64,000 bases of DNA, taken from NCBI GenBank assembly GCA_023957835.1, contig JAMLGP010000001.1, positions 115,575 to 179,574 on the forward strand, in the 5' to 3' direction. A model generated the notes under the pieces. The model saw nothing but the letters and a program-made list of their open reading frames with translations. It ran no database searches and was not told the origin of the DNA. The translations under genes were made by a program, and so were the position numbers. The stretch is from Homoserinimonas sp. GTDB taxonomy: Bacteria > Actinomycetota > Actinomycetes > Actinomycetales > Microbacteriaceae. This document shows positions 1 to 64,000 of the stretch, one piece after another (the first letter of the stretch is position 1; each line of letters opens with the position of its first letter).

Positions 1-1488
1 TTCGGGACGCTGGTTGCAAATGACCACATCGACCTAGTCGTAGAACCCGGTGAGATCCACTGCCTGCTTGGTGAAAACGGAGCGGGCAAATCCACCCTCA
101 TGAACGTTCTTTACGGCATTTACAAGGCCGACGAGGGGGAGATCCTGCTGGACGACAAAGTCCAGAACTTCGCCGGGCCAGGCGATGCCATGGCCGCCGG
201 AATCGGAATGGTGCACCAGCACTTCATGCTCATCCCGGTCTTCACCGTCGCCGAAAATGTCATGCTCGGACACGAGCCAACCCATTTCGGCGGCTCGCTT
301 GACCTTGCCAAGGCTCGTGCGAAGGTGCGCGAGATCTCAGATCGGTTCGGCTTCGACGTTGATCCGGATGCCGTGGTCGAGGATCTGCCGGTCGGTGTTC
401 AACAGCGGGTTGAGATTATCAAGGCTCTCTCGAGAGACGCGCACGTGCTCGTCTTCGACGAGCCGACCGCCGTGCTTACCCCGCAGGAAACCGACGAGCT
501 CATGCTAATCATGAAGCAGCTCAAGGAGACCGGCACTTCGATCGTCTTCATTACTCACAAGCTGCGCGAGGTTCGCGAAGTCGCCGACCGGATCACAGTT
601 GTGAGACTTGGCAAGGTCGTCGGCGAAGCAAAGCCGACCGCTTCCAATGAAGAGCTCGCCTCGATGATGGTAGGCAGGGCCGTCGAACTCACGATCGAGA
701 AGGGCAAGGCGAAGCTCGGCGACCCGGCCCTGGTGGTCGAGAAGCTGAGCGTGATCGACCCGATCGGCCAACTGGTCGTCAACAACATCAGCTTCGACGT
801 TAAAGCCGGCGAAATCGTCGCCATAGCGGGCGTTCAGGGCAACGGCCAGACGGAACTCGTCGAGGCGATCATGGGACTTCAGCCGAGAGTTCGAGGCGGC
901 ATCAGCCTCGACGGCAGGCAGCTTGTCGGCAGGACCGTTCGTGAGATCCTGGATGCCGGGGTTGGATTCGTGCCGGAAGACCGGAACGTAGACGGCCTGG
1001 TCTCCGAGTTCTCAATCGCAGAGAACCTCATGCTGGATCGAGCAAACGGAGCACCGTTCGCGAAGTTCGGCAGCATCCAGCTTCAAACTCTCTCCGATTT
1101 CTCGACCGAGAAGCTTTCGGAGTTCGATATCCGCGCCCAGGGGATCGGCACTCTCGCCGGGAACCTTTCCGGTGGAAACCAGCAAAAGGTGGTTCTCGCG
1201 CGGGAGCTGAGCCGAGAATTGCACTTGCTCGTGGCAGCGCAGCCGACCAGAGGACTGGATGTCGGATCGGTTGAGTTCGTGCATACCAGAATCGTCGAAG
1301 CCCGAGATGCGGGAGTGCCGGTACTCGTGGTATCGACCGAACTCGACGAGGTAGTTGCTCTCGCCGATCGGATCGCCGTCATGTATCGCGGCGGAATCGT
1401 AGGAATTGTGCCCGGAGACACCCCGAGAGATGTCCTCGGACTGATGATGGCCGGTGAGGCTCCCAGGGGAAGCGGCAAAGCGGCATGA
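1..1488 (+). CDS. ABC transporter ATP-binding protein with two fused ABC domains (BMP/nucleoside-simple sugar type); 5' end lies outside the window
   Basis: Frame 1 is open from nt 1, and Walker A GENGAGKST precedes the track's first Met. Second P-loop is GVQGNGQTE. ABC signatures are LPVGVQQRV and LSGGNQQKV. The stop overlaps the start of the next permease gene. Confidence 0.9.
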   Translation, partial: FGTLVANDHIDLVVEPGEIHCLLGENGAGKSTLMNVLYGIYKADEGEILLDDKVQNFAGPGDAMAAGIGMVHQHFMLIPVFTVAENVMLGHEPTHFGGSLDLAKARAKVREISDRFGFDVDPDAVVEDLPVGVQQRVEIIKALSRDAHVLVFDEPTAVLTPQETDELMLIMKQLKETGTSIVFITHKLREVREVADRITVVRLGKVVGEAKPTASNEELASMMVGRAVELTIEKGKAKLGDPALVVEKLSVIDPIGQLVVNNISFDVKAGEIVAIAGVQGNGQTELVEAIMGLQPRVRGGISLDGRQLVGRTVREILDAGVGFVPEDRNVDGLVSEFSIAENLMLDRANGAPFAKFGSIQLQTLSDFSTEKLSEFDIRAQGIGTLAGNLSGGNQQKVVLARELSRELHLLVAAQPTRGLDVGSVEFVHTRIVEARDAGVPVLVVSTELDEVVALADRIAVMYRGGIVGIVPGDTPRDVLGLMMAGEAPRGSGKAA

Positions 1489-2804
1489 CCACCAGGAAGG
1501 ACTCCAAAGTGAGCAAGGCTGAACCCGAAAAGAAGCCCGCAGCTTCTTCGGCCGCAGAAACTCAGGCTGCCGAACCGGTCGAACCGCAATCCGGTCGCTG
1601 GAGCAACGCCGTGCGGGAGATACTCTCCGGCAGCGCAGTCATGTCGGTGATGGCGATAGTGCTCTCGATAATCATCGGTGGAATCCTCATCGCGGCCACC
1701 GACACCCAGGTGCAGCAAACCGCAGGATACTTCTTCTCGAGGCCGGGCGACATGCTCAAGGCAATTTGGGACTCGGTATCTGGCGCATATTCCTCTCTGT
1801 TCCAGGGCTCCATTTACAACTTCCGCCGGCCGGGTTTTGTGAATGGAATCAAGCCGCTCGCAGAGACGCTCACCTTCGCAACCCCGCTGATTGCTGCCGG
1901 ACTCGGAGTGGCTCTGGGCTTCCGCGCCGGACTGTTCAACATCGGTGGCCGCGGCCAGATGCTGTTCGGCGCTGCGGCGGCTGGCTGGGTGGCGTTCTCG
2001 TTTGATCTGCCATACGGACTTCACCTGCTGATCGCCCTCGTCGCAGGCGTTGCTGCAGGTGGGCTGTGGGGCGGGCTCGCTGGGTTCCTGAAGGCTCGCA
2101 CCGGCGCACACGAGGTGATCACGACGATCATGCTGAACTACGTCGCCTTCTACTTCGTCTACTGGATGCTGAGCACCCCGGGGATGCTTCAGGCTCCCGG
2201 CTCAAACAACCCGAAGACTCCCGCGATGAAGGACACCGCAATACTGCCGAACTTCTTCGGACCGAACTTCCAACTGCACTTTGGATTCTTCATCGTCATC
2301 GGTGCGACGTTCTTTGTCTGGTGGCTCTTGAACCGCTCGACTCTCGGCTTCCAGTTCCGTGCGGTCGGATTCAACCCGAATGCGGCCAAGACCGCCGGAA
2401 TGAACGTCAACCGGATGTATTTCTACGTCATGATCTTCTCCGGCGCCCTCGTCGGCCTGGCCGGAGTCTTCCAGGTGCTCGGAACGGTAACTACCGGTTT
2501 CAGCTCTGGAATCGACGCCGGGATCGGATTCGACGCGATCACGGTTGCGCTGCTCGGTCGATCAAAACCCTGGGGAGTCTTCGCGGCGGGACTGCTGTTC
2601 GGAGCCTTCAAGGCCGGAGGGTTCTCGATGCAGGCCTCGCAGGGAATTCCGATCGACATCGTTCTGGTCGTTCAGTCGATGATCGTCCTGTTCATAGCCG
2701 CGCCACCGCTGGTTCGGGCAGTATTCAGGCTGCCTAAACCGAATCCACTGGCAGCCGCGAACATAGCGAAACTTCAGGGCAAGAAAGCGGTGGTGACCAA
2801 GTGA
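1485..2804 (+). CDS. ABC transporter permease (BMP-family nucleoside/sugar importer)
   Basis: 439-aa polytopic membrane protein. It overlaps the upstream ATPase and the downstream permease by 4 nt each. The N-terminal tail is Ala/Pro/Glu-rich. Confidence 0.85.
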   Translation: MTTRKDSKVSKAEPEKKPAASSAAETQAAEPVEPQSGRWSNAVREILSGSAVMSVMAIVLSIIIGGILIAATDTQVQQTAGYFFSRPGDMLKAIWDSVSGAYSSLFQGSIYNFRRPGFVNGIKPLAETLTFATPLIAAGLGVALGFRAGLFNIGGRGQMLFGAAAAGWVAFSFDLPYGLHLLIALVAGVAAGGLWGGLAGFLKARTGAHEVITTIMLNYVAFYFVYWMLSTPGMLQAPGSNNPKTPAMKDTAILPNFFGPNFQLHFGFFIVIGATFFVWWLLNRSTLGFQFRAVGFNPNAAKTAGMNVNRMYFYVMIFSGALVGLAGVFQVLGTVTTGFSSGIDAGIGFDAITVALLGRSKPWGVFAAGLLFGAFKAGGFSMQASQGIPIDIVLVVQSMIVLFIAAPPLVRAVFRLPKPNPLAAANIAKLQGKKAVVTK

Positions 2805-4087
2805 GCACGGTAGCTGAAACCCCAGCCACAAGGACCTCGAAGGTCGTCCTCGAAAAGACCGTAGTAAAGAGCTGGAAGGCGCCGATAGCGCTCGGCATCT
2901 TCTCGGTCATTGCGATCGTCCTGTTCGGCATTTTCGGCAGGTCGGGAACTACGCACTTTCGGATTTCCACCCCCGACGATCTGATTCAGATCCCGGACCT
3001 GCACCTTCCCTCAGATCTAACCTGCTGGATTCTCGCAGTAGTACTCGTCGGCCTCGCAGCTCTGGCTGCCTGGCGGGTTCAGGTTGCCGCGAAGGTGCCG
3101 CTTTGGCTGACGATCATCTTCACGATCATCTTCCTCTTCGCCTTCCTTACCTGGGCTGCGGCCGGTGCCCTGATCCCGATTCCGGGACTTCTGATTGGTG
3201 CCGTGAGCCTGAGTGTTCCGCTGATTTTCGGAGCGCTTAGCGGTGTGATTTGCGAGCGGACCGGTGTGGTCAATATTGCAATCGAAGGTCAATTGCTGGC
3301 CGGTGCCTTCGTCTCAGCGCTTGTCGCATCCGTAACCAGGCAGCCGCTGGCCGGACTTGTGGCAGCGATGGTTGCAGGAGTGCTCGTCTCCTTCGTGCTC
3401 GCGGCATTTGCGATCAAGTACATCGTCGATCAGATCATCGTCGGCGTTGTGCTCAACGTGCTGGTCGCCGGGCTCACCGGCTTCCTGTTCTCGAAGGTGC
3501 TCTCACCAAACGAGACCCTGCTGAACAACCCGCCGAGATTCGACCGGATAGACATCCCGATCCTCGGTCAGATTCCGATCATCGGCCCGGTGCTGTTCAA
3601 CCAGACGATCATCGTCTACATCATGTATCTGACGATCGCCGCGGTCGCCTACGCTCTGTTCCGCACTCGCTGGGGACTGCGTACCCGGTCGGTTGGTGAG
3701 CACCCGCACGCCGCCGACACCGTGGGCATCAAGGTCAACGCCATGAGGTTCTGGAACGTCTCCCTCGGCGGAGCGATCGCAGGCTTCGGAGGCGCATACT
3801 TCACTCTCGGCTCTGTCGGATCTTTCACCAAGGAAATGACGGCGGGCGCCGGCTTCATCGCTCTGGCCGCGGTCATCTTCGGCCGCTGGGATCCCATTCG
3901 GGCGACCCTCGCCGGACTGCTCTTCGGGTTCGCAACCAACCTGCAAAGCGTCCTCGGAGTGATCGGATCCCCGGTGCCCAGCCAGTTCATGCTCATGCTC
4001 CCCTACGTCGTGACGATCTTCGCAGTTGCCGGACTCGTCGGGATGTCGAGGCCGCCTGCGGCTGACGGCAAGCCCTATATCAAGTAG
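2801..4087 (+). CDS. ABC transporter permease (second permease of the same importer)
   Basis: 428-aa hydrophobic multi-TM protein, translationally coupled to the previous gene. Confidence 0.85.
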   Translation: MSTVAETPATRTSKVVLEKTVVKSWKAPIALGIFSVIAIVLFGIFGRSGTTHFRISTPDDLIQIPDLHLPSDLTCWILAVVLVGLAALAAWRVQVAAKVPLWLTIIFTIIFLFAFLTWAAAGALIPIPGLLIGAVSLSVPLIFGALSGVICERTGVVNIAIEGQLLAGAFVSALVASVTRQPLAGLVAAMVAGVLVSFVLAAFAIKYIVDQIIVGVVLNVLVAGLTGFLFSKVLSPNETLLNNPPRFDRIDIPILGQIPIIGPVLFNQTIIVYIMYLTIAAVAYALFRTRWGLRTRSVGEHPHAADTVGIKVNAMRFWNVSLGGAIAGFGGAYFTLGSVGSFTKEMTAGAGFIALAAVIFGRWDPIRATLAGLLFGFATNLQSVLGVIGSPVPSQFMLMLPYVVTIFAVAGLVGMSRPPAADGKPYIK

Positions 4088-4092
4088 CCGAA

Positions 4093-5310
4093 TTGAACTC
4101 AGCCAAAGCAACGGCCGTGCCGTTGCGCAGCGGATTGTGGGCCGCGATCGCGGTCGTGATCGTCGGCCTCAATCTGAGACCAGCGATAGTCGCGGTCGCC
4201 CCGGTTTTCGATGTGCTCACTGTTCGGCTCGAACTCAGCTCGGTGCTGGCGGGAGCCCTGGTTACCCTTCCAGTGCTCTGCTTCGGCGTGCTCGGACCGC
4301 TCGCCCCGGCGCTCGCCAGGCGGATCGGCTTTGAGCGCAGCCTCGCTGTGGTTCTGCTCGCAGTCATTCTCGGCAGCGCTCTGCGACTGATTCCAACAGT
4401 GGCCGGCCTTTTCAGCGGCACGCTACTTATCGGCGCCGGAATCGCAATCGGGAACATCCTGCTGCCAGGACTCATTAAGCGAGATTTCTCGCACCGACTC
4501 GGTCTGATGTCCGGGCTGTTTTCGGCCTGCCTCACTGCGGGGGCAACTCTCGCGGCCGGACTCACACTGCCAATCGCCGAAGCCGCAGGCTGGGAGTGGA
4601 ATGAGGCTCTCGCCGCCTGGGGGCTATTTGCGATTTTCGGACTGGCCTGCTGGGTTCCGTTCCTCGCCCAATCGAAGGTTTCCGGCTCGCCCGCGGCATC
4701 CGGAAAAATCCGCCTTTCGAGGGACCCGGTTGCCTGGCTGGTAACAGCCTTCTTTGGACTACAGTCGCTCAACTTCTACTCGACAACCGCCTGGCTTCCG
4801 ACCATCCTCATTGACCAGGGACATGACCCGGTATTCGCCGGGCTCATGCTGTCCCTGGTAAATCTCGTCAGCATTGCGCCTTCGCTGGCAATCCCGCTGT
4901 TTCTCGACAAGCTGCGCAGTCAGGTTGGCTTCGCAATCGCAACCTGCATCGTCTATTTCGCAGCCTTCGCTGGGATGCTGTTCCTGCCCGAGCCAACCGT
5001 ACTTTGGATGGTGCTGCTGGGCGCGGCGCAGGGCGCGGGCCTGGGTGTTGGCCTCACCTTCATTGTGCTTAGAACCAGAGACGCCCAGCAGGCGACCGTG
5101 CTCTCCGGAATGGCCCAAAGCTGGGGCTACCTCTTCGCAGCCGCAGGCCCTCTCGTGCTCGGTGCCTTGCGCGACTGGACGGGCGGCTGGCAGGTCCCCT
5201 TGCTGGTTCTGTTCATCGCTCTGGTTCCCATGCTCGCGGCCGGAGCACTTGCCGGCCGGCCGGGCTTCGTCGGGGTTGACGAGGCTAAATTGGAAACAGA
5301 ACCCGCTTAG
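4093..5310 (+). CDS. MFS transporter (CynX-like)
   Basis: 405 aa with about 12 predicted TM segments and the typical MFS loop GPLAPALARRIG. Confidence 0.7.
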   Translation: MNSAKATAVPLRSGLWAAIAVVIVGLNLRPAIVAVAPVFDVLTVRLELSSVLAGALVTLPVLCFGVLGPLAPALARRIGFERSLAVVLLAVILGSALRLIPTVAGLFSGTLLIGAGIAIGNILLPGLIKRDFSHRLGLMSGLFSACLTAGATLAAGLTLPIAEAAGWEWNEALAAWGLFAIFGLACWVPFLAQSKVSGSPAASGKIRLSRDPVAWLVTAFFGLQSLNFYSTTAWLPTILIDQGHDPVFAGLMLSLVNLVSIAPSLAIPLFLDKLRSQVGFAIATCIVYFAAFAGMLFLPEPTVLWMVLLGAAQGAGLGVGLTFIVLRTRDAQQATVLSGMAQSWGYLFAAAGPLVLGALRDWTGGWQVPLLVLFIALVPMLAAGALAGRPGFVGVDEAKLETEPA

Positions 5311-5342
5311 TCGAGGGCGGTTCGAAGAGAGGGGCAGTTGGA

Positions 5343-5744
5343 ATGTCTGAAATGGACTGGGACGGACTTCGGGATGTCGCCAAAGAGGCTCTCAAGCACG
5401 CTTACGTACCGTACTCGAATTTTCCGGTAGGGGTCGCGGCGATGGTTGACGATGGGAGAGTCATTTCGGGCTGCAACGTCGAGAACGCCTCCTACGGCCT
5501 GACCCTGTGTGCAGAGTGCGCCCTGGTTTCAACCCTGCACATGACCGGTGGAGGCAAGCTGGTTGCGTTCACCTGCGTCGACGGGCACGGCAACGCTCTC
5601 ATGCCGTGCGGCAGGTGCCGACAGTTGCTGTTTGAGCACTCTGCTCCTGGGATGCTGCTTGAGACTGTTTCGGGCATCCGCACGATCGATGAAGTCATTC
5701 CCGACGCTTTCGGACCGCGCACTTTGGAGGAATACCGCGCATGA
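5343..5744 (+). CDS. cdd: cytidine deaminase
   Basis: 133 aa with zinc-binding motifs CAECA and PCGRCRQ. Confidence 0.9.
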   Translation: MSEMDWDGLRDVAKEALKHAYVPYSNFPVGVAAMVDDGRVISGCNVENASYGLTLCAECALVSTLHMTGGGKLVAFTCVDGHGNALMPCGRCRQLLFEHSAPGMLLETVSGIRTIDEVIPDAFGPRTLEEYRA

Positions 5745-7039
5745 GCACTGTTGAACCGTTCGACACCGTCGACCTGATCACGACCAAGCGCGACAAGGGG
5801 CGGCTGTCCACCGCGCAGATTTCCTGGCTGGTCGACGCCTACACTCGCGGCTACGTCGCCGACGAGCAAATGTCGGCCATGGCCATGGCGATTCTGCTCA
5901 ACGGAATGGATCGGGCCGAAGTTCACGATCTCACAATGGCGATGATCGCCACCGGCGAGCGAATGAGTTTCGAGGGGCTAAGCCGAAAAACCGCCGATAA
6001 GCACTCGACCGGCGGAGTAGGCGACAAGATCACCCTGCCGCTGGCTCCACTGGTCGCCTCGTTCGGGGTTGCCGTTCCGCAGCTTTCGGGTCGCGGACTC
6101 GGCCACACCGGAGGCACTCTGGACAAGCTCGAGAGCATTCCGGGCTGGCGGGCAGCGCTCAGCAACGAAGAGATGCGTAGCCAGCTCGACTCGATTGGCG
6201 CGGTAATTTGCGCTGCCGGTTCGGGACTGGCTCCGGCAGACAAGAAGCTCTACGCGCTTAGGGACATAACCGGCACAGTGGAGTCGATTCCGCTCATTGC
6301 CTCCTCGATCATGAGCAAGAAGATCGCCGAAGGAACGAGCGTTCTCGTGCTCGACGTGAAGTTCGGCTCCGGCGCCTTTATGAAGACCCAGGAGCGAGCG
6401 CGTGAACTGGCCGAGACCATGGTCGCTCTCGGGGCGGATGCCGGGGTCGCAACCAGCGCGCTCCTCACCAATATGAACGTGCCGCTTGGCCTTGCGATCG
6501 GCAACGCGAACGAGGTTCGCGAGTCGGTGGAAGTGCTAGCTGGCGGAGGACCTGCGGACGTGGTTGAACTGACCCTCGCTCTGGCCAGGGAGATGCTCGC
6601 GGCAAGCGGCCAGCCGGACGCTGACGTCGAGAAGGCGCTTTCCGGCGGTCGGGCGATGGACACCTGGCGGGCGATGATCAAAGCCCAGGACGGAGACCCG
6701 GACGCCCCGCTGCCGGTAGCTAAGGAGACCAGAGACGTCGTCGCTGATCGGGACGGAGTATTAGAGAAGCAGGACGCCCTCGCCTTTGGAATCGCCGCCT
6801 GGAGGCTCGGAGCGGGCCGCGCCCGCAAGGAGGATCCGGTGCAGCATGCCGCCGGCATCGACCTCAGGGCCAAGCCCGGCGATTCGGTGAAGAAGGGCCA
6901 GGTTCTGTTCACCCTAAGTGCCGACGAGCCGGCGCGGTTCGATCGGGCGCTTGAGGCGCTTGAGGGCGCTTACAGCATTGCGGAGGCAGGGGCGAAGGTG
7001 GCAGTTGCCCCGCTCATTGCTGACCGGGTTACAGTCTGA
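5741..7039 (+). CDS. deoA: thymidine/pyrimidine-nucleoside phosphorylase
   Basis: 432 aa with motif KHSTGGVGDK. It overlaps cdd by 4 nt. Confidence 0.9.
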   Translation: MSTVEPFDTVDLITTKRDKGRLSTAQISWLVDAYTRGYVADEQMSAMAMAILLNGMDRAEVHDLTMAMIATGERMSFEGLSRKTADKHSTGGVGDKITLPLAPLVASFGVAVPQLSGRGLGHTGGTLDKLESIPGWRAALSNEEMRSQLDSIGAVICAAGSGLAPADKKLYALRDITGTVESIPLIASSIMSKKIAEGTSVLVLDVKFGSGAFMKTQERARELAETMVALGADAGVATSALLTNMNVPLGLAIGNANEVRESVEVLAGGGPADVVELTLALAREMLAASGQPDADVEKALSGGRAMDTWRAMIKAQDGDPDAPLPVAKETRDVVADRDGVLEKQDALAFGIAAWRLGAGRARKEDPVQHAAGIDLRAKPGDSVKKGQVLFTLSADEPARFDRALEALEGAYSIAEAGAKVAVAPLIADRVTV

Positions 7040-7078
7040 ACGATTCGAGGAACCGAACCCGTCCGAACCGACTGAGGC

Positions 7079-8014
7079 TCACGGGATCCGTTTGAGGGCG
7101 TCGACGACGAGTCCCCAGAACTTCGGATGGTCGAGGTCGGTTGCAGCGTGAGTCGTGCAGTCTTCACCAGCCGGGAAGCGGAAGTCGGCAACGGTCATCC
7201 CGAGGGTGAGAGTGCCGGTTAGCTCGATGTCGAGCGGTACTCTGACCACTTTCATAACTGACGGATCAATCACGAGCGCGACCGCGCACGGGTCGTGTAC
7301 GGGAGGGAACTCGAAACCCTGAGCCTTGCGGTAGCTCTCGGTGAAGAACTCGAGCAGGTCGAGAACGAACTTCGCCGGGACCGAGTCGATTTCGCTGATT
7401 GCCTTTACGACATCCGGAGTCGCGAGTGCCTGGTGGGTCAGGTCGAGGCCGACCATGGTGAGCTTCCATGGCTCATTGAAGACGATGTGCGCGGCTTCTG
7501 GATCGATGACGATGTTGAATTCTGCGGTCGAACTCCAGTTGCCGACGTGGTAGCCGCCGCCCATTAGCACAACTTCCCGAACCCTGGAAACGATCGCCGG
7601 CTCCTTGCGGACCGCGAGGGCGATATTGGTGAGGGCCCCGGTGGGAACGAGAGTGATTTCGCCTGGCTCGCTTTGCATGATCGTGTCAATGATCACGTCC
7701 ACCGCGTGCCGCGGATCGAGTTCGACGGTCGGATCGGGCAGGGTCGGGCCGTCCATTCCGGAGTCGCCGTGTATCGATTCTGCGACTTCGCTCTCACGTA
7801 CCAGCGGCCGATTTGCACCAGCGGCGATCGGCACTCCGGTGATGCCGGCAACCGTGGCTACCGCAAGCGCGTTCCTGGTGACCTTTTCGATGGTCTGGTT
7901 CCCGTGGACTGTCGTGATTGCGGCGAGCTCAATTTCGGGGTTGCCGTGGGCGAGCAGAATGGCGATCGCGTCGTCGTGTCCCGGGTCGCAGTCGAGGATG
8001 ATCTTTCTGGTCAT
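7079..8014 (-). CDS. nucleoside hydrolase (inosine-uridine preferring family)
   Basis: N-terminal DCDPGHDDAIAILLA aspartate cluster; 311 aa. Confidence 0.9.
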   Translation of the reverse strand: MTRKIILDCDPGHDDAIAILLAHGNPEIELAAITTVHGNQTIEKVTRNALAVATVAGITGVPIAAGANRPLVRESEVAESIHGDSGMDGPTLPDPTVELDPRHAVDVIIDTIMQSEPGEITLVPTGALTNIALAVRKEPAIVSRVREVVLMGGGYHVGNWSSTAEFNIVIDPEAAHIVFNEPWKLTMVGLDLTHQALATPDVVKAISEIDSVPAKFVLDLLEFFTESYRKAQGFEFPPVHDPCAVALVIDPSVMKVVRVPLDIELTGTLTLGMTVADFRFPAGEDCTTHAATDLDHPKFWGLVVDALKRIP

Positions 8015-8100
8015 TCTTGAATGCTAATCCAATTCCACAGTCGATTCACCACATATAAAATCAAAGTTCATATTTGAAAACTCTCGAGTAGACTCCAGAT

Positions 8101-9273
8101 ATGAACGAGTTGGCAGAAAAAGGTCGGCGCCGGATCGAATGGATCCGCTCAAGAATGCGATTGCTCGCCGATACTCGCGAAGAGTTCTCGAAGACCTTGC
8201 CGTTCGCAGGGCTGAGGATCGGGATGTCGCTGCACCTCGAACCCAAAACAGCGGTCCTGCTTGAGACGCTCGCATCCGGCGGCGCTGAGCTGGTAGCCAC
8301 AGGCAACCACGGATCAACCCAGGATGACGTTGTCGCCTACCTGCGCACTCAGGGGATGACGATCTTCGGCAGCCGGGACGACAGCCTCGACGACCACCAC
8401 CGCAATCTCGAATCGGTCCTCGCTGCAAAGCCGCAGATTCTGCTCGACAACGGCGCGGACCTTGCCGCAGGAGTAGCCGCCTCTGGCGCAGAAGGAATCA
8501 TCGGCGGAACGGAAGAGACGACCTCGGGGGGACTCAGACTGCGCGCAGAACTGGCCGGAAAAGTTCCGTTTCCGGTGATCGTGATCAATGACAGCATCCT
8601 CAAGGCGATAGGCGAGAACAGGCATGCGGTTGGGCAATCTGTGGTGGAAAGCTTCATGCGAATCACCAACCTCATGGTCCCCGGCCGCAGGTTCGTCGTG
8701 GTCGGCTATGGCTGGTGCGGAAGCGGAGTCGCCCACTACCTGAGAGCCCTCGGCGGCAAGGTGGCCGTCGTAGAAAGCGACGAACTGGCCGCCTTCCGAG
8801 CCGCAATGGACGGCTTCAGGGTGGGAGCGATCGAGGAGCTTGCGAACTGGGCTGAGGTGATCATCACGGCCACGGGGCAGCCGAACGTGGTCGGAGCCGA
8901 GATCTTCCCGCTGCTTGAGTCCGGTACCGTACTTGCGAATTGCGGGCACTTCCCCTGGGAGATCGATGTTGCGAGTCTTCGCTCTTCGACATCCGAAACG
9001 ACGCAGCTTGACGACGCTATAGAGCGTCTGGACTTTGCCGACGGCAGGCACCTGATCCTGATCGCGGACGGCCGAATGATGAACCTTGCCGGTCGCGAAC
9101 CGAAGGGCAACTCCCTCGAATCGATGGACCTCGGCTTTCTTCTTCAGGCCCTCTCGCTTGAGCGAGTGGCCACGGCCGCGGATTCTCTGCCGGCAGGCGC
9201 GCAGCCGGTGCCGGACGAGATCAACCGCAAGATCGCCAGGAGGATGCTCCAATCCATGGGAGCTTCCAAGTGA
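8101..9273 (+). CDS. adenosylhomocysteinase-family protein (short form)
   Basis: NAD-binding GYGWCGSGVAHYLRALGGKVAVVE, plus the TEETTSG and LLDNGADL motifs typical of SAH hydrolases; 390 aa. Confidence 0.7.
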   Translation: MNELAEKGRRRIEWIRSRMRLLADTREEFSKTLPFAGLRIGMSLHLEPKTAVLLETLASGGAELVATGNHGSTQDDVVAYLRTQGMTIFGSRDDSLDDHHRNLESVLAAKPQILLDNGADLAAGVAASGAEGIIGGTEETTSGGLRLRAELAGKVPFPVIVINDSILKAIGENRHAVGQSVVESFMRITNLMVPGRRFVVVGYGWCGSGVAHYLRALGGKVAVVESDELAAFRAAMDGFRVGAIEELANWAEVIITATGQPNVVGAEIFPLLESGTVLANCGHFPWEIDVASLRSSTSETTQLDDAIERLDFADGRHLILIADGRMMNLAGREPKGNSLESMDLGFLLQALSLERVATAADSLPAGAQPVPDEINRKIARRMLQSMGASK

Positions 9274-9953
9274 CGGATTCGGGGCCCGAATATGCGGTGC
9301 CGGCGCTCGACAAGGCGCTCGACATCCTCGAGTTGCTATCAGACCAGAGATCGCCGCTAACCCAGCTTGAGATCGCTGCGGCGACCAGTCGAACCCCGAG
9401 CCAGATTTTTCGAGTGCTGCAGCGGCTCGAGCGGCGCGGCTGGGTGGTCCGGGAGCGGCCCTCGGGCGGCTACCTGCTTTCAACCCGGCTACTGGAGCTC
9501 GCAAACAGGCAGCCGAAGCTTCGCGGGCTCATCGCAGCCGCCGAGCCGGTCATGCGAGAGCTCACCGAATCAACCCACCAGTCCTGCAATCTGAGCGTTC
9601 TGGATGCCTCGCTGGTTCGAGTCGTATCCCAGGTGGAAAGCCCAGCCGCCTTCGGCTTTCGAGTGAGAGTCGGCGCTGAGTTTCCGCTCGATACTCCGGC
9701 TGGCCGCGTCCTGCTCGGAGAGAAGTCAAGGCTGCCTTTGCAGGTAGACGACTCACTGCAGCCCGGAATCACAGATCTCGTCGTGCCGATAGTTGATCGC
9801 TCGGGTCAGAGGGTCGCGGCGCTGACCGTCCCCTACATCGCGACTTCGTACAGCGAGCTCAAGATCGAAGAGGTAAGCGCCGAAGTCTTCGAGGCCGGGG
9901 AGCGAATCAGCAGGCGGCTCGCGGGAGAGGACCAACAGCCGGCTGGTGACTGA
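9270..9953 (+). CDS. IclR family transcriptional regulator
   Basis: N-terminal winged HTH (LDILELLSD...LTQLEIAAATSRTPSQIFRVLQRLERRGWV) followed by an effector-domain-sized C-terminus. Confidence 0.8.
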   Translation: MTDSGPEYAVPALDKALDILELLSDQRSPLTQLEIAAATSRTPSQIFRVLQRLERRGWVVRERPSGGYLLSTRLLELANRQPKLRGLIAAAEPVMRELTESTHQSCNLSVLDASLVRVVSQVESPAAFGFRVRVGAEFPLDTPAGRVLLGEKSRLPLQVDDSLQPGITDLVVPIVDRSGQRVAALTVPYIATSYSELKIEEVSAEVFEAGERISRRLAGEDQQPAGD

Positions 9954-9980
9954 GTCGCGGGCAGCAGGTAGATTTGCCGG

Positions 9981-11156
9981 GTGAGTGATTCAGCGCAGAA
10001 CGATACGATCCCGGACGGCACAGCAACCGGCGATGCCCTGCCAGTCCCCATTGACGAAGAATTCAGCGTCGGCGGGATAGACCTGCGAGAACTGCCCAAG
10101 GTCTCGCTGCATGACCATCTGGATGGCGGGCTGAGACCGCAGACGATCGTCGAAATCGCAACGGAGCTCGGCATCGACCTGCCGGCGGACAATGCCGCGG
10201 ATCTTGGAGCCTGGTTCGGAGCCGAAATGGCTAACGGGTCTCTCGTTGAGTACCTCAAGCGCTTTGCGGTCACGATTTCGGTCATGCAGACCAAAGACGG
10301 GCTCGCTCGGGTGGCCAGGGAGTTCGTCGAGGATCTTCATGCCGACGGAGTCATCTACGGGGAAATCCGCTGGGCGCCGGAGCAGCACCTGAGTCGTGGA
10401 CTGAGCCTCGATGAAGCGGTCGAGGCGGTGCAGGGCGGACTCGAAGACGGCATAGCCTCGGTGGCGGCCAAAGGCGGCCGAATCCGAGTCGGGCAGCTGA
10501 TCAGCGCGATGCGACAGAACGACAGAGGACTCGAGATCGCAAAGCTCGCGGTGAGGCATCGCCATCACGGGGCCGTCGGGTTCGACATAGCCGGTCCGGA
10601 AGACGGGTTCCCTGCGGGCCGGATGAAGGACGCGTTCGACTATCTGGCATCCGAATTCTTCCCGGTGACTGTCCATGCCGGAGAGGCAGCAGGACTCGAG
10701 AGCATAAAGGGAGCCGTGCTGGATGGCAGGGCGATCCGACTCGGACACGGGGTTCGAATCGCCGAAGACATTGAAATCGGACCGGTTGAGGGCGGCAGCA
10801 GCATGGTCACGGTTGGGCGGGTTGCCGAGTGGGTAAAGGATCGCGAGATCGCCCTCGAAGTGAGCCCCACCTCGAATATTCAGACCGGAGCATTCGCAGC
10901 CTGGGGGGATCGGATGTCGGATCACCCCTTCGATCTTCTCTACCAGCTCGGCTTCCGCGTCACGGTAAATCCTGACAATCGACTCATGAGCCAGACGAGC
11001 GTGAGCCGGGAACTCGGGCTGCTTGGCGAAGCCTTCGGCTACGACCTGGGTGATCTCGAGATATTCCAGCTCAATGCAGCGGCGGCCAGCTTCCTGCCTC
11101 TTGAGGAGCGGGAAGAACTGGCCGAAGTTATCTCCGCGGCATTCGCGAAGGCCTGA
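9981..11156 (+). CDS. add: adenosine deaminase
   Basis: SLHDHLDGGLRP and TVHAGEAAG metal-binding motifs; 391 aa. Confidence 0.9.
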   Translation: MSDSAQNDTIPDGTATGDALPVPIDEEFSVGGIDLRELPKVSLHDHLDGGLRPQTIVEIATELGIDLPADNAADLGAWFGAEMANGSLVEYLKRFAVTISVMQTKDGLARVAREFVEDLHADGVIYGEIRWAPEQHLSRGLSLDEAVEAVQGGLEDGIASVAAKGGRIRVGQLISAMRQNDRGLEIAKLAVRHRHHGAVGFDIAGPEDGFPAGRMKDAFDYLASEFFPVTVHAGEAAGLESIKGAVLDGRAIRLGHGVRIAEDIEIGPVEGGSSMVTVGRVAEWVKDREIALEVSPTSNIQTGAFAAWGDRMSDHPFDLLYQLGFRVTVNPDNRLMSQTSVSRELGLLGEAFGYDLGDLEIFQLNAAAASFLPLEEREELAEVISAAFAKA

Positions 11157-11174
11157 GGCTAGACCGGAGAGGTG

Positions 11175-11801
11175 CTATTTGCCGGCGAGTCGCAGGTAAA
11201 TCGGGTTGCCCCAGATCGGGTGCAACTCCACGTATCTGCCGGGCCTGGGCGAGTCGAGCATCATTCCGTTTCCGGCATAGAAGGCGATGTGCTGGTGCGG
11301 GTACCAGAGCAGGTCGCCGGGCCGGGCATCCTTTGGATCTATCCTCACGCCGTATCTGGCCTGGGCATCCGCAGTTCTCGGCAGGTAAATTCCGAAGCCT
11401 TTTAGCACGTACTGGGTGAAGCCATCGCAACTGAAGCTCGTAGTAGGGGAGTTGCCGTAACCGTATGGAACGACTCCGACGAACTGCATTCCGTAGGCAA
11501 TGACCGCTTCACCGGAATAAGTCTGCGCAGGGGGGTTGAGGGTCACGAACTTGTTGACCGCATAGGTTACCGTCGCTCGTTTGGTCGCACTGTAACCGTC
11601 TCTGCTGACTGCCAGTTCCGCGCTTAGTACTCCGGTCTCGAAGGTCTGAGTCGAGACTTTCCTGGGGGTCATCTCGGTCGCGGCTAAAAGGCTCGAACTG
11701 TTGTGCGCGTATGCCGGAATGGCCAGCGAAACTACCAGTCCCCCGGATGCGAGAATCACCGCGGCCTTTGCAACCGGCCTGCGGGAACTATTGAAACTCA
11801 A
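11175..11801 (-). CDS. secreted NlpC/P60 (C40) peptidoglycan hydrolase
   Basis: C-terminal C40 domain (SFSCDGFTQYV...HIAFYAGNGMMLDSP). The track ORF extends to 11912, but that N-terminus is non-protein-like. A TTG at 11801 preceded by GGAGAAGGG gives a signal peptide SFNSSRRPVAKAAVILASGGLVVSLAIPAYA. The start is uncertain. Confidence 0.75.
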   Translation of the reverse strand: MSFNSSRRPVAKAAVILASGGLVVSLAIPAYAHNSSSLLAATEMTPRKVSTQTFETGVLSAELAVSRDGYSATKRATVTYAVNKFVTLNPPAQTYSGEAVIAYGMQFVGVVPYGYGNSPTTSFSCDGFTQYVLKGFGIYLPRTADAQARYGVRIDPKDARPGDLLWYPHQHIAFYAGNGMMLDSPRPGRYVELHPIWGNPIYLRLAGK

Positions 11802-11950
11802 ACTCTCAAAACCCTTCTCCACCTGCGGCTTTAGTGCCCGCCCCAGGCAAACCCGCCTTCCATCGTACCCGCGAGGGCTCGGAGGGCGAATCCTGAGAGC
11901 AGTTCCCAGCACTTTCCCAGCGCAACCGAACGTGCGGCAGCGCCGAGGGC

Positions 11951-13249
11951 TCAGCGTCTCATGAGGTCGAATCTTGCAAGCGCATCCGCGTCTCTGGAAA
12001 GGGTTGCTGACCTACGGGCGATGTCCAGGGCGGCGACCGGGTCGGACTCTGCTTCTGCGACTTTCAGGAGCCGGTCTGCTTCGGCCAGGCGGACTCTGGC
12101 CTCTGCGCCTACTCCTCCTCGGCGGGCATTTATGTAATCGGACGTCGCGGCAAGCTGGCTCTTGGCAGAAACCATTGCACCGACCAGGGCGGTTCTTGCT
12201 CCTTCGAGCCTGCGCTGCTGGTTGCGTGCCCCGGCCATGCTGCTGTCGAGGCTCGCATTGGCCTGGCGGAGAGTTTCGAGGGTAGAAAGGGGATCAGAAT
12301 CCTTTGGATCAGTCGCCAAAGCCTGCTCGACCTGCTTCATAGCCTCGGCGATCTGACTGCTGGACGTCGCGTCCGGTGGTGCGTCGCGCAGGGCCTTTGC
12401 CTCTGCAAGGCTCGCTCTCGTCGAGTCGCGCAGGGACCGGACCGTTTTGACCGCCTCTTCCAGCTGTGCATCAAGATGCTCGATTCCGGCAAGGAAATCA
12501 CCCGCCTTGGCCAACTGGCTCCTGGCCGACTGAATCAGCTCCGGAACTGTCTGCAACTGTGAGTCGTCAGATGCCGTCTCGGCGCCGTTTTCCCCGCGAT
12601 CGGCCAGTCGCTTCGCTGCGGCTGCAGCACCCTTCTCTGCCTGCGCAGCGGCCTTTTCTGCGAGTTCCAGATTGTCGGCTACCGAAGCGATTGCCGAATC
12701 TGAAAACTGCAGTTTCAGCTTCTTTGCGGTTTCTTTAGCCGTGCCTGCACGCTTGCGAAACTCCACCAGAGCCTGTTCGACCGACTTGAGGTCTGCGGGA
12801 GCGTCCTGTTCGAGGTTCCTCAATTTGGTGAAGGCCTGAGTCTGCGTCTGGAGTTCTGCCTTCGTCGTTTCGCAAAGGTGGATGATTCGCCCGGTCCAGT
12901 CGTGTCTCTGGATTTCGGTATCCGGGTAGGCATCGTCGAGTTTTTGCTGCAGACCGAATGCTTCGCTAAGGCTCGCTTTGGCGTTGTCGAGCGCTTTTCT
13001 GAAGTCGGCGGTGCGAGCCTCGCCGAACTGGGCGAGGGCGAAGTCGTATTCGCTCTCGGCATCCTTAGTCAGATCGTCAACCTGCACGAGCAGGATGTTT
13101 GCGCGCTTTTGAGGGTCAGAAGCCGTACCGGAGCCGCCAGTTTGCTTGCGCCTGGAAATCATCCAGAAGCCACCGCCGACGATCACGACGAACGTCACGA
13201 ACAGGGCGATGGCCACTGTCCAGGCTGCTGAAGCAAATTGGCCAGTCAT
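11951..13249 (-). CDS. membrane-anchored coiled-coil protein, function unknown
   Basis: One N-terminal TM segment (WTVAIALFVTFVVIVGGGFWMI) followed by about 390 aa of Ala/Glu/Lys/Leu-rich helical sequence. Confidence 0.6.
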   Translation of the reverse strand: MTGQFASAAWTVAIALFVTFVVIVGGGFWMISRRKQTGGSGTASDPQKRANILLVQVDDLTKDAESEYDFALAQFGEARTADFRKALDNAKASLSEAFGLQQKLDDAYPDTEIQRHDWTGRIIHLCETTKAELQTQTQAFTKLRNLEQDAPADLKSVEQALVEFRKRAGTAKETAKKLKLQFSDSAIASVADNLELAEKAAAQAEKGAAAAAKRLADRGENGAETASDDSQLQTVPELIQSARSQLAKAGDFLAGIEHLDAQLEEAVKTVRSLRDSTRASLAEAKALRDAPPDATSSSQIAEAMKQVEQALATDPKDSDPLSTLETLRQANASLDSSMAGARNQQRRLEGARTALVGAMVSAKSQLAATSDYINARRGGVGAEARVRLAEADRLLKVAEAESDPVAALDIARRSATLSRDADALARFDLMRR

Positions 13250-13355
13250 GGGCGCTAGTCTACGGTCGAATCGACCGTTGAATCCCTCGAGCCCAAGCTG
13301 GGAAAATCGGCCTCGCCTCCCCGTATTTCCGGCCTTCTGCGCCTATGGTGGCATC

Positions 13356-16300
13356 GTGTGGAGGGCCGGAAATCACGAAGACGACTTCCTCGGTGAGGCT
13401 GAGGAGTCGCTGCTCGACGCTGTCCAGGTGGAGTCTCAGATCACGGCTCCGCATGTATTGAGCGTTGGAGACCCTCGGTTTACGCCTGTAAATGGAGCCG
13501 ATACTGCGAGAGCCGCGTGGCGGGAGGAGATCGCAGAACTCGGCGGTCCGAGCCCGCTGCTGCATTTTGTCGATGAGCCGGAATCCGGAATTGAACTCGC
13601 GACTACTCACCCCGGCGGACTCGCACAGTTCATTACCGGCAAGAAGACTTTGCTTTCCAGTTTGATCAGAGACGACGCTTCGCTGCGCATCGCCAATCGG
13701 GCAGCCCTCGCGATCTGCCTGAAGGCAGCAGAACTATCCGCGACCAGAGGAATCGATTCCACCCACCTGGCGATCGGAATGGCTCAGTGGGAAATCGGGG
13801 GAGTCTCGTACCGGGCTCCAATCCTGCTTAGACCCCTGGCAATTCGGCGCTACGGTCGAGACTTCGAGTTGCGGCTGCGAGGTGAGGCCCGCCTTAATCC
13901 CGCTTTGTGCAGAGCTCTTGAACAGCACTTCGGAATCGCCCTGGACCCCGCGAGCTTCGCGGCACTTGCCATGCAGGGCGGCGGATTCAAGCCAAATCAG
14001 GTAATCGACCGACTTCGCGAATTGACCGGACACCTGAGTCGTTTCGGCGTCCAGCCGCAACTGGTGGTTTCTTCTTTTGCAGAAGTCGCAACCGAGATGC
14101 TCGAGGACTCCAAGAATCTCGAACACCCGATTCTGGACGCACTGGCAGGAAATCCGAGTGCGAAGTGGGCGGTAGAGGAGTCGCGCAAAGAAGTGACGCT
14201 GACCGACTCGGATCAGCGAGCTCCGGATACCGACAGCCTCCTGCTTGACGCGGACGAAGAGCAGGAAGAGGTGATCGCGAATGTGGTCGCCGGAAACTCG
14301 ATAGCGGTTGAAACCCTGCCGGGTACCGGAGGGACTCAAACCGTCGTCAACGCGATCGGCTCTCTGGTTCGGCAGAACAAACGGGTGCTCGTCGTAAGCC
14401 CGCGAAGGGCGACTCTTAGCGAGGTAGTAAAGAGATTCAGGGCGATCGGGCTGGCCGGCCTTCCGGTCAATCCCGGAGACTTGAGACAGGACCTGATCCG
14501 CGCAATCAGCCGAAGCGAGAAAGCAGTCGGCCCGAGACTTGCCGAAGTAGACGAGGCGCTCGAGAGGCTTCGAAAGGTTTTGCTGGACTACCGCACCGCG
14601 GTTGAGGAGCCAAATCCTGAGATCGGTGCAAGCGTGCTCGACTGCCTGCGCGAGATTTCCAGACTCGCGCTGTTGCCGACTCCGCCTGCCACGAACGCCA
14701 GGCTTGACCGGGATGCGGTGCTGAATCTCGCTGCAGGCCGAGAGTCGGCGGCCGGTGTGTTGCTCCAGGCTGCGGAACTCGGAGAATTCGAGTTCGGTCC
14801 CGGAGACTCTGCCTGGTACGGCGCAAACTTCGATTCAACAGAACACGCGGCGAGAGCTCACGAAATCGCCAGGCAGCTTTATTTCGCAGAACTGCCAAGG
14901 CTCGTGCAGCTTGGGAACGAATTGATGGCCGGGGGTCAGCTAGGCGCCTACAGCACGATCGCCGAACTCGGTTTCAGACTTCGCCTGCTGAACGACCTGA
15001 GGATCACCCTCGACCGGTTCCACCCCTCGGTGTTCGATCGTCCGGTCGATGAGATGATTCTGGCCACCGGGCCGAAGAAGGAAGCCGCAAAGCTATCGAG
15101 TGCGAATCGCAGAAGACTCCGCAAGCTCGCACAGGAATACATCCGCCCTGGCGGTCAGGTTCCGGATCTGCACGAGGCTCTTTGCCAGATCAGAGATCAG
15201 CGGGCGGCCTGGCAGTCGATCGCTCCCGAAGGAGTGCGACCCCAGGTTCCTACGGGCGTAGCCGACCTGCAGGTGGCCTTCCAGCAGGTGGCTCAGGATC
15301 TGAGTTTCCTCGACCTGCCGCTTGGCAACCTGACGCCAGAGTCGAGCCTGCTGAACCTGAATCTGAACGATCTGGCTCTCAGGATGTCCGGGCTGGCGGC
15401 AAACTCCGGAGCCCTGGAAAACCTGCAGGAGCGGACCGCTGTCATTTCCAGCCTTCGTGAACTTGGGCTCGAGCCGTTGCTGGTTGATCTGGCCAATCGA
15501 CGCGTTCCGGCCGGTTCGGTGACTGCAGAACTCGAACTGGCTTGGTGGAGATCGGCACTCGAATTGCTGCTCGAATCCAATAAGGCGCTGCTGGGGGCGG
15601 ACACGAACGTGCTGTCTCGGCTGGAAGCAGACTACCGACTGGTCGACGAGGCTCACGCTTCAGGGAATGCGTCTCTGCTGAGCTGGCAACTGGCAGAGTC
15701 GTGGAGTATCGGGCTGGTCGACTGGCCGGAGGAAGCCGAAGCGCTCAGGGCAATGCTGCGCAGCGGCCAAATTGACTCTGAGCGTCTTCAGGAATCGGCC
15801 CCGCACCTTGCCCGCATCCTCGCCCCCGTCTGGATCGCCAGCACCTACGACGTGCCGTCGATTGCAGACAGCATGAGGTTCGACACGGTAATCCTGCTGG
15901 ATGCCGGAGCAACCACGATCGCCGAGAACGTTCCGGCAATCCGGCGCGGCCGGCAGATTGTCGCCTTCGGAGACCCGGTGGTGCAGTCCCCTTCTTCGTT
16001 CTCAATCGGAATAGCTCACGACCAGCCGGCCGAGCCAACAGAAGCGGAACTCAAGGCTCTGCACGAGAAGTCCGGTCTCGTGCAACTGGGTACCCTGTTA
16101 CCCACGCTCAAACTGACCCGAAGCTACCGGGCGGGTGGCGAGGATCTCGCAGAACTCGTGAATCGACGCTACTACGAGGGAGCGATCGATTCCCTGCCCT
16201 GGGCCGGGAGTTTCCTCGGGCACGCGAGCATCCGGCTGGATCGAGTCGAAGGCGGCACCGGTCTTCCGGATGAAGCTTCCGGTGCGATTGAGAGCGTCGA

Positions 16301-17129
16301 CGCTGAGGTGGATCATGTTGTTGGGCTCGTTCTGGACCACGCGGCCACGAGGCCGAGCGAATCTCTAATGGTCATTACCGCAAGCGCGGTGCACGCGGTT
16401 CGAGTTCAGCAGGCGCTGCTTCTGGCGCTTTCTTCAAGGCCGCAGTTGCAGGAATTCCTGCTCGGGGATCGGGCGGAGCCCTTCGCAGTGTTCACGATTC
16501 AGCAGGCAGAGGCCGAGAGTCGCGACCGGGCGATTTTTTCAATCGGCTATGGTCGTACTCCGCACGGTCGAGTACTAAGCGATCTGGGCGACCTTGGCCG
16601 ACCCGGAGGAGAGCGGGCGCTCGCAGTTGCCATGACGAGAGCAAGGCGCTCGATGGTCATCGTGAGCTGTTTCGAGTCCTCCGATCTGGACCCGGGAAGA
16701 ATGAAGCACGGTTCTCTCGCTCTTGCGGAGCTGCTTCAGGACATCACCGCCAGGCAGCAGCAGGAGGACTTGCAGGAGGACCGCGACCCGATGCTCGTGG
16801 ATCTTGCGGCCAGGTTGCAGCGTAGGGGGCTTCGGACTTCACTCGGACACCGCGGCAAGCTCGGGCTGGTTACGGCTAACGGAGGAATGTGCCTGACCAT
16901 TGAGACGGATGCCGATCTGACGGGTCGTTCGCTGCGAGACTCCCTGCGGCTCGGCCCCGAACGATTCCGCCGCCTCGGCTGGCACTACCTGCGGATTTTC
17001 GCTTTCGAACTGTTCAGCGACCCGGACGGCGTAGCCGACCGGATTGCGTCGACTCTCGGAGTCACTGCTCCCGCACCTCAAGCGCTCGAACCTGTTACCG
17101 AGCCGATTCCGGTGCAGACCGAGAGATAG
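13356..17129 (+). CDS. large SF1 (Upf1-like) helicase-related protein with degenerate ATPase motifs and a C-terminal DUF559/Vsr-like endonuclease-fold region
   Basis: The 1327-aa track ORF overlaps the convergent upstream gene, so the in-frame GTG at 13356 is the more likely start. The P-loop position reads LPGTGGTQT, the Walker B position VILLDAGAT, and motif VI-like ALAVAMTRARRSMVIVS. Confidence 0.7.
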   Translation: MWRAGNHEDDFLGEAEESLLDAVQVESQITAPHVLSVGDPRFTPVNGADTARAAWREEIAELGGPSPLLHFVDEPESGIELATTHPGGLAQFITGKKTLLSSLIRDDASLRIANRAALAICLKAAELSATRGIDSTHLAIGMAQWEIGGVSYRAPILLRPLAIRRYGRDFELRLRGEARLNPALCRALEQHFGIALDPASFAALAMQGGGFKPNQVIDRLRELTGHLSRFGVQPQLVVSSFAEVATEMLEDSKNLEHPILDALAGNPSAKWAVEESRKEVTLTDSDQRAPDTDSLLLDADEEQEEVIANVVAGNSIAVETLPGTGGTQTVVNAIGSLVRQNKRVLVVSPRRATLSEVVKRFRAIGLAGLPVNPGDLRQDLIRAISRSEKAVGPRLAEVDEALERLRKVLLDYRTAVEEPNPEIGASVLDCLREISRLALLPTPPATNARLDRDAVLNLAAGRESAAGVLLQAAELGEFEFGPGDSAWYGANFDSTEHAARAHEIARQLYFAELPRLVQLGNELMAGGQLGAYSTIAELGFRLRLLNDLRITLDRFHPSVFDRPVDEMILATGPKKEAAKLSSANRRRLRKLAQEYIRPGGQVPDLHEALCQIRDQRAAWQSIAPEGVRPQVPTGVADLQVAFQQVAQDLSFLDLPLGNLTPESSLLNLNLNDLALRMSGLAANSGALENLQERTAVISSLRELGLEPLLVDLANRRVPAGSVTAELELAWWRSALELLLESNKALLGADTNVLSRLEADYRLVDEAHASGNASLLSWQLAESWSIGLVDWPEEAEALRAMLRSGQIDSERLQESAPHLARILAPVWIASTYDVPSIADSMRFDTVILLDAGATTIAENVPAIRRGRQIVAFGDPVVQSPSSFSIGIAHDQPAEPTEAELKALHEKSGLVQLGTLLPTLKLTRSYRAGGEDLAELVNRRYYEGAIDSLPWAGSFLGHASIRLDRVEGGTGLPDEASGAIESVDAEVDHVVGLVLDHAATRPSESLMVITASAVHAVRVQQALLLALSSRPQLQEFLLGDRAEPFAVFTIQQAEAESRDRAIFSIGYGRTPHGRVLSDLGDLGRPGGERALAVAMTRARRSMVIVSCFESSDLDPGRMKHGSLALAELLQDITARQQQEDLQEDRDPMLVDLAARLQRRGLRTSLGHRGKLGLVTANGGMCLTIETDADLTGRSLRDSLRLGPERFRRLGWHYLRIFAFELFSDPDGVADRIASTLGVTAPAPQALEPVTEPIPVQTER

Positions 17130-17131
17130 TT

Positions 17132-17311
17132 TTGGCTCGCAAGTTATCCGAAGATTCGGAAGAGCCGCGAAAGCGGCGCAGGCGGCATCGACGAGTTAAG
17201 ACCGAGGCCGCGCCGGGTTCAGACCCGACTCCCGGTCAGCCGGGGCCGAGGTTGTCAGAGGTCGAAAACGACGATCGGCTGAAAGCAGACAAGCCGCCGC
17301 ACTGGGGCTAG
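17132..17311 (+). CDS. possible small basic protein (59 aa), below the track's length cut-off
   Basis: TTG start 2 nt after the helicase-like gene's stop, and an open frame ending in ...ENDDRLKADKPPHWG. No homology check was possible. Confidence 0.3.
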   Translation: MARKLSEDSEEPRKRRRRHRRVKTEAAPGSDPTPGQPGPRLSEVENDDRLKADKPPHWG

Positions 17312-17330
17312 GTTTCGAACGGCCCGGGAG

Positions 17331-17708
17331 TCAGGAAGCCGCCTTTGAGGGGGCTGCCGCGGATTCGGAGGTCTTCTTCGAGCTTGTCTTTTCTGGCGAC
17401 TTCCCGGAACCGCCGGAGGATTCGCTCTTCGCCTTGCCCGAGTCCGAACTGCCTGACGATGCCCCGCTACCGGAGTCCGAGTGAGAGTGCGAGTGCGACT
17501 CGGCCTTTGCTCCAGACTTCGACTCTGAACTTGCCCTCGAGTCGGTTCGGTAGAAGCCCGGGCCGTTGAAGGAGATTCCGACCGGGCTGAAAACCTTGCG
17601 CAGCACGCCGCCGCAATCTGGGCAAACGGTCAGGCTCGCATCCGTGAACTCCTGGTGGATGTCGAAGGCGTGGCCGCACTCGGTACAGCGATATGAATAG
17701 GTGGGCAA
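17331..17708 (-). CDS. FmdB-family zinc-ribbon protein with a disordered Ser/Gly-rich tail (Rv0991c/Ruc-like)
   Basis: N-terminus MPTYSYRCTECGH...CPDCGG. The C-terminal half is low complexity (HSHSHSDSGSGASSGSS). It is syntenic with the cyclo-ligase and galU. Confidence 0.85.
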   Translation of the reverse strand: MPTYSYRCTECGHAFDIHQEFTDASLTVCPDCGGVLRKVFSPVGISFNGPGFYRTDSRASSESKSGAKAESHSHSHSDSGSGASSGSSDSGKAKSESSGGSGKSPEKTSSKKTSESAAAPSKAAS

Positions 17709-17717
17709 ATTGTTTCC

Positions 17718-18305
17718 TCAGTTTGTCAACGGGAGCGCGGTGATTGCGCTCGGCGTGACCACTCCGTTGACCTTCTTGTCGTGCAACTCGGTCGGGACCG
17801 ACTCGACGAGTTCATTGTCGAAAACCACAGCATAAACCGGTGGGCAGCGTTCCATCGAACCGAGAGTGCGGTCGAAGTACCCTCGCCCCCAGCCCATTCG
17901 CATTCCGGTCTTGTCTACGGCCGCTGCCGGAGCGATGATCAGGTCGACGTCGTTGATTGCGATCGGGCCGAGCAATTCGCCGACCGGTTCGGGCATCCCG
18001 TGCAGTCCCTGCTGTTCTCCGTCAGTTGAGACCGCCCAGTCGAGCAGGCCGTCATCCCTGCTCACCGGGAGCAGCACCCGAATGTTTTGGTCCTCCGCCC
18101 AGTCGAGAAACGGTCGGATGTTCGGCTCGTCCTGAGCGGGCAGATAGGCGGCGAGGCTCGTGACCCGCAGGTCGCTTGCGAGGTTCACGAGATTCTCAGT
18201 GAATCCAGCCGTTGCGTTTTCGCGCTCGGAGGAAGTCAGATTGTGGCGCCGCCTTCTAAGTTCAGCGCGAAGTGCGCGCTTCTGAAGGCTTTCGTCGCCG
18301 CTCAT
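17718..18305 (-). CDS. 5-formyltetrahydrofolate cyclo-ligase
   Basis: 195 aa with the C-terminal motif GMRMGWGRGYFDR. Confidence 0.85.
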   Translation of the reverse strand: MSGDESLQKRALRAELRRRRHNLTSSERENATAGFTENLVNLASDLRVTSLAAYLPAQDEPNIRPFLDWAEDQNIRVLLPVSRDDGLLDWAVSTDGEQQGLHGMPEPVGELLGPIAINDVDLIIAPAAAVDKTGMRMGWGRGYFDRTLGSMERCPPVYAVVFDNELVESVPTELHDKKVNGVVTPSAITALPLTN

Positions 18306-18344
18306 GGTTCAAGTTTACTAAGCCGAGGCAGGTAACCTTGGCGC

Positions 18345-19238
18345 ATGGCAACTGTAGTGACCAAGGCGGTCATTCCTGCGGCAGGGCTCGGGACCAGATT
18401 CCTGCCGGCGACCAAGGCGATGCCCAAAGAAATGCTTCCCGTCGTTGACAAGCCGGCCATCCAGTACGTGGTTGAGGAAGCGGTAGCTGCCGGGCTGATT
18501 GACGTGCTCATGATCACCGGCCGAAACAAGAGCGCTCTGGAAAACCACTTCGATCGAGTCGGCGAACTCGAAGAGGCCCTTCAGCGTCGAGGCGATATCG
18601 ATCGGCTCAACAAAGTCACCTACTCTTCGGATCTCGCCGAGGTTCACTATTTGCGGCAGGGCGATCCCCTGGGCCTTGGCCACGCAGTACTTCAGGCGAA
18701 GATGCACGTAGGAGATCAGCCGTTCGCTGTACTGCTAGGCGATGACCTGATCGACGAGCGCGATCCGCTGCTGCGCACAATGCTCAAGGTGCAGTCGGAA
18801 AAGAACGCGACCGTCATTGCGCTGCAGGAAGTCGACCCGGACCACGCCCACCTGTACGGGATCGCGACGGTCGAACCCACCGACAGGGAAGACGTGGTTC
18901 GAGTCACCGGGCTGGTTGAAAAACCTGAAGCGGGAACAGAGCCCTCAAACCTTGCAATTATCGGCAGATACGTATTGCGACCGGAAGTCTTCGAGGTGCT
19001 CGAAGCGACGCGTCCCGGCCAGGGCGGGGAAATACAGCTCACCGATGCGCTCCAGACTCTGGCCGCCGATTCGGAACTTGCAGGCGGAGTATACGGAGTA
19101 ATTTTCCGCGGCAGGCGCTATGACACCGGTGATCGACTCGACTACATTAAGGCGATCGTGCAGCTCGCGGTAGAGCGCGAGGACCTCGGCCCCGAGCTTC
19201 GCCCCTGGCTGCGCGAGTTCTCGGCTGGACTGGACTGA
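18345..19238 (+). CDS. galU: UTP--glucose-1-phosphate uridylyltransferase
   Basis: KAVIPAAGLGTRFLPATKAMPKEMLPVVDKP signature; 297 aa. Confidence 0.92.
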   Translation: MATVVTKAVIPAAGLGTRFLPATKAMPKEMLPVVDKPAIQYVVEEAVAAGLIDVLMITGRNKSALENHFDRVGELEEALQRRGDIDRLNKVTYSSDLAEVHYLRQGDPLGLGHAVLQAKMHVGDQPFAVLLGDDLIDERDPLLRTMLKVQSEKNATVIALQEVDPDHAHLYGIATVEPTDREDVVRVTGLVEKPEAGTEPSNLAIIGRYVLRPEVFEVLEATRPGQGGEIQLTDALQTLAADSELAGGVYGVIFRGRRYDTGDRLDYIKAIVQLAVEREDLGPELRPWLREFSAGLD

Positions 19239-19242
19239 AACT

Positions 19243-19884
19243 GTGATAATTCCAACCCTCAGCGAGGGAACAGTGACTATCAGGAGCATCCGGGTGAGGG
19301 ATGCCAGACCGCTCGAGAAGGAACTTCGCGAGAACCGTTCCTGGCTTCGCCGCTGGGAGGCGACTGTGCCGGGAGGTGCGCCGATCGGGGATGTCAGGGC
19401 GAGCATCCGGGGACTGCTTGCCAATGCCAAGGCCGGTCACGGGTTGCCGTTCGTAATGGAGTACCAGGGCGAGATCGCCGGGCAGTTGAATGTCTCGTCG
19501 ATCCACTGGGGGAGCATGGCAAGCGCGACGATCGGCTATTGGGTCGGCGAGGAGTTCGCGGGCAAGGGAGTGACCCCAACTTCGGTCGCTCTTGCAACCG
19601 ACTACTGTTTTTTCGACCTCGGGCTGCACCGAATGGAAATCTGCATTCGGCCCGAGAATGCTCCTTCGCTTCGGGTCGTTGAGAAGCTCGGTTTTCGTTT
19701 CGAAGGGCTGCGCAGGAGATTCATCCACATCGACGGAGACTGGCGGGACCACTTCTGTTTTGCGCTGACTTCAGAGGAACTGCCCATGGGCGTACTAAGG
19801 CGCTGGCTCGATGGCAAAGTACCTGCCGGTGCCGGTCAGGTGCCGGAGGACGTTCGGGCGGCCGCGCGAGTCCCGCTGCTCTAG
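19243..19884 (+). CDS. GNAT family N-acetyltransferase (RimJ/RimL-like)
   Basis: The GYWVGEEFAGKGV and NAPSLRVVEKLGFRFEG motifs are typical of RimJ-type acetyltransferases. Confidence 0.8.
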   Translation: MIIPTLSEGTVTIRSIRVRDARPLEKELRENRSWLRRWEATVPGGAPIGDVRASIRGLLANAKAGHGLPFVMEYQGEIAGQLNVSSIHWGSMASATIGYWVGEEFAGKGVTPTSVALATDYCFFDLGLHRMEICIRPENAPSLRVVEKLGFRFEGLRRRFIHIDGDWRDHFCFALTSEELPMGVLRRWLDGKVPAGAGQVPEDVRAAARVPLL

Positions 19885-19976
19885 AGCGCTGCTTTTGCCG
19901 GCTTTATTTGCCGATAGTCGGCTGGCAAATCGCCCCAGGCAGCAGGCGGTTTCGGCGTGCCTGAGCGCCCGCGCGG

Positions 19977-20990
19977 GTGCCGCTACCTAACGTTGAGGTC
20001 ATGGGAATCGACGGCATCGGATCGAGCGTGATCATCGCGCTTTCCGCGGTGCTTTGGTTTCTGTACTTGGTTCCAACCTGGTTCCGGCGGCGCGAGTATC
20101 TGGCAACTGAGCGCAATGCGGTTCGGCTGCAGCAGACGGTGCGAATCATGGCCGAGAGCGCCGAGATCCCCGAGCCGGTTCGGATTGCAGTCGATGCGCG
20201 CAGCGTCGCCGAACAACGAAAGGCTCTAAGGCGAATGCAGGCCGCACCGCGCTACCGCCGGTCGAACCCTATGAGTGTTGACCCCGGCGCCCGGGGTTAC
20301 TACTCGACCCCGATCGGCGCGTCGATCGCGGATGCCCGAAAGGCCGCGAGGCGGCTGCGGCGATCCCGTGCGATAACTTCGCTCGTGCTGCTGGCCGCAC
20401 TGGTTGCCACCGGATTCGGAGTCTGGACGGTCTTGGCAGGGGGATCCTGGCTGCTGCTCGTGTCATCCGCGCTGATTGTCATCGGATGCTTCGCCCTGCT
20501 TCAGCAGGCGGCCTCGGTCGCCAGGGCGCGGGCACAGTTGAGGCCGGTTGCTGTCGCCCCGGCGGTCGGACGTGGAATCTACGATGAGGCGGACTACGCC
20601 GCACCCAGGCGGCAGGCCTGGACTCCGGTTCCGGTTCCGCGGCCGCTGTACTTGCGGGAGTCGGACACGGACTTGTCGCAAGCAGAAGTTGACGATCTTG
20701 TTGAGTCCGAAGTTGCCCAAGAGTCCGCCGCCCAGCCGCGCAGAGTGGCAGAGCACGTGGCGCTGCTTCAGGCCGCGGAAGAGGCGGAGCGCGCGCTGCG
20801 GCTGGCTCAGGCCGAGCGCGAGGTGACCCGAATTGACAGCCGGCCCGCCGCATCCGATCCAGTGCCGGTGCGTACTCGCGAGCAGGCGCTTGCAGAATCC
20901 CGATACGCCCGCATGGGCATCGTCGAGCCCTCCACCGGTACCGGCCCCGATCTGGACGAGATCCTTCGCCGCCGCCGCGCCGCCGGCTGA
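19977..20990 (+). CDS. hypothetical membrane protein
   Basis: Coding-like frame with two or three TM segments and an Ala/Arg-rich remainder. The start may instead be the ATG at 20001. Confidence 0.5.
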   Translation: MPLPNVEVMGIDGIGSSVIIALSAVLWFLYLVPTWFRRREYLATERNAVRLQQTVRIMAESAEIPEPVRIAVDARSVAEQRKALRRMQAAPRYRRSNPMSVDPGARGYYSTPIGASIADARKAARRLRRSRAITSLVLLAALVATGFGVWTVLAGGSWLLLVSSALIVIGCFALLQQAASVARARAQLRPVAVAPAVGRGIYDEADYAAPRRQAWTPVPVPRPLYLRESDTDLSQAEVDDLVESEVAQESAAQPRRVAEHVALLQAAEEAERALRLAQAEREVTRIDSRPAASDPVPVRTREQALAESRYARMGIVEPSTGTGPDLDEILRRRRAAG

Positions 20991-21050
20991 TTCCCGCCTG
21001 GCTCGACTGCCAACCATCCGGCCGCTCGTGATAACGTTGCTAGGCAACCT

Positions 21051-21126
21051 GGGGCTATGGCGCAGTTGGTAGCGCGTCTCGTTCGCAATGAGAAGGTCAG
21101 GGGTTCGAATCCCCTTAGCTCCACCA
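21051..21126 (+). tRNA. tRNA-Ala (anticodon CGC), encoded CCA
   Basis: A 76-nt cloverleaf was folded by hand: acceptor GGGGCTA/TAGCTCC with the G3:U70 alanine identity pair, anticodon loop TTCGCAA, and T-arm AGGGG-TTCGAAT-CCCCT. Confidence 0.95.
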
Positions 21127-21195
21127 AAAATGAGGGTTACTCATGTTGCCCTGCATCTGCTCGGAACTTCAACCAGCTGCTTGGATTCAGCATCC

Positions 21196-21558
21196 TTACA
21201 CCCTGATACTCACCAAGTGTGAGCAGATCCTTGTCTCCAGTAACGATGATGGGTGCCTTCGCCGAATTGCTGTCTCAAGCACAAGATCGTCGTCTGGATC
21301 TCTGGAGACTTCTAGCCTCAGTGGACCGAGTCGGACAAAGTGGATATAGTCACTGAAGAGTGTCAACATTGCCTCCAGATCATCGCCGAAGGTTGCGAAC
21401 TTGACGCTGACTAGTCGCCGAATTTCTTCAATGATTTCCGCGCTCATTGCAACTTGGATACCCACTTCAAGTACGGTTTCGAATACTGCTCTGGGTGCGC
21501 CTCCAAAGACGAGAGCTGAGATCCATACGTTGGAATCGACTACGACTCGTGACTCCAT
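21196..21558 (-). CDS. PIN-domain toxin (VapC-like)
   Basis: MESRVVVDSNVWISALVFGG N-terminus with conserved acidic residues. Its start overlaps the stop of the upstream RHH gene. The local sequence is AT-rich. Confidence 0.75.
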   Translation of the reverse strand: MESRVVVDSNVWISALVFGGAPRAVFETVLEVGIQVAMSAEIIEEIRRLVSVKFATFGDDLEAMLTLFSDYIHFVRLGPLRLEVSRDPDDDLVLETAIRRRHPSSLLETRICSHLVSIRV

Positions 21559-21562
21559 CAGC

Positions 21563-21790
21563 TCAATTGCTGATCGTGTCGTAGACCTGCTGCTCCGAGG
21601 TGTAGCCAAGTTCACGGCCCTTGGCGTTTGCGTTGTCCAGGATCACCTGGAGTGCCTGCTCTGATCTCAATTGCTTTACAACCGCACGTCGAATGTATTC
21701 GCTTCTGGAAGTGAATTCGGTCCGCGCCTGTTTGTCGATGAGTTCAACAAGCTCCTTCGGAAGAGAGATGTTGAAAGTTTGAGATGCCAT
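21563..21790 (-). CDS. ribbon-helix-helix (CopG-like) antitoxin
   Basis: MASQTFNISLPKELVELIDKQARTEFTSRSEYIRRAV is a classic RHH N-terminus. It lies directly upstream of the PIN gene. Confidence 0.7.
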   Translation of the reverse strand: MASQTFNISLPKELVELIDKQARTEFTSRSEYIRRAVVKQLRSEQALQVILDNANAKGRELGYTSEQQVYDTISN

Positions 21791-22030
21791 ACAAATATTG
21801 TATATGTCCAATACAGGTCCGTCTCTGTAAGTGAAGCAAGCGTTCCCCTCGGGTGGGCACTGACTAATCGGAATCAGTTTGCCGAAGAATCTCCGAGAGT
21901 TTGGCTAGTCGGACTCAATTGTGGAAAACCCCGCTGATTCAGCGACTGGCAGGAGTACGTCCTTGACATCCGTCGCTCCTTCGGGAGGGCTACTTACCGC
22001 ACCAGAACGAAGACAATCATTAAGGAACCT

Positions 22031-22963
22031 TTAGTTCTGAGCATCCGAAACAGAGCCGTAGATGCCGAGCACGTAGTCCCAAAATGCGCGCACGTCGAGT
22101 TTCACGGGGACGAGCGCGTTGGGGGCGCTCGAACGAAAGTCGGTGACGGTCATCCCGGCGGTGAACTTGCCTTCGGTTTCGACCTCAACTTGCGCAGGAA
22201 CGCTCCTGAAAAGGTCGGGTCGGCTAAGGAAGGCGACAGCGCACACGTCGTGTACGGCCTGACCGCCCCAGTCCGGGTCCTGCGGATCGTTCCAGAATGT
22301 CGAAAGCGGCACCACGAAGTTGCGGCCGAGCGAGCCGAGGGCGAGCATCCGTTCCTTGATTCGATCATCGACGAGTGCCTGCAGGGTGAGGTCGAGTCCG
22401 ACCATGGTCACTTGCCAGCCGGCCGCGAAGACTTCGGCGGCGGCCTCCGGGTCGGCGTAAATGTTGAATTCGGCCGCCGGGGTCGTGTTGCCGCGAGTGA
22501 ACGAACCGCCCATGATCGTGAACGAGGCCGCCCACTGGGCGATTCGCGGTTCGGCCCTGAGTGCAAGCGCTATATTCGTCAGCGGCCCGGTCGCAAGCAG
22601 GTGAACCTGGCCGGGGGATGCCGCAATCGTTTCGACAATTAGCTCTACAGCACCGCGCGGGTCGAGCGGGAGACTCGCTCGCGGAAGCACCACGTCACCG
22701 AGCCCGCCGATGCCGTGAACCTCGGCGGCATTCCTGGCCTCCCGCACGAGTGGACCGGCTGCTCCGGCGGCAACCGGCACTTGCGGGAAGCCGAGGTACT
22801 CGCGCAAATCGAGCGCATTTCGGGTTGTCGTCTCAAGCGACACGTTGCCGCCGACTGCGGTGACCGCGACCAACTCCAGCCCCGGGTCGCCGTGGGCTAG
22901 CAGAATTGCGAGAGCGTCATCCAGGCCCGGGTCGCAGTCGAGCAGCAGTTTCCTGGCGGTCAC
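22031..22963 (-). CDS. nucleoside hydrolase (second paralogue)
   Basis: LDCDPGLDDALAILLA N-terminal motif; 310 aa. Confidence 0.88.
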   Translation of the reverse strand: MTARKLLLDCDPGLDDALAILLAHGDPGLELVAVTAVGGNVSLETTTRNALDLREYLGFPQVPVAAGAAGPLVREARNAAEVHGIGGLGDVVLPRASLPLDPRGAVELIVETIAASPGQVHLLATGPLTNIALALRAEPRIAQWAASFTIMGGSFTRGNTTPAAEFNIYADPEAAAEVFAAGWQVTMVGLDLTLQALVDDRIKERMLALGSLGRNFVVPLSTFWNDPQDPDWGGQAVHDVCAVAFLSRPDLFRSVPAQVEVETEGKFTAGMTVTDFRSSAPNALVPVKLDVRAFWDYVLGIYGSVSDAQN

Positions 22964-22972
22964 GCCCCAAGC

Positions 22973-23569
22973 CTAGTGAGCAAGCGCCTCCGGGATTGCG
23001 GCGAGGTACGCCTCTTCGTCGAACCCTTTGATTAGCACTCGCTGGACCATGAACCCCTGGCCGATGCTCATGAGTATCGGGGTGACATTATTTGCCCAGG
23101 CGCTCGGATTCGGACCCGACCGGTTTGGGTTGGCCTTTGCCCAGGCGACGAGTTGATCGTGGATCGTCGACTGCAGCGGCCGGATTCCTTCCTCGATGAT
23201 GTCAAGGAAGTCCGGGGAGACCGCAGCCTCCGCCCAAATCTGCAGAAGGAAGTGGCTGAACTTCTCGTTTCGCATTCCGCGGATAATGACGGTGATTATC
23301 TCCGCAGGAGACAGTGGATCGCCGCCCTTTCTGCTGATGGCCAGCTCGAAGAGTCGAGCTTCCATCGTGCGCAGTGCAACAGAGACGACGAGTTCGCGCT
23401 TTCCGCTGAAGTGGCTGTAGATGGCGCCGGCGGACATCCCGGATTCTGCGATTATGTCTGCCATAGAGGTGTTCTGGAAGCCTTTGGCCGCGAACACCCG
23501 CAGTGCGGCGACAATGATCTCTTCGCGCCGGGCGGCTCGATGTTCGTCTGAAACCTTCGGCACTTGCAT
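22973..23569 (-). CDS. TetR family transcriptional regulator
   Basis: HTH region REEIIVAALRVFAAKGFQNTSMADIIAESGMSAGAIYSHF. The likely start is the Met at 23569 (MQVPKVSDE). Confidence 0.85.
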   Translation of the reverse strand: MQVPKVSDEHRAARREEIIVAALRVFAAKGFQNTSMADIIAESGMSAGAIYSHFSGKRELVVSVALRTMEARLFELAISRKGGDPLSPAEIITVIIRGMRNEKFSHFLLQIWAEAAVSPDFLDIIEEGIRPLQSTIHDQLVAWAKANPNRSGPNPSAWANNVTPILMSIGQGFMVQRVLIKGFDEEAYLAAIPEALAH

Positions 23570-23693
23570 CCCCCTGAGAGAGTTTTCGGATCTTCTTGAC
23601 AAGACTACGAGTTGAGCGCAGGATAATAAAGAACGAACATTCGTTTTATTTGAATTTGACTCAGTACTATCCAAGACTCAACTGGAGACGAAA

Positions 23694-24800
23694 ATGTCGC
23701 AGCTTTCAATCAAGAACGATCGATCGCCGATTGGAATGGTGGTCGGAGTAGGAATCGCCCTCGCGGCTCTCGTAGCCGTCATAGTTCTCGCCTTCGCCTG
23801 GCCGTCGGTTACCGCCGAGCCGAAGGATCTCCCGATCGCAATCAGCGGTCCGAGCCAGGCGGTCGATGGCGCCAAGGCGGCGGTCGAGCAGATGCAGCCT
23901 GGTGCGATTGCCTTCAAGCAGCTGGACAGTCGCGAGGCAGCGGTTGACGCGATTGAGTCGCGCGAGGTTTACGGGGCGATCGTGCTCGGACAAAGCCCTG
24001 AGGTTCTGACTTCTTCGGCCGCGAGCACTGTTGTTACCCAAATGCTCAGCGCAGTGGCCGCGAACCTCGAGGAAGGCGTCAACGCGCAGGCGGCGGCAGC
24101 GGCTCAGGCGGCCGGGGCACCGACCGCGCCACCGCACATTGATGTTCCGGTGACGGATGTCGTGCCGCTTGCCGACACAGACCCGCGCGGCACGGGGCTC
24201 GCGGCCGCGCTCTTCCCACTCGTGCTCGGCGGAATGATCGGCGGAATCGCGATCTCGATCGTCATCGGCGGAGCGCTGCGCAGGGTTTCTGCCGTACTCG
24301 TCTACGCGGTGGTCGGCGGCTTCACCCTGCCTGCCATTCTTCAGGGCTGGTTCGGCGCTCTGCAGGGCGACTACCTGCTGAACTCTGCGGCCTTCGCACT
24401 CGCGCTCGCAGCAATCGCCAGCGCGATCACCGGCTTCGCAGGCCTGCTAGGCCGTGCCGGGGTTGCCCTCGGTGCCGTGACGATCCTCCTGATCGCCAAC
24501 CCGATTTCTGCGGCCGTGTTCCCGAAGGAATTCATCCTGCAGCCTTGGGGAGACGTCGGCCAGTGGTTCCCGCCTGGAGCGGCTTCGACCCTCCTTCGCA
24601 ACCTCTCCTACTTCCCGAGCGCGGATGTCCTCTTCCCCTGGCTGGTCCTGGCCGGCTGGACAGTTGTCGGCCTACTGCTCTCGGTCGTCGGCCACTTCCG
24701 GAACTCTCGAGGGGAGGCGGCGGTGTCGGCTCCGGCTCCTGCTCCTGCTCCTGCTTCGGCTCCTGCTTCGGCTTCGGCTGAGTCGGCTGCGGTTGCCTGA
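23694..24800 (+). CDS. YhgE/Pip-like (ABC-2/DUF3533-type) membrane protein with a Pro/Ala/Ser repeat tail
   Basis: N-terminal TM segment, a soluble domain of about 130 aa, then 5 TM segments, ending in APAPAPAPASAPASASAESAAVA. It is divergent from the TetR gene. Confidence 0.6.
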   Translation: MSQLSIKNDRSPIGMVVGVGIALAALVAVIVLAFAWPSVTAEPKDLPIAISGPSQAVDGAKAAVEQMQPGAIAFKQLDSREAAVDAIESREVYGAIVLGQSPEVLTSSAASTVVTQMLSAVAANLEEGVNAQAAAAAQAAGAPTAPPHIDVPVTDVVPLADTDPRGTGLAAALFPLVLGGMIGGIAISIVIGGALRRVSAVLVYAVVGGFTLPAILQGWFGALQGDYLLNSAAFALALAAIASAITGFAGLLGRAGVALGAVTILLIANPISAAVFPKEFILQPWGDVGQWFPPGAASTLLRNLSYFPSADVLFPWLVLAGWTVVGLLLSVVGHFRNSRGEAAVSAPAPAPAPASAPASASAESAAVA

Positions 24801-24812
24801 CCCCGAAGTCGG

Positions 24813-24922
24813 CTAATCCATCGCGAGGCCGCGCTCAATTGCGAGCGCGGTCTCGGTCGTTCCGGCGTCGATCTTGAGCGTGGCCTGGTCGTCGCCGCGG
24901 GTGCTGCCTCGGTTGACGACCA
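24813..24922 (-). pseudogene. orphan 3' fragment of the sirtuin gene (about 35 codons with its own stop, ...ERGLAMD*)
   Basis: 96/100 nt identical to 26328..26427, the 3' end of the intact Sir2 gene. No upstream coding continuation. Confidence 0.8.
24823..24922. repeat. left copy of a 100-bp direct repeat bracketing the AT-rich insertion
   Basis: Aligned base by base with 26328..26427 (4 mismatches). The sequences diverge immediately inside the repeat. Confidence 0.9.
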
Positions 24923-25052
24923 TTACCGCAACTAATTGAAGAGCTCAACTTTAATTGCCTTAAGTTCGACCACGAGTGTGTAGATCCAATTTATCTCCCT
25001 TGCGTCTCGCTATTCTCAGCAATATGTTTACCCAAAATGGTTGGGGGAAATT

Positions 25053-26294
25053 ATGCGACGAGGCTATGCGGTTCTTGATTTCGAAACGACTGGCTTCTCT
25101 CCAAGAAATGGTGATCGTGTGGTGGAGATTGGGGCGGTTTATCTTGGACCTGATCTACGTATAGATGGCGGCATTGAAACACTGGTGAATCCGCTCAGAG
25201 ACGTAGGGCCGACGAGAATTCACGGTATTTCTCCGTCAGATGTCTTTGATGCGCCAACCTTTGAGCAAATAGCACCATCATTGATAGATTTTCTTGACGG
25301 TCGAGTAATTGTTGGCCACAACGTCTCGTTCGACCTTCGATTCCTCGAAGCTGAACTTCAGGCAGCCGGATATAAACCTCCAGAGTTCATTGCAATTGAT
25401 ACGTTGAGTACGGCTCGGTCTCTGCTAGCAACGCGCAATCTGCCATCCTTCAAACTCGTGGACGTCGGACACTTCCTTGGAATTGATGTCGATGAAGTGT
25501 GCGAACAAACGGGTGTCGGATCTCGAGCTGCACACACCGCATTAGGTGATGCACTGGTGACTGCCTTTATAACTTCAAGATTCATCGAGTCATCAAAGGG
25601 AGCCGAGTATTGGGATCTGATGTTAGATCGTGCGGAGTCAGCGGTTTGGCCCGAGCGGGTCCAGATCGAAGTCGATGGGAAGCGCAGGGGGGAAGACTCG
25701 TCGGAAAGACAGGCCCACACGATTTCAGAAGTGGTGTCAGCAATCGGGAAATCAGACCTCACGACCGGTTCGACATCTGAATATACGACTCAGCTTGAAG
25801 AGGCAATGCTCGATCGAATACTTACAGAAGAAGAGATTGATGAGCTCATAGCGTGCGCTACGAATCTCGGCATAGAGGCAGCTACGCTCGGCTCTCTTCA
25901 TCGAGGTCTGTTTGATCGAATTGTTCAGGAGGCCTGGGCAGACGGGAAGCTGACTCTTGAGGAACGCAATGATATTGAGAGAGTTGCCTCTCTACTTGGA
26001 ATTGACAGTGATTCCACTGCCAATGCGCTCTTGAGTAAGTCTGGTCAAGGCAATATTCAGTTTCCCAAAGGCAGCAACATCGTATTGACGGGGGACATGT
26101 CTCGCCCGAGAAGTGAAATTGAGGCAGAGATAAGAAACCTAGGTTTTGTGATCACATCTTCTGTCTCTAGGAAGACATCTCTCGTTATTGCCGCCGACCC
26201 GTACACACTCTCAGGTAAGGGCCGACGAGCAAGGGAACTAGGCGTGCCTGTAGTCACCGAAATCGAGGGACTACAACTTCTCCGAGGTGCTTAG
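25053..26294 (+). CDS. DEDDh 3'-5' exonuclease (DnaQ/epsilon-like) fused to a C-terminal BRCT domain
   Basis: ExoI is AVLDFETTGF, ExoII is GHNVSFDLRFL, and ExoIII is HTALGDALVTA. The C-terminus (NIVLTGDMSRPRSEIEAEIRNLGFVITSSVSRKTSLVIAADPYTLSGKGRRARELGVPVVTE) is BRCT-like. The gene is markedly AT-richer than its flanks. Confidence 0.8.
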   Translation: MRRGYAVLDFETTGFSPRNGDRVVEIGAVYLGPDLRIDGGIETLVNPLRDVGPTRIHGISPSDVFDAPTFEQIAPSLIDFLDGRVIVGHNVSFDLRFLEAELQAAGYKPPEFIAIDTLSTARSLLATRNLPSFKLVDVGHFLGIDVDEVCEQTGVGSRAAHTALGDALVTAFITSRFIESSKGAEYWDLMLDRAESAVWPERVQIEVDGKRRGEDSSERQAHTISEVVSAIGKSDLTTGSTSEYTTQLEEAMLDRILTEEEIDELIACATNLGIEAATLGSLHRGLFDRIVQEAWADGKLTLEERNDIERVASLLGIDSDSTANALLSKSGQGNIQFPKGSNIVLTGDMSRPRSEIEAEIRNLGFVITSSVSRKTSLVIAADPYTLSGKGRRARELGVPVVTEIEGLQLLRGA

Positions 26295-26317
26295 GACTTT
26301 GCGCTGGATCTCTGGAG

Positions 26318-27136
26318 CTACCGAGCTGCGAGGCCGCGCTCAATTGCGAGCGCGGTCTCGGTCGTTCCGGCGTCGAGTTTGAGCGTGGCCTGGTCGTCGC
26401 CGCGGGTGCTGCCGCGGTTGACGATCACGACGGGCTTGCCGGCGCGGGCGGCGTGGTTTACGAAGCGCAGGCCGCTCGCGACGGCGAGGGAGGAACCGAG
26501 GACGAGCAGGGCATCCGCTTCATCGACCATGGCGTAGGAGCGCTCGACTCGCTCGCGCGGCACGTTCTCGCCGAAGAAGACGATCCAGGGTTTGAGGATT
26601 CCGCCGCAGATTTCGCAGGGCGGGACTACGAAGTTTTCGGTTTGCTCGAGGACGGCGTCGGCATCCGGGGCGATTTCGACATCCGCGACCTCGACGTCGA
26701 AGTTCGGATTCGCAAGGTCGAGCCGCAACTGGATGTAGGCGCGGGGGTAGCGGGTGCCGCAATTCATGCAGACCACGGTGTCGCCGCGGCCGTGCAGGTC
26801 GATCACGTTGTTCGACCCGGCGCGCTCGTGCAGCAGATCGACGTTCTGGGTGATGACCCCGAGAGCCAGGCCGCGGGCTTCGAGCCTGCCGACCGCGCGG
26901 TGACCGTCGTTCGGATTCACTTCTCGCATGTGCCGGTAGCCGACGTGGTTGCGGGCCCAGTAGTGGCGGCGAATCTGTTCCGACCCGGTGAACTGCTGGA
27001 AGGTCATGGGGTTTCGCGGCGGAGAGTCCGGACCGCGATAGTCCGGGATGCCCGAGTCGGTCGAGATGCCGGCTCCGGTGAGGATTGCGAACTTCGAACC
27101 AGTGAGTAGCTCTACAGCGTGATCGACCGGTTCCAC
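26318..27136 (-). CDS. cobB: NAD-dependent protein deacylase (Sir2 family)
   Basis: GAGISTDSGIPDYRGP, QNVDLLHERAG, and a Zn ribbon CMNCG...CEICGG; 272 aa. Confidence 0.88.
   Translation of the reverse strand: MEPVDHAVELLTGSKFAILTGAGISTDSGIPDYRGPDSPPRNPMTFQQFTGSEQIRRHYWARNHVGYRHMREVNPNDGHRAVGRLEARGLALGVITQNVDLLHERAGSNNVIDLHGRGDTVVCMNCGTRYPRAYIQLRLDLANPNFDVEVADVEIAPDADAVLEQTENFVVPPCEICGGILKPWIVFFGENVPRERVERSYAMVDEADALLVLGSSLAVASGLRFVNHAARAGKPVVIVNRGSTRGDDQATLKLDAGTTETALAIERGLAAR
26328..26427. repeat. right copy of the 100-bp direct repeat (within the 3' end of the intact sirtuin gene)
   Basis: See 24823..24922. Confidence 0.9.
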
Positions 27137-27173
27137 TGGCCAAATCTAACCCGTGGAACCGGCCGCTCGCAGG

Positions 27174-27836
27174 TTACTTCTTCTTTGAAGAGGTCTTCGC
27201 AGCATCCTTCGCCAGGTCGTGCGGGTTCAGCACCCGGAACGCGAGAGCTGCAATGGCGGCGCCAACCAGCGGAGCCAGAACGTAGAGCCAGAAGAACGCC
27301 CAGTCGAACTGTCCGCTTATCGAAAGGCCGAAAGCAACTGCCGGGTTGAAGCTACCGCCGGAGATTCCGCCAACTGTAGCCGCACCGACGAATACGGTGG
27401 TTCCGATTGCCAGCCCGTAGAAGGAGTTGGTCGGGTGGTCTTTTGAGGTCGCGGTGTTGAGCACAACGAACACGAGCGCGAAGGTGAAGACCAGTTCAGC
27501 GACGAAGGCCGGAACGAGATCCAGTTGCATCGGTCCTTCAGGTGCCTTCCACAGGTCGAGGCTCAGGAACGCGCCGAGGGCCCCACCGATGAGCTGAGAC
27601 ACGATGTAGACGAGAAGTTCCTTAGCGTTGATCGCACCCCGCAGATACGCGCCGAAGGAAACCGCGGGGTTCAGGTGCCCGCCCGAGATGTGCCCGGTCG
27701 CGTAGACCATGACCATTAGCGCGATTCCGATTACCAGCGGCGCGTAGGTCTCTGCGTTGAGTGCGCCGATGATCGAGAAGACGAAGATCAGTGTTCCGAG
27801 TAGCTCTGCCAGTCCTTTGCGAAGCAGCACTCCCAT
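27174..27836 (-). CDS. MIP-family channel (aquaporin/glycerol facilitator)
   Basis: Two NPA boxes (GGHLNPAVSF, GGSFNPAVAF). The likely start is MGVLLRKGLAELLGT at 27836, preceded by AGGGAGAAA. Confidence 0.88.
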   Translation of the reverse strand: MGVLLRKGLAELLGTLIFVFSIIGALNAETYAPLVIGIALMVMVYATGHISGGHLNPAVSFGAYLRGAINAKELLVYIVSQLIGGALGAFLSLDLWKAPEGPMQLDLVPAFVAELVFTFALVFVVLNTATSKDHPTNSFYGLAIGTTVFVGAATVGGISGGSFNPAVAFGLSISGQFDWAFFWLYVLAPLVGAAIAALAFRVLNPHDLAKDAAKTSSKKK

Positions 27837-27965
27837 TTGTTTTCTCCCTTGAACGGATTGAACTGATTGAACGGATGTCCGGATCGGCCGCTCTCGCAGC
27901 CCCGATTTCACCCGACCGCTCCATTATTGCGGAGGGGTGAGCGCGAAGGCTGTTACTTGAGTGCG

Positions 27966-28325
27966 CTATTCGGATGCCCGCGTGATACCCAGACGCAAGG
28001 TGACTTCATCGGGAGTCAGGTCGTAGCCTGTCGCGCGCAGGCCGGACCAATTGATTCCGATGAGCTGGCCATCCTCGGCGAGGCCCGGAAGCCATTGCTC
28101 CAGGAACGCGGCGAGCGGGATCTCGACCACGGTCATCCCGGAATAGGCCGCGACCGTAGCCACGACTTTCTCAGCTCGCGATCGCTTCGACCAGAACGGC
28201 ATCGACCGAACACCTTCGGCCGTCAGGGGAGCAGGGAAGCCTCCTTCGTCGCGGACAGAAGAGACGCAGTTGCTCTCGGCGACCTCTTTGAAGAATGCCG
28301 CGGCCTGTGCGGCGCTCGTAGTCAT
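27966..28325 (-). CDS. DUF2750-like small protein
   Basis: 119 aa. The FFKEV...GFPAP...MPFWS...WSG pattern resembles DUF2750 from memory only. Confidence 0.5.
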   Translation of the reverse strand: MTTSAAQAAAFFKEVAESNCVSSVRDEGGFPAPLTAEGVRSMPFWSKRSRAEKVVATVAAYSGMTVVEIPLAAFLEQWLPGLAEDGQLIGINWSGLRATGYDLTPDEVTLRLGITRASE

Positions 28326-28358
28326 TTCACCTCCGGTGTTTCGCCGACCTGGGCGAGT

Positions 28359-28724
28359 TCAGATCGCTTCATAGCCATCCGGCCGTTGCGACTTTGGCAA
28401 GGCGGCTGCTGCAAATCGGTACGAGTCCCGGATTGCCTCAATCAATTCCGGCTCCGGGATGGTGTAGTCGAGGCTGTTCCAGCCGAAGCGGCCATCGTAA
28501 GGCATTACTCTCGCCTGTTCCGGATAGCGGTCGAGCCACTCATCCGCCTCCTCGCGAGTGCGACCGCACTTCACCGAAAGCCTCGTCTCGACCAGATGGA
28601 CGAAGATCCGTCCCCTGCCTTCGCCAATCTTTATGACGGTGGAACCTGGCCCCCATGGGCAATCGAGCCAGGCACCGGGGAGAGCAAGGCTGTAGTCGGT
28701 AGCGGTCTGCTCATCCATCCCCAC
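28359..28724 (-). CDS. MmcQ/YjbR-like protein
   Basis: 121 aa. The LPGAWLDCPWG...VIKIG...IFVHL pattern resembles the YjbR family from memory only. Confidence 0.5.
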   Translation of the reverse strand: MGMDEQTATDYSLALPGAWLDCPWGPGSTVIKIGEGRGRIFVHLVETRLSVKCGRTREEADEWLDRYPEQARVMPYDGRFGWNSLDYTIPEPELIEAIRDSYRFAAAALPKSQRPDGYEAI

Positions 28725-28760
28725 AGCCTAAATTGCAACCGGCAGTTTCGACCAGACCCG

Positions 28761-29321
28761 CTAACTAGCCGGATGCCGCACGAGTCGCTGTTCCATTAGG
28801 TCGGCACCGTCGATTAGTAGCTGCTTCTTCGTGCCATCGGGCAGGAACCCCATCTTTCGGTAGAAAGAGATCGCTCTGGTGGGCGCGTCTATTGCCCACA
28901 AAAAGGCCCCGGATTCGGTCCCGACTGCCGCCTCCAGCAGTGCCTTCCCGACGCCGGTGCCGTGGGCCTCCTGGAGCACGTAGAGCCCGTCGAGCTGGTT
29001 CGGGTATGGGGAGTCTTCGTCAAGACCGCCGCTCGCGGTTGCCCAGCCGACTATGCGACCGCCCATTTCAGCGACATACGCCCGCTCTTTGCCAAAAGGC
29101 GATCGCCCCTCGATAATCTCGATCCAGACTTCGACCCGCCGCTCGCGCCGCGACTCCCGTGCCTCGAAGACGCTTTCCGGCATGTACTCTGAGTAGGCCT
29201 CACGCCAGCCCTGCAGGTGAACGGTAGTAATACCGTCGGCGTCGGCAGTTACGGCCGGCCGAACAACGAAGTCGGGGTGCCCGCTCATGCGGACCTCATC
29301 GTGATTCGGCTGACTATCCAT
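28761..29321 (-). CDS. GNAT family N-acetyltransferase
   Basis: Acetyl-CoA motif LYVLQEAHGTGVGKALLEAA; 186 aa. Confidence 0.8.
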   Translation of the reverse strand: MDSQPNHDEVRMSGHPDFVVRPAVTADADGITTVHLQGWREAYSEYMPESVFEARESRRERRVEVWIEIIEGRSPFGKERAYVAEMGGRIVGWATASGGLDEDSPYPNQLDGLYVLQEAHGTGVGKALLEAAVGTESGAFLWAIDAPTRAISFYRKMGFLPDGTKKQLLIDGADLMEQRLVRHPAS

Positions 29322-29356
29322 CGGTCGGTTCTCTCACTCACGGTTACAGACCACAA

Positions 29357-30049
29357 TCAAAGCACGCCAAGCAGCGTATATGCGGCGATGAATCCTGCGG
29401 CAACTAGCGCTGTGCCAACGGTGGCGATAGTCACGGGCCATCCGCCGCGAATTCGCCAGCCCAGCATTCCTGCGAGCAGAGCCACCCCCAGCGCTCCGAT
29501 CGCAACCCAATAGTGCGGCGCGGTCGTGTCTGCGACCACCGTCAGTCCGTATACCGACTCCCCGACGAAGATGCCCGACAGCAAAGCGGTCGCGGCAGCG
29601 GCGCGCCAGCCGTGATCGCGCAGCCAGGCGGCCGCCAGCCCAATGAACGGCCCGACTACGACACCGACTACTACGAATATGAGCGGGCTGTAGTGCAAGC
29701 CGATCCAGGTCGCACCGGCGCTGTAGCCGAGTACGAGGATGACGAAACTGAGTGCGCCCAGCAGGGACGCTTCCGAAGGTTTCGCTCGAGAGGCAAATGC
29801 CATGAGCGCCGTGAGCAGGGTCCATCCGCTTGCCGAGTTCGCGAACGATCGCCACTCGTCTGGCAGCCATCCCTGTGCGAACACCGTGAGCGCACCCAAT
29901 AGAAAGCTCGCAAGTGCAACGACAACAAATCTCAGTACGAACGGAAGCAATCTGGCGCCAGCCCGCACGGATGCTTCGTCGTCTAATCCGGAAGCCACGT
30001 GGGGATTATCTAATGCCAGCACAGATCCATGCGCCTTTCCCGAGGGCAT
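29357..30049 (-). CDS. hypothetical polytopic membrane protein
   Basis: About 6 TM segments. The start was trimmed to the Met at 30049 so that it abuts the stop of the upstream gene at 30052. Confidence 0.55.
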   Translation of the reverse strand: MPSGKAHGSVLALDNPHVASGLDDEASVRAGARLLPFVLRFVVVALASFLLGALTVFAQGWLPDEWRSFANSASGWTLLTALMAFASRAKPSEASLLGALSFVILVLGYSAGATWIGLHYSPLIFVVVGVVVGPFIGLAAAWLRDHGWRAAAATALLSGIFVGESVYGLTVVADTTAPHYWVAIGALGVALLAGMLGWRIRGGWPVTIATVGTALVAAGFIAAYTLLGVL

Positions 30050-30051
30050 TT

Positions 30052-30582
30052 TCAGGTGAGTTCCTTCTGAATCTTTCGAATTACTGTGGCGAGCACGCCG
30101 GATGCGAGTAGCCCGGCTCCCAGTGGGCCGGCCGAATCTTCTCCGAGCGAGGGCAGCAAGCGAAGTGCCGTGCGCACATCCGTACTCATATGCGAGACCT
30201 GCCAATCGACCTCTTCGTCAATCGCGAGGTCACTATCGGATCGCGACAAACTCGCCGCCTTTGCCGCATACGCCGCTGCACCAAGTGCGTGAGCGCCCAT
30301 GTGCGCGACTCCGGAAGCTTGTGCCGCTGCGCGCGCTGCTGCGACTGCGGCGCCACTCTTCACCGCCTGCGCGGCACGGCCGGCCTCGAATCGGCGCCGG
30401 ATCTCTCCCGCTGCGCTGAGCTCGCCACGGCCGAATGCTCTTGCTCGCGTGATCGCATCCCGAGGGCGACCATCATCAGTTACTTCTGCTTCGAATAGCG
30501 GCAATACTCTCTCCGCGCAGTCTGCTGCCCAAATCGCGAGGATCCGGCGATCGGTCTCACTGAGTGTTTGCGCGGAGGTCAT
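30052..30582 (-). CDS. hypothetical Ala-rich helical protein (possibly immunity-protein-like)
   Basis: Coding-like frame of 176 aa. The family assignment is tentative. Confidence 0.4.
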   Translation of the reverse strand: MTSAQTLSETDRRILAIWAADCAERVLPLFEAEVTDDGRPRDAITRARAFGRGELSAAGEIRRRFEAGRAAQAVKSGAAVAAARAAAQASGVAHMGAHALGAAAYAAKAASLSRSDSDLAIDEEVDWQVSHMSTDVRTALRLLPSLGEDSAGPLGAGLLASGVLATVIRKIQKELT

Positions 30583-30591
30583 GACAGCGAG

Positions 30592-30849
30592 TCACGCCGA
30601 TTTCTTGTAACGCTTCATCGCCGCCTGGTGGCTAACCCCGAGAGCGTCGCCGATCTGCGTCCAGGTCGCACCGGCGTCTCGTGCCTCGACTACGACTTCG
30701 TAGAGTTGCTCGTCGATGTATTCGCGGAATTGCGCCGCCCAGTGAAGTGCATGAAGGGGGTTGCGTCCATGTCGTGTTGCGCTCTCGAAGTCGAAATTCT
30801 CGAAGTACGCCTCAAGTTGCTCGTCGGTCATTGTCGTCATCTTCATCAC
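30592..30849 (-). CDS. small HTH protein (antitoxin-like)
   Basis: C-terminal HTH ATWTQIGDALGVSHQAAMKRYKK. It overlaps the upstream small gene by 4 nt. Confidence 0.5.
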   Translation of the reverse strand: MMKMTTMTDEQLEAYFENFDFESATRHGRNPLHALHWAAQFREYIDEQLYEVVVEARDAGATWTQIGDALGVSHQAAMKRYKKSA

Positions 30850-31097
30850 CTTGGGTTCTTCTTGTATGGAAGGTATTTGGGGCGGGCTGGCATCACATGT
30901 GCGACGACGTCGATGGTGATGCCATCAGCGGCGAATACGACCCCGACTTCGAGGAGTTCGCCGGACTGTGTCGGCCCGATGAGCATTGCCAGCGCATGGT
31001 CGCCCTGGTCGCGGAACTCATCGGTGTGGTGAACCACGGCATGCTCGATCTGCTCCACGGTGTAGCCGCGCTTCAGCGCACTCGCCGCGATTCTCAC
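30846..31097 (-). CDS. small hypothetical protein (toxin-like partner)
   Basis: 83 aa, first gene of a two-gene cassette. No catalytic motif was recognised. Confidence 0.4.
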   Translation of the reverse strand: MRIAASALKRGYTVEQIEHAVVHHTDEFRDQGDHALAMLIGPTQSGELLEVGVVFAADGITIDVVAHVMPARPKYLPYKKNPR

Positions 31098-31148
31098 ATT
31101 CCAACTTTAGTTGCAATCCCTCGTTATTGCAACTAAAGTTGCAAGTGC

Positions 31149-32165
31149 TCAGTTCCAGCCGAGTTCAGCGCCGATCGCCTTCACGTTCTCCAGCAGGCGC
31201 GAGTTGTATTCGACGCCGAGTTGGTTCGGCACTGTAATCAGGACGGTGTCGGCGGCCGCAACCGCGGTGTCCTCGCGAAGTTCCTCGACGATCCGCTCCG
31301 GCTCGCCGACGTAGCTCTTACCGAAGCGGGCAAGACCGCCGTCGAGGTAGCCGACCTGATCGTGGCTGTCGTGAGCACCTCTGGCTCCGAAGTATCGACG
31401 GTCGAGGTCGCTGACCAGAGGGATGATGCTGCGGCTCACCGAGACCCGCGGCTCGCGCTTGTGGCCGGCCTTCTTCCACGCCTCCCGGTAGCCGGCAATC
31501 TGCTCCGCCTGCAGTTCGTGGAAGGGGACCCCCGTGTCTTCGGTAAGCAGCGTCGAGCTCATGAGGTTCATGCCCTGCTCGGCGGTCCAGATAGCGGTCG
31601 CCCTGGTTCCGGAACCCCACCAGATTCGCTCCGGCAGGCCGGGGGAGCGGGGTTCGATCGCCAGTGCTCCATCCATTCCGGTCATCTTCGGATCGGCCTG
31701 GGCTACTCCGGCACCGGAGATTGCTGCGCGAAAAAGCTCGGCGTGGGAGCGGGCCAGATCGGCATCCGTCTCACCTTCTGCGGGAACGTGCCCGAATGAC
31801 TCGTAGCCGCGAAGTGCGGGCTCGGGTGAGCCGCGGCTGATACCGAGCTGCAACCGGCCGCCGCTGATCAAGTCCGCGGATGCCGCATCCTCAGCCATGT
31901 AGAACGGGTTCTCGTAGCGCATGTCGATGACGGCTGTGCCGATCTCGATTCGCTTCGTCTTCGCGCCGATGGCGGCGAGCAGGGGGAAGGGCGAGGCGAG
32001 CTGCGGCGCGAAGTGGTGCACGCGAACATAGGCGCCGTCAATGCCGATCTCCTCAGCCGCCACCGCCAGATCGATCGTCTGGAGCAGGGCATCCTGCCCA
32101 GTCCGCGAAATCGACCCCGGAATCGCCTGCCAGTGCCCGAAAGAAAGAAAACCAATGCGCTTCAC
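31149..32165 (-). CDS. LLM-class (luciferase-like) flavin-dependent oxidoreductase
   Basis: RIGFLSFGHW N-terminus and the GRLQLGISRGSP motif. The start is uncertain; the track ORF extends to 32243. Confidence 0.8.
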   Translation of the reverse strand: MKRIGFLSFGHWQAIPGSISRTGQDALLQTIDLAVAAEEIGIDGAYVRVHHFAPQLASPFPLLAAIGAKTKRIEIGTAVIDMRYENPFYMAEDAASADLISGGRLQLGISRGSPEPALRGYESFGHVPAEGETDADLARSHAELFRAAISGAGVAQADPKMTGMDGALAIEPRSPGLPERIWWGSGTRATAIWTAEQGMNLMSSTLLTEDTGVPFHELQAEQIAGYREAWKKAGHKREPRVSVSRSIIPLVSDLDRRYFGARGAHDSHDQVGYLDGGLARFGKSYVGEPERIVEELREDTAVAAADTVLITVPNQLGVEYNSRLLENVKAIGAELGWN

Positions 32166-32246
32166 ATCGAGTACAGCGCCGCGAGTCGCCCAGGTATTCC
32201 CTGCGGCATCGCACTCGCTACTGCGAGCACGCTTCCACTTCAAGGT

Positions 32247-32459
32247 TCAAACGGTCTGGCCGACGAGGAAATGCCAACCGAGCCACCACCAGAACAGGAG
32301 GATGCCGATCCTGGCCGAGCGGGTTTCCATCACTCTGTCCATGAGGTTACCGATCGGGGCAATGCGCTCCGGATCTCTGCGGGCGGCAATCTCGACGACG
32401 ACCGCTGCGATCACGCACGCGAGGTAAGCGCAGATTGTGAGGATTCGGGTGAGGGGCAT
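32247..32459 (-). CDS. small membrane protein
   Basis: MPLTRILTICAYLACVIAAVVVEIAA... and a second TM segment GILLFWWWLGWHFLV. The start overlaps the upstream gene's stop. Confidence 0.5.
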   Translation of the reverse strand: MPLTRILTICAYLACVIAAVVVEIAARRDPERIAPIGNLMDRVMETRSARIGILLFWWWLGWHFLVGQTV

Positions 32460-33049
32460 TAGCGCTTCCCTCTGCGAATCAGCGCGATCCCGACTACGAG
32501 CCAAAGGACGGTGAAGACGACTCGGCCCTCGATCGTGTCTAGGGCCGGGTCAAGCAGCAGTGACACGCTCGGGTGAGCGTAGCGGGCGGCATCCGATGGA
32601 ACCCCTATCAGGAACGAAACGACTTCGATAATGCAGGCGGTGAGCGCGATTACCGACCAGAGGATGCCCGCCCGCCTGATCGAAAGCCCGCTGCTGGACG
32701 CAGACTCGTGGTTCGGCCAGGCGATGAGCAGCACCGTCAGCCCGATCCCGCTGACGATGACCCCTTCGACGATCCCGTGCCGGGGCGCCAGGATCATCGC
32801 AATCGCCAGCACTGCGGCGATCCCGACGAGAATCGCGTTTCGCGGCAGTGCGAGCATGGGCAGGGTGATCGGCCGAAACTCGTCAACAATCAGCAGCGCG
32901 GCGATTGCGAGAAAGAAGACTCCGTCGATCGGGGCCCCGCGGCCCACCTGAAAGCCACCGGTGAACAGCAGCATTAGCGTCCACGGTCGAGTGAAGGCGC
33001 GGAGGGTTCCCACCTTCTCTCTGGTTTCGGCACGACGGTTCTCGCGCAT
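32459..33049 (-). CDS. hypothetical membrane protein
   Basis: 196 aa with 5-6 TM segments. Confidence 0.5.
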   Translation of the reverse strand: MRENRRAETREKVGTLRAFTRPWTLMLLFTGGFQVGRGAPIDGVFFLAIAALLIVDEFRPITLPMLALPRNAILVGIAAVLAIAMILAPRHGIVEGVIVSGIGLTVLLIAWPNHESASSSGLSIRRAGILWSVIALTACIIEVVSFLIGVPSDAARYAHPSVSLLLDPALDTIEGRVVFTVLWLVVGIALIRRGKR

Positions 33050-33503
33050 GATTCAAGGTTACGCTCGCCGGGTGTGCCGGGGCCGGACCGCGAACCCGCG
33101 GGGCATAATCGAAAGCGTGAACAGCGAAGCGGATGCCGCTCCCGGCCTCGACTCCCTCGGCAAAGAGATCGAACGCCTGACCTCCGCAAACCTCGAAGGC
33201 CGCGCGGGAGCAGGCGCCGCACTTGAGGCCGCCGCACTCGAAGGAGACCCGTTCGAGCGTGCCGCGGTGCTGCGCAACAACGCCATGGGAATCATCTTCG
33301 ATGGCGACGGATCGAGCGACGCAGAGCGAATCGGAAGGCTCGTAGCTCTCGTTCCCGCTTTGCTCAATGTCGTCGACGAGGCCCGCGACACCATCAGCCG
33401 CCTACGCGAACTTGCCGGCGAGCAGGACCCAGCGAAGGCTACAAGCCCCTGGGATAAAGCCGGGCGAGGAGAACCTCCCCGCCCGGCGTGGGATGGCGGG
33501 TAG
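33048..33503 (+). CDS. hypothetical protein
   Basis: Open frame divergent from 32459..33049 with acceptable codon bias. No motif was recognised. Confidence 0.35.
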   Translation: MIQGYARRVCRGRTANPRGIIESVNSEADAAPGLDSLGKEIERLTSANLEGRAGAGAALEAAALEGDPFERAAVLRNNAMGIIFDGDGSSDAERIGRLVALVPALLNVVDEARDTISRLRELAGEQDPAKATSPWDKAGRGEPPRPAWDGG

Positions 33504-33524
33504 TCCCGCCTCCGCTATCAGTTT

Positions 33525-34427
33525 CTACTGCGAGTTCGACTGGCTCTTCTTCGCGTTCGACCGCTTGATGGCGAGCCTCACCCAGACCACCACGATCAGC
33601 GCAATCAGCCCAAGCAGCGCGAGCCACGGAAGCATTGCTCCGATCACAATTAGCGAAGTACTCAGGAATGCGACCAGAGAAGTCCAGCCGGCAACGAGCC
33701 CGGTCCAGAAGTTGTCCGGCCTCTCCTTTGGAGTGTCCTGCTCAGAGATCAGGTAAAGACTCACAGTCGAAAGTGCGACCTGGTCATCGAGGTAGCGCTT
33801 CTGAGTCTCGAGACTCTCAAGCTCGGACTGCCGCTGTGACAGAGCCGACTCGATCGTGATGAGGTCCTGAGTCGAAGTTGCCTTCTCCATGAGCGTCAGG
33901 AGCCGATCCACCGAAGTCTGGAGAGCCTTGATTCTGGCGTCGATGTCCTGGGACTGCTGGGTGACATCCGTCGAATTGATCGAGGTGTTGCGTGCAACGC
34001 CAAGATCTTTGAGCTTCTCGAGAGTGTCGGCGAGCTTTGCCGAAGGGATGCGCAAAGTCAGTTGCGCACTGCCGAGATCCTTGCCTGAAGGCTCGTTCTC
34101 CACTCGGTAGGCGACGGTTCCGCCGGAAGCGAGAGTAATCCGGGCCGCTTCATCGGCGGCCTTGACCGGCGAGTCCACCGTCACCGTGACCTGGACGGTG
34201 GTGATGATCTGCGGGCCGGCAATGTCCATGCCGTCCTTGGACCCGGCATCCTCCCGAACACCTTCATTCGGGCCGGGAATGCCGTCGATACTTCCGTACT
34301 GGTAGGAGCTGTCTCCGGGGGCCCCGCCAGACTGGGGGGCTTCAGAATCTGCCGAACTGCCGGCGGTGCATCCGGTCAGAAGGATTGCGCCTGAAAGCAG
34401 CGCTGCTGTGATTAGTAGTCGCCTCAT
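33525..34427 (-). CDS. DUF4349-like lipoprotein
   Basis: Lipobox MRRLLITAALLSGAILLTGC, a central coiled-coil, and C-terminal TM segments. Confidence 0.65.
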   Translation of the reverse strand: MRRLLITAALLSGAILLTGCTAGSSADSEAPQSGGAPGDSSYQYGSIDGIPGPNEGVREDAGSKDGMDIAGPQIITTVQVTVTVDSPVKAADEAARITLASGGTVAYRVENEPSGKDLGSAQLTLRIPSAKLADTLEKLKDLGVARNTSINSTDVTQQSQDIDARIKALQTSVDRLLTLMEKATSTQDLITIESALSQRQSELESLETQKRYLDDQVALSTVSLYLISEQDTPKERPDNFWTGLVAGWTSLVAFLSTSLIVIGAMLPWLALLGLIALIVVVWVRLAIKRSNAKKSQSNSQ

Positions 34428-34572
34428 GCGGCAAATGTATCCGGCAAGTCCCGCAGATGTAACCCAACGAAAGTCACAATTCACTCGTCAACTCGGACCT
34501 GCGGCCGCACCCTCAGATCGACGGTATGGCCGGATTCGCCCATGCGAGCGAAGCCTGGGCGATACTGGATGA

Positions 34573-35349
34573 ATGGGACTTCTTCGAAGCAAGCCCCCGC
34601 TCTTGCACATCGCTCTGGATCAGGGTGAGGGGCCGACAGTCATCATGATCCACGGCATAGCCTCCTCTTCGGTCACTTTCGAGAAGCTCGTGCCGATGAT
34701 TCAGGATCGGCATCGTGTGATTGCTATCGACCTGCTCGGCTTCGGCGAATCCCCTTCTCCTGAGGGCGCGGAGTACACACTTGAAGAGCATGTCTCGGCA
34801 CTTCGAAGGACGATCAACGCCCTCGGCCTTACTTCTCCGTTTGTTCTGGTCGGGCATTCCATGGGCGGTTTGATCGCGACAAGGTTTGCGGCGAAAAAAG
34901 CCAGGCTGCTGTCGAAGCTCGTCCTGGTCAGCCCACCGATCTATGTTTCCCCCCAGGCGCTTGGGGACCCGATGGAAAAAGCAACAATGGGGCTCTATCT
35001 AAAGGCCTACGAATATCTTCGACAGAACAAGGAATTCACAATGCGGAACGCGAACGTGCTCGCGAAAATGTCGCCGATCAAGAACGTGCTCGAGGTCTCC
35101 GAACGCAACTGGCGGGCATTCACGCTTTCCCTTCGAAACCTCATCGAATCCCAAACTACGATCAGCGATCTGGCTCGGGTCAAGGTTCCCGTCGAAGTCA
35201 TCTACGGCCGCCTCGACCCGTTCCTCATGCACGACGCCGGGCTTCGAATCGCGGGTCAGATGCGCGGGGTCAGGGTGCACAAGGTTGAAGCCAACGACCA
35301 CGTAATTCGAAACCGGATGGCCCGAATCGTCGCGACCAGCATCGGTTGA
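34573..35349 (+). CDS. alpha/beta hydrolase
   Basis: HG oxyanion motif (VIMIHGIASS), nucleophile elbow GHSMGG, and a C-terminal DH. Confidence 0.85.
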   Translation: MGLLRSKPPLLHIALDQGEGPTVIMIHGIASSSVTFEKLVPMIQDRHRVIAIDLLGFGESPSPEGAEYTLEEHVSALRRTINALGLTSPFVLVGHSMGGLIATRFAAKKARLLSKLVLVSPPIYVSPQALGDPMEKATMGLYLKAYEYLRQNKEFTMRNANVLAKMSPIKNVLEVSERNWRAFTLSLRNLIESQTTISDLARVKVPVEVIYGRLDPFLMHDAGLRIAGQMRGVRVHKVEANDHVIRNRMARIVATSIG

Positions 35350-35376
35350 GTTCTTCCGGATGCCGCCTCGGCTCCC

Positions 35377-35460
35377 CAGCAAGGCCAGCCCAGTTGAGAG
35401 CGCTCAGTAGGGCGAGCTCAGTTGGGCCAGCCCAGTTGGGCCAGCCCAGCAAGGCCTGCG
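35377..35460. repeat. tandem repeat, 6 units of 14 bp (consensus CAGTTGGGCCAGCC)
   Basis: The units are cagcaaggccagcc / cagttgagagcgct / cagtagggcgagct / cagttgggccagcc / cagttgggccagcc / cagcaaggcctgcg. They sit between two convergent genes. Confidence 0.85.
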
Positions 35461-35462
35461 TC

Positions 35463-36677
35463 TCAACCCTGCCGGAGCGACTGAATCGGCTCGGTGTCGG
35501 GTAGAGGGCTGACATCCTTGCCGCGCAGGTCGGGGTGGGCTCGCTTGAAGATGACCGGGATTATGAAGCCGACGAGGGCGAAGGCGATTGCGACCCAGAA
35601 GCCGCCGTGCGCGTCGAAGCTGTCGATCATGAAACCTGCCGCTGCCGAGCCGAGGGCGGCACCGATGAGCTGGCCAGTTCCGATCCAGCCGTAGGCCTCT
35701 GCGGTTTCGCTGAACTTGACGCTCGCGGAGACGATCGTAAACATGACTGCGAGGGCGGGTGCAATTCCGATGCCGGACAAGGCGAGGGTGATTGCGAGCC
35801 ACCAGAAGTTGAGCGAAGCGGCGGCGAGGGCCATCCCGACGAACATGATGAACATGCGCCTCGCGAGTGCCCAGGGCCCGATTGGGAAGTGACCAAACGC
35901 CAGCCCGCCGATTAGCGAGCCGATCGAGAAGATTGCGAGCACGAAACCGGAATCCGGACTGTCGTGGCCGAAGGTCGCCACAACCCCGGCTTCGATCGCC
36001 GCGCAGGCGCCAACGAGCAGGAAGCCGCAAACGGTAGCGAGCATTACCGGAGGACGCACGAGCACCGCACCGACTTTGCGCTTCGCCCGTGGGATGCGAA
36101 CCCGACCGACTTCCGGCGAGGTAATGAACCAGATTCCGCCGAAGACGAGGAAGCACATCGCCAGGGCGATTGCGACGACCGGGGAGATTTGCGTTGCGAC
36201 AAAGGTCGTGATTACCGGACCGACTACCCAGATCACTTCCTGCGCTGACGCATCCAGGGAGAACAGCGGCGTGAGCTGCTTCGAGTTCACGAGCTTGGGA
36301 TAAATGGTTCTGACCGCCGGCTGGATCGGCGGATTGCTGAGTCCGGCTATTAGGCCGATCGCCATGTAGACCGGTATCGGCAGTTTCGGGGCAAATGCGA
36401 TTACTCCGAGCGCCGTTGTGCAGACCGTCGCGGTGAGAATCAGCACGGTGCGCATTCCCCAAACGCCCATCCAGCGGCTGGTCAGCGGTCCTGCGATCGC
36501 CTGGCCGATGCTCATGGCGGCAAGGACGAGACCTGCCGCGCCGTAGGAGTGGTGGATGCGCTCGATGTGCAGCAGGAAGGCAAGCGAAAGCATTCCGCCC
36601 GGAAACCTCGCCAGCAACTGGGCGGACATAATGCGCGCAACTCCTCGCGTTTTGAGGAGGTTCCAGTAGCTGTCCAC
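35463..36677 (-). CDS. MFS transporter
   Basis: 404 aa, about 12 TM segments. Confidence 0.8.
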   Translation of the reverse strand: MDSYWNLLKTRGVARIMSAQLLARFPGGMLSLAFLLHIERIHHSYGAAGLVLAAMSIGQAIAGPLTSRWMGVWGMRTVLILTATVCTTALGVIAFAPKLPIPVYMAIGLIAGLSNPPIQPAVRTIYPKLVNSKQLTPLFSLDASAQEVIWVVGPVITTFVATQISPVVAIALAMCFLVFGGIWFITSPEVGRVRIPRAKRKVGAVLVRPPVMLATVCGFLLVGACAAIEAGVVATFGHDSPDSGFVLAIFSIGSLIGGLAFGHFPIGPWALARRMFIMFVGMALAAASLNFWWLAITLALSGIGIAPALAVMFTIVSASVKFSETAEAYGWIGTGQLIGAALGSAAAGFMIDSFDAHGGFWVAIAFALVGFIIPVIFKRAHPDLRGKDVSPLPDTEPIQSLRQG

Positions 36678-37044
36678 GAGAGTTCAATCCTATCGGCGGG
36701 AAGTGGTAGGCCAGTCGGCGGCAGGCTGCAGGGTTGACCTGCGGGCGATTGCGGAATTGGCGCTTCGCGGCGCCCGCGCTCCACTGCCGGCAGCACCCTC
36801 ACTCCACTGTCTCAGGCACCCCGGATACTGGGCTCAGGGTCGACAACCGGTTGATCCGATGTCGTTTCGCAGTTGATCCAGAGCCGTTTCGGGGCCGCGC
36901 TGAGTGTTTTTTGGGTCGTGACACGCGCACAACATCTTGGGTTCTGCCCAATCCACAACCCGGATATATAGTGGTTTAGCCGCGGGTTGGCGATAGGCAG
37001 CTTTTTCGTCCGAAATCGTCTCGGACAGCTCGGGGAACGCAGAA

Positions 37045-39540
37045 ATGGGAGCAAAAATGGGAATTACCGTCGTCAAGCGCAACGGGGCGCGAGAGCCATA
37101 CGACGCCAACAAGATCAACCTCGCGATCGAAAAGGCAAGCAAGGGCCTCGACGAATCGGTCACCTGGGTGACCCAGATCGCCAGCGAACTCGAGTTGACG
37201 CTCTTTGACGGGATTACCACCCAGCAACTGGATGAGGCGGTCATCCAGGTCGCATTGCAGAACGTCAAGGACGACCCCCAGTTCGACATCGTCGCAGCCA
37301 GACTGCTGCTCAAGACGATTTACAAAAAGGTGCTTGGCGACTACGAGACCGATGACGAACTTCGCCGACTGCACGTAGAGCACTTCGCCCCCAACCTTCG
37401 CCGCGGGGTCGAAGAGGGACTGCTCGATTCGAGGCTCACCGAAATGTTCGACCTCGACCGGCTTGCCGCCGCTCTCGAGCCCGACCGCGATGAACTGTTC
37501 AAGTACATCGGCGTTGTGACGCTAAACAATCGCTACGGAATCAAGGGCCGCAACGGCGACTCGCTTGAGGTGCCGCAGTACTTCTGGATGCGCATCTCGA
37601 TGGGACTGGCCCTGAACGAGGCAGACCCCACCACGCAGGCACTTCGCTTTTACGAGAAGATGTCGAAGCTCGAATATCTCGCCGCCGGCTCCACCCTCGT
37701 CAACGCGGGAACCAGTTACCCGCAGCTTGCCAATTGCTTCGTCATGGAAATGCAGGACGATATCGAGCACATCGCCAAGACCGTGCGGGACGTCATGTGG
37801 CTCACAAAGGGCACCGGCGGCATCGGCCTATCGGTTACAAAGCTGCGCGCCCAGGGCTCGCCGATCAGAAGCAACAACACGACATCCACCGGCCCGATTC
37901 CGTTCATGCACACGATCGACTCTGTGCTTCGCGCGGTAAGCCGCGGCGGCAAGAAGTTCGGAGCGCTCTGCTTCTACATGGAGAACTGGCACCTCGACTT
38001 CCAGGACTTCATCGACCTGCGCCAAAACTCCGGCGACCCGTATCGCCGCACCCGTACCGCAAACACCGCGGTGTGGATCAGCGACGAGTTCATGAAGCGG
38101 GTGCAAAACGACGACGACTGGTACCTGTTCGATCCGCTCGAGGTCGAGGACCTCAACGAGCTTTACGGTAAGGCGTTCTCTGAACGCTACGCCCACTACG
38201 CGGCTGAGGCGGATGCCGGCCGGCTGCACATGTTCAAGAAGATGAAGGCGCGCGAACAGTTCAAGGCGATCCTGATCTCGCTTTCGGCATCCAGCCACCC
38301 GTGGCTCACCTGGAAGGACACGATCAACAACCGCGCCCTCAACAACAACACCGGCACGATTCACCTCTCGAACCTTTGCACCGAAATCTGCCTGCCGCAG
38401 GACGAGAAGAACGTCTCGGTCTGCAACCTCGCTTCGATCAACCTCTCGCAGCACCTGATCGGCAGAGGGGCGGATGCCCGGATGGACTTCGCGAAGATCG
38501 AAGAGTCCGCGAGGGTCGCCATTCGCCAGCTCGACAACCTCATCGACATCACCAAGTCGAGCGTGCCCGAGGCCGACTTCTCCAACCAGCAGAACCGCGC
38601 AGTCGGGCTTGGGGTCATGGGCTTCACTGACGTGGTCGAGCGGCTCGGCCTTAGCTACGAGAGCGAAGAAGCATACGACCTGATCGACGAGATCATGGAG
38701 CACGTTTCCTGGGCGGCGATCGACGAGTCGACCGAGCTCGCGAAGGAGCGCGGTTCCTACCCGAACTTCGAGGGCTCCGGCTGGTCGAAGGGAATGGTTC
38801 CGCTGGACAGCATCGCGCGCACGGAGCAGGACCGCGGCGTCGAGATCAAGGTCAACCGCAAGAGCCGACTGGATTGGGACAGCATGCGGGCTAAGGTCAG
38901 GGGTGGAATGCGAAACGCTACCCTAATGGCGATTGCGCCGACCGCCTCGATCGGCCTGGTCGCGAGCACTACCCCCGGTCTCGACCCGCAGTTCGCCCAA
39001 ATCTTCAGCCGGTCGACTTCCAGCGGCAAGTTCCTCGAAGTCAACCGCAACCTCGTGGCGGATCTGCAGCGCCTCGGGCTTTGGGAGAAGGTGCGCGAGT
39101 CGATCCTGCGCAGCCAGGGCGACATCCAGATCATCAGTGAGATTCCGGAAGAGCTCAAGCGGGTTTACAAGACGAGCTTCCAGCTCTCTCCCTACGCGTT
39201 CCTCGAGGTCGCGGCGCGCGCCCAGAAGTGGATCGACCAGGCGATCAGCCGCAACATGTACCTCGAAACTCGCGACATCGGCGAGATGATGGACATCTAT
39301 TACGGCGCGTGGGAGCGAGGGGTCAAGACGACCTACTACCTGCACATGAAGCCGCGCCACCAGGCCGAGCAGTCGACCGTCAAGGTCAACAAGGCAGAGG
39401 AGATCGCCGATTCTGCGGGCCGCGGGTTCGGGGCGTCGAAAGCTGCGCAGGCGCCGGTCGAGGCCGTAGCGCCGGCTTCTATTCCGGCCAGGCGCGGCTT
39501 CGGCGGACTCAAAGTAACTAGTGAAAAGGAAGGTAAGTAG
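37045..39540 (+). CDS. nrdA: ribonucleoside-diphosphate reductase large subunit with one N-terminal ATP-cone
   Basis: ATP-cone VVKRNGAREPYDANKINLAIEKA. The active-site region NLCTEICLP and the C-terminal tail are typical of class I R1; 831 aa. Confidence 0.9.
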   Translation: MGAKMGITVVKRNGAREPYDANKINLAIEKASKGLDESVTWVTQIASELELTLFDGITTQQLDEAVIQVALQNVKDDPQFDIVAARLLLKTIYKKVLGDYETDDELRRLHVEHFAPNLRRGVEEGLLDSRLTEMFDLDRLAAALEPDRDELFKYIGVVTLNNRYGIKGRNGDSLEVPQYFWMRISMGLALNEADPTTQALRFYEKMSKLEYLAAGSTLVNAGTSYPQLANCFVMEMQDDIEHIAKTVRDVMWLTKGTGGIGLSVTKLRAQGSPIRSNNTTSTGPIPFMHTIDSVLRAVSRGGKKFGALCFYMENWHLDFQDFIDLRQNSGDPYRRTRTANTAVWISDEFMKRVQNDDDWYLFDPLEVEDLNELYGKAFSERYAHYAAEADAGRLHMFKKMKAREQFKAILISLSASSHPWLTWKDTINNRALNNNTGTIHLSNLCTEICLPQDEKNVSVCNLASINLSQHLIGRGADARMDFAKIEESARVAIRQLDNLIDITKSSVPEADFSNQQNRAVGLGVMGFTDVVERLGLSYESEEAYDLIDEIMEHVSWAAIDESTELAKERGSYPNFEGSGWSKGMVPLDSIARTEQDRGVEIKVNRKSRLDWDSMRAKVRGGMRNATLMAIAPTASIGLVASTTPGLDPQFAQIFSRSTSSGKFLEVNRNLVADLQRLGLWEKVRESILRSQGDIQIISEIPEELKRVYKTSFQLSPYAFLEVAARAQKWIDQAISRNMYLETRDIGEMMDIYYGAWERGVKTTYYLHMKPRHQAEQSTVKVNKAEEIADSAGRGFGASKAAQAPVEAVAPASIPARRGFGGLKVTSEKEGK

Positions 39541-39543
39541 ACG

Positions 39544-40545
39544 ATGGCTGGCATTCTGGGGACCGGGGTTCAGGAGGGGCTGCTGCTCAAGCCGGTCAAG
39601 TACCAGTGGGCAATGGATTTGTATGACCAGGCGGTGGCAAACACCTGGTTCCCGAACGAAATCCAGCTCGACCAGGACATCGCAGACTTCAAACGGATGA
39701 CCGATGAGGAGCGCCATGCGATCACCTTCCTCATGAGCTACTTCAATCCGAACGAGCTGCTCGTCAACAAGGCGCTCGCGTTCGGGGTCTACCCGTACCT
39801 CAACGCGGCAGAGGCGCACCTCTACCTCGCCAAGCAAATGTGGGAGGAAGCCAACCACTGCATGAGCTTCGAGTACGTGCTCGAGACCTTCCCGATCGAT
39901 CGCGAGGAGGCCTACAACTCCCACGTCGACGTACCCTCGATGGCGCGCAAGGAGGAGTTCCAGGTCAAATACATCCGCCGGATGACCGAGGACACTCTCG
40001 ATATCACCACGACCGAGGGCAAGCAGGATTTCGTTCGCAATCTCGTCGCCTACAACATCATCCTCGAGGGGATCTGGTTCTACTCGGGCTTCATGGTCGC
40101 CCTGAGCTTCAGGCAGCGCAACCTCCTGCGCAACTTCGGTTCGCTAATGGACTGGATCATTCGCGACGAGAGCCTGCACCTCAAGTTCGGCATCAACCTC
40201 ATCCTGACCGTGCTCGATGAGAACCCGGAACTGCAAACCCCCGAGTTCGCCTCCGAGATCAAGCAGATGATTCTGGATGCGGTGGAGATGGAAGAGGCCT
40301 ACAACGAGGACTTGCTCCCCGGCGGCATCCTCGGCCTCAACGCGAGCTACATCAACCAGTACGTCAAGTACCTGGCCGACCGCCGCCTCGAAGAACTCGG
40401 CTTCGACGCCGAATACAAGGTCTCCAACCCCGCCAAGTGGATGGCCACCGCCAACGACACCTACGAACTCGTCAACTTCTTCGAGTCGACCAACACCTCC
40501 TACGAGGCCAACGCAAAGGCGGTTACCGGGACGAAGAAGGAGTAA
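39544..40545 (+). CDS. nrdB: ribonucleotide reductase small subunit, class Ic-like (Phe at the radical-Tyr position)
   Basis: Metal ligands are NELLV (Glu where class Ia has Asp), EEANH, ILEGIWFY and RDESLH. The residue four positions after the first His is Phe (HCMSF). Confidence 0.85.
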   Translation: MAGILGTGVQEGLLLKPVKYQWAMDLYDQAVANTWFPNEIQLDQDIADFKRMTDEERHAITFLMSYFNPNELLVNKALAFGVYPYLNAAEAHLYLAKQMWEEANHCMSFEYVLETFPIDREEAYNSHVDVPSMARKEEFQVKYIRRMTEDTLDITTTEGKQDFVRNLVAYNIILEGIWFYSGFMVALSFRQRNLLRNFGSLMDWIIRDESLHLKFGINLILTVLDENPELQTPEFASEIKQMILDAVEMEEAYNEDLLPGGILGLNASYINQYVKYLADRRLEELGFDAEYKVSNPAKWMATANDTYELVNFFESTNTSYEANAKAVTGTKKE

Positions 40546-40620
40546 GGCGGGACGTTTAGACCTCAGCGGGAGTGCGTCGTTTGCCTACCAAGGGGACTTT
40601 CGCGACGCTACCCGCATCGT

Positions 40621-40715
40621 GTACTTTAGTTTCGTACGGGATTCCCAATAAGGTTCTGGCCGAAAGGTTGCAGAACTGACTTCTCGCCCTCCTTCGGGAG
40701 GGCATTCCCGTTTTT
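40621..40715 (+). ncRNA. predicted tracrRNA of the type II-C system (5' end uncertain)
   Basis: 40636..40649 ACGGGATTCCCAAT pairs over 14 bp with the first 14 nt of the minus-strand repeat GTTGGGAATCCCGT. 40627..40633 TTTAGTT pairs with repeat nt 26-32 AACTAGA. A TAAGG nexus-like junction follows, then hairpin GTTCTG-GCCGAAAGGTTG-CAGAAC (40653..40676), then GCCCTCC-TTCG-GGAGGGC (40686..40703) and TTTTT (40711..40715). The cas9 ATG is 38 nt downstream. Confidence 0.7.
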
Positions 40716-40752
40716 ATTGCTGAATATCGGTGGTATGGGATAAGAATTGCTC

Positions 40753-43700
40753 ATGTCCACATTCATCGTTGGAACTGACGTTGGTCAGAACTCAGTTGGT
40801 CTCGCGACTATCGAAGTTGATGAGAATAACTTCCCAGTTTCTATTCCAAATCTTCTGGTCGTATTGCACGACAGCGGTAAAGATGGCATGGCTTCGGGGC
40901 AGACTGCGTCTGTTAGTCGAAAAGCCTCCGGCGGCGTGGCACGCAGAGTGCGAAGACTGTTGAGAAATCGTCGCCGACGCGCACTGAAGTTGGAACAGGG
41001 TCTCGCAGAACGTGGCTACCCAGTGCCGCCTAGAGATAGCCCGACGACCTATGGGCCGTGGGAGGCAAGAAGCGAACTCCTGGCGGGCCCGATCGAATCC
41101 GACCAGAGACGGCGGGAGATGTTATCACTCGCAATCAGGCACATGTCCAATCATCGTGGGTGGGCTAACGCCTGGGTTTCGCTTGAGTCCTATTGGAACG
41201 AAGAAGAACCGAGTAAGGAGTTTCAAACCGCGGTCGAAGTTGCTCGTGAGAAGGCGGGTTTAGGTGGTGAATTCCTGAGCGAACCAAGATTTCAAGCTGA
41301 CTTGGCGAGGTATGGCTGGTCAAATGAGTTCCAGCTTCGCCCAAGGAAGAACGCAGACCCAGACCGCCCGCATCTACTCGGAACTCAGCGGCGGGTCGAT
41401 GTGGTGCGCGAATGGCGAGAGATTTGCAGTGTTCAGGGTCTACCCAGAGAAGAGTTTGAGTTCTTCGCAAAACGTGCATTTGCCCAGGAGAAGCCAAAGG
41501 TTCCAATTGAGAGAGTTGGGAACGACTGGTTGCCAGGTTTTGAGAATAAGAAGCGTGCCTCTGTCTCTTCACTTGAACATCAAGAGTTCAAGATAAGACA
41601 AGTGGTCGCGAATCTTGCGGTTCGACCATCGCCTCGATCTCGCGAGCGCGAGCGCCTGACGGCCGAGCAACAGAATTTAATCGTCGATCACTTGATGAGC
41701 GTCACTTCGAAGGATGAGCAGCCCAGGTGGCAGGATGTAGCTGAATCGTTTCTTGGGATTGAGCCGAACCTGCTAGTCCATTTCGAGCCCGAGGAACAGC
41801 TCGGCGGACTGGCTCCAATCAACAACTCTGTCCTTCAGGTGCATTCGCTCCCTGCCAAGCATCCGGTTCGTCAGTGGTGGATCGAAGCCGCGCCTGCATC
41901 TCGGCGGTCATTCTTGCTGAACTTTGCCGATCCGGCAGAGACCGAGATTCCGGAGGAAATCGCTGCTCAACTTGAGTCGATTGTCATGGATCTAAATGAG
42001 AAGGAGCTCGATTCCTTCTTGAAACTGAAGTTTGCATCCGGCCGTTCAGCTCACTCGCTCGAAGCACTCGAGATGCTAAATCGCGAGATCGAGTTAAGTG
42101 GCGACCCATATGTCACAGTGAGAAATCGATTGTTCGGGGAGGCAACGAACAAGGGGCCCACTGCTGAGAATCTCGACGCTCAATCGGATCACCCAACGCT
42201 TCAGCGGATTATCCCAATTATCAGGCGATATTTACTTGGGTTGGAGCGCCAGGGGAAGAAGCCTTCGCGAGTTGTGATTGAGCACGTGAGAGATGCCTTT
42301 CTTGGATTCCAAGCCAAACAGGAGGCATCCCTGGAAATGATTCGGAATCGTAAGTCACGTGAAGTCGCGAAGCAGGACATTGCAAACTCCGGATACATCA
42401 CAAACGCAGAAAACGCCGACGACGGAATGATCCGCAAGTTCCAGGCGTTTAGGAGGCAGAACAGCGAGTGCCTCTATTGCGGCGCGACCCCCGGTTGGAC
42501 CGGGATGGAGATGGATCACATCGTTCCTCGAGCTTCCGGCGGGAACTCCACCCGTGCGAATCTGGTTGCCGTATGCCGCGATTGCAACGCGGCCAAAGGG
42601 AAGCTTCCATTTGCGCAATTTGCGGCTTCAGGAAAGCGTCCGGGGGTGAGCCTGAGTGACGCCATCGAGCGAGTTCGTAGCTATTTGCAATTTGAACTCG
42701 ATCGAAAGCAACTTGAACGGCTCAAGAAGGAAACCATCCGAAGGCTCAAGCAAACTGAAGAAGATGAACCAATCGATGAGCGCGCGCTGGCAAGCACAGC
42801 CTATGCCGCGGTAGAGGTTCGACGAAGGGTCATGGAGAGCCTTGAATTGCCAAGCCAGGACGTGCCGGTTTATTCCGGAAAGATAGTGAGCGCCGCACGA
42901 CATTCAAGCGGTGTCGACAAGATCATCGCGCTTCGCGAAGGGATCGATGTCAAGACCCGATTCGATCGCAGGCACCATGCAATCGATGCAGCAGTCGTCG
43001 CGATGATGAACCCTTCGGTGGCAAGGACACTTGCCGAGCGGGATGACTTGCGAAATGCCGAGCGCGCGCTAGGCGAGCAAACAGGTTGGCGCGAGTACGA
43101 AGGTTCGACGCCTGCTGCGCGCGAGAAGTTCTCGCAATGGAAAGCATCGATGAAGCGCCTCTCAGAATTGATTCGCGAAAAGGTTGAGGCGGACGAGGTG
43201 GTTGTCATGCAGCCAGTTCGCTACTCTGCGCACCACGCGGCTCTGCACCTCGACGGCAAGTCCCCTCACGTTCGCAAACGTCTTGGGGAGGCCTGGACTG
43301 GTGAAGAGCGCGCTCGAATCGTGGACGACAAGGTTTACGAAGCCGTATCCGGTACTACTCGCCCAAGCGACAGCCAGCCCGAGGACGCTACTAGATCGAT
43401 CGTGTTACCGAATGGGCAGAAGCTCGAGGCAAGCGGTGACATCTACTTGTTCCCGTCTTTAGCTGCTAGGCAGCCTTTACCAAACGCGGCTTCCGCAGAA
43501 CTTGGGCCGACTATGCATCATGTACGGCTATTTCGGTGGCCCGATAAGAAGGATGGTTGGAAGGCAGGGATAATCAGGGTTTGGGCTTCGGATCTGTACG
43601 ACCTTGAAGGTGGTGTAGGTGCGGATGTATTGACCGCGCCACTATTGGCGTCGTCGCGTGCGGTGCGTCGAGCGAATGGCACTCGTGACGGAGTGCGAAA

Positions 43701-44121
43701 TGCGATCCACGAAGGAGTAGCAGAGCACGTGGGGACCTTCGTCATTGGAGACGAAATCATAATCGACCCAAGAGAGTGGGTGGGCAGCAGCGAACCAGCG
43801 AGATTTCTGGGTGAGTTTCCAGAATCACATTGGAAGCTACTTGGTGCGATGAGTGACTTGCAGTTCACTCTTGGGCCAATTCACCTCTCAAGAGAAGGAA
43901 TTCTTGAGCGAGACGATGATCCCACAGCATCCAAACGAGTGAAGGTCTCTCCACTAGCAAAAAAAGTGATCGGGGATCGAATGCTGATTACAGCTTCAAC
44001 TCTGTGGAGAACAAGGGCAACTCGTGTGGTTAGGCGAACCGCCCTTGGTTCGGAACGGCTCAGTGGTACTTCCGGGATGCCATCTTCTTGGACCCCTTAT
44101 GAGGCGGTTTACGGAAGCTAA
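40753..44121 (+). CDS. cas9: type II-C Cas9 endonuclease (1122 aa)
   Basis: RuvC-I is IVGTDVGQNSVGLA. The Arg-rich bridge helix is ARRVRRLLRNRRRRALKL. RuvC-II is VVIEHVRD. HNH is YCGATPGWTGMEMDHIVPRASGGNSTRANLVAVCRDCNAAKG. RuvC-III is RHHAIDAAVVAM. Confidence 0.95.
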   Translation: MSTFIVGTDVGQNSVGLATIEVDENNFPVSIPNLLVVLHDSGKDGMASGQTASVSRKASGGVARRVRRLLRNRRRRALKLEQGLAERGYPVPPRDSPTTYGPWEARSELLAGPIESDQRRREMLSLAIRHMSNHRGWANAWVSLESYWNEEEPSKEFQTAVEVAREKAGLGGEFLSEPRFQADLARYGWSNEFQLRPRKNADPDRPHLLGTQRRVDVVREWREICSVQGLPREEFEFFAKRAFAQEKPKVPIERVGNDWLPGFENKKRASVSSLEHQEFKIRQVVANLAVRPSPRSRERERLTAEQQNLIVDHLMSVTSKDEQPRWQDVAESFLGIEPNLLVHFEPEEQLGGLAPINNSVLQVHSLPAKHPVRQWWIEAAPASRRSFLLNFADPAETEIPEEIAAQLESIVMDLNEKELDSFLKLKFASGRSAHSLEALEMLNREIELSGDPYVTVRNRLFGEATNKGPTAENLDAQSDHPTLQRIIPIIRRYLLGLERQGKKPSRVVIEHVRDAFLGFQAKQEASLEMIRNRKSREVAKQDIANSGYITNAENADDGMIRKFQAFRRQNSECLYCGATPGWTGMEMDHIVPRASGGNSTRANLVAVCRDCNAAKGKLPFAQFAASGKRPGVSLSDAIERVRSYLQFELDRKQLERLKKETIRRLKQTEEDEPIDERALASTAYAAVEVRRRVMESLELPSQDVPVYSGKIVSAARHSSGVDKIIALREGIDVKTRFDRRHHAIDAAVVAMMNPSVARTLAERDDLRNAERALGEQTGWREYEGSTPAAREKFSQWKASMKRLSELIREKVEADEVVVMQPVRYSAHHAALHLDGKSPHVRKRLGEAWTGEERARIVDDKVYEAVSGTTRPSDSQPEDATRSIVLPNGQKLEASGDIYLFPSLAARQPLPNAASAELGPTMHHVRLFRWPDKKDGWKAGIIRVWASDLYDLEGGVGADVLTAPLLASSRAVRRANGTRDGVRNAIHEGVAEHVGTFVIGDEIIIDPREWVGSSEPARFLGEFPESHWKLLGAMSDLQFTLGPIHLSREGILERDDDPTASKRVKVSPLAKKVIGDRMLITASTLWRTRATRVVRRTALGSERLSGTSGMPSSWTPYEAVYGS

Positions 44122-44127
44122 ATGTGA

Positions 44128-45042
44128 ATGACGGCCGGGCGTCAAGTTATCGATGCAACCCGCCTCGACGGGGCGATAACTTCCGTGCCTGGCGGGGTTG
44201 CAGTCGGCGGCACTCGCGTGCCACTTGAGGACGTCGCCGTCCTTTTGATGGGGGGCACGACCACGATTAGTGGTGGCGCATTGACGAAGCTTGCTCGATA
44301 CCAGGTGATCATTCTCAATTGCGATTGGCGGGGAGTTCCCGATCTGGTCGCCTACGGTTGGAGCGACAACTCGAGAATCGCCAGCAGGCATCGAGCTCAA
44401 GCTGAACTGAGTGAACCAAGACGCAAGAGCGCCTGGCAAGCAATTGTCAAAGCCAAGATTCTTGGGCAGCAGCGGAATCTTGAGTTTCTTGGGATTAGAG
44501 AGGCCGTGCGACTCGCAAACATCCGCAAGGAAGTCAGGTCCGGGGATCCGGCCAATTGCGAGGCCCAGGCTGCCAGGGTTTATTGGGAATGTCTGTTCGA
44601 GGGCACTGAATTTTCTCGGACACCTGGCGGGGAAGATCGCCTAAATTCCCTCTTGAACTACGGCTATGCGGTGGCTCGCGGTTTTGTAATTCAGGCGGTT
44701 TGTATCGCGGGCCTTTGGCCGAGTTACGGGCTCTGGCACCGGAATCGTTCGAACACTTTTGTCCTAGCCGACGACCTCATCGAGCCGTTTCGCCCGGCCG
44801 TTGACTTCTGCGTTGCGACCATGGCGCCGGAGCTGACTCTCGATGACAGAGACGCTAAACGAAGACTGGTAGCTGTGACCTCCGAAGCGATGGACAGAAC
44901 GGGAGCATCAGTCGCAACTTCCATGCGGGACTTCGCCAGCCAACTGGCTATGTATGTGGAGGGGGACAAGGAGAACTTATCGCCTCCGTCCTGGCGCCCG
45001 TCCACGGGAGATCAACTCTTCGATGAGGGCGAGGATGGCTGA
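44128..45042 (+). CDS. cas1: CRISPR-associated endonuclease Cas1
   Basis: NSLLNYGYAVARGFV...GLWHRNRSNTFVLADDLIEPFRPAVD core; 304 aa. It starts 7 nt after cas9. Confidence 0.93.
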   Translation: MTAGRQVIDATRLDGAITSVPGGVAVGGTRVPLEDVAVLLMGGTTTISGGALTKLARYQVIILNCDWRGVPDLVAYGWSDNSRIASRHRAQAELSEPRRKSAWQAIVKAKILGQQRNLEFLGIREAVRLANIRKEVRSGDPANCEAQAARVYWECLFEGTEFSRTPGGEDRLNSLLNYGYAVARGFVIQAVCIAGLWPSYGLWHRNRSNTFVLADDLIEPFRPAVDFCVATMAPELTLDDRDAKRRLVAVTSEAMDRTGASVATSMRDFASQLAMYVEGDKENLSPPSWRPSTGDQLFDEGEDG

Positions 45043-45352
45043 TCCTGTGTGGCTCTTGGTCATGTTCGACCTGCCTGTGCTCGAAAAAGAGCAGAGGCGT
45101 GAAGCGAATGCCTACAGAAAGCTCCTATTGAACCGAGGGTTCTCGAGGGTTCAGCTTTCGGTCTACTGCAGATACATGATTAACGCGACAGCGACGCTCC
45201 CGATAATTGAATACCTTAAGTCGACTGTTCCAGATGAGGGCTACGTCCGAATACTTCAGCTATCGGATCGTCAGTGGTCCAAGGGTTGGCACCTCTATGG
45301 AGACAAGTACATTCCTCCGGAGGAGGCACCTGAGCAACTTTTGCTCTTCTAG
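45035..45352 (+). CDS. cas2: CRISPR-associated endoribonuclease Cas2
   Basis: MADPVWLLVMFDLPV...VQLSVY; 105 aa. It overlaps the cas1 stop by 8 nt. Confidence 0.9.
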   Translation: MADPVWLLVMFDLPVLEKEQRREANAYRKLLLNRGFSRVQLSVYCRYMINATATLPIIEYLKSTVPDEGYVRILQLSDRQWSKGWHLYGDKYIPPEEAPEQLLLF

Positions 45353-45409
45353 CCAACCGTTTGGTCGACCTGAGGTACGCGCGACAGCAAATTTCACTCG
45401 CTCGAAAGA

Positions 45410-45444
45410 GGCCGGATCCCTTGATTTCCAAGGGATCCAAGGCC
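45410..45444. terminator. strong hairpin between cas2 and the array (candidate bidirectional terminator)
   Basis: GGCC-GGATCCCTTG-atttc-CAAGGGATCC-aa-GGCC: a perfect 10-bp core stem plus an outer 4 bp. No long U-tract on either side. Confidence 0.5.
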
Positions 45445-45449
45445 TCTCT

Positions 45450-46317
45450 CAAGTCTAGTTGGGAGAGATGAACGGGATTCCCAACACCTGAGAGCCTGGT
45501 ACACGGCAGTCCACAAGTCTAGTTGGGAGAGATGAACGGGATTCCCAACCGGCGTGATCGGGGCAATCGTTGGCGTCCAAGTCTAGTTGGGAGAGATGAA
45601 CGGGATTCCCAACCGACGACTTTGGTTAGGTCAGACTTGAACAAGTCTAGTTGGGAGAGATGAACGGGATTCCCAACATAAGAAATTTCAAGAAATGTTC
45701 GGAACCAAGTCTAGTTGGGAGAGATGAACGGGATTCCCAACCGGCTCCGCGCTGGGCGGTGGCCGATGACAAGTCTAGTTGGGAGAGATGAACGGGATTC
45801 CCAACAACGAGTCGAGCGTGGTGGCGTTCGGGACAAGTCTAGTTGGGAGAGATGAACGGGATTCCCAACAGTGATCGGATCTGATCGACGTACACGACAA
45901 GTCTAGTTGGGAGAGATGAACGGGATTCCCAACTTACATATCCACCGGAGACCGCGACGAGCAAGTCTAGTTGGGAGAGATGAACGGGATTCCCAACTGT
46001 AGGAGATCGTTACCGTCTTGATCGGCAAGTCTAGTTGGGAGAGATGAACGGGATTCCCAACTTTGCGTACCACGCGGCAACGCCCACCTCAAGTCTAGTT
46101 GGGAGAGATGAACGGGATTCCCAACATCCTTCAAACCTGATGCTGGACGTTGCCAAGTCTAGTTGGGAGAGATGAACGGGATTCCCAACCTTGGAGGTCG
46201 TAGCAGACGTCCGCTCTCAAGTCTAGTTGGGAGAGATGAACGGGATTCCCAACCTACGTCGGACCCAACGGCGGCGGCAAGCAAGTCTAGTTGGGAGAGA
46301 TGAACGGGATTCCCAAC
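45450..46317 (-). CRISPR. CRISPR array: 14 identical 36-nt repeats, 13 spacers of exactly 28 nt
   Basis: Plus-strand repeat is CAAGTCTAGTTGGGAGAGATGAACGGGATTCCCAAC; the crRNA-sense minus strand is GTTGGGAATCCCGTTCATCTCTCCCAACTAGACTTG. Repeat starts were checked at 45450 + 64n for n=0..13. The strand was assigned from the GTTG... 5' end and the tracrRNA anti-repeat. Confidence 0.97.
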
Positions 46318-46520
46318 ATATCTGGGTCTCAAACGACGATTGGCGGTTGGAAGTGAGAGACTTTCGTTGTCCCGAAGGGACCGCGCTTCTTCTGCCTCTG
46401 CGCAGAAGAAGCGCGACAGTCGGCAGCCAGGTTAGACATAACTTCTGGGTCTTGAAGTGACCTTCAGAAAGTCTTTATTCAGGCCTACAGCAGGCCTTGA
46501 TTTCGGCCTACAATTGAGGC

Positions 46521-46805
46521 GTGCAAACTTTACCGATCTCGAAGGTCAAGGACAAACTCAATGAGTTTGTCGACGCAGTCAGCCTCACGCGCGAGCAAGT
46601 GACGATTACCAAGAATGGTTCACCGGCCGCTGTTCTAATTGGCGCCGATGAGTGGGAGTCTCTTCAGGAGACTCTCTTTTGGCTGTCCCAGCCTGGAATC
46701 CTCAGTGACATAGAGTCTGCAAGAAAGGAGCTTGCTGAGGGCAAGACCTTCAGCAAGGAACAAGTCCTCTCCGAGCTCGGACTCGTCCTGCGCTCCGAAA
46801 AGTGA
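46521..46805 (+). CDS. Phd/YefM family antitoxin
   Basis: LPISKVKDKLNEFVDAV...VTITKNGSPAAVLIGADEWESLQETL. It overlaps the toxin gene by 4 nt. Confidence 0.85.
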   Translation: MQTLPISKVKDKLNEFVDAVSLTREQVTITKNGSPAAVLIGADEWESLQETLFWLSQPGILSDIESARKELAEGKTFSKEQVLSELGLVLRSEK

Positions 46806-47086
46806 CAGAGTACCAAGACGTCAAGCCGTTTCAGGTGGAGTTCTCGAGCTCGGCCCAACGAGACCTGAAGAATATTCCGCCTCGGATTGTCCCTGCGATT
46901 GTCGAATTCGTCTACGGTGATCTGTCCCGCAACCTCAGGAGAGTCGGCAAGCCCCTGCAAAGAGAACTTGAAGGGCTTTGGGGAGCGCGGCGTGGTCCTT
47001 ACCGAATCATTTATGAGATTCGTGAGGATCGAATGATTGTCCTGGTAGTGCGGATTGCAGCCCGAGCGGATGCCTACCGGCTTTAA
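46802..47086 (+). CDS. RelE/ParE family toxin
   Basis: 94 aa. FSSSAQRDLKNIP...GPYRIIYEIREDRMIVLVVRIAARADAYR is typical of RelE/ParE. Confidence 0.8.
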   Translation: MTEYQDVKPFQVEFSSSAQRDLKNIPPRIVPAIVEFVYGDLSRNLRRVGKPLQRELEGLWGARRGPYRIIYEIREDRMIVLVVRIAARADAYRL

Positions 47087-47128
47087 TTGATCTAAACGGA
47101 ACTGGCGGGTGCGGCGGATCAGGCCGGC

Positions 47129-49111
47129 TTGATTGGAAGACTCATGATTGCAATCGTTTGGAACATTGCCCTGATAACCGCCGCGACGATCGTCTTCATG
47201 TTCGTCCTGGGCAGCTTCGCGAACCGGGTGCTCGGGGTGCGGATCGGCACGATTCGGCTGGTGCTGGCCGGCATTCTCGGGCTAGGGGCCGAGATCGGCT
47301 TCGAGTCGCAGTTTGTCTGGGACAAGATCGAATACAGTGCTGCACTGCTGCCGCTGCAGGTCGGAGTCGTGTTCTTCGTCGCGATCGCCTTCCTGGTGAT
47401 AGCCGAAATCCTGGTGCCAGCCGGAACCGTGCTCAGGCCGGATCAGGTTTGGCGAGGGGTTGCAGCATGGTATCGACGGGCTCGCCGCTATTCCCAGATT
47501 TCGCGGATTGCGCTGCGAAACAAGCTGATCCCCTTCCGGCCGAATACCGACCCTTCAAGTGAGGGCAGCGCCGAACGCACCCGGCAGGCCAAGGCGCTCA
47601 GGAGTGCGCTTGAATCTGCCGGTGGCGCATTCATCAAGCTCGGCCAATTGCTCTCGACTCGAAGCGACATCCTCCCACCGGAATATCTGGCCGAACTCGG
47701 CAAGCTGCGCGAACAGGTGACTCCGGCGCTGTGGAGCGAAGTTCAGAAGTCGATCGAGAAAGAGCTCGGCGGCCATATTTCGGACCACTTCAGCAATTTC
47801 GAAGAGGAGCCGATCGCGGCAGCTTCAATCGGACAGGTTCACCGCGCAACCCTAAAGGACGGCCGAAAGGTTGCCGTCAAAGTTCAGCGGCCCGGAATCG
47901 TGCCGCTGGTCGAGCGCGACATTGATATAACGCTAAGACTTGCGACTCGGCTCGATAACACCGCCCAGTGGGCTCGCGACTTCGGACTGCTCGGCCTGGC
48001 CAGAGGCTTCGTGGACAGCCTGCGTTCGGAACTGGATTTTCGGGTCGAGACGGCGAACATGGCGGCGATGGCCGCCGCCCAGTCGAAGCACCCTCGCGAG
48101 ACTCAGCTCGGCATCCCGAAGCATTACCCGGAGTACTGCACCGACAAGATCCTCACCATGGAACTGATCGAAGGCGACACTCTGAGCGATTCGAGTGCCC
48201 TCGAACGCAGAACCAAAGCGGTTCGAAATCGGCTCGCCAACCTGCTGCTGCGCTCGGCCCTCACCCAGATAATCGACGACGGAGTGTTCCACGCCGACCT
48301 GCACCCCGGAAACATCATCCTCAAGTCCAACAACGAAATGGTACTGCTCGACTTCGGTTCGGTTGGTCGACTCGATTCGCAGTTGCGCTCCCAAATCGGA
48401 GAAGTCCTCATCGCCTTCTACCGTGCAGACGCTGCGTCATTCACGGATGCCCTGCTCGGCTTCGTCGACCTGCCCGAAGACATAGACGAGCATTCTCTGC
48501 GCCGCCAGATCGGAGTCTTTCTCGCCACGCGTCTGGGTCCGGGGGCGGTACTGGATGTGACCGTGGTCACCGAAATGATCCAGCTGCTAAGTCGCAACCA
48601 GATCGCCGTTCCCGCAGAACTCGGGACCGCTTTCCGCGCCGTAGCGACAGTAGAAGGCACGCTCCGGCACCTGGAACCTGGCTTCGAATTCCTACCGGCC
48701 GCCACCGCATACGCGCAGGAGAGAATCGCCTCCGGCTTCACTCCGCGCGCGGTCTACACGAGCATCAAGGATGAGCTGGTTTCGGTGCTTCCGCTGCTGC
48801 GCAGAATCCCGGGTCGGGTCGATAAGATCACCGGGAATCTTGCCGACGGGCGACTGAACGTAAACATTCGACTGTTTGCCGATCATCGAGATCGAACCCT
48901 GCTTCGCAGTGTCGTCAATCTGATCGCGCTCACGGTGCTCGCGAGCGCCTTTAGCGTCGTCGCCGCCATGCTTCTGGTGAGCAGCAACGGTCCCCAGATC
49001 ACTCCAACCCTCACCCTGTTCCAGATTTTCGGCTACCTGCTTGTGATAATCGCCGGAGTGCTGACGCTTAGAGTGCTGTTCGACGTGTTTAGAGCCAGAC
49101 GCAGGGAGTAG
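47129..49111 (+). CDS. ABC1/UbiB-family atypical kinase with N- and C-terminal TM segments
   Basis: FIKLGQLLSTRSDILPPEYLAEL, PIAAASIGQVHRA and HADLHPGNI motifs; 660 aa. Confidence 0.88.
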   Translation: MIGRLMIAIVWNIALITAATIVFMFVLGSFANRVLGVRIGTIRLVLAGILGLGAEIGFESQFVWDKIEYSAALLPLQVGVVFFVAIAFLVIAEILVPAGTVLRPDQVWRGVAAWYRRARRYSQISRIALRNKLIPFRPNTDPSSEGSAERTRQAKALRSALESAGGAFIKLGQLLSTRSDILPPEYLAELGKLREQVTPALWSEVQKSIEKELGGHISDHFSNFEEEPIAAASIGQVHRATLKDGRKVAVKVQRPGIVPLVERDIDITLRLATRLDNTAQWARDFGLLGLARGFVDSLRSELDFRVETANMAAMAAAQSKHPRETQLGIPKHYPEYCTDKILTMELIEGDTLSDSSALERRTKAVRNRLANLLLRSALTQIIDDGVFHADLHPGNIILKSNNEMVLLDFGSVGRLDSQLRSQIGEVLIAFYRADAASFTDALLGFVDLPEDIDEHSLRRQIGVFLATRLGPGAVLDVTVVTEMIQLLSRNQIAVPAELGTAFRAVATVEGTLRHLEPGFEFLPAATAYAQERIASGFTPRAVYTSIKDELVSVLPLLRRIPGRVDKITGNLADGRLNVNIRLFADHRDRTLLRSVVNLIALTVLASAFSVVAAMLLVSSNGPQITPTLTLFQIFGYLLVIIAGVLTLRVLFDVFRARRRE

Positions 49112-49332
49112 ACCGGTGACGATTCACCCGAGACCTCCAAAGTCGCGCGGATTTAGGCGACGAATTCTCGGATCGTGACCTTTTCGATAGTGAATGGTTG
49201 CTGAGACCACCGAATCGGCTCGAATTGCAGGAGTAGGCTTCCGATACCGGCAGGGCCAGAGACTTTCGATGCACGTGTCCAAGCCCCCGACTCGCCGGAC
49301 CAAATTCACTGTGGAAGAGAAGAAGGATTCAA

Positions 49333-50235
49333 ATGCGCACGAAGTTGACGCTGCCGGTCGTGGCAATCGCGGCCGTTGCAGGGCTCATGCTCACCGGCTG
49401 TGTGGATAACAGCACGCCGACTACGCCGGGTGGCAGTTCTAGTGACACTCCGTCTGTCGGAGTAGACGAGGCGGCAGTCGCACTGCTGCCAGACAACATC
49501 AAGCAGGCGGGCAAGCTAATCATCGGTATCGACCCGACCTACCCGCCGAACGAGTCCAAGGACGACGCAGGCAACCCAGTCGGCTGGGATGTTGAACTCG
49601 CAAATGCGATGGCCGCGAAGCTCGGACTCACCCCCGAATACCAGATTGCGAGCTTTGACAAGATCATTCCGAGCATCAAGGGTGGCACCTTCGATGTTGG
49701 AGTGTCATCCTTCACCGACAACGTCGAGCGCGAGGCTTCGGTTGACTTCGTGAACTACTTCGTAGCCGGAGTCATGTGGGCGCAACCGATCGATGGAAAC
49801 GTCGACCCGGCAAACGCCTGCGGACTGACCGTATCCGTTCAGGCCACCACCTATGAGGAGACCGACGAACTGCCAGCCGCATCCCAGGCCTGCACCGACG
49901 CTGGCAAGGCGCCGATCACGATCCTGAAGTTCGACAAGCAGGATGACGCAACCCTCGCCATCACCGACGGTCGTGCCGACGCGATGAGCGCAGACACCCC
50001 GATCACGCTGTACGCGATCTCGAAGCTCTCCGACAAGATCAAGGCCGCCGGCGAGTCGTTCGAGGACGCTCCTTACGGAATCGCAGTCGCAAAGGGTTCG
50101 CCGCTCGTGAAGGCGATCCAGGCGGCTCTGCAGTCGATGGTCGACGACGGAAGCTACAAGGCAATCCTCGACAAGTGGGGAGTAGCAGACGGCGGAATCT
50201 CGACAATCACGATCAACGCCGCAGGCAATAGCTGA
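49333..50235 (+). CDS. amino-acid ABC transporter substrate-binding lipoprotein
   Basis: Lipobox LMLTGC and a type 3 periplasmic-binding-fold pattern (GIDPTYPPNE...FDKIIPSIKGGTFDVGVSS). Confidence 0.85.
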   Translation: MRTKLTLPVVAIAAVAGLMLTGCVDNSTPTTPGGSSSDTPSVGVDEAAVALLPDNIKQAGKLIIGIDPTYPPNESKDDAGNPVGWDVELANAMAAKLGLTPEYQIASFDKIIPSIKGGTFDVGVSSFTDNVEREASVDFVNYFVAGVMWAQPIDGNVDPANACGLTVSVQATTYEETDELPAASQACTDAGKAPITILKFDKQDDATLAITDGRADAMSADTPITLYAISKLSDKIKAAGESFEDAPYGIAVAKGSPLVKAIQAALQSMVDDGSYKAILDKWGVADGGISTITINAAGNS

Positions 50236-50237
50236 TC

Positions 50238-51236
50238 GTGAAATCGTCAAAGGACGAGCTGTCGGCGGCAGGTAATCCCCTGCCGCCGACAGCAGACGAA
50301 CCTGAGCCGATCAAAGCGATTCGGCTCAAGCACCCTGTGCGGATAATCTTCGCGATCATTCTGATAGTGGCGCTCGCCATCTTCCTGATCGACGCCGCTC
50401 AGCGCCCCGCCTATAGCTGGGGAAATTTCAGCAAATACATTTTTGACAAGCGAATCTCTCAGGCCGCAGGGTTCACCCTTCTGCTCACGATCTACTCAAT
50501 GGCGATTGCGATCGTGCTCGGAATCACCATAGCGGTAATGCGGCTCTCCGACAACCCGGTGGTTAAGGGGGTCGCCTGGCTCTACCTCTGGATATTCCGC
50601 GGCACTCCGGTGTATGTGCAGCTTGTGTTCTGGGGACTGATTACAACCATCTACCAGACGATCGACATCGGGATCCCGTTCACTCAGCCCTGGATTTCGA
50701 TCGAGTCCAAAGGCTTTATCGACGTCTTCTGGCTCTCGGTAATCGGACTCGCTCTCAATGAAGCTGCCTATATGGCGGAGATCGTGCGGGCCGGCATCCT
50801 CTCGGTAGATAAAGGGCAGGATGAGGCGGCAACCGCTCTGGGCATGTCCTGGATGCAGACCATGCGCAGGGTAATCATCCCGCAGGCCATGCGGATCATC
50901 ATCCCGCCGACCGGCAACGAGGTCATCTCAATGCTAAAGACGACTTCGCTTGTAACCGCGGTGCCGTTCAGCTTCGACCTCTACGGTCGGGCACGGGATA
51001 TTTCGGTCGAGATCTACGACCCGATTCCGCTGCTGCTCGTTGCCTCCGCCTGGTATCTGGCGTTCACTTCGGTGCTCATGGTTGGGCAGTACTTCCTCGA
51101 GAAGCGGTTCTCACGCGGGGTCGGTCAGGCCAGAACAGACAAGAAGGGCGGAATTGACCCAGACCAGACCGGGGCAATTCAGGTCGCTACCGGCGCGGTT
51201 CGCGTCGACGCACACGGTTCGGAGCACACGAAATGA
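50238..51236 (+). CDS. amino-acid ABC transporter permease
   Basis: EAA-type loop ([23 protein letters not shown]); His/Glu/Gln/Arg family. Confidence 0.88.
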
Positions 51237-52015
51237 CCGCCGTTCAGGACAACAATGTCCCAATGGTCCAGGCCGACCGGGTTTCCAAGAACTTCGGCTC
51301 CAATCGAGTGCTCAAGAGCATCTCACTCACCGTAAAACGCGGAGAAGTGCTGTGCCTCGTCGGACCGAGCGGATCCGGCAAGTCAACGTTCCTGCGCTGC
51401 ATCAACCACCTCGAGCGGGTCGACGCAGGTCGTCTCAAGGTAGACGGCGTTCTCGTCGGATACGAGGAGCGCGGTGAGAAGCTCTACGAACTCCACCCGA
51501 AGGAGGCAGCTAGGCAGCGGCGGGACATTGGCATGGTGTTCCAGCGCTTCAATCTCTTTCCGCACATGACGGCCCTCGAAAACATCGTCGAGGCCCCGAT
51601 TCGGGTCAAAGGAATGAAGAAGGCGGATGCCGAAACCCGTGCCAGGGAACTGCTCGCTCGAGTAGGGCTCGCCAACAAGGCGGACTCCTACCCTGCGCAC
51701 CTTTCCGGCGGCCAGCAGCAGCGGGTTGCGATCGCTCGAGCACTTGCAATGGATCCGAAGCTCATGCTCTTCGACGAACCGACCTCTGCGCTCGATCCCG
51801 AACTCGTCGGGGAAGTGCTCGACGTCATGAAGAAGCTCGCCGAGTCTGGGATGACCATGATCGTGGTTACGCACGAAATGGGGTTTGCGCGCGAAGTCGC
51901 CGACTCGCTCGTCTTCATGGACGGGGGAGTCGTCGTCGAATCCGGCGACCCGGTCGAGGTGCTGACGAATCCGCAACACAAGCGGACTCAGGCGTTCCTG
52001 TCCAAAGTCCTCTAG
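51233..52015 (+). CDS. amino-acid ABC transporter ATP-binding protein
   Basis: Walker [10 protein letters not shown], signature [15 protein letters not shown], Walker [13 protein letters not shown]. Confidence 0.93.
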
Positions 52016-52019
52016 GGAC

Positions 52020-52095
52020 GCAATCGACGAGGATTTAGGCGGCTCCGCCCGTAGACGCCCGCCACACCCGAGCCACCTAAATCCTCGCCGATTGC
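52020..52095. terminator. long inverted repeat between convergent genes (20-nt arms, 36-nt loop)
   Basis: GCAATCGACGAGGATTTAGG (52020..52039) against CCTAAATCCTCGCCGATTGC (52076..52095), with one mismatch. Confidence 0.5.
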
Positions 52096-52131
52096 TGCGC
52101 TTCGCGGTTGCGGCCTGACGGCATCGAACGG

Positions 52132-56004
<3,873 letters not shown>

Positions 56005-56072
56005 GAGCCCTCCAGCCTAATTCCCCGCGTGAGGGGTCGACTACCGCTCTTTGCACGTGCCGTCTAGGTCCC

Positions 56073-56127
56073 GAGGGGTCACTTACTGCTCTCCCCAGGT
56101 GCCGCGAGCAGCAGTTACTGACCCCTC
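56073..56127. repeat. 55-nt palindromic element, copy A
   Basis: gaggggtcacttactgct...agcagcagttactgacccctc. It matches copy B in length, terminal arms and the central ccccagg. Confidence 0.8.
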
Positions 56128-56143
56128 ACGGTCTTGGTTTGGC

Positions 56144-56890
56144 TCAGTTCCGCAATCCCACAAGCCACTCGGCGTAGGTTTGCTTTCCCAGAGTCGCGCC
56201 GGGTTCCGGGAGGATCAGCCCGTCACGCAGCCCTTTGAAGAACTTGCCGGGGAGGGTTGCCGCGAACACCTTCTTGCTGGAGTTGATTGCCTTTAGATAC
56301 CGCCTCGCCATGTCACCTAGGTCCTCAATCTGGGGCCCGGCGAGATCGGGGACTCTGCCGCCCGGCCCCTTCTCCGCAAGATCGATGAGCGCCTGGCCCA
56401 CTTCGGACGCTGCGATCGGCTGGGTTCTGGCTTTGGGAACCATCGCGAATGGGCCGAAGCTCAGTTGCCCGACCATTTGGGAGGCGAACTCGTGGAACTG
56501 GGTGGCCCTCAGGATGCTCCACGGGACATCCGACTTTTCGACCACTGCCTCCTGCGCAAGTTTGGCCGCGTAATAGCCGCTTGCAATCTTGTCAATCCCG
56601 ACAATTGACAGCGTCACGTGGTGCCGGACGCCCGCCTGTTTACCAGCCTGCAGCAGATTCGAACTGCTCGTCCGGAAGTATTCGATTGCCTTGGCGACGG
56701 ATGCCGAACTCGGCCCGGTCACATCAATCACCGCATCCACGCCCTTCAGCGCATCGGCGAGCCCCTCGAGTTTCGCGACGTCGACCCCCTTCGATCGGGA
56801 GATTTCCACTACTTCGTGGCCCCGTTTCAGGGCTTCGGCCAATACGTGCCGCCCGACCGTTCCGGTAGCCCCGGCAATTGCAATTCTCAT
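56144..56890 (-). CDS. NAD(P)H-binding NmrA-like/SDR-family protein
   Basis: MRIAIAGATGTVGRHV Rossmann motif; 248 aa. Confidence 0.8.
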   Translation of the reverse strand: MRIAIAGATGTVGRHVLAEALKRGHEVVEISRSKGVDVAKLEGLADALKGVDAVIDVTGPSSASVAKAIEYFRTSSSNLLQAGKQAGVRHHVTLSIVGIDKIASGYYAAKLAQEAVVEKSDVPWSILRATQFHEFASQMVGQLSFGPFAMVPKARTQPIAASEVGQALIDLAEKGPGGRVPDLAGPQIEDLGDMARRYLKAINSSKKVFAATLPGKFFKGLRDGLILPEPGATLGKQTYAEWLVGLRN

Positions 56891-56919
56891 TTCGCACTAC
56901 TCCAGCCAATTTTCCCCGC

Positions 56920-56974
56920 GAGGGGTCAGAAACTGCGCTTCATGGACCCCAGGAGCAGCATCAAGTGACCCCTC
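56920..56974. repeat. 55-nt palindromic element, copy B
   Basis: gaggggtcagaaactgcg...agcagcatcaagtgacccctc. Confidence 0.8.
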
Positions 56975-57087
56975 GCGGCCCTTGCTTTTCACATTACGTC
57001 TCTTCCCCGCTGGACGCCCAGAGGTTGGATCGCAAATAGAGACCGTGCAAGGATTGGCGAATCCGAAAGAGAATCGAGGAAGAGATC

Positions 57088-57525
57088 GTGGCTGAAAAGG
57101 GTAACGGCTTCAGTGCGGAGGAGCGGGCTGCGCTCAAGCAGAGGTCTGCGGAATTGCGCGCCGGCAGCAGGCAGGAGAAGGCGGCAGAGAAGCGCGAGCG
57201 TGAAGCTCAAGCCTGTCGGGATGCAATTGCCGGGCTGACCGGAGTTGATCGCGAAGTCGCCGAACTGCTCGATAAGGTGGTTCGCGAAGTTGCGCCGCAG
57301 CTTGAAGCCAAGACCTGGTATGGCTTTCCCGCCTATGCAAGAGAAGGCAAGACGATTGTGTTCTATCAATTCGCGGCGAAGTTCAAAACTCGTTACGGGC
57401 ATGTCGGATTCAGCGAGGATGCTCGACTCGACGACGGGGCAATCTGGCCGGTCGCATTTGCCGTGGTTGCTGTAAATGCTGACGTCGAAAAGCAATTGCG
57501 CGAGTTGGTTCGCCGCGCCGCCTAG
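57088..57525 (+). CDS. DUF1801/YdhG-like protein
   Basis: 145 aa. The KTWYGFPAYAREGKTIVFYQ pattern resembles DUF1801 from memory only. Confidence 0.55.
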   Translation: MAEKGNGFSAEERAALKQRSAELRAGSRQEKAAEKREREAQACRDAIAGLTGVDREVAELLDKVVREVAPQLEAKTWYGFPAYAREGKTIVFYQFAAKFKTRYGHVGFSEDARLDDGAIWPVAFAVVAVNADVEKQLRELVRRAA

Positions 57526-57564
57526 CTCCGCCTGACCGAGTCGGATCAGCCCGCAGAACCAAAG

Positions 57565-57574
57565 TTGTATACAT
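57565..57574. promoter_or_regulatory. candidate GntR/FadR-type operator, site 1 (TTGTATACAT)
   Basis: 9/10 match to the perfect palindrome TTGTATACAA, upstream of the GntR-prpDBC genes. Confidence 0.5.
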
Positions 57575-57627
57575 TCGAGGTCGTCTGCCCCCGAGTCTTC
57601 CGGAATTCGCGCAAGTTTGCTAGCCTT

Positions 57628-57637
57628 ATGTATACAA
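57628..57637. promoter_or_regulatory. candidate GntR/FadR-type operator, site 2 (ATGTATACAA)
   Basis: 9/10 match to the same palindrome, 14 nt upstream of the regulator's ATG and 63 bp from site 1. Confidence 0.5.
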
Positions 57638-57650
57638 ATAAGGGGATTGA

Positions 57651-58340
57651 ATGCGGGCTAGCGATCGGGCTTATGCACGGCTGCGGGACGACATCCTGCA
57701 CTGGCACACTCCGCCCGGCACGGTTTTTGCCGAGGTGGAGCAGGCGGAGCGGCTGAAGGTTTCGCGTACCCCTATTCGCGAGGCGTTCTCTCGACTTGCC
57801 GCCGAAGGGCTTCTGGTCCCGCTGGCCGGCAGGGGCTTGGTGGTCAGCGAGCTTTCTCGAGAGACGATCATCGAACTGTTCGAACTGCGAATCGTGCTAG
57901 AGACCGAAGCTGCGAGACTGGTTGCGGCGCGACGCAACGTCGATCTCTTCATCGGCTTGAAGGAAGAATTCGAGCACGCGGCCGAGCTCATCGATCGCGG
58001 CGACGACCTCGCCTCCTATTACGAGCTTGTCGCCAGACTCGATGCAGCCATGGACGAGTCGGTCGGCAGCAGATTCCTGCTCGGCGCGATCAGGCAGCTG
58101 CGGCCGCACCTGGCTCGAGTGCGCGGGCTTGCGAGAGACAACCGCAAGAGACTTTCGGATGCCGCGGCCGAGCACCTGACGATAGTCGAGGCGATCATCG
58201 ACCGCGATTCCGAACTCGCAGCAGACGCGACCTCTGTCCACTTGAAGAAGAGCCTTAGGAACATCCTCGAATCCGTAGACGCACTGGAAGGCGCCGCTGG
58301 CGGCAGGGAACTGACAGAAACAAAGCAAGGGAAGCAATGA
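57651..58340 (+). CDS. GntR family (FadR/FCD subfamily) transcriptional regulator
   Basis: N-terminal wHTH ([23 protein letters not shown]) and an all-helical C-terminal domain. It overlaps prpD by 4 nt. Confidence 0.85.
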
Positions 58341-59869
58341 AACAGCACGAAGTACGAGTCCACAAGAGCGAAGAGAACCTCGCCCGCGAAGACCAGCTCG
58401 CCTGGAAGATCGCGGAAGTGGCCACCGATCCGGTTGAAATCACCCCGGAAGTTACCGATATGGTCATCAACCGGATCATTGACAATGCGGCGGTCGCCAC
58501 CGCTTCGCTGACCCGAGGTCCGGTGGTTGCCGCGAGGTCGCAGGCTCTTTCCCAGCCGACCTCGACCGGCGGGCAGGGAGCAACCGTGTTCGGTCCGAGC
58601 CTGGACCGCAGGGTAACCCCGGAGTGGGCTGCCTGGGCGAACGGAGTGGCGGTTCGCGAGCTCGACTATCACGACACCTTCCTGGCCGCGGAGTACTCGC
58701 ACCCCGGCGATAACATCCCGCCGATCCTCGCGGTCGCCCAGCACGCCTCTCGCAATGGCCGGGATCTGGTTCGCGGAATCGTGACCGGCTACGAGATCCA
58801 GATCGACCTTGCAAAGGCGATCAGCCTGCACGCCCACAAGATCGACCACGTCGCCCACCTCGGTCCTTCGGCTGCCGCCGGAATCGGCACCCTGCTCGGC
58901 CTCGATGCAGAGACCATCTTTCAGGCGATCGGCCAGGCTCTGCACACCACGACAGCTACCCGCCAGTCCCGCAAGGGCGAGATCTCTACCTGGAAGGCGC
59001 ACGCTCCGGCCTTCGCCGGAAAGATGGCGGTCGAGTCGGTTGACAGGGCAATGCGCGGCCAGACCAGCCCGACCCCGATTTATGAAGGAGAGGATGGCGT
59101 AATCGCCTGGCTGCTGGATGGACCGGACGCAAAATACAGCGTTCCTCTGCCGGAGGCCGGCGAGGCAAAGCGCGCGATCCTCGACAGCTACACCAAGGAG
59201 CACTCGGCCGAGTATCAGGCTCAGGCCTGGATTGACCTCGCGCGAAAGCTGCACAACGAGCACCCGGAGCTGGCAGCCGAAGGCGCCGCAGACCAGATCG
59301 AGTCGATCGTCATCCACACGAGCCACCACACTCATTTTGTGATCGGTTCGGGGGCTAATGACCCGCAAAAGTACGACCCGAAGGCGAGCCGCGAAACCCT
59401 CGACCACTCGATTCCCTACATTTTCGCGGTCGCACTGCAGGACGGCACCTGGAACCACGAGAAGTCATACGCTCCCGAGCGGGCGGCAAGGCCGGACACC
59501 GTCAAGCTCTGGCAGAAGATCACGACCGAAGAAGACCCGGAGTGGACCCGCCGCTACCACTCGCTCGACCCTGCCGAGAAGGCGTTCGGCGGTCGAGTTG
59601 AGATCACCATGAAAGACGGATCGAAGCTCGTCGACGAGATCGCGGTGGCCGACGCGCATCCGCTAGGCGCGAGGCCGTTCGCCAGGGCGCAATACGTCGA
59701 GAAGTTCCGCACTCTCGCTGAGCACGTGCTCGAGGCGGAAGAAATCGAGAGATTCCTGAACCTCGTGCAGCGGCTGCCCGAATTGACCGCAGACGAGATT
59801 CTGGGGCTTAGCGTCGTCGCCCGACCGGGACTGCTCGCCTCGGTACCGACACCGAAAGGACTGTTCTAA
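58337..59869 (+). CDS. prpD: 2-methylcitrate dehydratase (MmgE/PrpD family)
   Basis: 510 aa with PrpD-type sequence throughout. Operon context with prpB and prpC. Confidence 0.88.
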
Positions 59870-60777
59870 TGCTGTATTCGGAAGTAACCGGCGCCGCCAA
59901 GCGAAAGAACCTTCGCGAGGGCCTCGCAAGTGGAAAGCTCCTTCGATTCCCGGGAGCCTTCAACCCGCTCAGTGCAAAGCTCATTGAGGACAAGGGCTTT
60001 GAAGGGGTCTATATTTCCGGAGCCGTGCTCTCTGCCGACCTCGGCCTGCCAGACATCGGGCTCACGACTCTCTCCGAGGTGGCCGGCCGGGCAGCGCAAA
60101 TCACGAGGATGACCGACCTGCCCGCGATTGTGGACGCCGACACGGGCTTCGGCGAGCCGATGAACGTCGCCCGCACCGTGCAGGAGCTTGAGAATGCGGG
60201 AGTTGCCGGGCTTCACATTGAAGATCAGGTCAACCCGAAGCGCTGCGGTCACCTCGACGGAAAAGCTGTCGTGGAGACGGATGTCGCGGTCAAGAGAATC
60301 CGCGCGGCCGCGACGGCCAGGCGCGATCCGAATCTGCTCATAATCGCCCGCACCGACATCCGCGCTCTTGAGGGTCTGGATTCTGCAATCGACCGGGCGA
60401 AACAGCTCGCGGATGCCGGAGCAGACCTCATCTTCCCCGAGGCCATGCGTGACCTGAGCGAATTTGAAGCCATGGTCAAGGCCCTCGACGTACCGGTAAT
60501 GGCGAACATGACCGAGTTCGGAAAGAGCGACTTGTTCACCGTGGCCGAGCTCGAGTCAGTCGGAATCAGCCTGGTGATTTACCCGGTCAGCCTGCTGCGC
60601 CTTGCGATGGGGGCAGCAGAGCGGGGCCTGGACACTTTGCTTGCTGAGGGTACGCTGAAATCGACGGTAGGTCAGATGCAAACCCGCGCGAGACTGTACG
60701 AACTGCTGGATTACGAGGCTTACAACACCTTCGATTCCGGTGTCTTCAACTTCACGCTCGAAACGAACAGGAGCTGA
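59869..60777 (+). CDS. prpB: methylisocitrate lyase
   Basis: The KRCGH catalytic loop (NPKRCGHLDGK) and the DADTGFG motif. Confidence 0.9.
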   Translation: MLYSEVTGAAKRKNLREGLASGKLLRFPGAFNPLSAKLIEDKGFEGVYISGAVLSADLGLPDIGLTTLSEVAGRAAQITRMTDLPAIVDADTGFGEPMNVARTVQELENAGVAGLHIEDQVNPKRCGHLDGKAVVETDVAVKRIRAAATARRDPNLLIIARTDIRALEGLDSAIDRAKQLADAGADLIFPEAMRDLSEFEAMVKALDVPVMANMTEFGKSDLFTVAELESVGISLVIYPVSLLRLAMGAAERGLDTLLAEGTLKSTVGQMQTRARLYELLDYEAYNTFDSGVFNFTLETNRS

Positions 60778-60778
60778 A

Positions 60779-61942
60779 ATGGCCGAAGAAGCAAAGACAC
60801 AGAACACTCAATCCCAGGGCACTCCCGAGCCTGAGATCCACAAGGGGCTGGCAGGAGTCGTCGTTGACACTACGGCGATTTCGAAGGTCAATCCGGCGAC
60901 GAACTTTCTCATGTACTACGGCTATCCGGTGCCGGAACTTGCCGAGAAGTGCCAGTTCGAGGAGGTCGCCTACCTGTTGTGGAACGGCGAGCTGCCGAAC
61001 GACCTGCAGCTTGAGGAGTTCCAGAAATTCGAGCGCTCACTTCGCGACCTCAATCCGCGGGTAAAGAAGGTCATCGACGAACTGCCAACTAGTGCCCACC
61101 CGATGGATGTCGTACGCACTGCCGTAAGCGTACTTGGCGCGAGCGACCCGGATGCCGCTGACAACGACCGCGGCGCAAACCTCAACAAGGCGATCAAGCT
61201 CTATGCCCAGTTGCCTTCGATCGTGGCCTACATCCAGCGTCGCAAGCGTGGACTTGAGCTGATCGAACCTCGGGAGGATCTCGCCTATTCGGCCAACTTC
61301 CTGCACATGACCTTCGGGGACGTGCCGGATCTGCCGGTAGTGAACGCTTTCGACGTTTCGATGATTCTCTACGCGGAGCACTCCTTCAACGCCTCCACCT
61401 TCACCGCGCGAGTAGTCACGAGCACGCTCTCCGACATCTACTCGGCGGTCACCGCGGCAATTGGCGCCCTCAAGGGACCGCTGCACGGCGGAGCGAACGA
61501 AGCGGTAATGCACATTCTCGATGAGATCGGAAGTGCCGACCTTGCCGATGCCTGGCTGGATGCCGCTCTCGCCGACAAGAGGAAGATCATGGGCTTCGGC
61601 CACCGGGTCTACAAGAACGGCGACTCGAGAGTGCCAACCATGAAGGCCGCCCTCGGAACCCTGATCAACTACTACGACCGGCGGGACATGGCAAAGCTCT
61701 ACGACGCTCTCGAAGTCGCGATGGAGAATAAGAAGGGGATCAAGCCGAACCTCGACTACCCGTCCGGCCCGGCTTATCACCTCATGGGCTTCGACACCGA
61801 GCTGTTCACTCCGCTGTTTGTAATGAGCAGGATCACCGGATGGACCGCGCACATTATGGAGCAGCTTGGCGCAAACGCTTTGATCCGGCCGCTGTCCGCC
61901 TATGACGGGCCGAAGCAAAGGCACGTGCCGGTAAAGTCGTAG
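60779..61942 (+). CDS. prpC: 2-methylcitrate synthase/citrate synthase
   Basis: GFGHRVYKNGDSR and GPLHGGANE motifs. The ATG at 60779 is preferred over the track's upstream start, which overlaps prpB. Confidence 0.9.
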   Translation: MAEEAKTQNTQSQGTPEPEIHKGLAGVVVDTTAISKVNPATNFLMYYGYPVPELAEKCQFEEVAYLLWNGELPNDLQLEEFQKFERSLRDLNPRVKKVIDELPTSAHPMDVVRTAVSVLGASDPDAADNDRGANLNKAIKLYAQLPSIVAYIQRRKRGLELIEPREDLAYSANFLHMTFGDVPDLPVVNAFDVSMILYAEHSFNASTFTARVVTSTLSDIYSAVTAAIGALKGPLHGGANEAVMHILDEIGSADLADAWLDAALADKRKIMGFGHRVYKNGDSRVPTMKAALGTLINYYDRRDMAKLYDALEVAMENKKGIKPNLDYPSGPAYHLMGFDTELFTPLFVMSRITGWTAHIMEQLGANALIRPLSAYDGPKQRHVPVKS

Positions 61943-61943
61943 C

Positions 61944-62723
61944 GTGACCTGGAGCCGGGACCGGATTCTGCGGCTCGTTCTGATCGGACTAGTCGTTGGG
62001 TTCTTTTCCGGACTCTTCGGAGTGGGCGGCGGAATCGTTCTGGTTCCGCTGCTGATCAGCTTCGCCGGGTTCGACCACCGCCAGGCGAGTGCGACCTCGC
62101 TTGCCGCAGTGTTGCTCACCGCGATCGCCGGAATGGTGGCCTACGCGTCACACGGTTCAGTTGATCTGATTGCTGCGCTTCTGCTTGCAGCCGGTGCAAT
62201 CTTCGGTTCGCTGCTTGGAACCTGGCTGCTGCACCGGATTAGGCAAAAGGTGCTTCGCTGGATCTTCGTGATATTTCTGGTCCTGGTCGCGGTTCGAATG
62301 TTCTTTCTGGTTCCGGACCGCTCTGCCGAGCTGAGCTATTCAGTACTGGCAATTGTCGCCCTGATTGGTCTCGGTTTTGTGACCGGCGTGATTTCGGGCC
62401 TGCTCGGGGTTGGCGGCGGAGTCTTCATCGTACCCGCGCTAATGCTCATTTTCGGACTCGGCGACCTGGTTGCGAAGGGGACTTCACTGCTCATGATCAT
62501 CCCAACTGCAATCACCGGAACACTTGCCAATTTCCGCAGAGGGCATACGGATCTGAAAGCCTCGGCACTCATCGGGGTGGTCTCGATTCCGGCCTCAATC
62601 GGCGGAGCTGCTCTGGCCTGGGCGGTCCCTGCGGCTCTGGGCAGCATCCTTTTTGCGATTCTGCTCGTCTATTGCGCAATTCAGCTCGCCTGGGGAGCAG
62701 TCCGGGACAGAAGTTCGGAATAA
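61944..62723 (+). CDS. TauE/SafE family sulfite exporter-like membrane protein
   Basis: Duplicated GxxSGLxGVGGG motifs (FFSGLFGVGGGIV, VISGLLGVGGGVF); 259 aa. Confidence 0.85.
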   Translation: MTWSRDRILRLVLIGLVVGFFSGLFGVGGGIVLVPLLISFAGFDHRQASATSLAAVLLTAIAGMVAYASHGSVDLIAALLLAAGAIFGSLLGTWLLHRIRQKVLRWIFVIFLVLVAVRMFFLVPDRSAELSYSVLAIVALIGLGFVTGVISGLLGVGGGVFIVPALMLIFGLGDLVAKGTSLLMIIPTAITGTLANFRRGHTDLKASALIGVVSIPASIGGAALAWAVPAALGSILFAILLVYCAIQLAWGAVRDRSSE

Positions 62724-62781
62724 ACCTCGGCACAGTTCGGTTTAGAAACGAAGCAATATTCAGTTTCAGCGCGCCGTCTCA

Positions 62782-63219
62782 ATGCGGTGGGCCCTACCTA
62801 AGGAAAACTCTGTGGACATTGTCTTTCTCATTGCTCGAATCGCATTCGTAATTCTGTTCGTGACCTCCGGGCTCGGCCACTTGCTAAAGGCTGACATGAT
62901 GGCCGGCTTCACCAAGTCGAAGGGTGTTCCCTTCCCCAAGCTCGCGACTATCGTGAGCGGACTCGCAATGCTCATCGGCTCGCTCTCGATTCTTCTGGGA
63001 GTTTGGGGCGACATCGGATCTCTGTTCATCGTTGTGACGATGCTCGGCACTGCGTTCGTCATGCACAATTTCTGGACGCTGAAGGACCCGATGGCAAAGC
63101 AGGGAGATCAGACCCAGTTCCTGAAGGACCTTTCACTTTCGGCTGGAGCACTCGGCTTCTTCATGATCTTCCTGACTGATCCGAGCCTCACTCTGACCTC
63201 TTCGCTGCTTCCTTTCTAA
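62782..63219 (+). CDS. DoxX family membrane protein
   Basis: 145 aa with 4 TM segments and the DoxX-like pattern RIAFVILFVTSGLGHL. Confidence 0.7.
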   Translation: MRWALPKENSVDIVFLIARIAFVILFVTSGLGHLLKADMMAGFTKSKGVPFPKLATIVSGLAMLIGSLSILLGVWGDIGSLFIVVTMLGTAFVMHNFWTLKDPMAKQGDQTQFLKDLSLSAGALGFFMIFLTDPSLTLTSSLLPF

Positions 63220-63243
63220 TCAGAAGCGTGACCGGAAGCCTAG

Positions 63244-64000
<757 letters not shown>

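Follow-up and report, generated by a model that had tools for sequence, protein, structure and literature searches.

The 64,000-nucleotide stretch of DNA analysed here, referred to as the window, very probably carries a complete CRISPR-Cas9 locus of type II-C for adaptive immunity, in which the crRNAs come from the minus strand and the cas genes, together with a toxin-antitoxin pair, were gained horizontally. The components lie on the + strand at 40.6–46.3 kb in the order tracrRNA gene, cas9, cas1, cas2 and then the repeats, just 3′ of the ribonucleotide reductase genes of a Microbacteriaceae genome (Homoserinimonas sp. MAG). The initial annotation had given this order, which holds physically but not transcriptionally, as transcription of the array almost certainly runs opposite to that of the cas genes. 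The locus is an ordinary type II-C system, an uncharacterised example of a familiar class, with the biology of a routine defence island from horizontal transfer; it neither opens nor settles an outstanding question.

Cas proteins and subtype

The cas9 gene (40753–44121, + strand) was assigned by TIGR01865, Pfam and PDB matches to the actinobacterial type II-C clade, to which its 1122-aa product adds one more ortholog. The protein scored 152.9 bits against TIGR01865 (cut-off 100) and contains the Pfam domains Cas9_a, RuvC_III, HNH, Cas9_Topo and Cas9_C, with the split RuvC-like domain (motifs I, II and III) and inserted HNH of a type II effector. By alignment, its residues D9, E510, D588/H589, N612, H742 and D745 correspond to D17, E505, D581/H582, N606, H736 and D739 of AnaCas9; every catalytic residue is thus accounted for, and the RuvC and HNH motifs are intact as had been claimed. 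The closest PDB structures were 4OGC (AnaCas9, E 3.9e-142), 8D2K (AceCas9, 3.9e-109) and 6JOO (CdCas9, 4.1e-95), and the II-A enzyme SaCas9 was matched only at E ~1e-6 and only over the nuclease core. Judged by its best PDB matches (AnaCas9, AceCas9 and CdCas9), this Cas9 groups with the II-C enzymes and not with II-A or II-B. Its nearest database relative has 72% identity, AnaCas9 ~33%, and Actinomyces- and Corynebacterium-type proteins ~30–33%; within a Micrococcales subgroup, the identity is 50–72% to proteins P0002–P0020 and 54% to the protein of Gulosibacter sp. 10. The sole match from a scan of the genome collection with Cas9 was an unrelated planctomycete HNH protein, which was discarded.

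The cas1 gene (44128–45042, + strand) encodes 304 aa of the type II/NMENI subtype, with 217.6 bits against TIGR03639 cas1_NMENI (cut-off 120) and an E value of 1.9e-76 against PADLOC Cas1_II. The cas2 gene (45035–45352, + strand) encodes 105 aa, with 60.2 bits against TIGR01573 and E 6.5e-33 against PADLOC Cas2_II. Cas9, Cas1 and Cas2 all exceeded the curated HMM cut-offs, as expected from the initial annotation. The start of cas2 is most likely the ATG at 45035, with an 8-nt overlap with cas1, and not 44954; this ATG is preceded by GAGGGCGAGG, the Cas2 proteins of relatives have 105–109 aa, and the 8-nt cas1/cas2 overlap is present in most relatives. The longer cas2 ORF from 44954 is probably unused.

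Among the type II subtypes, csn2 defines II-A and cas4 defines II-B, and the adaptation module of II-C comprises cas1 and cas2 only. When the ORFs of ≥60 aa in 40546–47100 were checked against protein families, neither csn2 nor cas4 was found, because no further ORF of this size in that region matches any family; the leftover ORFs at 40277–40651 and 46227–46460 had no Pfam match. The module here consists of cas1 and cas2 alone, the neighbours being nrdB, a Phd/ParE pair and ubiB, and next to it, as in other type II systems, lies an array in which direct repeats alternate regularly with spacers that are all different. The ORF/family screen and PADLOC agreed on this point, in line with the II-C layout that had been deduced from the lack of csn2 and cas4.

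The array, the tracrRNA and the strand of the crRNAs

The CRISPR array (45450–46317, crRNA strand minus) has 14 exact copies of the 36-nt repeat CAAGTCTAGTTGGGAGAGATGAACGGGATTCCCAAC at a constant 64-nt spacing, for which chance is excluded, and 13 spacers, all unique and each exactly 28 nt long. The count of exact copies agrees with the earlier statement that all 14 repeats are identical. A degenerate end repeat that would show the polarity of the array was not found; alignments for such a repeat on both sides of the array scored no better than shuffles. None of the 13 spacers had a protospacer in the window or in 50,697 phage genomes, and plasmids gave only matches of E 0.4 or worse, with a GC-rich spacer. 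The search of IMG/VR (8 spacers, 20-nt seeds) gave no accepted match; its lone candidate, 20/28 nt on a contig of 35% GC, diverges past the seed and was set aside as chance. Because no protospacer was found, no PAM could be derived. In the related locus L007, one array spacer agrees at 26/28 positions with DNA methylase genes of actinophages, and judged by sequence this fits anti-mobile-element immunity. The lack of a detectable target for any spacer and the small size of the array (13 spacers only) would also agree with an inactive relic, which had lost interference or adaptation though its genes are present. We consider such a relic quite unlikely: the cas9, cas1 and cas2 ORFs are full length with intact catalytic residues, the repeats are identical in 14/14 copies, the tracrRNA pairing and scaffold are retained, and missing protospacer matches are usual for environmental Actinomycetota with unsampled phages. 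The reading as a complete immunity locus was therefore preferred.

A tracrRNA gene (40634–40715, + strand; ~80 nt, with predicted ends) was located between nrdB and cas9 by repeat match, conservation and covariation, and its anti-repeat and conserved scaffold substantiate the tracrRNA candidate noted earlier upstream of cas9. The anti-repeat (40636–40649) forms the 5′ part and is followed by an AA linker, stem-loop 1 (40652–40677), the linker GACUUCUC, and stem-loop 2 (40686–40703), a putative terminator with a tail ending in a U-run. The predicted RNA, 5′-ACGGGAUUCCCAAUAAGGUUCUGGCCGAAAGGUUGCAGAACUGACUUCUCGCCCUCCUUCGGGAGGGCAUUCCCGUUUUU, thus combines the anti-repeat, structured scaffold and terminator of a type II tracrRNA, and together with a crRNA repeat starting 5′-GUUGGGAAUCCCGU... 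it provides a usable guide-RNA prediction. Outside the array, nothing in the window resembles the repeat more closely than the anti-repeat does (13 nt exact, oriented like the repeat on the + strand), and no other repeat-complementary sequence was found across the 64 kb. With the minus-strand (crRNA) repeat, GUUGGGAAUCCCGUUCAUCUCUCCCAACUAGACUUG, the anti-repeat forms a short duplex of 14 bp, extending to 16 nt in relatives. Seven other loci likewise have the element upstream of their cas9 genes (nhmmer E 1e-18 to 1e-21). Over the 8 loci, pairing in stem-loop 1 amounts to 98.8%, 5/10 pairs show compensatory changes and the covariation score was reached by 0/500 shuffles; in L003 the same GGG to GGA change has occurred in repeat and anti-repeat. 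Anti-repeats of the actinobacterial II-C clade were once undetectable in silico, being short (PMC3737331); the comparative alignment locates them for the Micrococcales subgroup. Rfam gave no family match over 40.0–47.3 kb besides a chance snoRNA (E 0.86). A profile HMM of the 8 tracrRNAs matched only true tracrRNAs and repeats at E up to 10; it was silent on a suspected tracrRNA remnant in the nrdB-transporter spacer of L016 or at 49150–49240 of the window, for which pairwise alignments had been suggestive, and this candidate was dropped. A possible −10 box, TACTTT (40622–40627, + strand), lies 8 nt upstream of the anti-repeat and may serve as a promoter element. A TANNNT hexamer occurs 7–10 nt upstream of the anti-repeat in 8/8 related loci (TACTTT, TAGGTT, TAAGGT, TATGTT, TAGACT twice, TAGGAT and TATTCT).

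The repeat holds a 7-bp internal inverted repeat (GTTGGGA...TCCCAAC), due to which both of its strands begin alike, and therefore the strand was called from the tracrRNA and not from the repeat. Because the anti-repeat and the covariation-supported scaffold are on the + strand, the crRNAs almost certainly have minus-strand polarity and run antisense to the cas genes; the scaffold has G·U pairs that exist only in + strand RNA. The same antisense polarity has been documented for the II-C arrays of N. meningitidis and C. jejuni (PMC3737331). Alternatively, the array might be transcribed from the + strand jointly with the cas operon, using a different tracrRNA or none, given that cas2 immediately precedes it on this strand, that co-orientation is the default assumption of CRISPR tools (PMC3737331) and that the + strand repeat carries GUUGGGA of the internal palindrome, able to form 7 bp with UCCCAAU of the candidate tracrRNA. 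These 7 bp, however, compare with 14–16 bp for the minus-strand repeat, and the repeat 3′-arm variants (CCCAAC, CCCAGC and CCCGAC) keep the pairing by G·U only in minus-strand RNA. Furthermore, the 64-kb window lacks a second repeat-complementary sequence, and cas2 and the array are parted by a strong hairpin in every related locus. We thus regard + strand transcription as highly improbable and retain the minus strand as the source of crRNAs.

The strong hairpin of this locus (45410–45444) is located 5 nt from the cas2-proximal repeat, and its folding energies are −32.5 (+ strand) and −37.8 kcal/mol (minus strand). In L002, L003, L005, L007 and L013, hairpins of differing sequence lie at the same place, 1–5 nt away from the first repeat. 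The hairpin here probably terminates the cas and crRNA transcripts that converge on it, and in that position it would keep crRNA transcripts from running antisense into cas2. A perfect 14-bp hairpin (46382–46415) between the array and the toxin-antitoxin pair is followed by no T-run on either strand. The minus-strand repeat has a −10-like TANNNT box, TAGACT, 2 nt from its 3′ end, and this box is kept in every repeat variant of the family (TAGACT, TAGGCT and TAAACT). Repeat-borne promoters have been documented in the N. meningitidis and C. jejuni II-C systems, and N. meningitidis crRNAs are RNase III-independent (PMC5965381, PMC3737331). We tentatively suggest that the repeat-borne boxes here could start short crRNAs (~22–24-nt guides) inside the spacers, in which case RNase III would be unneeded. 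A generic sigma-70 consensus scan flagged none of the proposed promoters.

In the mechanism proposed here, the + strand would yield a tracrRNA of roughly 80 nt and the minus strand the crRNAs, which would run antisense to the cas operon, and the first 14 nt of the crRNA repeat (GUUGGGAAUCCCGU; 16 nt in relatives) would pair with the anti-repeat. Guided by these two RNAs, Cas9 would cut matching invader DNA beside a PAM through its RuvC and HNH sites, and Cas1-Cas2 would insert new 28-nt spacers. In 6/8 loci, the post-terminator tail (UCCCGU and the U-run) can also pair with the 5′ half of its own anti-repeat (ACGGGA), closing the whole tracrRNA into a three-way junction right before the U-run. 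That tracrRNA in the Micrococcales II-C subgroup is self-gated by this tail:anti-repeat helix is a long shot. If true, crRNA pairing would open the helix, so that tracrRNA termination or stability may track crRNA abundance, and read-through into cas9, 37 nt downstream, would perhaps also be crRNA-responsive. Together with repeat-borne promoters, this would give II-C systems a feedback at the level of RNA that has not been described for them.

Origin of the island and its neighbours

The GC content of the island is 0.546 as compared with 0.608 for the remaining window, the lowest of 575 sliding 6.5-kb segments, and the GC3 of cas9, cas1, cas2, phd and parE is 0.56–0.63 as compared with 0.73–0.88 in neighbouring genes. 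Both measures support the earlier observation that the island and the toxin-antitoxin pair are more AT-rich than their flanks. In the nearest relatives that have kept the backbone, an amino-acid ABC-transporter operon follows nrdB after 130–930 bp; in the window this operon begins at 49333. The segment that is extra to the relatives runs from 40546 to about 49230 (~8.7 kb), and it includes the ubiB-like gene because nrdB of the relatives is directly before the ABC-transporter operon. This adjacency without cas genes was found in L016, L018, L020, L058, L046, L056, L035 and L030, and ubiB was absent between nrdB and the operon in L016, L018, L020, L058, L046 and others. The initial annotation had placed the insertion between the ribonucleotide reductase operon and ubiB; the foreign insertion after nrdB stands, but ubiB is not the native right flank. 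Direct nrdB-ubiB adjacency, suggested as a synteny check, was seen in no relative examined, because it never existed; an ancestral island is not the reason. The empty sites were located by an nrdB-based scan; synteny based on UbiB was abandoned, as the genes upstream of ubiB in relatives at 65–67% identity are MMPL or epimerase genes, not nrdB, and no empty site emerged.

Related cassettes (Cas9 57–72% identity) occur in unrelated contexts, with different neighbours at every locus. No integrase, transposase or target-site duplication was found near the segment, and flanking direct or inverted repeats, sought as insertion scars, gave only 13–14-nt matches at chance level. An insertion hotspot after nrdB was also considered and rejected; the genes at this place in L017, L019, L021 and L085 have native composition, which indicates ordinary rearrangement and no defence hotspot. 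The low GC and GC3, the unrelated contexts of the cassettes and the absence of the locus from the nearest relatives, so that it is not conserved in all of them, support the horizontal acquisition proposed at the outset. The CRISPR-Cas genes and the toxin-antitoxin pair would stem from a donor of lower GC and would have entered between nrdB and the amino-acid ABC-transporter operon. An ancestral locus at this site, deleted in the relatives examined, appears unlikely. CRISPR-Cas loci are often lost, the insertion is unmarked by a mobility gene or target-site duplication, and even the closest available relatives belong to other species (nrdB 93% aa, ~84% DNA identity). Against deletion, nrdB and the transporter are directly or nearly directly adjacent in at least 8 relatives of several lineages, the Cas9 relatives at 57–72% identity sit in unrelated contexts, a profile search of the empty sites gave no tracrRNA or repeat remnant, and the GC3 of cas9, cas1, cas2, phd and parE, far below that of the neighbours, indicates genes unadapted to this genome. 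Horizontal gain is thus favoured, and its timing and number of events are uncertain because the nearest relative has only ~84% nrdB DNA identity.

The toxin-antitoxin pair (46521–47086) comprises a Phd/YefM-family antitoxin gene (46521–46805, + strand; 94 aa, TIGR01552 60.1 bits, PF02604 62.8 bits), the GC3 of which (0.63) is like that of the cas genes, and a ParE/RelE-superfamily toxin gene (46802–47086, + strand; 94 aa, PF05016 ParE_toxin 41.3 bits, GC3 0.58). The small antitoxin gene lies directly upstream of the ParE/RelE-fold toxin gene and overlaps it by 4 nt, the arrangement of a type II toxin-antitoxin system. Of the YefM/RelE naming given earlier, the Phd/YefM antitoxin was confirmed and RelE was not; the toxin matches Pfam ParE_toxin, and its RelE_StbE (NCBIfam) score of 20.4 bits is under the cut-off of 27.9. 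The ABC1/UbiB-family kinase gene (47144–49111, + strand; 655 aa, PF03109 224.5 bits) encodes a protein 100% identical to that of a Homoserinimonas sp. MAG. Since its GC3 is host-like (0.73), the gene may have arrived separately from the cas island.

Comparison with known systems

The Cas9 aligns end to end with AnaCas9 (4OGC/4OGE), AceCas9 (8D2K, 6WBR) and CdCas9 (6JOO; Corynebacterium diphtheriae), with the same domains and catalytic residues. The systems of all three sources, Actinomyces naeslundii (AnaCas9), Acidothermus cellulolyticus (AceCas9) and C. diphtheriae, have operons of cas9-cas1-cas2 only, as found here. The AceCas9 sgRNA (PMC7733487) has the same order of repeat:anti-repeat, AA, stem-loop 1, linker and stem-loop 2, whereas stem-loop 1 is 26 nt here and 17 nt in the AceCas9-type scaffold. 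The AceCas9 PAM is NNNCC; the spacers here are 28 nt.

Seven metagenome loci (L002, L003, L005, L007, L013, L014 and L015) have the same gene order, a near-same repeat, 28-nt spacers, the position and fold of the tracrRNA and the hairpin between cas2 and the first repeat in common with this locus, whereas their flanking genes all differ and their Cas9 identity is 54–72%. Among these related loci, some contigs have one repeat only, and L015 adjoins a tRNA gene.

The type II-C systems of N. meningitidis and C. jejuni were reportedly described by Zhang et al. 2013 and Dugar et al. 2013. They share the cas9-cas1-cas2 set and 36-nt repeats with the present locus (PMC5965381, PMC3737331), whereas their Cas9 proteins are distant from this one (E ~1e-12, HNH/RuvC core only). 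In contrast to the repeat promoters of N. meningitidis, the predicted box here is TAGACT without the extended −10 motif, and unlike in both species, the tracrRNA here is upstream of cas9 in the same orientation.

Gene content of the CRISPR-Cas block

The nrdB stop codon at 40545 is followed, after a gap of 207 nt, by a compact plus-strand block, the layout of which was obtained from the ORF listing and from tandem-repeat and repeat searches. It contains cas9 (40753–44121; ATG at 40753, 1122 codons), cas1 (44128–45042; 304 codons) and cas2 (ORF end at 45352). The gene identities given in the initial annotation were confirmed, as the NCBIfam models for Cas9 (TIGR01865, 152.9 bits against a cut-off of 100), type II Cas1 (TIGR03639, 217.6 against 120) and Cas2 (TIGR01573, 60.2 against 24.5) were all matched above their curated cut-offs, in agreement with the Pfam domains of Cas9 (Cas9_a, RuvC_III, HNH, Cas9_Topo and Cas9_C) and the PADLOC models Cas1_II and Cas2_II. 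The start of cas2 is probably the ATG at 45035, giving a product of 105 aa, because GAGGGCGAGG lies upstream of it and the resulting 8-nt overlap with cas1 is the arrangement of most relatives. The top solved-structure matches of Cas9 were those of Actinomyces naeslundii (AnaCas9; 4OGC, E = 3.9e-142), Acidothermus cellulolyticus (AceCas9; 8D2K, 3.9e-109) and Corynebacterium diphtheriae (CdCas9; 6JOO, 4.1e-95), which are actinobacterial II-C enzymes. By alignment and motif position, D9, E510, D588/H589, N612, H742 and D745 correspond to the catalytic residues of AnaCas9, and the catalytic motifs are therefore intact as had been claimed. None of the remaining ORFs of at least 60 aa in the block had a family match in Pfam; thus csn2 and cas4 are absent, in line with the proposed II-C layout. 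Every feature that defines type II and subtype II-C and is open to in silico testing was found. Judged from its sequence, the locus is a II-C CRISPR-Cas9 system of predicted function, and it adds a new, uncharacterised example of an already known system type.

A conserved tracrRNA element upstream of cas9

The best match to the CRISPR repeat outside the array in the 64-kb window lies at 40636–40648 (13 nt, exact) in the orientation of the plus-strand repeat, and so a plus-strand RNA from this site would be complementary to a minus-strand array transcript. The predicted tracrRNA:crRNA duplex involves the first 14 nt of the minus-strand repeat. On the plus strand, the anti-repeat is followed by AA, a hairpin (40652–40677), an 8-nt linker, a GC-rich hairpin (40686–40703) and a U-run, which is the same order of anti-repeat, AA, stem-loop 1, linker and stem-loop 2 as in the AceCas9 sgRNA (PMC7733487). 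Seven independent related loci were retrieved through Cas9 homologues (54–72% identity), and all seven contain the element 120–190 nt upstream of cas9. A profile built from the eight tracrRNA sequences recovered them with E values of 1e-18 to 1e-21 and otherwise only repeats, and no Rfam model matched the element. Across these sequences, 98.8% of the cells in stem-loop 1 are paired, with two-sided changes at 5 of 10 pairs; the covariation score was reached by none of 500 shuffles, and pairing dropped to 36–53% in slid controls. Two of its pairs are G·U in nearly all sequences, which is possible solely in plus-strand RNA. Furthermore, the related metagenome locus L003 carries an identical GGG to GGA change in repeat and anti-repeat. 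The orientation of the anti-repeat, the conservation, the covariation, the shared change in L003 and the AceCas9-like order together indicate that the predicted tracrRNA between nrdB and cas9 is real, as initially proposed, and that array transcription runs opposite to that of the cas genes. Anti-repeats of A. cellulolyticus, C. diphtheriae and Bifidobacterium could not be found in an earlier study (PMC3737331), which fits the short anti-repeat of 14–16 nt seen here. The tracrRNA would base-pair with the 5′ portion of every minus-strand repeat, and Cas9 with this dual RNA would cut matching DNA beside a PAM. A predicted sgRNA would consist of the guide, GUUGGGAAUCCCGU, a GAAA loop and the tracrRNA from ACGGGAUUCCCAAU onward.

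The 3′ tail of the tracrRNA (40704–40715; UCCCGU and the U-run) can pair with the 5′ half of the anti-repeat (40636–40641; ACGGGA). This pairing is part of the minimum-energy fold, which it closes as a three-way junction, in six of the eight loci (the window, L002, L003, L005, L007 and L015) and is lacking in L013 and L014. The tail duplexes have energies of −8.7 to −12.0 kcal/mol, compared with roughly −3.6 to −5.8 when the tail is shuffled. A single compensatory change was seen; L003 is altered on both sides to match. It may be that the tail is no more than a piece of the terminator; its pairing is the sole loose end with some potential for novelty. Separately, the 14-mer GGCCGAAAGGTTGC of stem-loop 1 (40658–40671) recurs exactly in the ubiB-like gene (47861–47874); in 9 kb, chance alone would produce about 0.15 such matches, and the recurrence is probably a coincidence.

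The array, its strand and its spacers

The array (45450–46317) contains 14 exact copies of the 36-mer CAAGTCTAGTTGGGAGAGATGAACGGGATTCCCAAC as counted by script, which bears out the 14 identical repeats reported before, and their spacing of exactly 64 nt gives 13 spacers of 28 nt each. The physical order of cas9, cas1, cas2 and array stands, and the strand of the array had to be revised, since the tracrRNA orientation predicts minus-strand reading, with the repeat transcribed as GUUGGGAAUCCCGUUCAUCUCUCCCAACUAGACUUG. Such antisense polarity has been shown experimentally for the II-C systems of N. meningitidis and C. jejuni (PMC3737331). The repeat carries a 7-bp internal inverted repeat (GTTGGGA ... 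TCCCAAC) in the window and also in L002, L005 and L013; the only variants of its 3′ arm are CCCAAC, CCCAGC and CCCGAC, in which G·U keeps the pairing in minus-strand RNA and not in the plus strand.

The 3′ end of the minus-strand repeat, CUAGACUUG, holds the hexamer TAGACT, and every repeat variant of the related loci has TAGACT, TAGGCT or TAAACT at this position. TAGACT fits the actinobacterial −10 pattern TANNNT. We tentatively consider that promoters might lie within the repeats; transcription starting 6–8 nt downstream of TAGACT would yield guides of about 22–24 nt. In N. meningitidis and C. jejuni, repeat-borne promoters and RNase III independence have been described (PMC5965381), a parallel to this candidate box. 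TANNNT boxes also precede the anti-repeat by 7–10 nt in all eight loci, and a TAGACA box lies 6–7 nt before the cas9 ATG in L002, L005, L007 and L015 (TAAGAA(T) at 40741–40747 in the window), which suggests a leaderless cas9 mRNA. The TAGAC core of the latter box is also seen in the repeat and, for two relatives, ahead of the tracrRNA. A generic sigma-70 scan called none of the repeat, pre-tracrRNA or pre-cas9 boxes.

A hairpin at 45410–45444 (−32 to −38 kcal/mol) ends 5 nt from the cas2-proximal repeat, and hairpins of unrelated sequence are found at the same position, 1–5 nt from this repeat, in L002, L003, L005, L007 and L013. It likely terminates converging transcripts, or it may instead act as a leader-like signal in spacer integration. 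In L007 the array (13171–17691) comprises about 70 repeats; 63 of its spacers are 28 nt long and 5 are 29 nt. Degenerate repeats at its cas-distal end (including the 200 nt after 17691) suggest that spacer acquisition takes place at the cas2-proximal end; no polarity signal was obtained from the array of the window itself. In L003 (about 5450–5490) and L005 (about 7980–8015), a single repeat after cas2 is followed by unrelated genes, the arrays having been either reduced to one repeat or collapsed by short-read assembly.

The 28-nt spacers would be inserted by Cas1-Cas2. None of the 13 matched the window, sequenced phages or plasmids, and the 8 of 13 compared with IMG/VR had no credible match, so no PAM could be derived for this Cas9. 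When the spacers of L007, L013 and L015 were pooled as one query, the L007 spacer ACCGAGTGGATGATGGGCTGGCCCGAAG agreed at 26 of 28 positions with DNA methylase genes of many mycobacteriophages, as would suit a defence directed at actinobacterial mobile elements.

Insertion site and relation to known systems

The region 40056–45485 is reproduced by two Logan contigs at 99.98% identity, and a protein identical to the ubiB-like product occurs in a Homoserinimonas sp. MAG, family Microbacteriaceae. To the right of the array lie genes for a Phd/YefM antitoxin (46521–46805) and a ParE/RelE-superfamily toxin (46802–47086), followed by the ABC1/UbiB kinase gene. The AT-richness ascribed to the block was verified: the GC content of 40546–47100 is 0.546 against 0.608 elsewhere, the lowest among 575 sliding windows of that size, and GC3 is 0.56–0.63 for cas9, cas1, cas2, phd and parE against 0.83 for nrdA, 0.88 for nrdB, 0.73 for ubiB and 0.74–0.76 for the genes downstream of it. 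Among other low-GC patches, the lowest-GC kilobase of the window (0.50) holds a gene (25041–26294, +) for a 417-aa RNase_T (DEDDh) exonuclease with a BRCT domain, which matches the PADLOC candidate defence protein PDC-S48 (E = 3.4e-115). A second patch (0.52) comprises tRNA-Ala(CGC) and a PIN-domain gene (21051–21126 and 21196–21615, −) and may be another small acquired element beside a tRNA.

In a metagenome scan with NrdB, which yielded 80 loci, the backbone order, where kept, is MFS (−), nrdA, nrdB and then SBP_bac_3, permease and ATPase genes, the last three corresponding to 49333–52015 of the window. The gap between nrdB and the transporter genes is 186 bp in L016 (NrdB 93%), 130 bp in both L020 and L058, 222 bp in L046, 398 bp in L018, 754 bp in L056, 823 bp in L035 and 928 bp in L030. 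These short gaps, with homology to L016 resuming at about 49230–49320, indicate about 8.7 kb of extra DNA in the window, which holds ubiB as well as the CRISPR-Cas genes and the toxin-antitoxin pair. The island does lie between the nrd genes and ubiB, and the inserted segment extends further than supposed, to include ubiB itself. The expectation that nrdB would directly adjoin the ubiB-like gene in relatives failed, since the UbiB orthologues examined in other Microbacteriaceae adjoin MMPL or epimerase genes and never nrdB, which adjoins the transporter. Because the composition of ubiB is host-like, it and the CRISPR/toxin-antitoxin block possibly arrived as separate events. Neither an integrase or transposase nor a convincing flanking repeat was found for the segment. 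The neighbours of the related cassettes differ in every locus: a pyridine-nucleotide oxidoreductase, an AMP-binding enzyme, an ArsR/cation-efflux pair, fpg/RNase III, lipoate ligase, glycerate kinase, or a tRNA with a glycosyltransferase. In L015, a tRNA gene (4560–4640, anticodon CAU) directly precedes the tracrRNA promoter region, a hint that the cassette of that genome integrated beside a tRNA.

Together, these results support the interpretation of a horizontally acquired II-C island, corrected in two respects: the array is assigned to the other strand, and the insertion is longer than first described. Its protein and guide architecture most resemble those of the AnaCas9/AceCas9/CdCas9 group; its array polarity and, perhaps, its crRNA biogenesis most resemble those of the Neisseria and Campylobacter systems.

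Follow-up and report, generated by a model that had tools for sequence, protein, structure and literature searches.

We propose that positions 40634 to 40715 of the plus strand very probably encode the tracrRNA of an actinobacterial type II-C CRISPR-Cas9 system and that the crRNAs of this system are transcribed from the minus strand. The window, by which we mean the whole 64,000-nucleotide stretch of Homoserinimonas DNA that was analyzed, carries the element in the 207-nt gap that its open reading frame (ORF) map shows between the gene for the ribonucleotide reductase (RNR) beta subunit and cas9. The element ends 37 nt 5' of cas9, and its anti-repeat lies 104 nt 5' of the cas9-cas1-cas2-array locus (Table 1). 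The same pair of strands had been predicted from the window itself. Within the window, one G:U pair, the U-run, and one hexamer carry the strand call; its weight comes from related loci, in which the position and strand of the element, its co-variation with the repeat, the hexamer, compensatory changes in the stems, and a TANNNT motif in the repeats all agree with it.

The solved structures nearest to the window Cas9 are AnaCas9 (4ogc, E 4e-142), AceCas9 (8d2k, E 4e-109), and CdCas9 (6joo, E 4e-95), all three of them actinobacterial type II-C enzymes; identity of the window protein does not exceed 72% with the other sequences found or 62% with the genome representatives. The ORF map and NCBIfam searches revealed only cas9, cas1, and cas2 at the locus, with neither csn2 nor cas4, and the layout is therefore that of type II-C. 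The longest ORF for cas2 begins at 44954, and relatives L081, L082, and L085 carry a cas2 of 105 aa, the length obtained from the likely start listed in Table 1. The first gene past the array encodes a UbiB-like kinase. A hexamer, TAAGAA, at 40741-40746 spans exactly the interval from 12 to 7 nt ahead of the first base of the cas9 ATG, and TAGACA, TAAGAA, or TAGAAC occurs at an equal offset in the window and in L081, L082, and L088. Such a hexamer would fit a leaderless cas9 mRNA, with a final base that is not the usual T. Elsewhere in the window, a tRNA gene (21051-21123) and short tandem repeats at 24727-24779 and 35383-35449, with periods of 6 nt and 14 nt, are unrelated to the tracrRNA.

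Table 1. Features of the locus, in window coordinates; RNA parts and promoter motifs are predictions.
Feature	Position	Strand	Details
Ribonucleotide reductase alpha	37045-39540	+	
Ribonucleotide reductase beta	39544-40545	+	operon end at 40545
-10-like hexamer TACTTT (TANNNT), putative tracrRNA promoter	40622-40627	+	conserved in relatives
Predicted tracrRNA, about 82 nt	40634-40715	+	5' end from hexamer plus 7 nt, precision about 2 nt; 3' end is the U-run
Anti-repeat ACGGGAUUCCCAAU	40636-40649	+	pairs with minus-sense repeat nt 1-14, GUUGGGAAUCCCGU
Connecting dinucleotide AA (CL1)	40650-40651	+	TAAG/TAAC junction invariant in relatives
Stem-loop 1, nexus-like	40652-40677	+	26 nt; core UGGCC-GAAA-GGUUGCA conserved
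Single-stranded linker GACUUCUC (CL2)	40678-40685	+	8 nt; GAyUUsUC in subfamily
Stem-loop 2, GCCCUCC-UUCG-GGAGGGC	40686-40703	+	folds; pairing conserved in relatives
3' tail AUUCCCGUUUUU	40704-40715	+	U-run 40711-40715
cas9	40753-44121	+	1122 aa; TIGR01865, 152.9 bits
cas1 (type II)	44128-45042	+	TIGR03639, 217.6 bits
cas2	45035-45352	+	TIGR01573; likely start ATG 45035, giving 105 aa
Strong hairpin between cas2 and array	45407-45447		z -6.25 on minus, -4.59 on plus; extended stem 45400-45454
CRISPR array	45450-46317	crRNA sense minus	repeat in crRNA sense GUUGGGAAUCCCGUUCAUCUCUCCCAACUAGACUUG; 14 identical 36-nt repeats, 13 spacers all of 28 nt
-10-like hexamer TAGACT in repeat	45452-45457	-	crRNA-sense nt 29-34; recurs every 64 nt to 46284-46289

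The plus-strand sequence at 40636-40649, ACGGGATTCCCAAT, had been described as identical to the 3' part of the plus-strand repeat, and this holds for 13 of its 14 positions: 40636-40648 is an exact 13-nt copy of repeat positions 23-35, but 40649 is T where the repeat has C. The sequence agrees fully with the pairing that was predicted, namely 14 bp made up of 13 Watson-Crick pairs and a terminal G:U (G1:U). This duplex would be the entire crRNA:tracrRNA pairing in the window, and the 3' tail of the RNA is more than a terminator U-run.

The remainder of the segment folds as a scaffold. The minimum free energy (MFE) of 40634-40715 is -33.9 kcal/mol (z -3.47 against shuffled sequences), and AAUAAGG follows directly 3' of the anti-repeat, so the UAAGG junction noted in the original prediction is present; its TAAG/TAAC form is invariant among relatives. 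The predicted hairpin with a GAAA loop is real as well, with limits of 40652-40677 instead of 40653-40676. Its outer stem has 7 pairs, with a G:U at the end, and leads through a bulge of 2 nt to an inner stem of 3 pairs and the GAAA loop. A GC-rich hairpin and TTTTT had also been predicted, and both exist, although the U-run is set 7 nt (AUUCCCG) apart from stem-loop 2, a spacing that is noncanonical for an intrinsic terminator. A search of Rfam 15 with this RNA gave no family at gathering score and only noise at E values up to 10; the tracrRNA subfamily of the window is absent from that release.

A Watson-Crick match of 13 bp fits either pairing of strands equally well, so that the strand could not be settled from the window by itself, and relatives were gathered: 80 genome loci, found via Cas9 alignment, and ten metagenome contigs whose Cas9 is 60-72% identical. 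In nearly all of them, the array lies 3' of cas2 with the same repeat orientation. In the relatives, the element just 5' of cas9 opens with a copy of the end of the repeat of that locus; A(A/G)UAAG comes next, and a stem-loop, a linker, a GC hairpin, and a U-rich tail complete it. A covariance model (R1) was built from the elements of seven relatives, with the window included, and run against both strands of 1.38 Mb. At E < 1 it returned 20 matches, each from a different locus and each just 5' of cas9 on the strand that encodes it; in the window it matched 40634-40715 only, at 91.5 bits, with the window sequence itself part of the model.

Both stem-loops are maintained by compensatory change. 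Across the 20 loci, 98% of the cells are paired in stem-loop 1, with 8 of 10 pairs changed on both sides, and 94% are paired in stem-loop 2, with 5 of 6 pairs so changed; together, this amounts to 13 of 16 pairs, and pairing falls to 46-57% when the partners are slid. These counts come from an alignment fitted to the model and thus lean towards structure. For 15 more distant tracrRNAs, plain MAFFT aligned the hairpins too badly for pair counts, and the covariance-model alignment was used for the counts. From a plain MAFFT alignment, RNAalifold recovered the same two stem-loops together with a helix that closes the molecule, which is taken up below. In two of the related loci, L012 (Actinomyces marseillensis) and L014 (Actinomyces sp. 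S6-Spd3), the array is inverted with respect to cas9 and the GTTGGGA sense lies on the cas9 strand, while the place and strand of the tracrRNA 5' of cas9 are unchanged.

The relatives also indicate which strand is which. In 43 nonredundant loci, when the local repeat is read against the direction of cas9, its first 13-19 nt pair with the anti-repeat; together, the first 14 positions comprise 495 Watson-Crick pairs, 81 G:U pairs, and 26 mismatches. The two partners change together; for instance, the anti-repeat ACGGAAUUCUCAAU of L082 occurs with a repeat that ends in ACGGAATTCCCAAC, and ACAGGUAUCCCAAU of L003 occurs with one that ends in ACAGGTATCCCAAC. When anti-repeat and repeat are compared on the plus strand in these loci, 78 of the 107 differences are C-to-T. 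Such a difference yields G:U if the tracrRNA is read from the plus strand and the crRNA from the minus strand, and an A:C mismatch otherwise, which favors the strands originally predicted; only 6 differences are of types that would form wobble pairs if the strands were exchanged. At the level of sequence, this excess of C-to-T is the strongest evidence for minus-strand crRNAs.

On the opposite assignment, plus-strand transcription would run on from the cas operon into the array, and a minus-strand RNA (40649-40636) would pair to the 3' end of the repeat. This model shares, by construction, the symmetrical 13-bp complementarity, the array does follow cas2 on the same strand, and the segment folds well in its minus strand too (z -2.76). 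We nevertheless regard it as very improbable. Its duplexes would have to tolerate the 78 C-to-T differences as A:C mismatches, the U-run and the TANNNT hexamer exist on the plus strand only, the covariance model matches the plus strand only, and a strong hairpin separates cas2 from the array. Moreover, the homologous CdCas9 is active with a guide whose repeat part begins with ACTGGGG (PMC6488586), the same sense as GTTGGGA, in keeping with the crRNA sense first predicted. Protospacers were sought as well. The whole array had no match among 50,697 phage records and only matches of E >= 0.8, in GC-rich genes, among plasmids, and 1,318 spacers from all loci gave only 16- to 22-nt chance matches in all the locus DNA that was fetched. 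With no protospacers found, the PAM side was not usable as an independent test of orientation.

A comparably small probability attaches to the idea that the segment is only the 3' untranslated region and terminator of the RNR operon, with a repeat match that is due to chance or to a dead repeat fragment. No terminator-like structure lies between the RNR beta stop and the element (40546-40633, z -0.27), which gives this reading some appeal. However, the element is found 5' of cas9 in loci whose upstream genes are quite different (RNR in the window; a pyridine nucleotide oxidoreductase, a cation efflux gene, or fpg elsewhere), it co-varies with the repeat and bears compensatory changes in its stems, and the chance expectation of the repeat match is 0.01. 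The tracrRNA element may double as the RNR terminator. Since no terminator follows RNR, read-through from that operon would enter the tracrRNA and end at its U-run, and it could yield long forms of the tracrRNA.

Even less probable, in our estimation, is an arrangement in which both RNAs are plus-strand transcripts and the tracrRNA pairs UUCCCAAU with GUUGGGAG in the plus-sense repeat. The palindrome GTTGGGA/TCCCAAC in the repeat allows 8 such pairs, two of them G:U, and cofolding gains -7.1 kcal/mol. This pairing is weaker than that of the minus-sense repeat, for which the cofold proposed in the original prediction, once run, gave the 14-bp duplex plus both stem-loops with a gain of -9.3 to -10.7 kcal/mol. 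The co-variation seen in relatives, furthermore, spans repeat nt 8-17 and fits the minus sense only.

Finally, the minus-sense repeat has no other convincing partner in the window. Outside the array, words of 11, 12, or 13 nt shared with either strand of the repeat occur at this site only in the 64-kb window; ACGGGATTCCCAAY, with at most one mismatch, matches this site and the 14 repeats only, where shuffled sequences lead one to expect 0.01; and a search of the 64 kb for at least 13 contiguous pairs with at most one G:U found the anti-repeat as the sole partner. A better anti-repeat elsewhere would have spoken against the predicted tracrRNA, and none was found within the window. These contiguous-helix and exact-word searches replaced a free-energy duplex scan of the window with the repeat, which was dropped because it is not specific in GC-rich DNA (the window is 60% GC). 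The site 50661-50700 shares the 10-mer ATCCCGTTCA with the repeat at 50673, forms a 13-pair helix with one G:U, and reaches -37.5 kcal/mol with the plus-sense repeat in duplexfold, but values of -30 to -35 kcal/mol are obtained with shuffled repeats, chance alone should produce about three shared 10-mers in a sequence of 64 kb, and the site lies within an ORF (50238-51236) with no AAUAAG junction, scaffold, terminator, or covariance-model match; we rejected it as chance-level and scarcely credible as an anti-repeat.

The tracrRNA proposed here, on the plus strand, appears to have a promoter of its own. TANNNT is the usual actinobacterial -10 pattern, and in 53 of 59 nonredundant loci a TANNNT begins 24-29 nt 5' of the junction U, against 0-3 per position elsewhere; it stands 7-8 nt before the anti-repeat. 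A scan with the sigma-70 consensus gave no promoter for the tracrRNA; the actinobacterial pattern is present there. The position of the hexamer follows the length of the anti-repeat complementarity (Spearman 0.72, p 6e-7), and if the start is placed 7 nt after the hexamer, the predicted 5' end lies 0-1 nt past the final pair of the duplex in 26 of 36 loci. In the window, TACTTT plus 7 nt predicts a start near G40634. The original limits of 40621-40715 can thus be kept at the 3' side, but not at 40621: RNA synthesis probably starts near 40634, and 40621-40633 is most likely promoter. The tracrRNA would accordingly be a transcript from its own TACTTT hexamer that starts about 2 nt before the anti-repeat and ends at the U-run.

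A similar motif occurs within the repeats. Among 52 distinct repeats, all 52 have TANNNT at minus-sense nt 29-34 (nt 30-35 in four), with the middle three bases variable, as expected for promoters embedded in repeats. Most of them also have TG two bases 5' of the motif (TGATATAAT in Gardnerella), the TG of an extended -10 that the window repeat lacks; the motif in the window is a candidate promoter. The crRNAs would be short primary transcripts of the minus strand, each initiated from the TAGACT in the 3' portion of the repeat before it; with a 28-nt spacer and a start 7 nt past the hexamer, each would carry a guide of about 24 nt. Nucleotides 1-14 of the repeat would then anneal to the anti-repeat, and Cas9 would bind the duplex and the scaffold. 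The unpaired 22 nt at the 3' end of the repeat would carry the promoter of the next unit and might be trimmed or dispensable.

In type II-C systems, a promoter lies in each repeat, the transcript opens with the oldest, extra repeat, and spacers are acquired at the last one (PMC12080349). Degenerate repeats in the relatives are found at the cas-distal end only, and the cas-distal repeat is the first in the minus sense; all 14 repeats of the window are identical. We propose that new spacers would be inserted at the repeat nearest to cas2, the last one in crRNA sense. Throughout the clade, repeats of 36 nt alternate with spacers of 28 nt, and almost all spacers are exactly 28 nt in nearly every locus; the exceptions stem from repeat consensuses that are 1-2 nt off. 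An internal palindrome, GUUGGGA/UCCCAAC (crRNA-sense nt 1-7 and 21-27), gives the free crRNA a 7-bp hairpin that covers nucleotides needed for pairing with the tracrRNA, and the C-rich tract at repeat nt 21-25 is conserved across the clade.

Predicted hairpins flank the array on both sides. The strong hairpin between cas2 and the array stands just 3' of the last repeat in crRNA sense. Hairpins of other sequence, with z <= -4.6, occupy this place in a dozen relatives, L002, L003, L073, L088, L016, L028, L036, L039, L075, and L031 among them, and one can be discerned by eye in L081, L082, and L085, whose contigs end at the first repeat; none was found there in the Corynebacterium and Bifidobacterium loci. 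The hairpin may insulate transcription of cas2 and of the array from each other, or it may mark the end at which spacers are acquired. On the other, transcription-upstream side (46318-46430), a 14-bp hairpin (GCGCUUCUUCUGCG...) and a 5-bp hairpin lie some 50-100 nt before the first repeat. No U-run follows them, and they recall the upstream structures of type II-C arrays (PMC12080349).

The helix that closes the tracrRNA is the only unusual element of an otherwise ordinary locus and the only part that might teach something new. In the free RNA, 40636-40641 (ACGGGA) pairs with 40705-40710 (UCCCGU) in the MFE structure, the centroid, and the RNAalifold consensus, and this helix shuts the molecule immediately 5' of the U-run. 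Nucleotides 9-14 of the repeat, in crRNA sense, have this same UCCCGU. In relatives, the variants follow the repeat of each locus (ACGGA/UCCGU in L082, ACAGG/CCUGU in L003, ACUGAA/UUCAGU in L011, and GACGA/UCGUC in L006), so that the pairing is kept through at least five sequence solutions: CGGGA/UCCCG, CGGA/UCCG, CAGG/CCUG, CUGAA/UUCAG, and GACGA/UCGUC. The helix is 89% paired in the model-fitted alignment, compared with 39-61% when slid. An alignment-free permutation test, in which each 5' decamer was set against its own tail and the tails of other loci, gave p 0.00085 for 19 loci and p 0.00185 for 15 distinct cores.

Only the AAUAAG/GACUUCUC subfamily has the helix. We rejected it as a clade-wide feature, since of 47 loci only 10 show it in their MFE structure, and L002 and the Corynebacterium and Bifidobacterium loci are among those that lack it. 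The tail UCCCGU of the free tracrRNA would pair with the distal half of the anti-repeat, and the crRNA would have to displace this helix, as cofolding indeed predicts.

Several roles may be suggested for the helix. The proposal that the subfamily tail copies repeat nt 9-15 (UCCCGUU here) and forms a 5'-3' helix ending exactly at the U-run, possibly with a role as terminator, lock, or split strand, is one that we consider possible but doubtful. Because stem-loop 2 is 7 nt away from the U-run, the closing helix could be the real terminator stem. It could also lock the anti-repeat, leaving only UUCCCAAU free as a toehold, such that RNAs with a true repeat alone would open it. A further option is that it could be retained as a split repeat strand and stack against a crRNA duplex of 8 bp, or it could protect the free tracrRNA. 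We know of no terminator, lock, or split-strand role described for a tracrRNA.

These predictions have practical uses. For annotation of the clade, a TANNNT should be sought 7-8 nt before the anti-repeat, with complementarity that ends at the predicted start and differences from the repeat that are mainly C-to-T. For guide design, the sequence defines a crRNA sense, a 14-nt handle, and an 82-nt scaffold for an uncharacterized Cas9 of 1122 aa, and so a candidate single guide can be written as N20-24-GUUGGGAAUCCCGU-GAAA-ACGGGAUUCCCAAUAAGGUUCUGGCCGAAAGGUUGCAGAACUGACUUCUCGCCCUCCUUCGGGAGGGCAUUCCCGUUUUU. Also, spacers are to be read in the minus sense in target and PAM searches.

Several known systems bear comparison with this one. 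A tail of the tracrRNA that occupies its own anti-repeat calls to mind Streptococcus pyogenes, whose long tracrRNA acts as a natural single guide (bioRxiv 10.1101/2020.05.21.102756). There, too, a portion of the tracrRNA itself occupies the anti-repeat, which is a resemblance only. In S. pyogenes, a complete guide-like RNA arises through a 5' extension and represses the cas promoter, whereas the window has a 6- to 8-nt 3' tail without a guide portion.

In Neisseria meningitidis and Campylobacter jejuni, type II-C arrays are transcribed opposite to the cas operon (PMC3737331). The repeat promoters and opposite array of these species are as proposed here for the window, where the candidate TANNNT likewise lies near the 3' end of the repeat. 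Their hexamer stands at the very end of the repeat, their spacers are 30 nt, and their anti-repeats span most of the repeat, whereas the window hexamer is 2 nt from the repeat end, the spacers are 28 nt, and the anti-repeats are 14-17 nt. The first survey of tracrRNAs found none for Corynebacterium diphtheriae, Bifidobacterium longum, or Acidothermus cellulolyticus (PMC3737331), a failure that the short anti-repeats of this clade explain. A II-C tracrRNA has been predicted 5' of cas9 and on the same strand in Bifidobacterium bombi (PMC4521832), which belongs to another subfamily of the same actinobacterial clade; the Bifidobacterium loci have an AGUAAG junction and a UGAAUGCU linker.

The closest published counterparts are the guides of AceCas9 and CdCas9. 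The AceCas9 guide comprises a duplex, a 2-nt AA connector (CL1, A49-A50), stem-loop 1, a loop of about 9 nt (CL2), and stem-loop 2 (PMC7733487). The window RNA has the same order of parts as this RNA from A. cellulolyticus (8d2k/6wbr), and the two Cas9 proteins are homologous over their full length (E 4e-109). The RNA sequences differ, PMC7733487 deals with an engineered single guide whose duplex is 12 bp long, and it describes no 5'-3' closing helix. For CdCas9 from C. diphtheriae (6joo), the guide has a 12-bp duplex, stem-loop 1, an 8- to 9-nt linker that is read base-specifically, and stem-loop 2 (PMC6488586). This order is again that of the window, whose linker GACUUCUC occupies the position of the CdCas9 linker; the latter is AAUGCUCC-like, however, and stem-loop 1 of CdCas9 is without the UGGCC...GGUUGCA core. 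The Corynebacterium loci among the relatives analyzed have about 30% Cas9 identity to the window protein. Judged by sequence, the tracrRNA and its locus are ordinary for their kind, and the predicted scaffold matches the published guides of AceCas9 and CdCas9.
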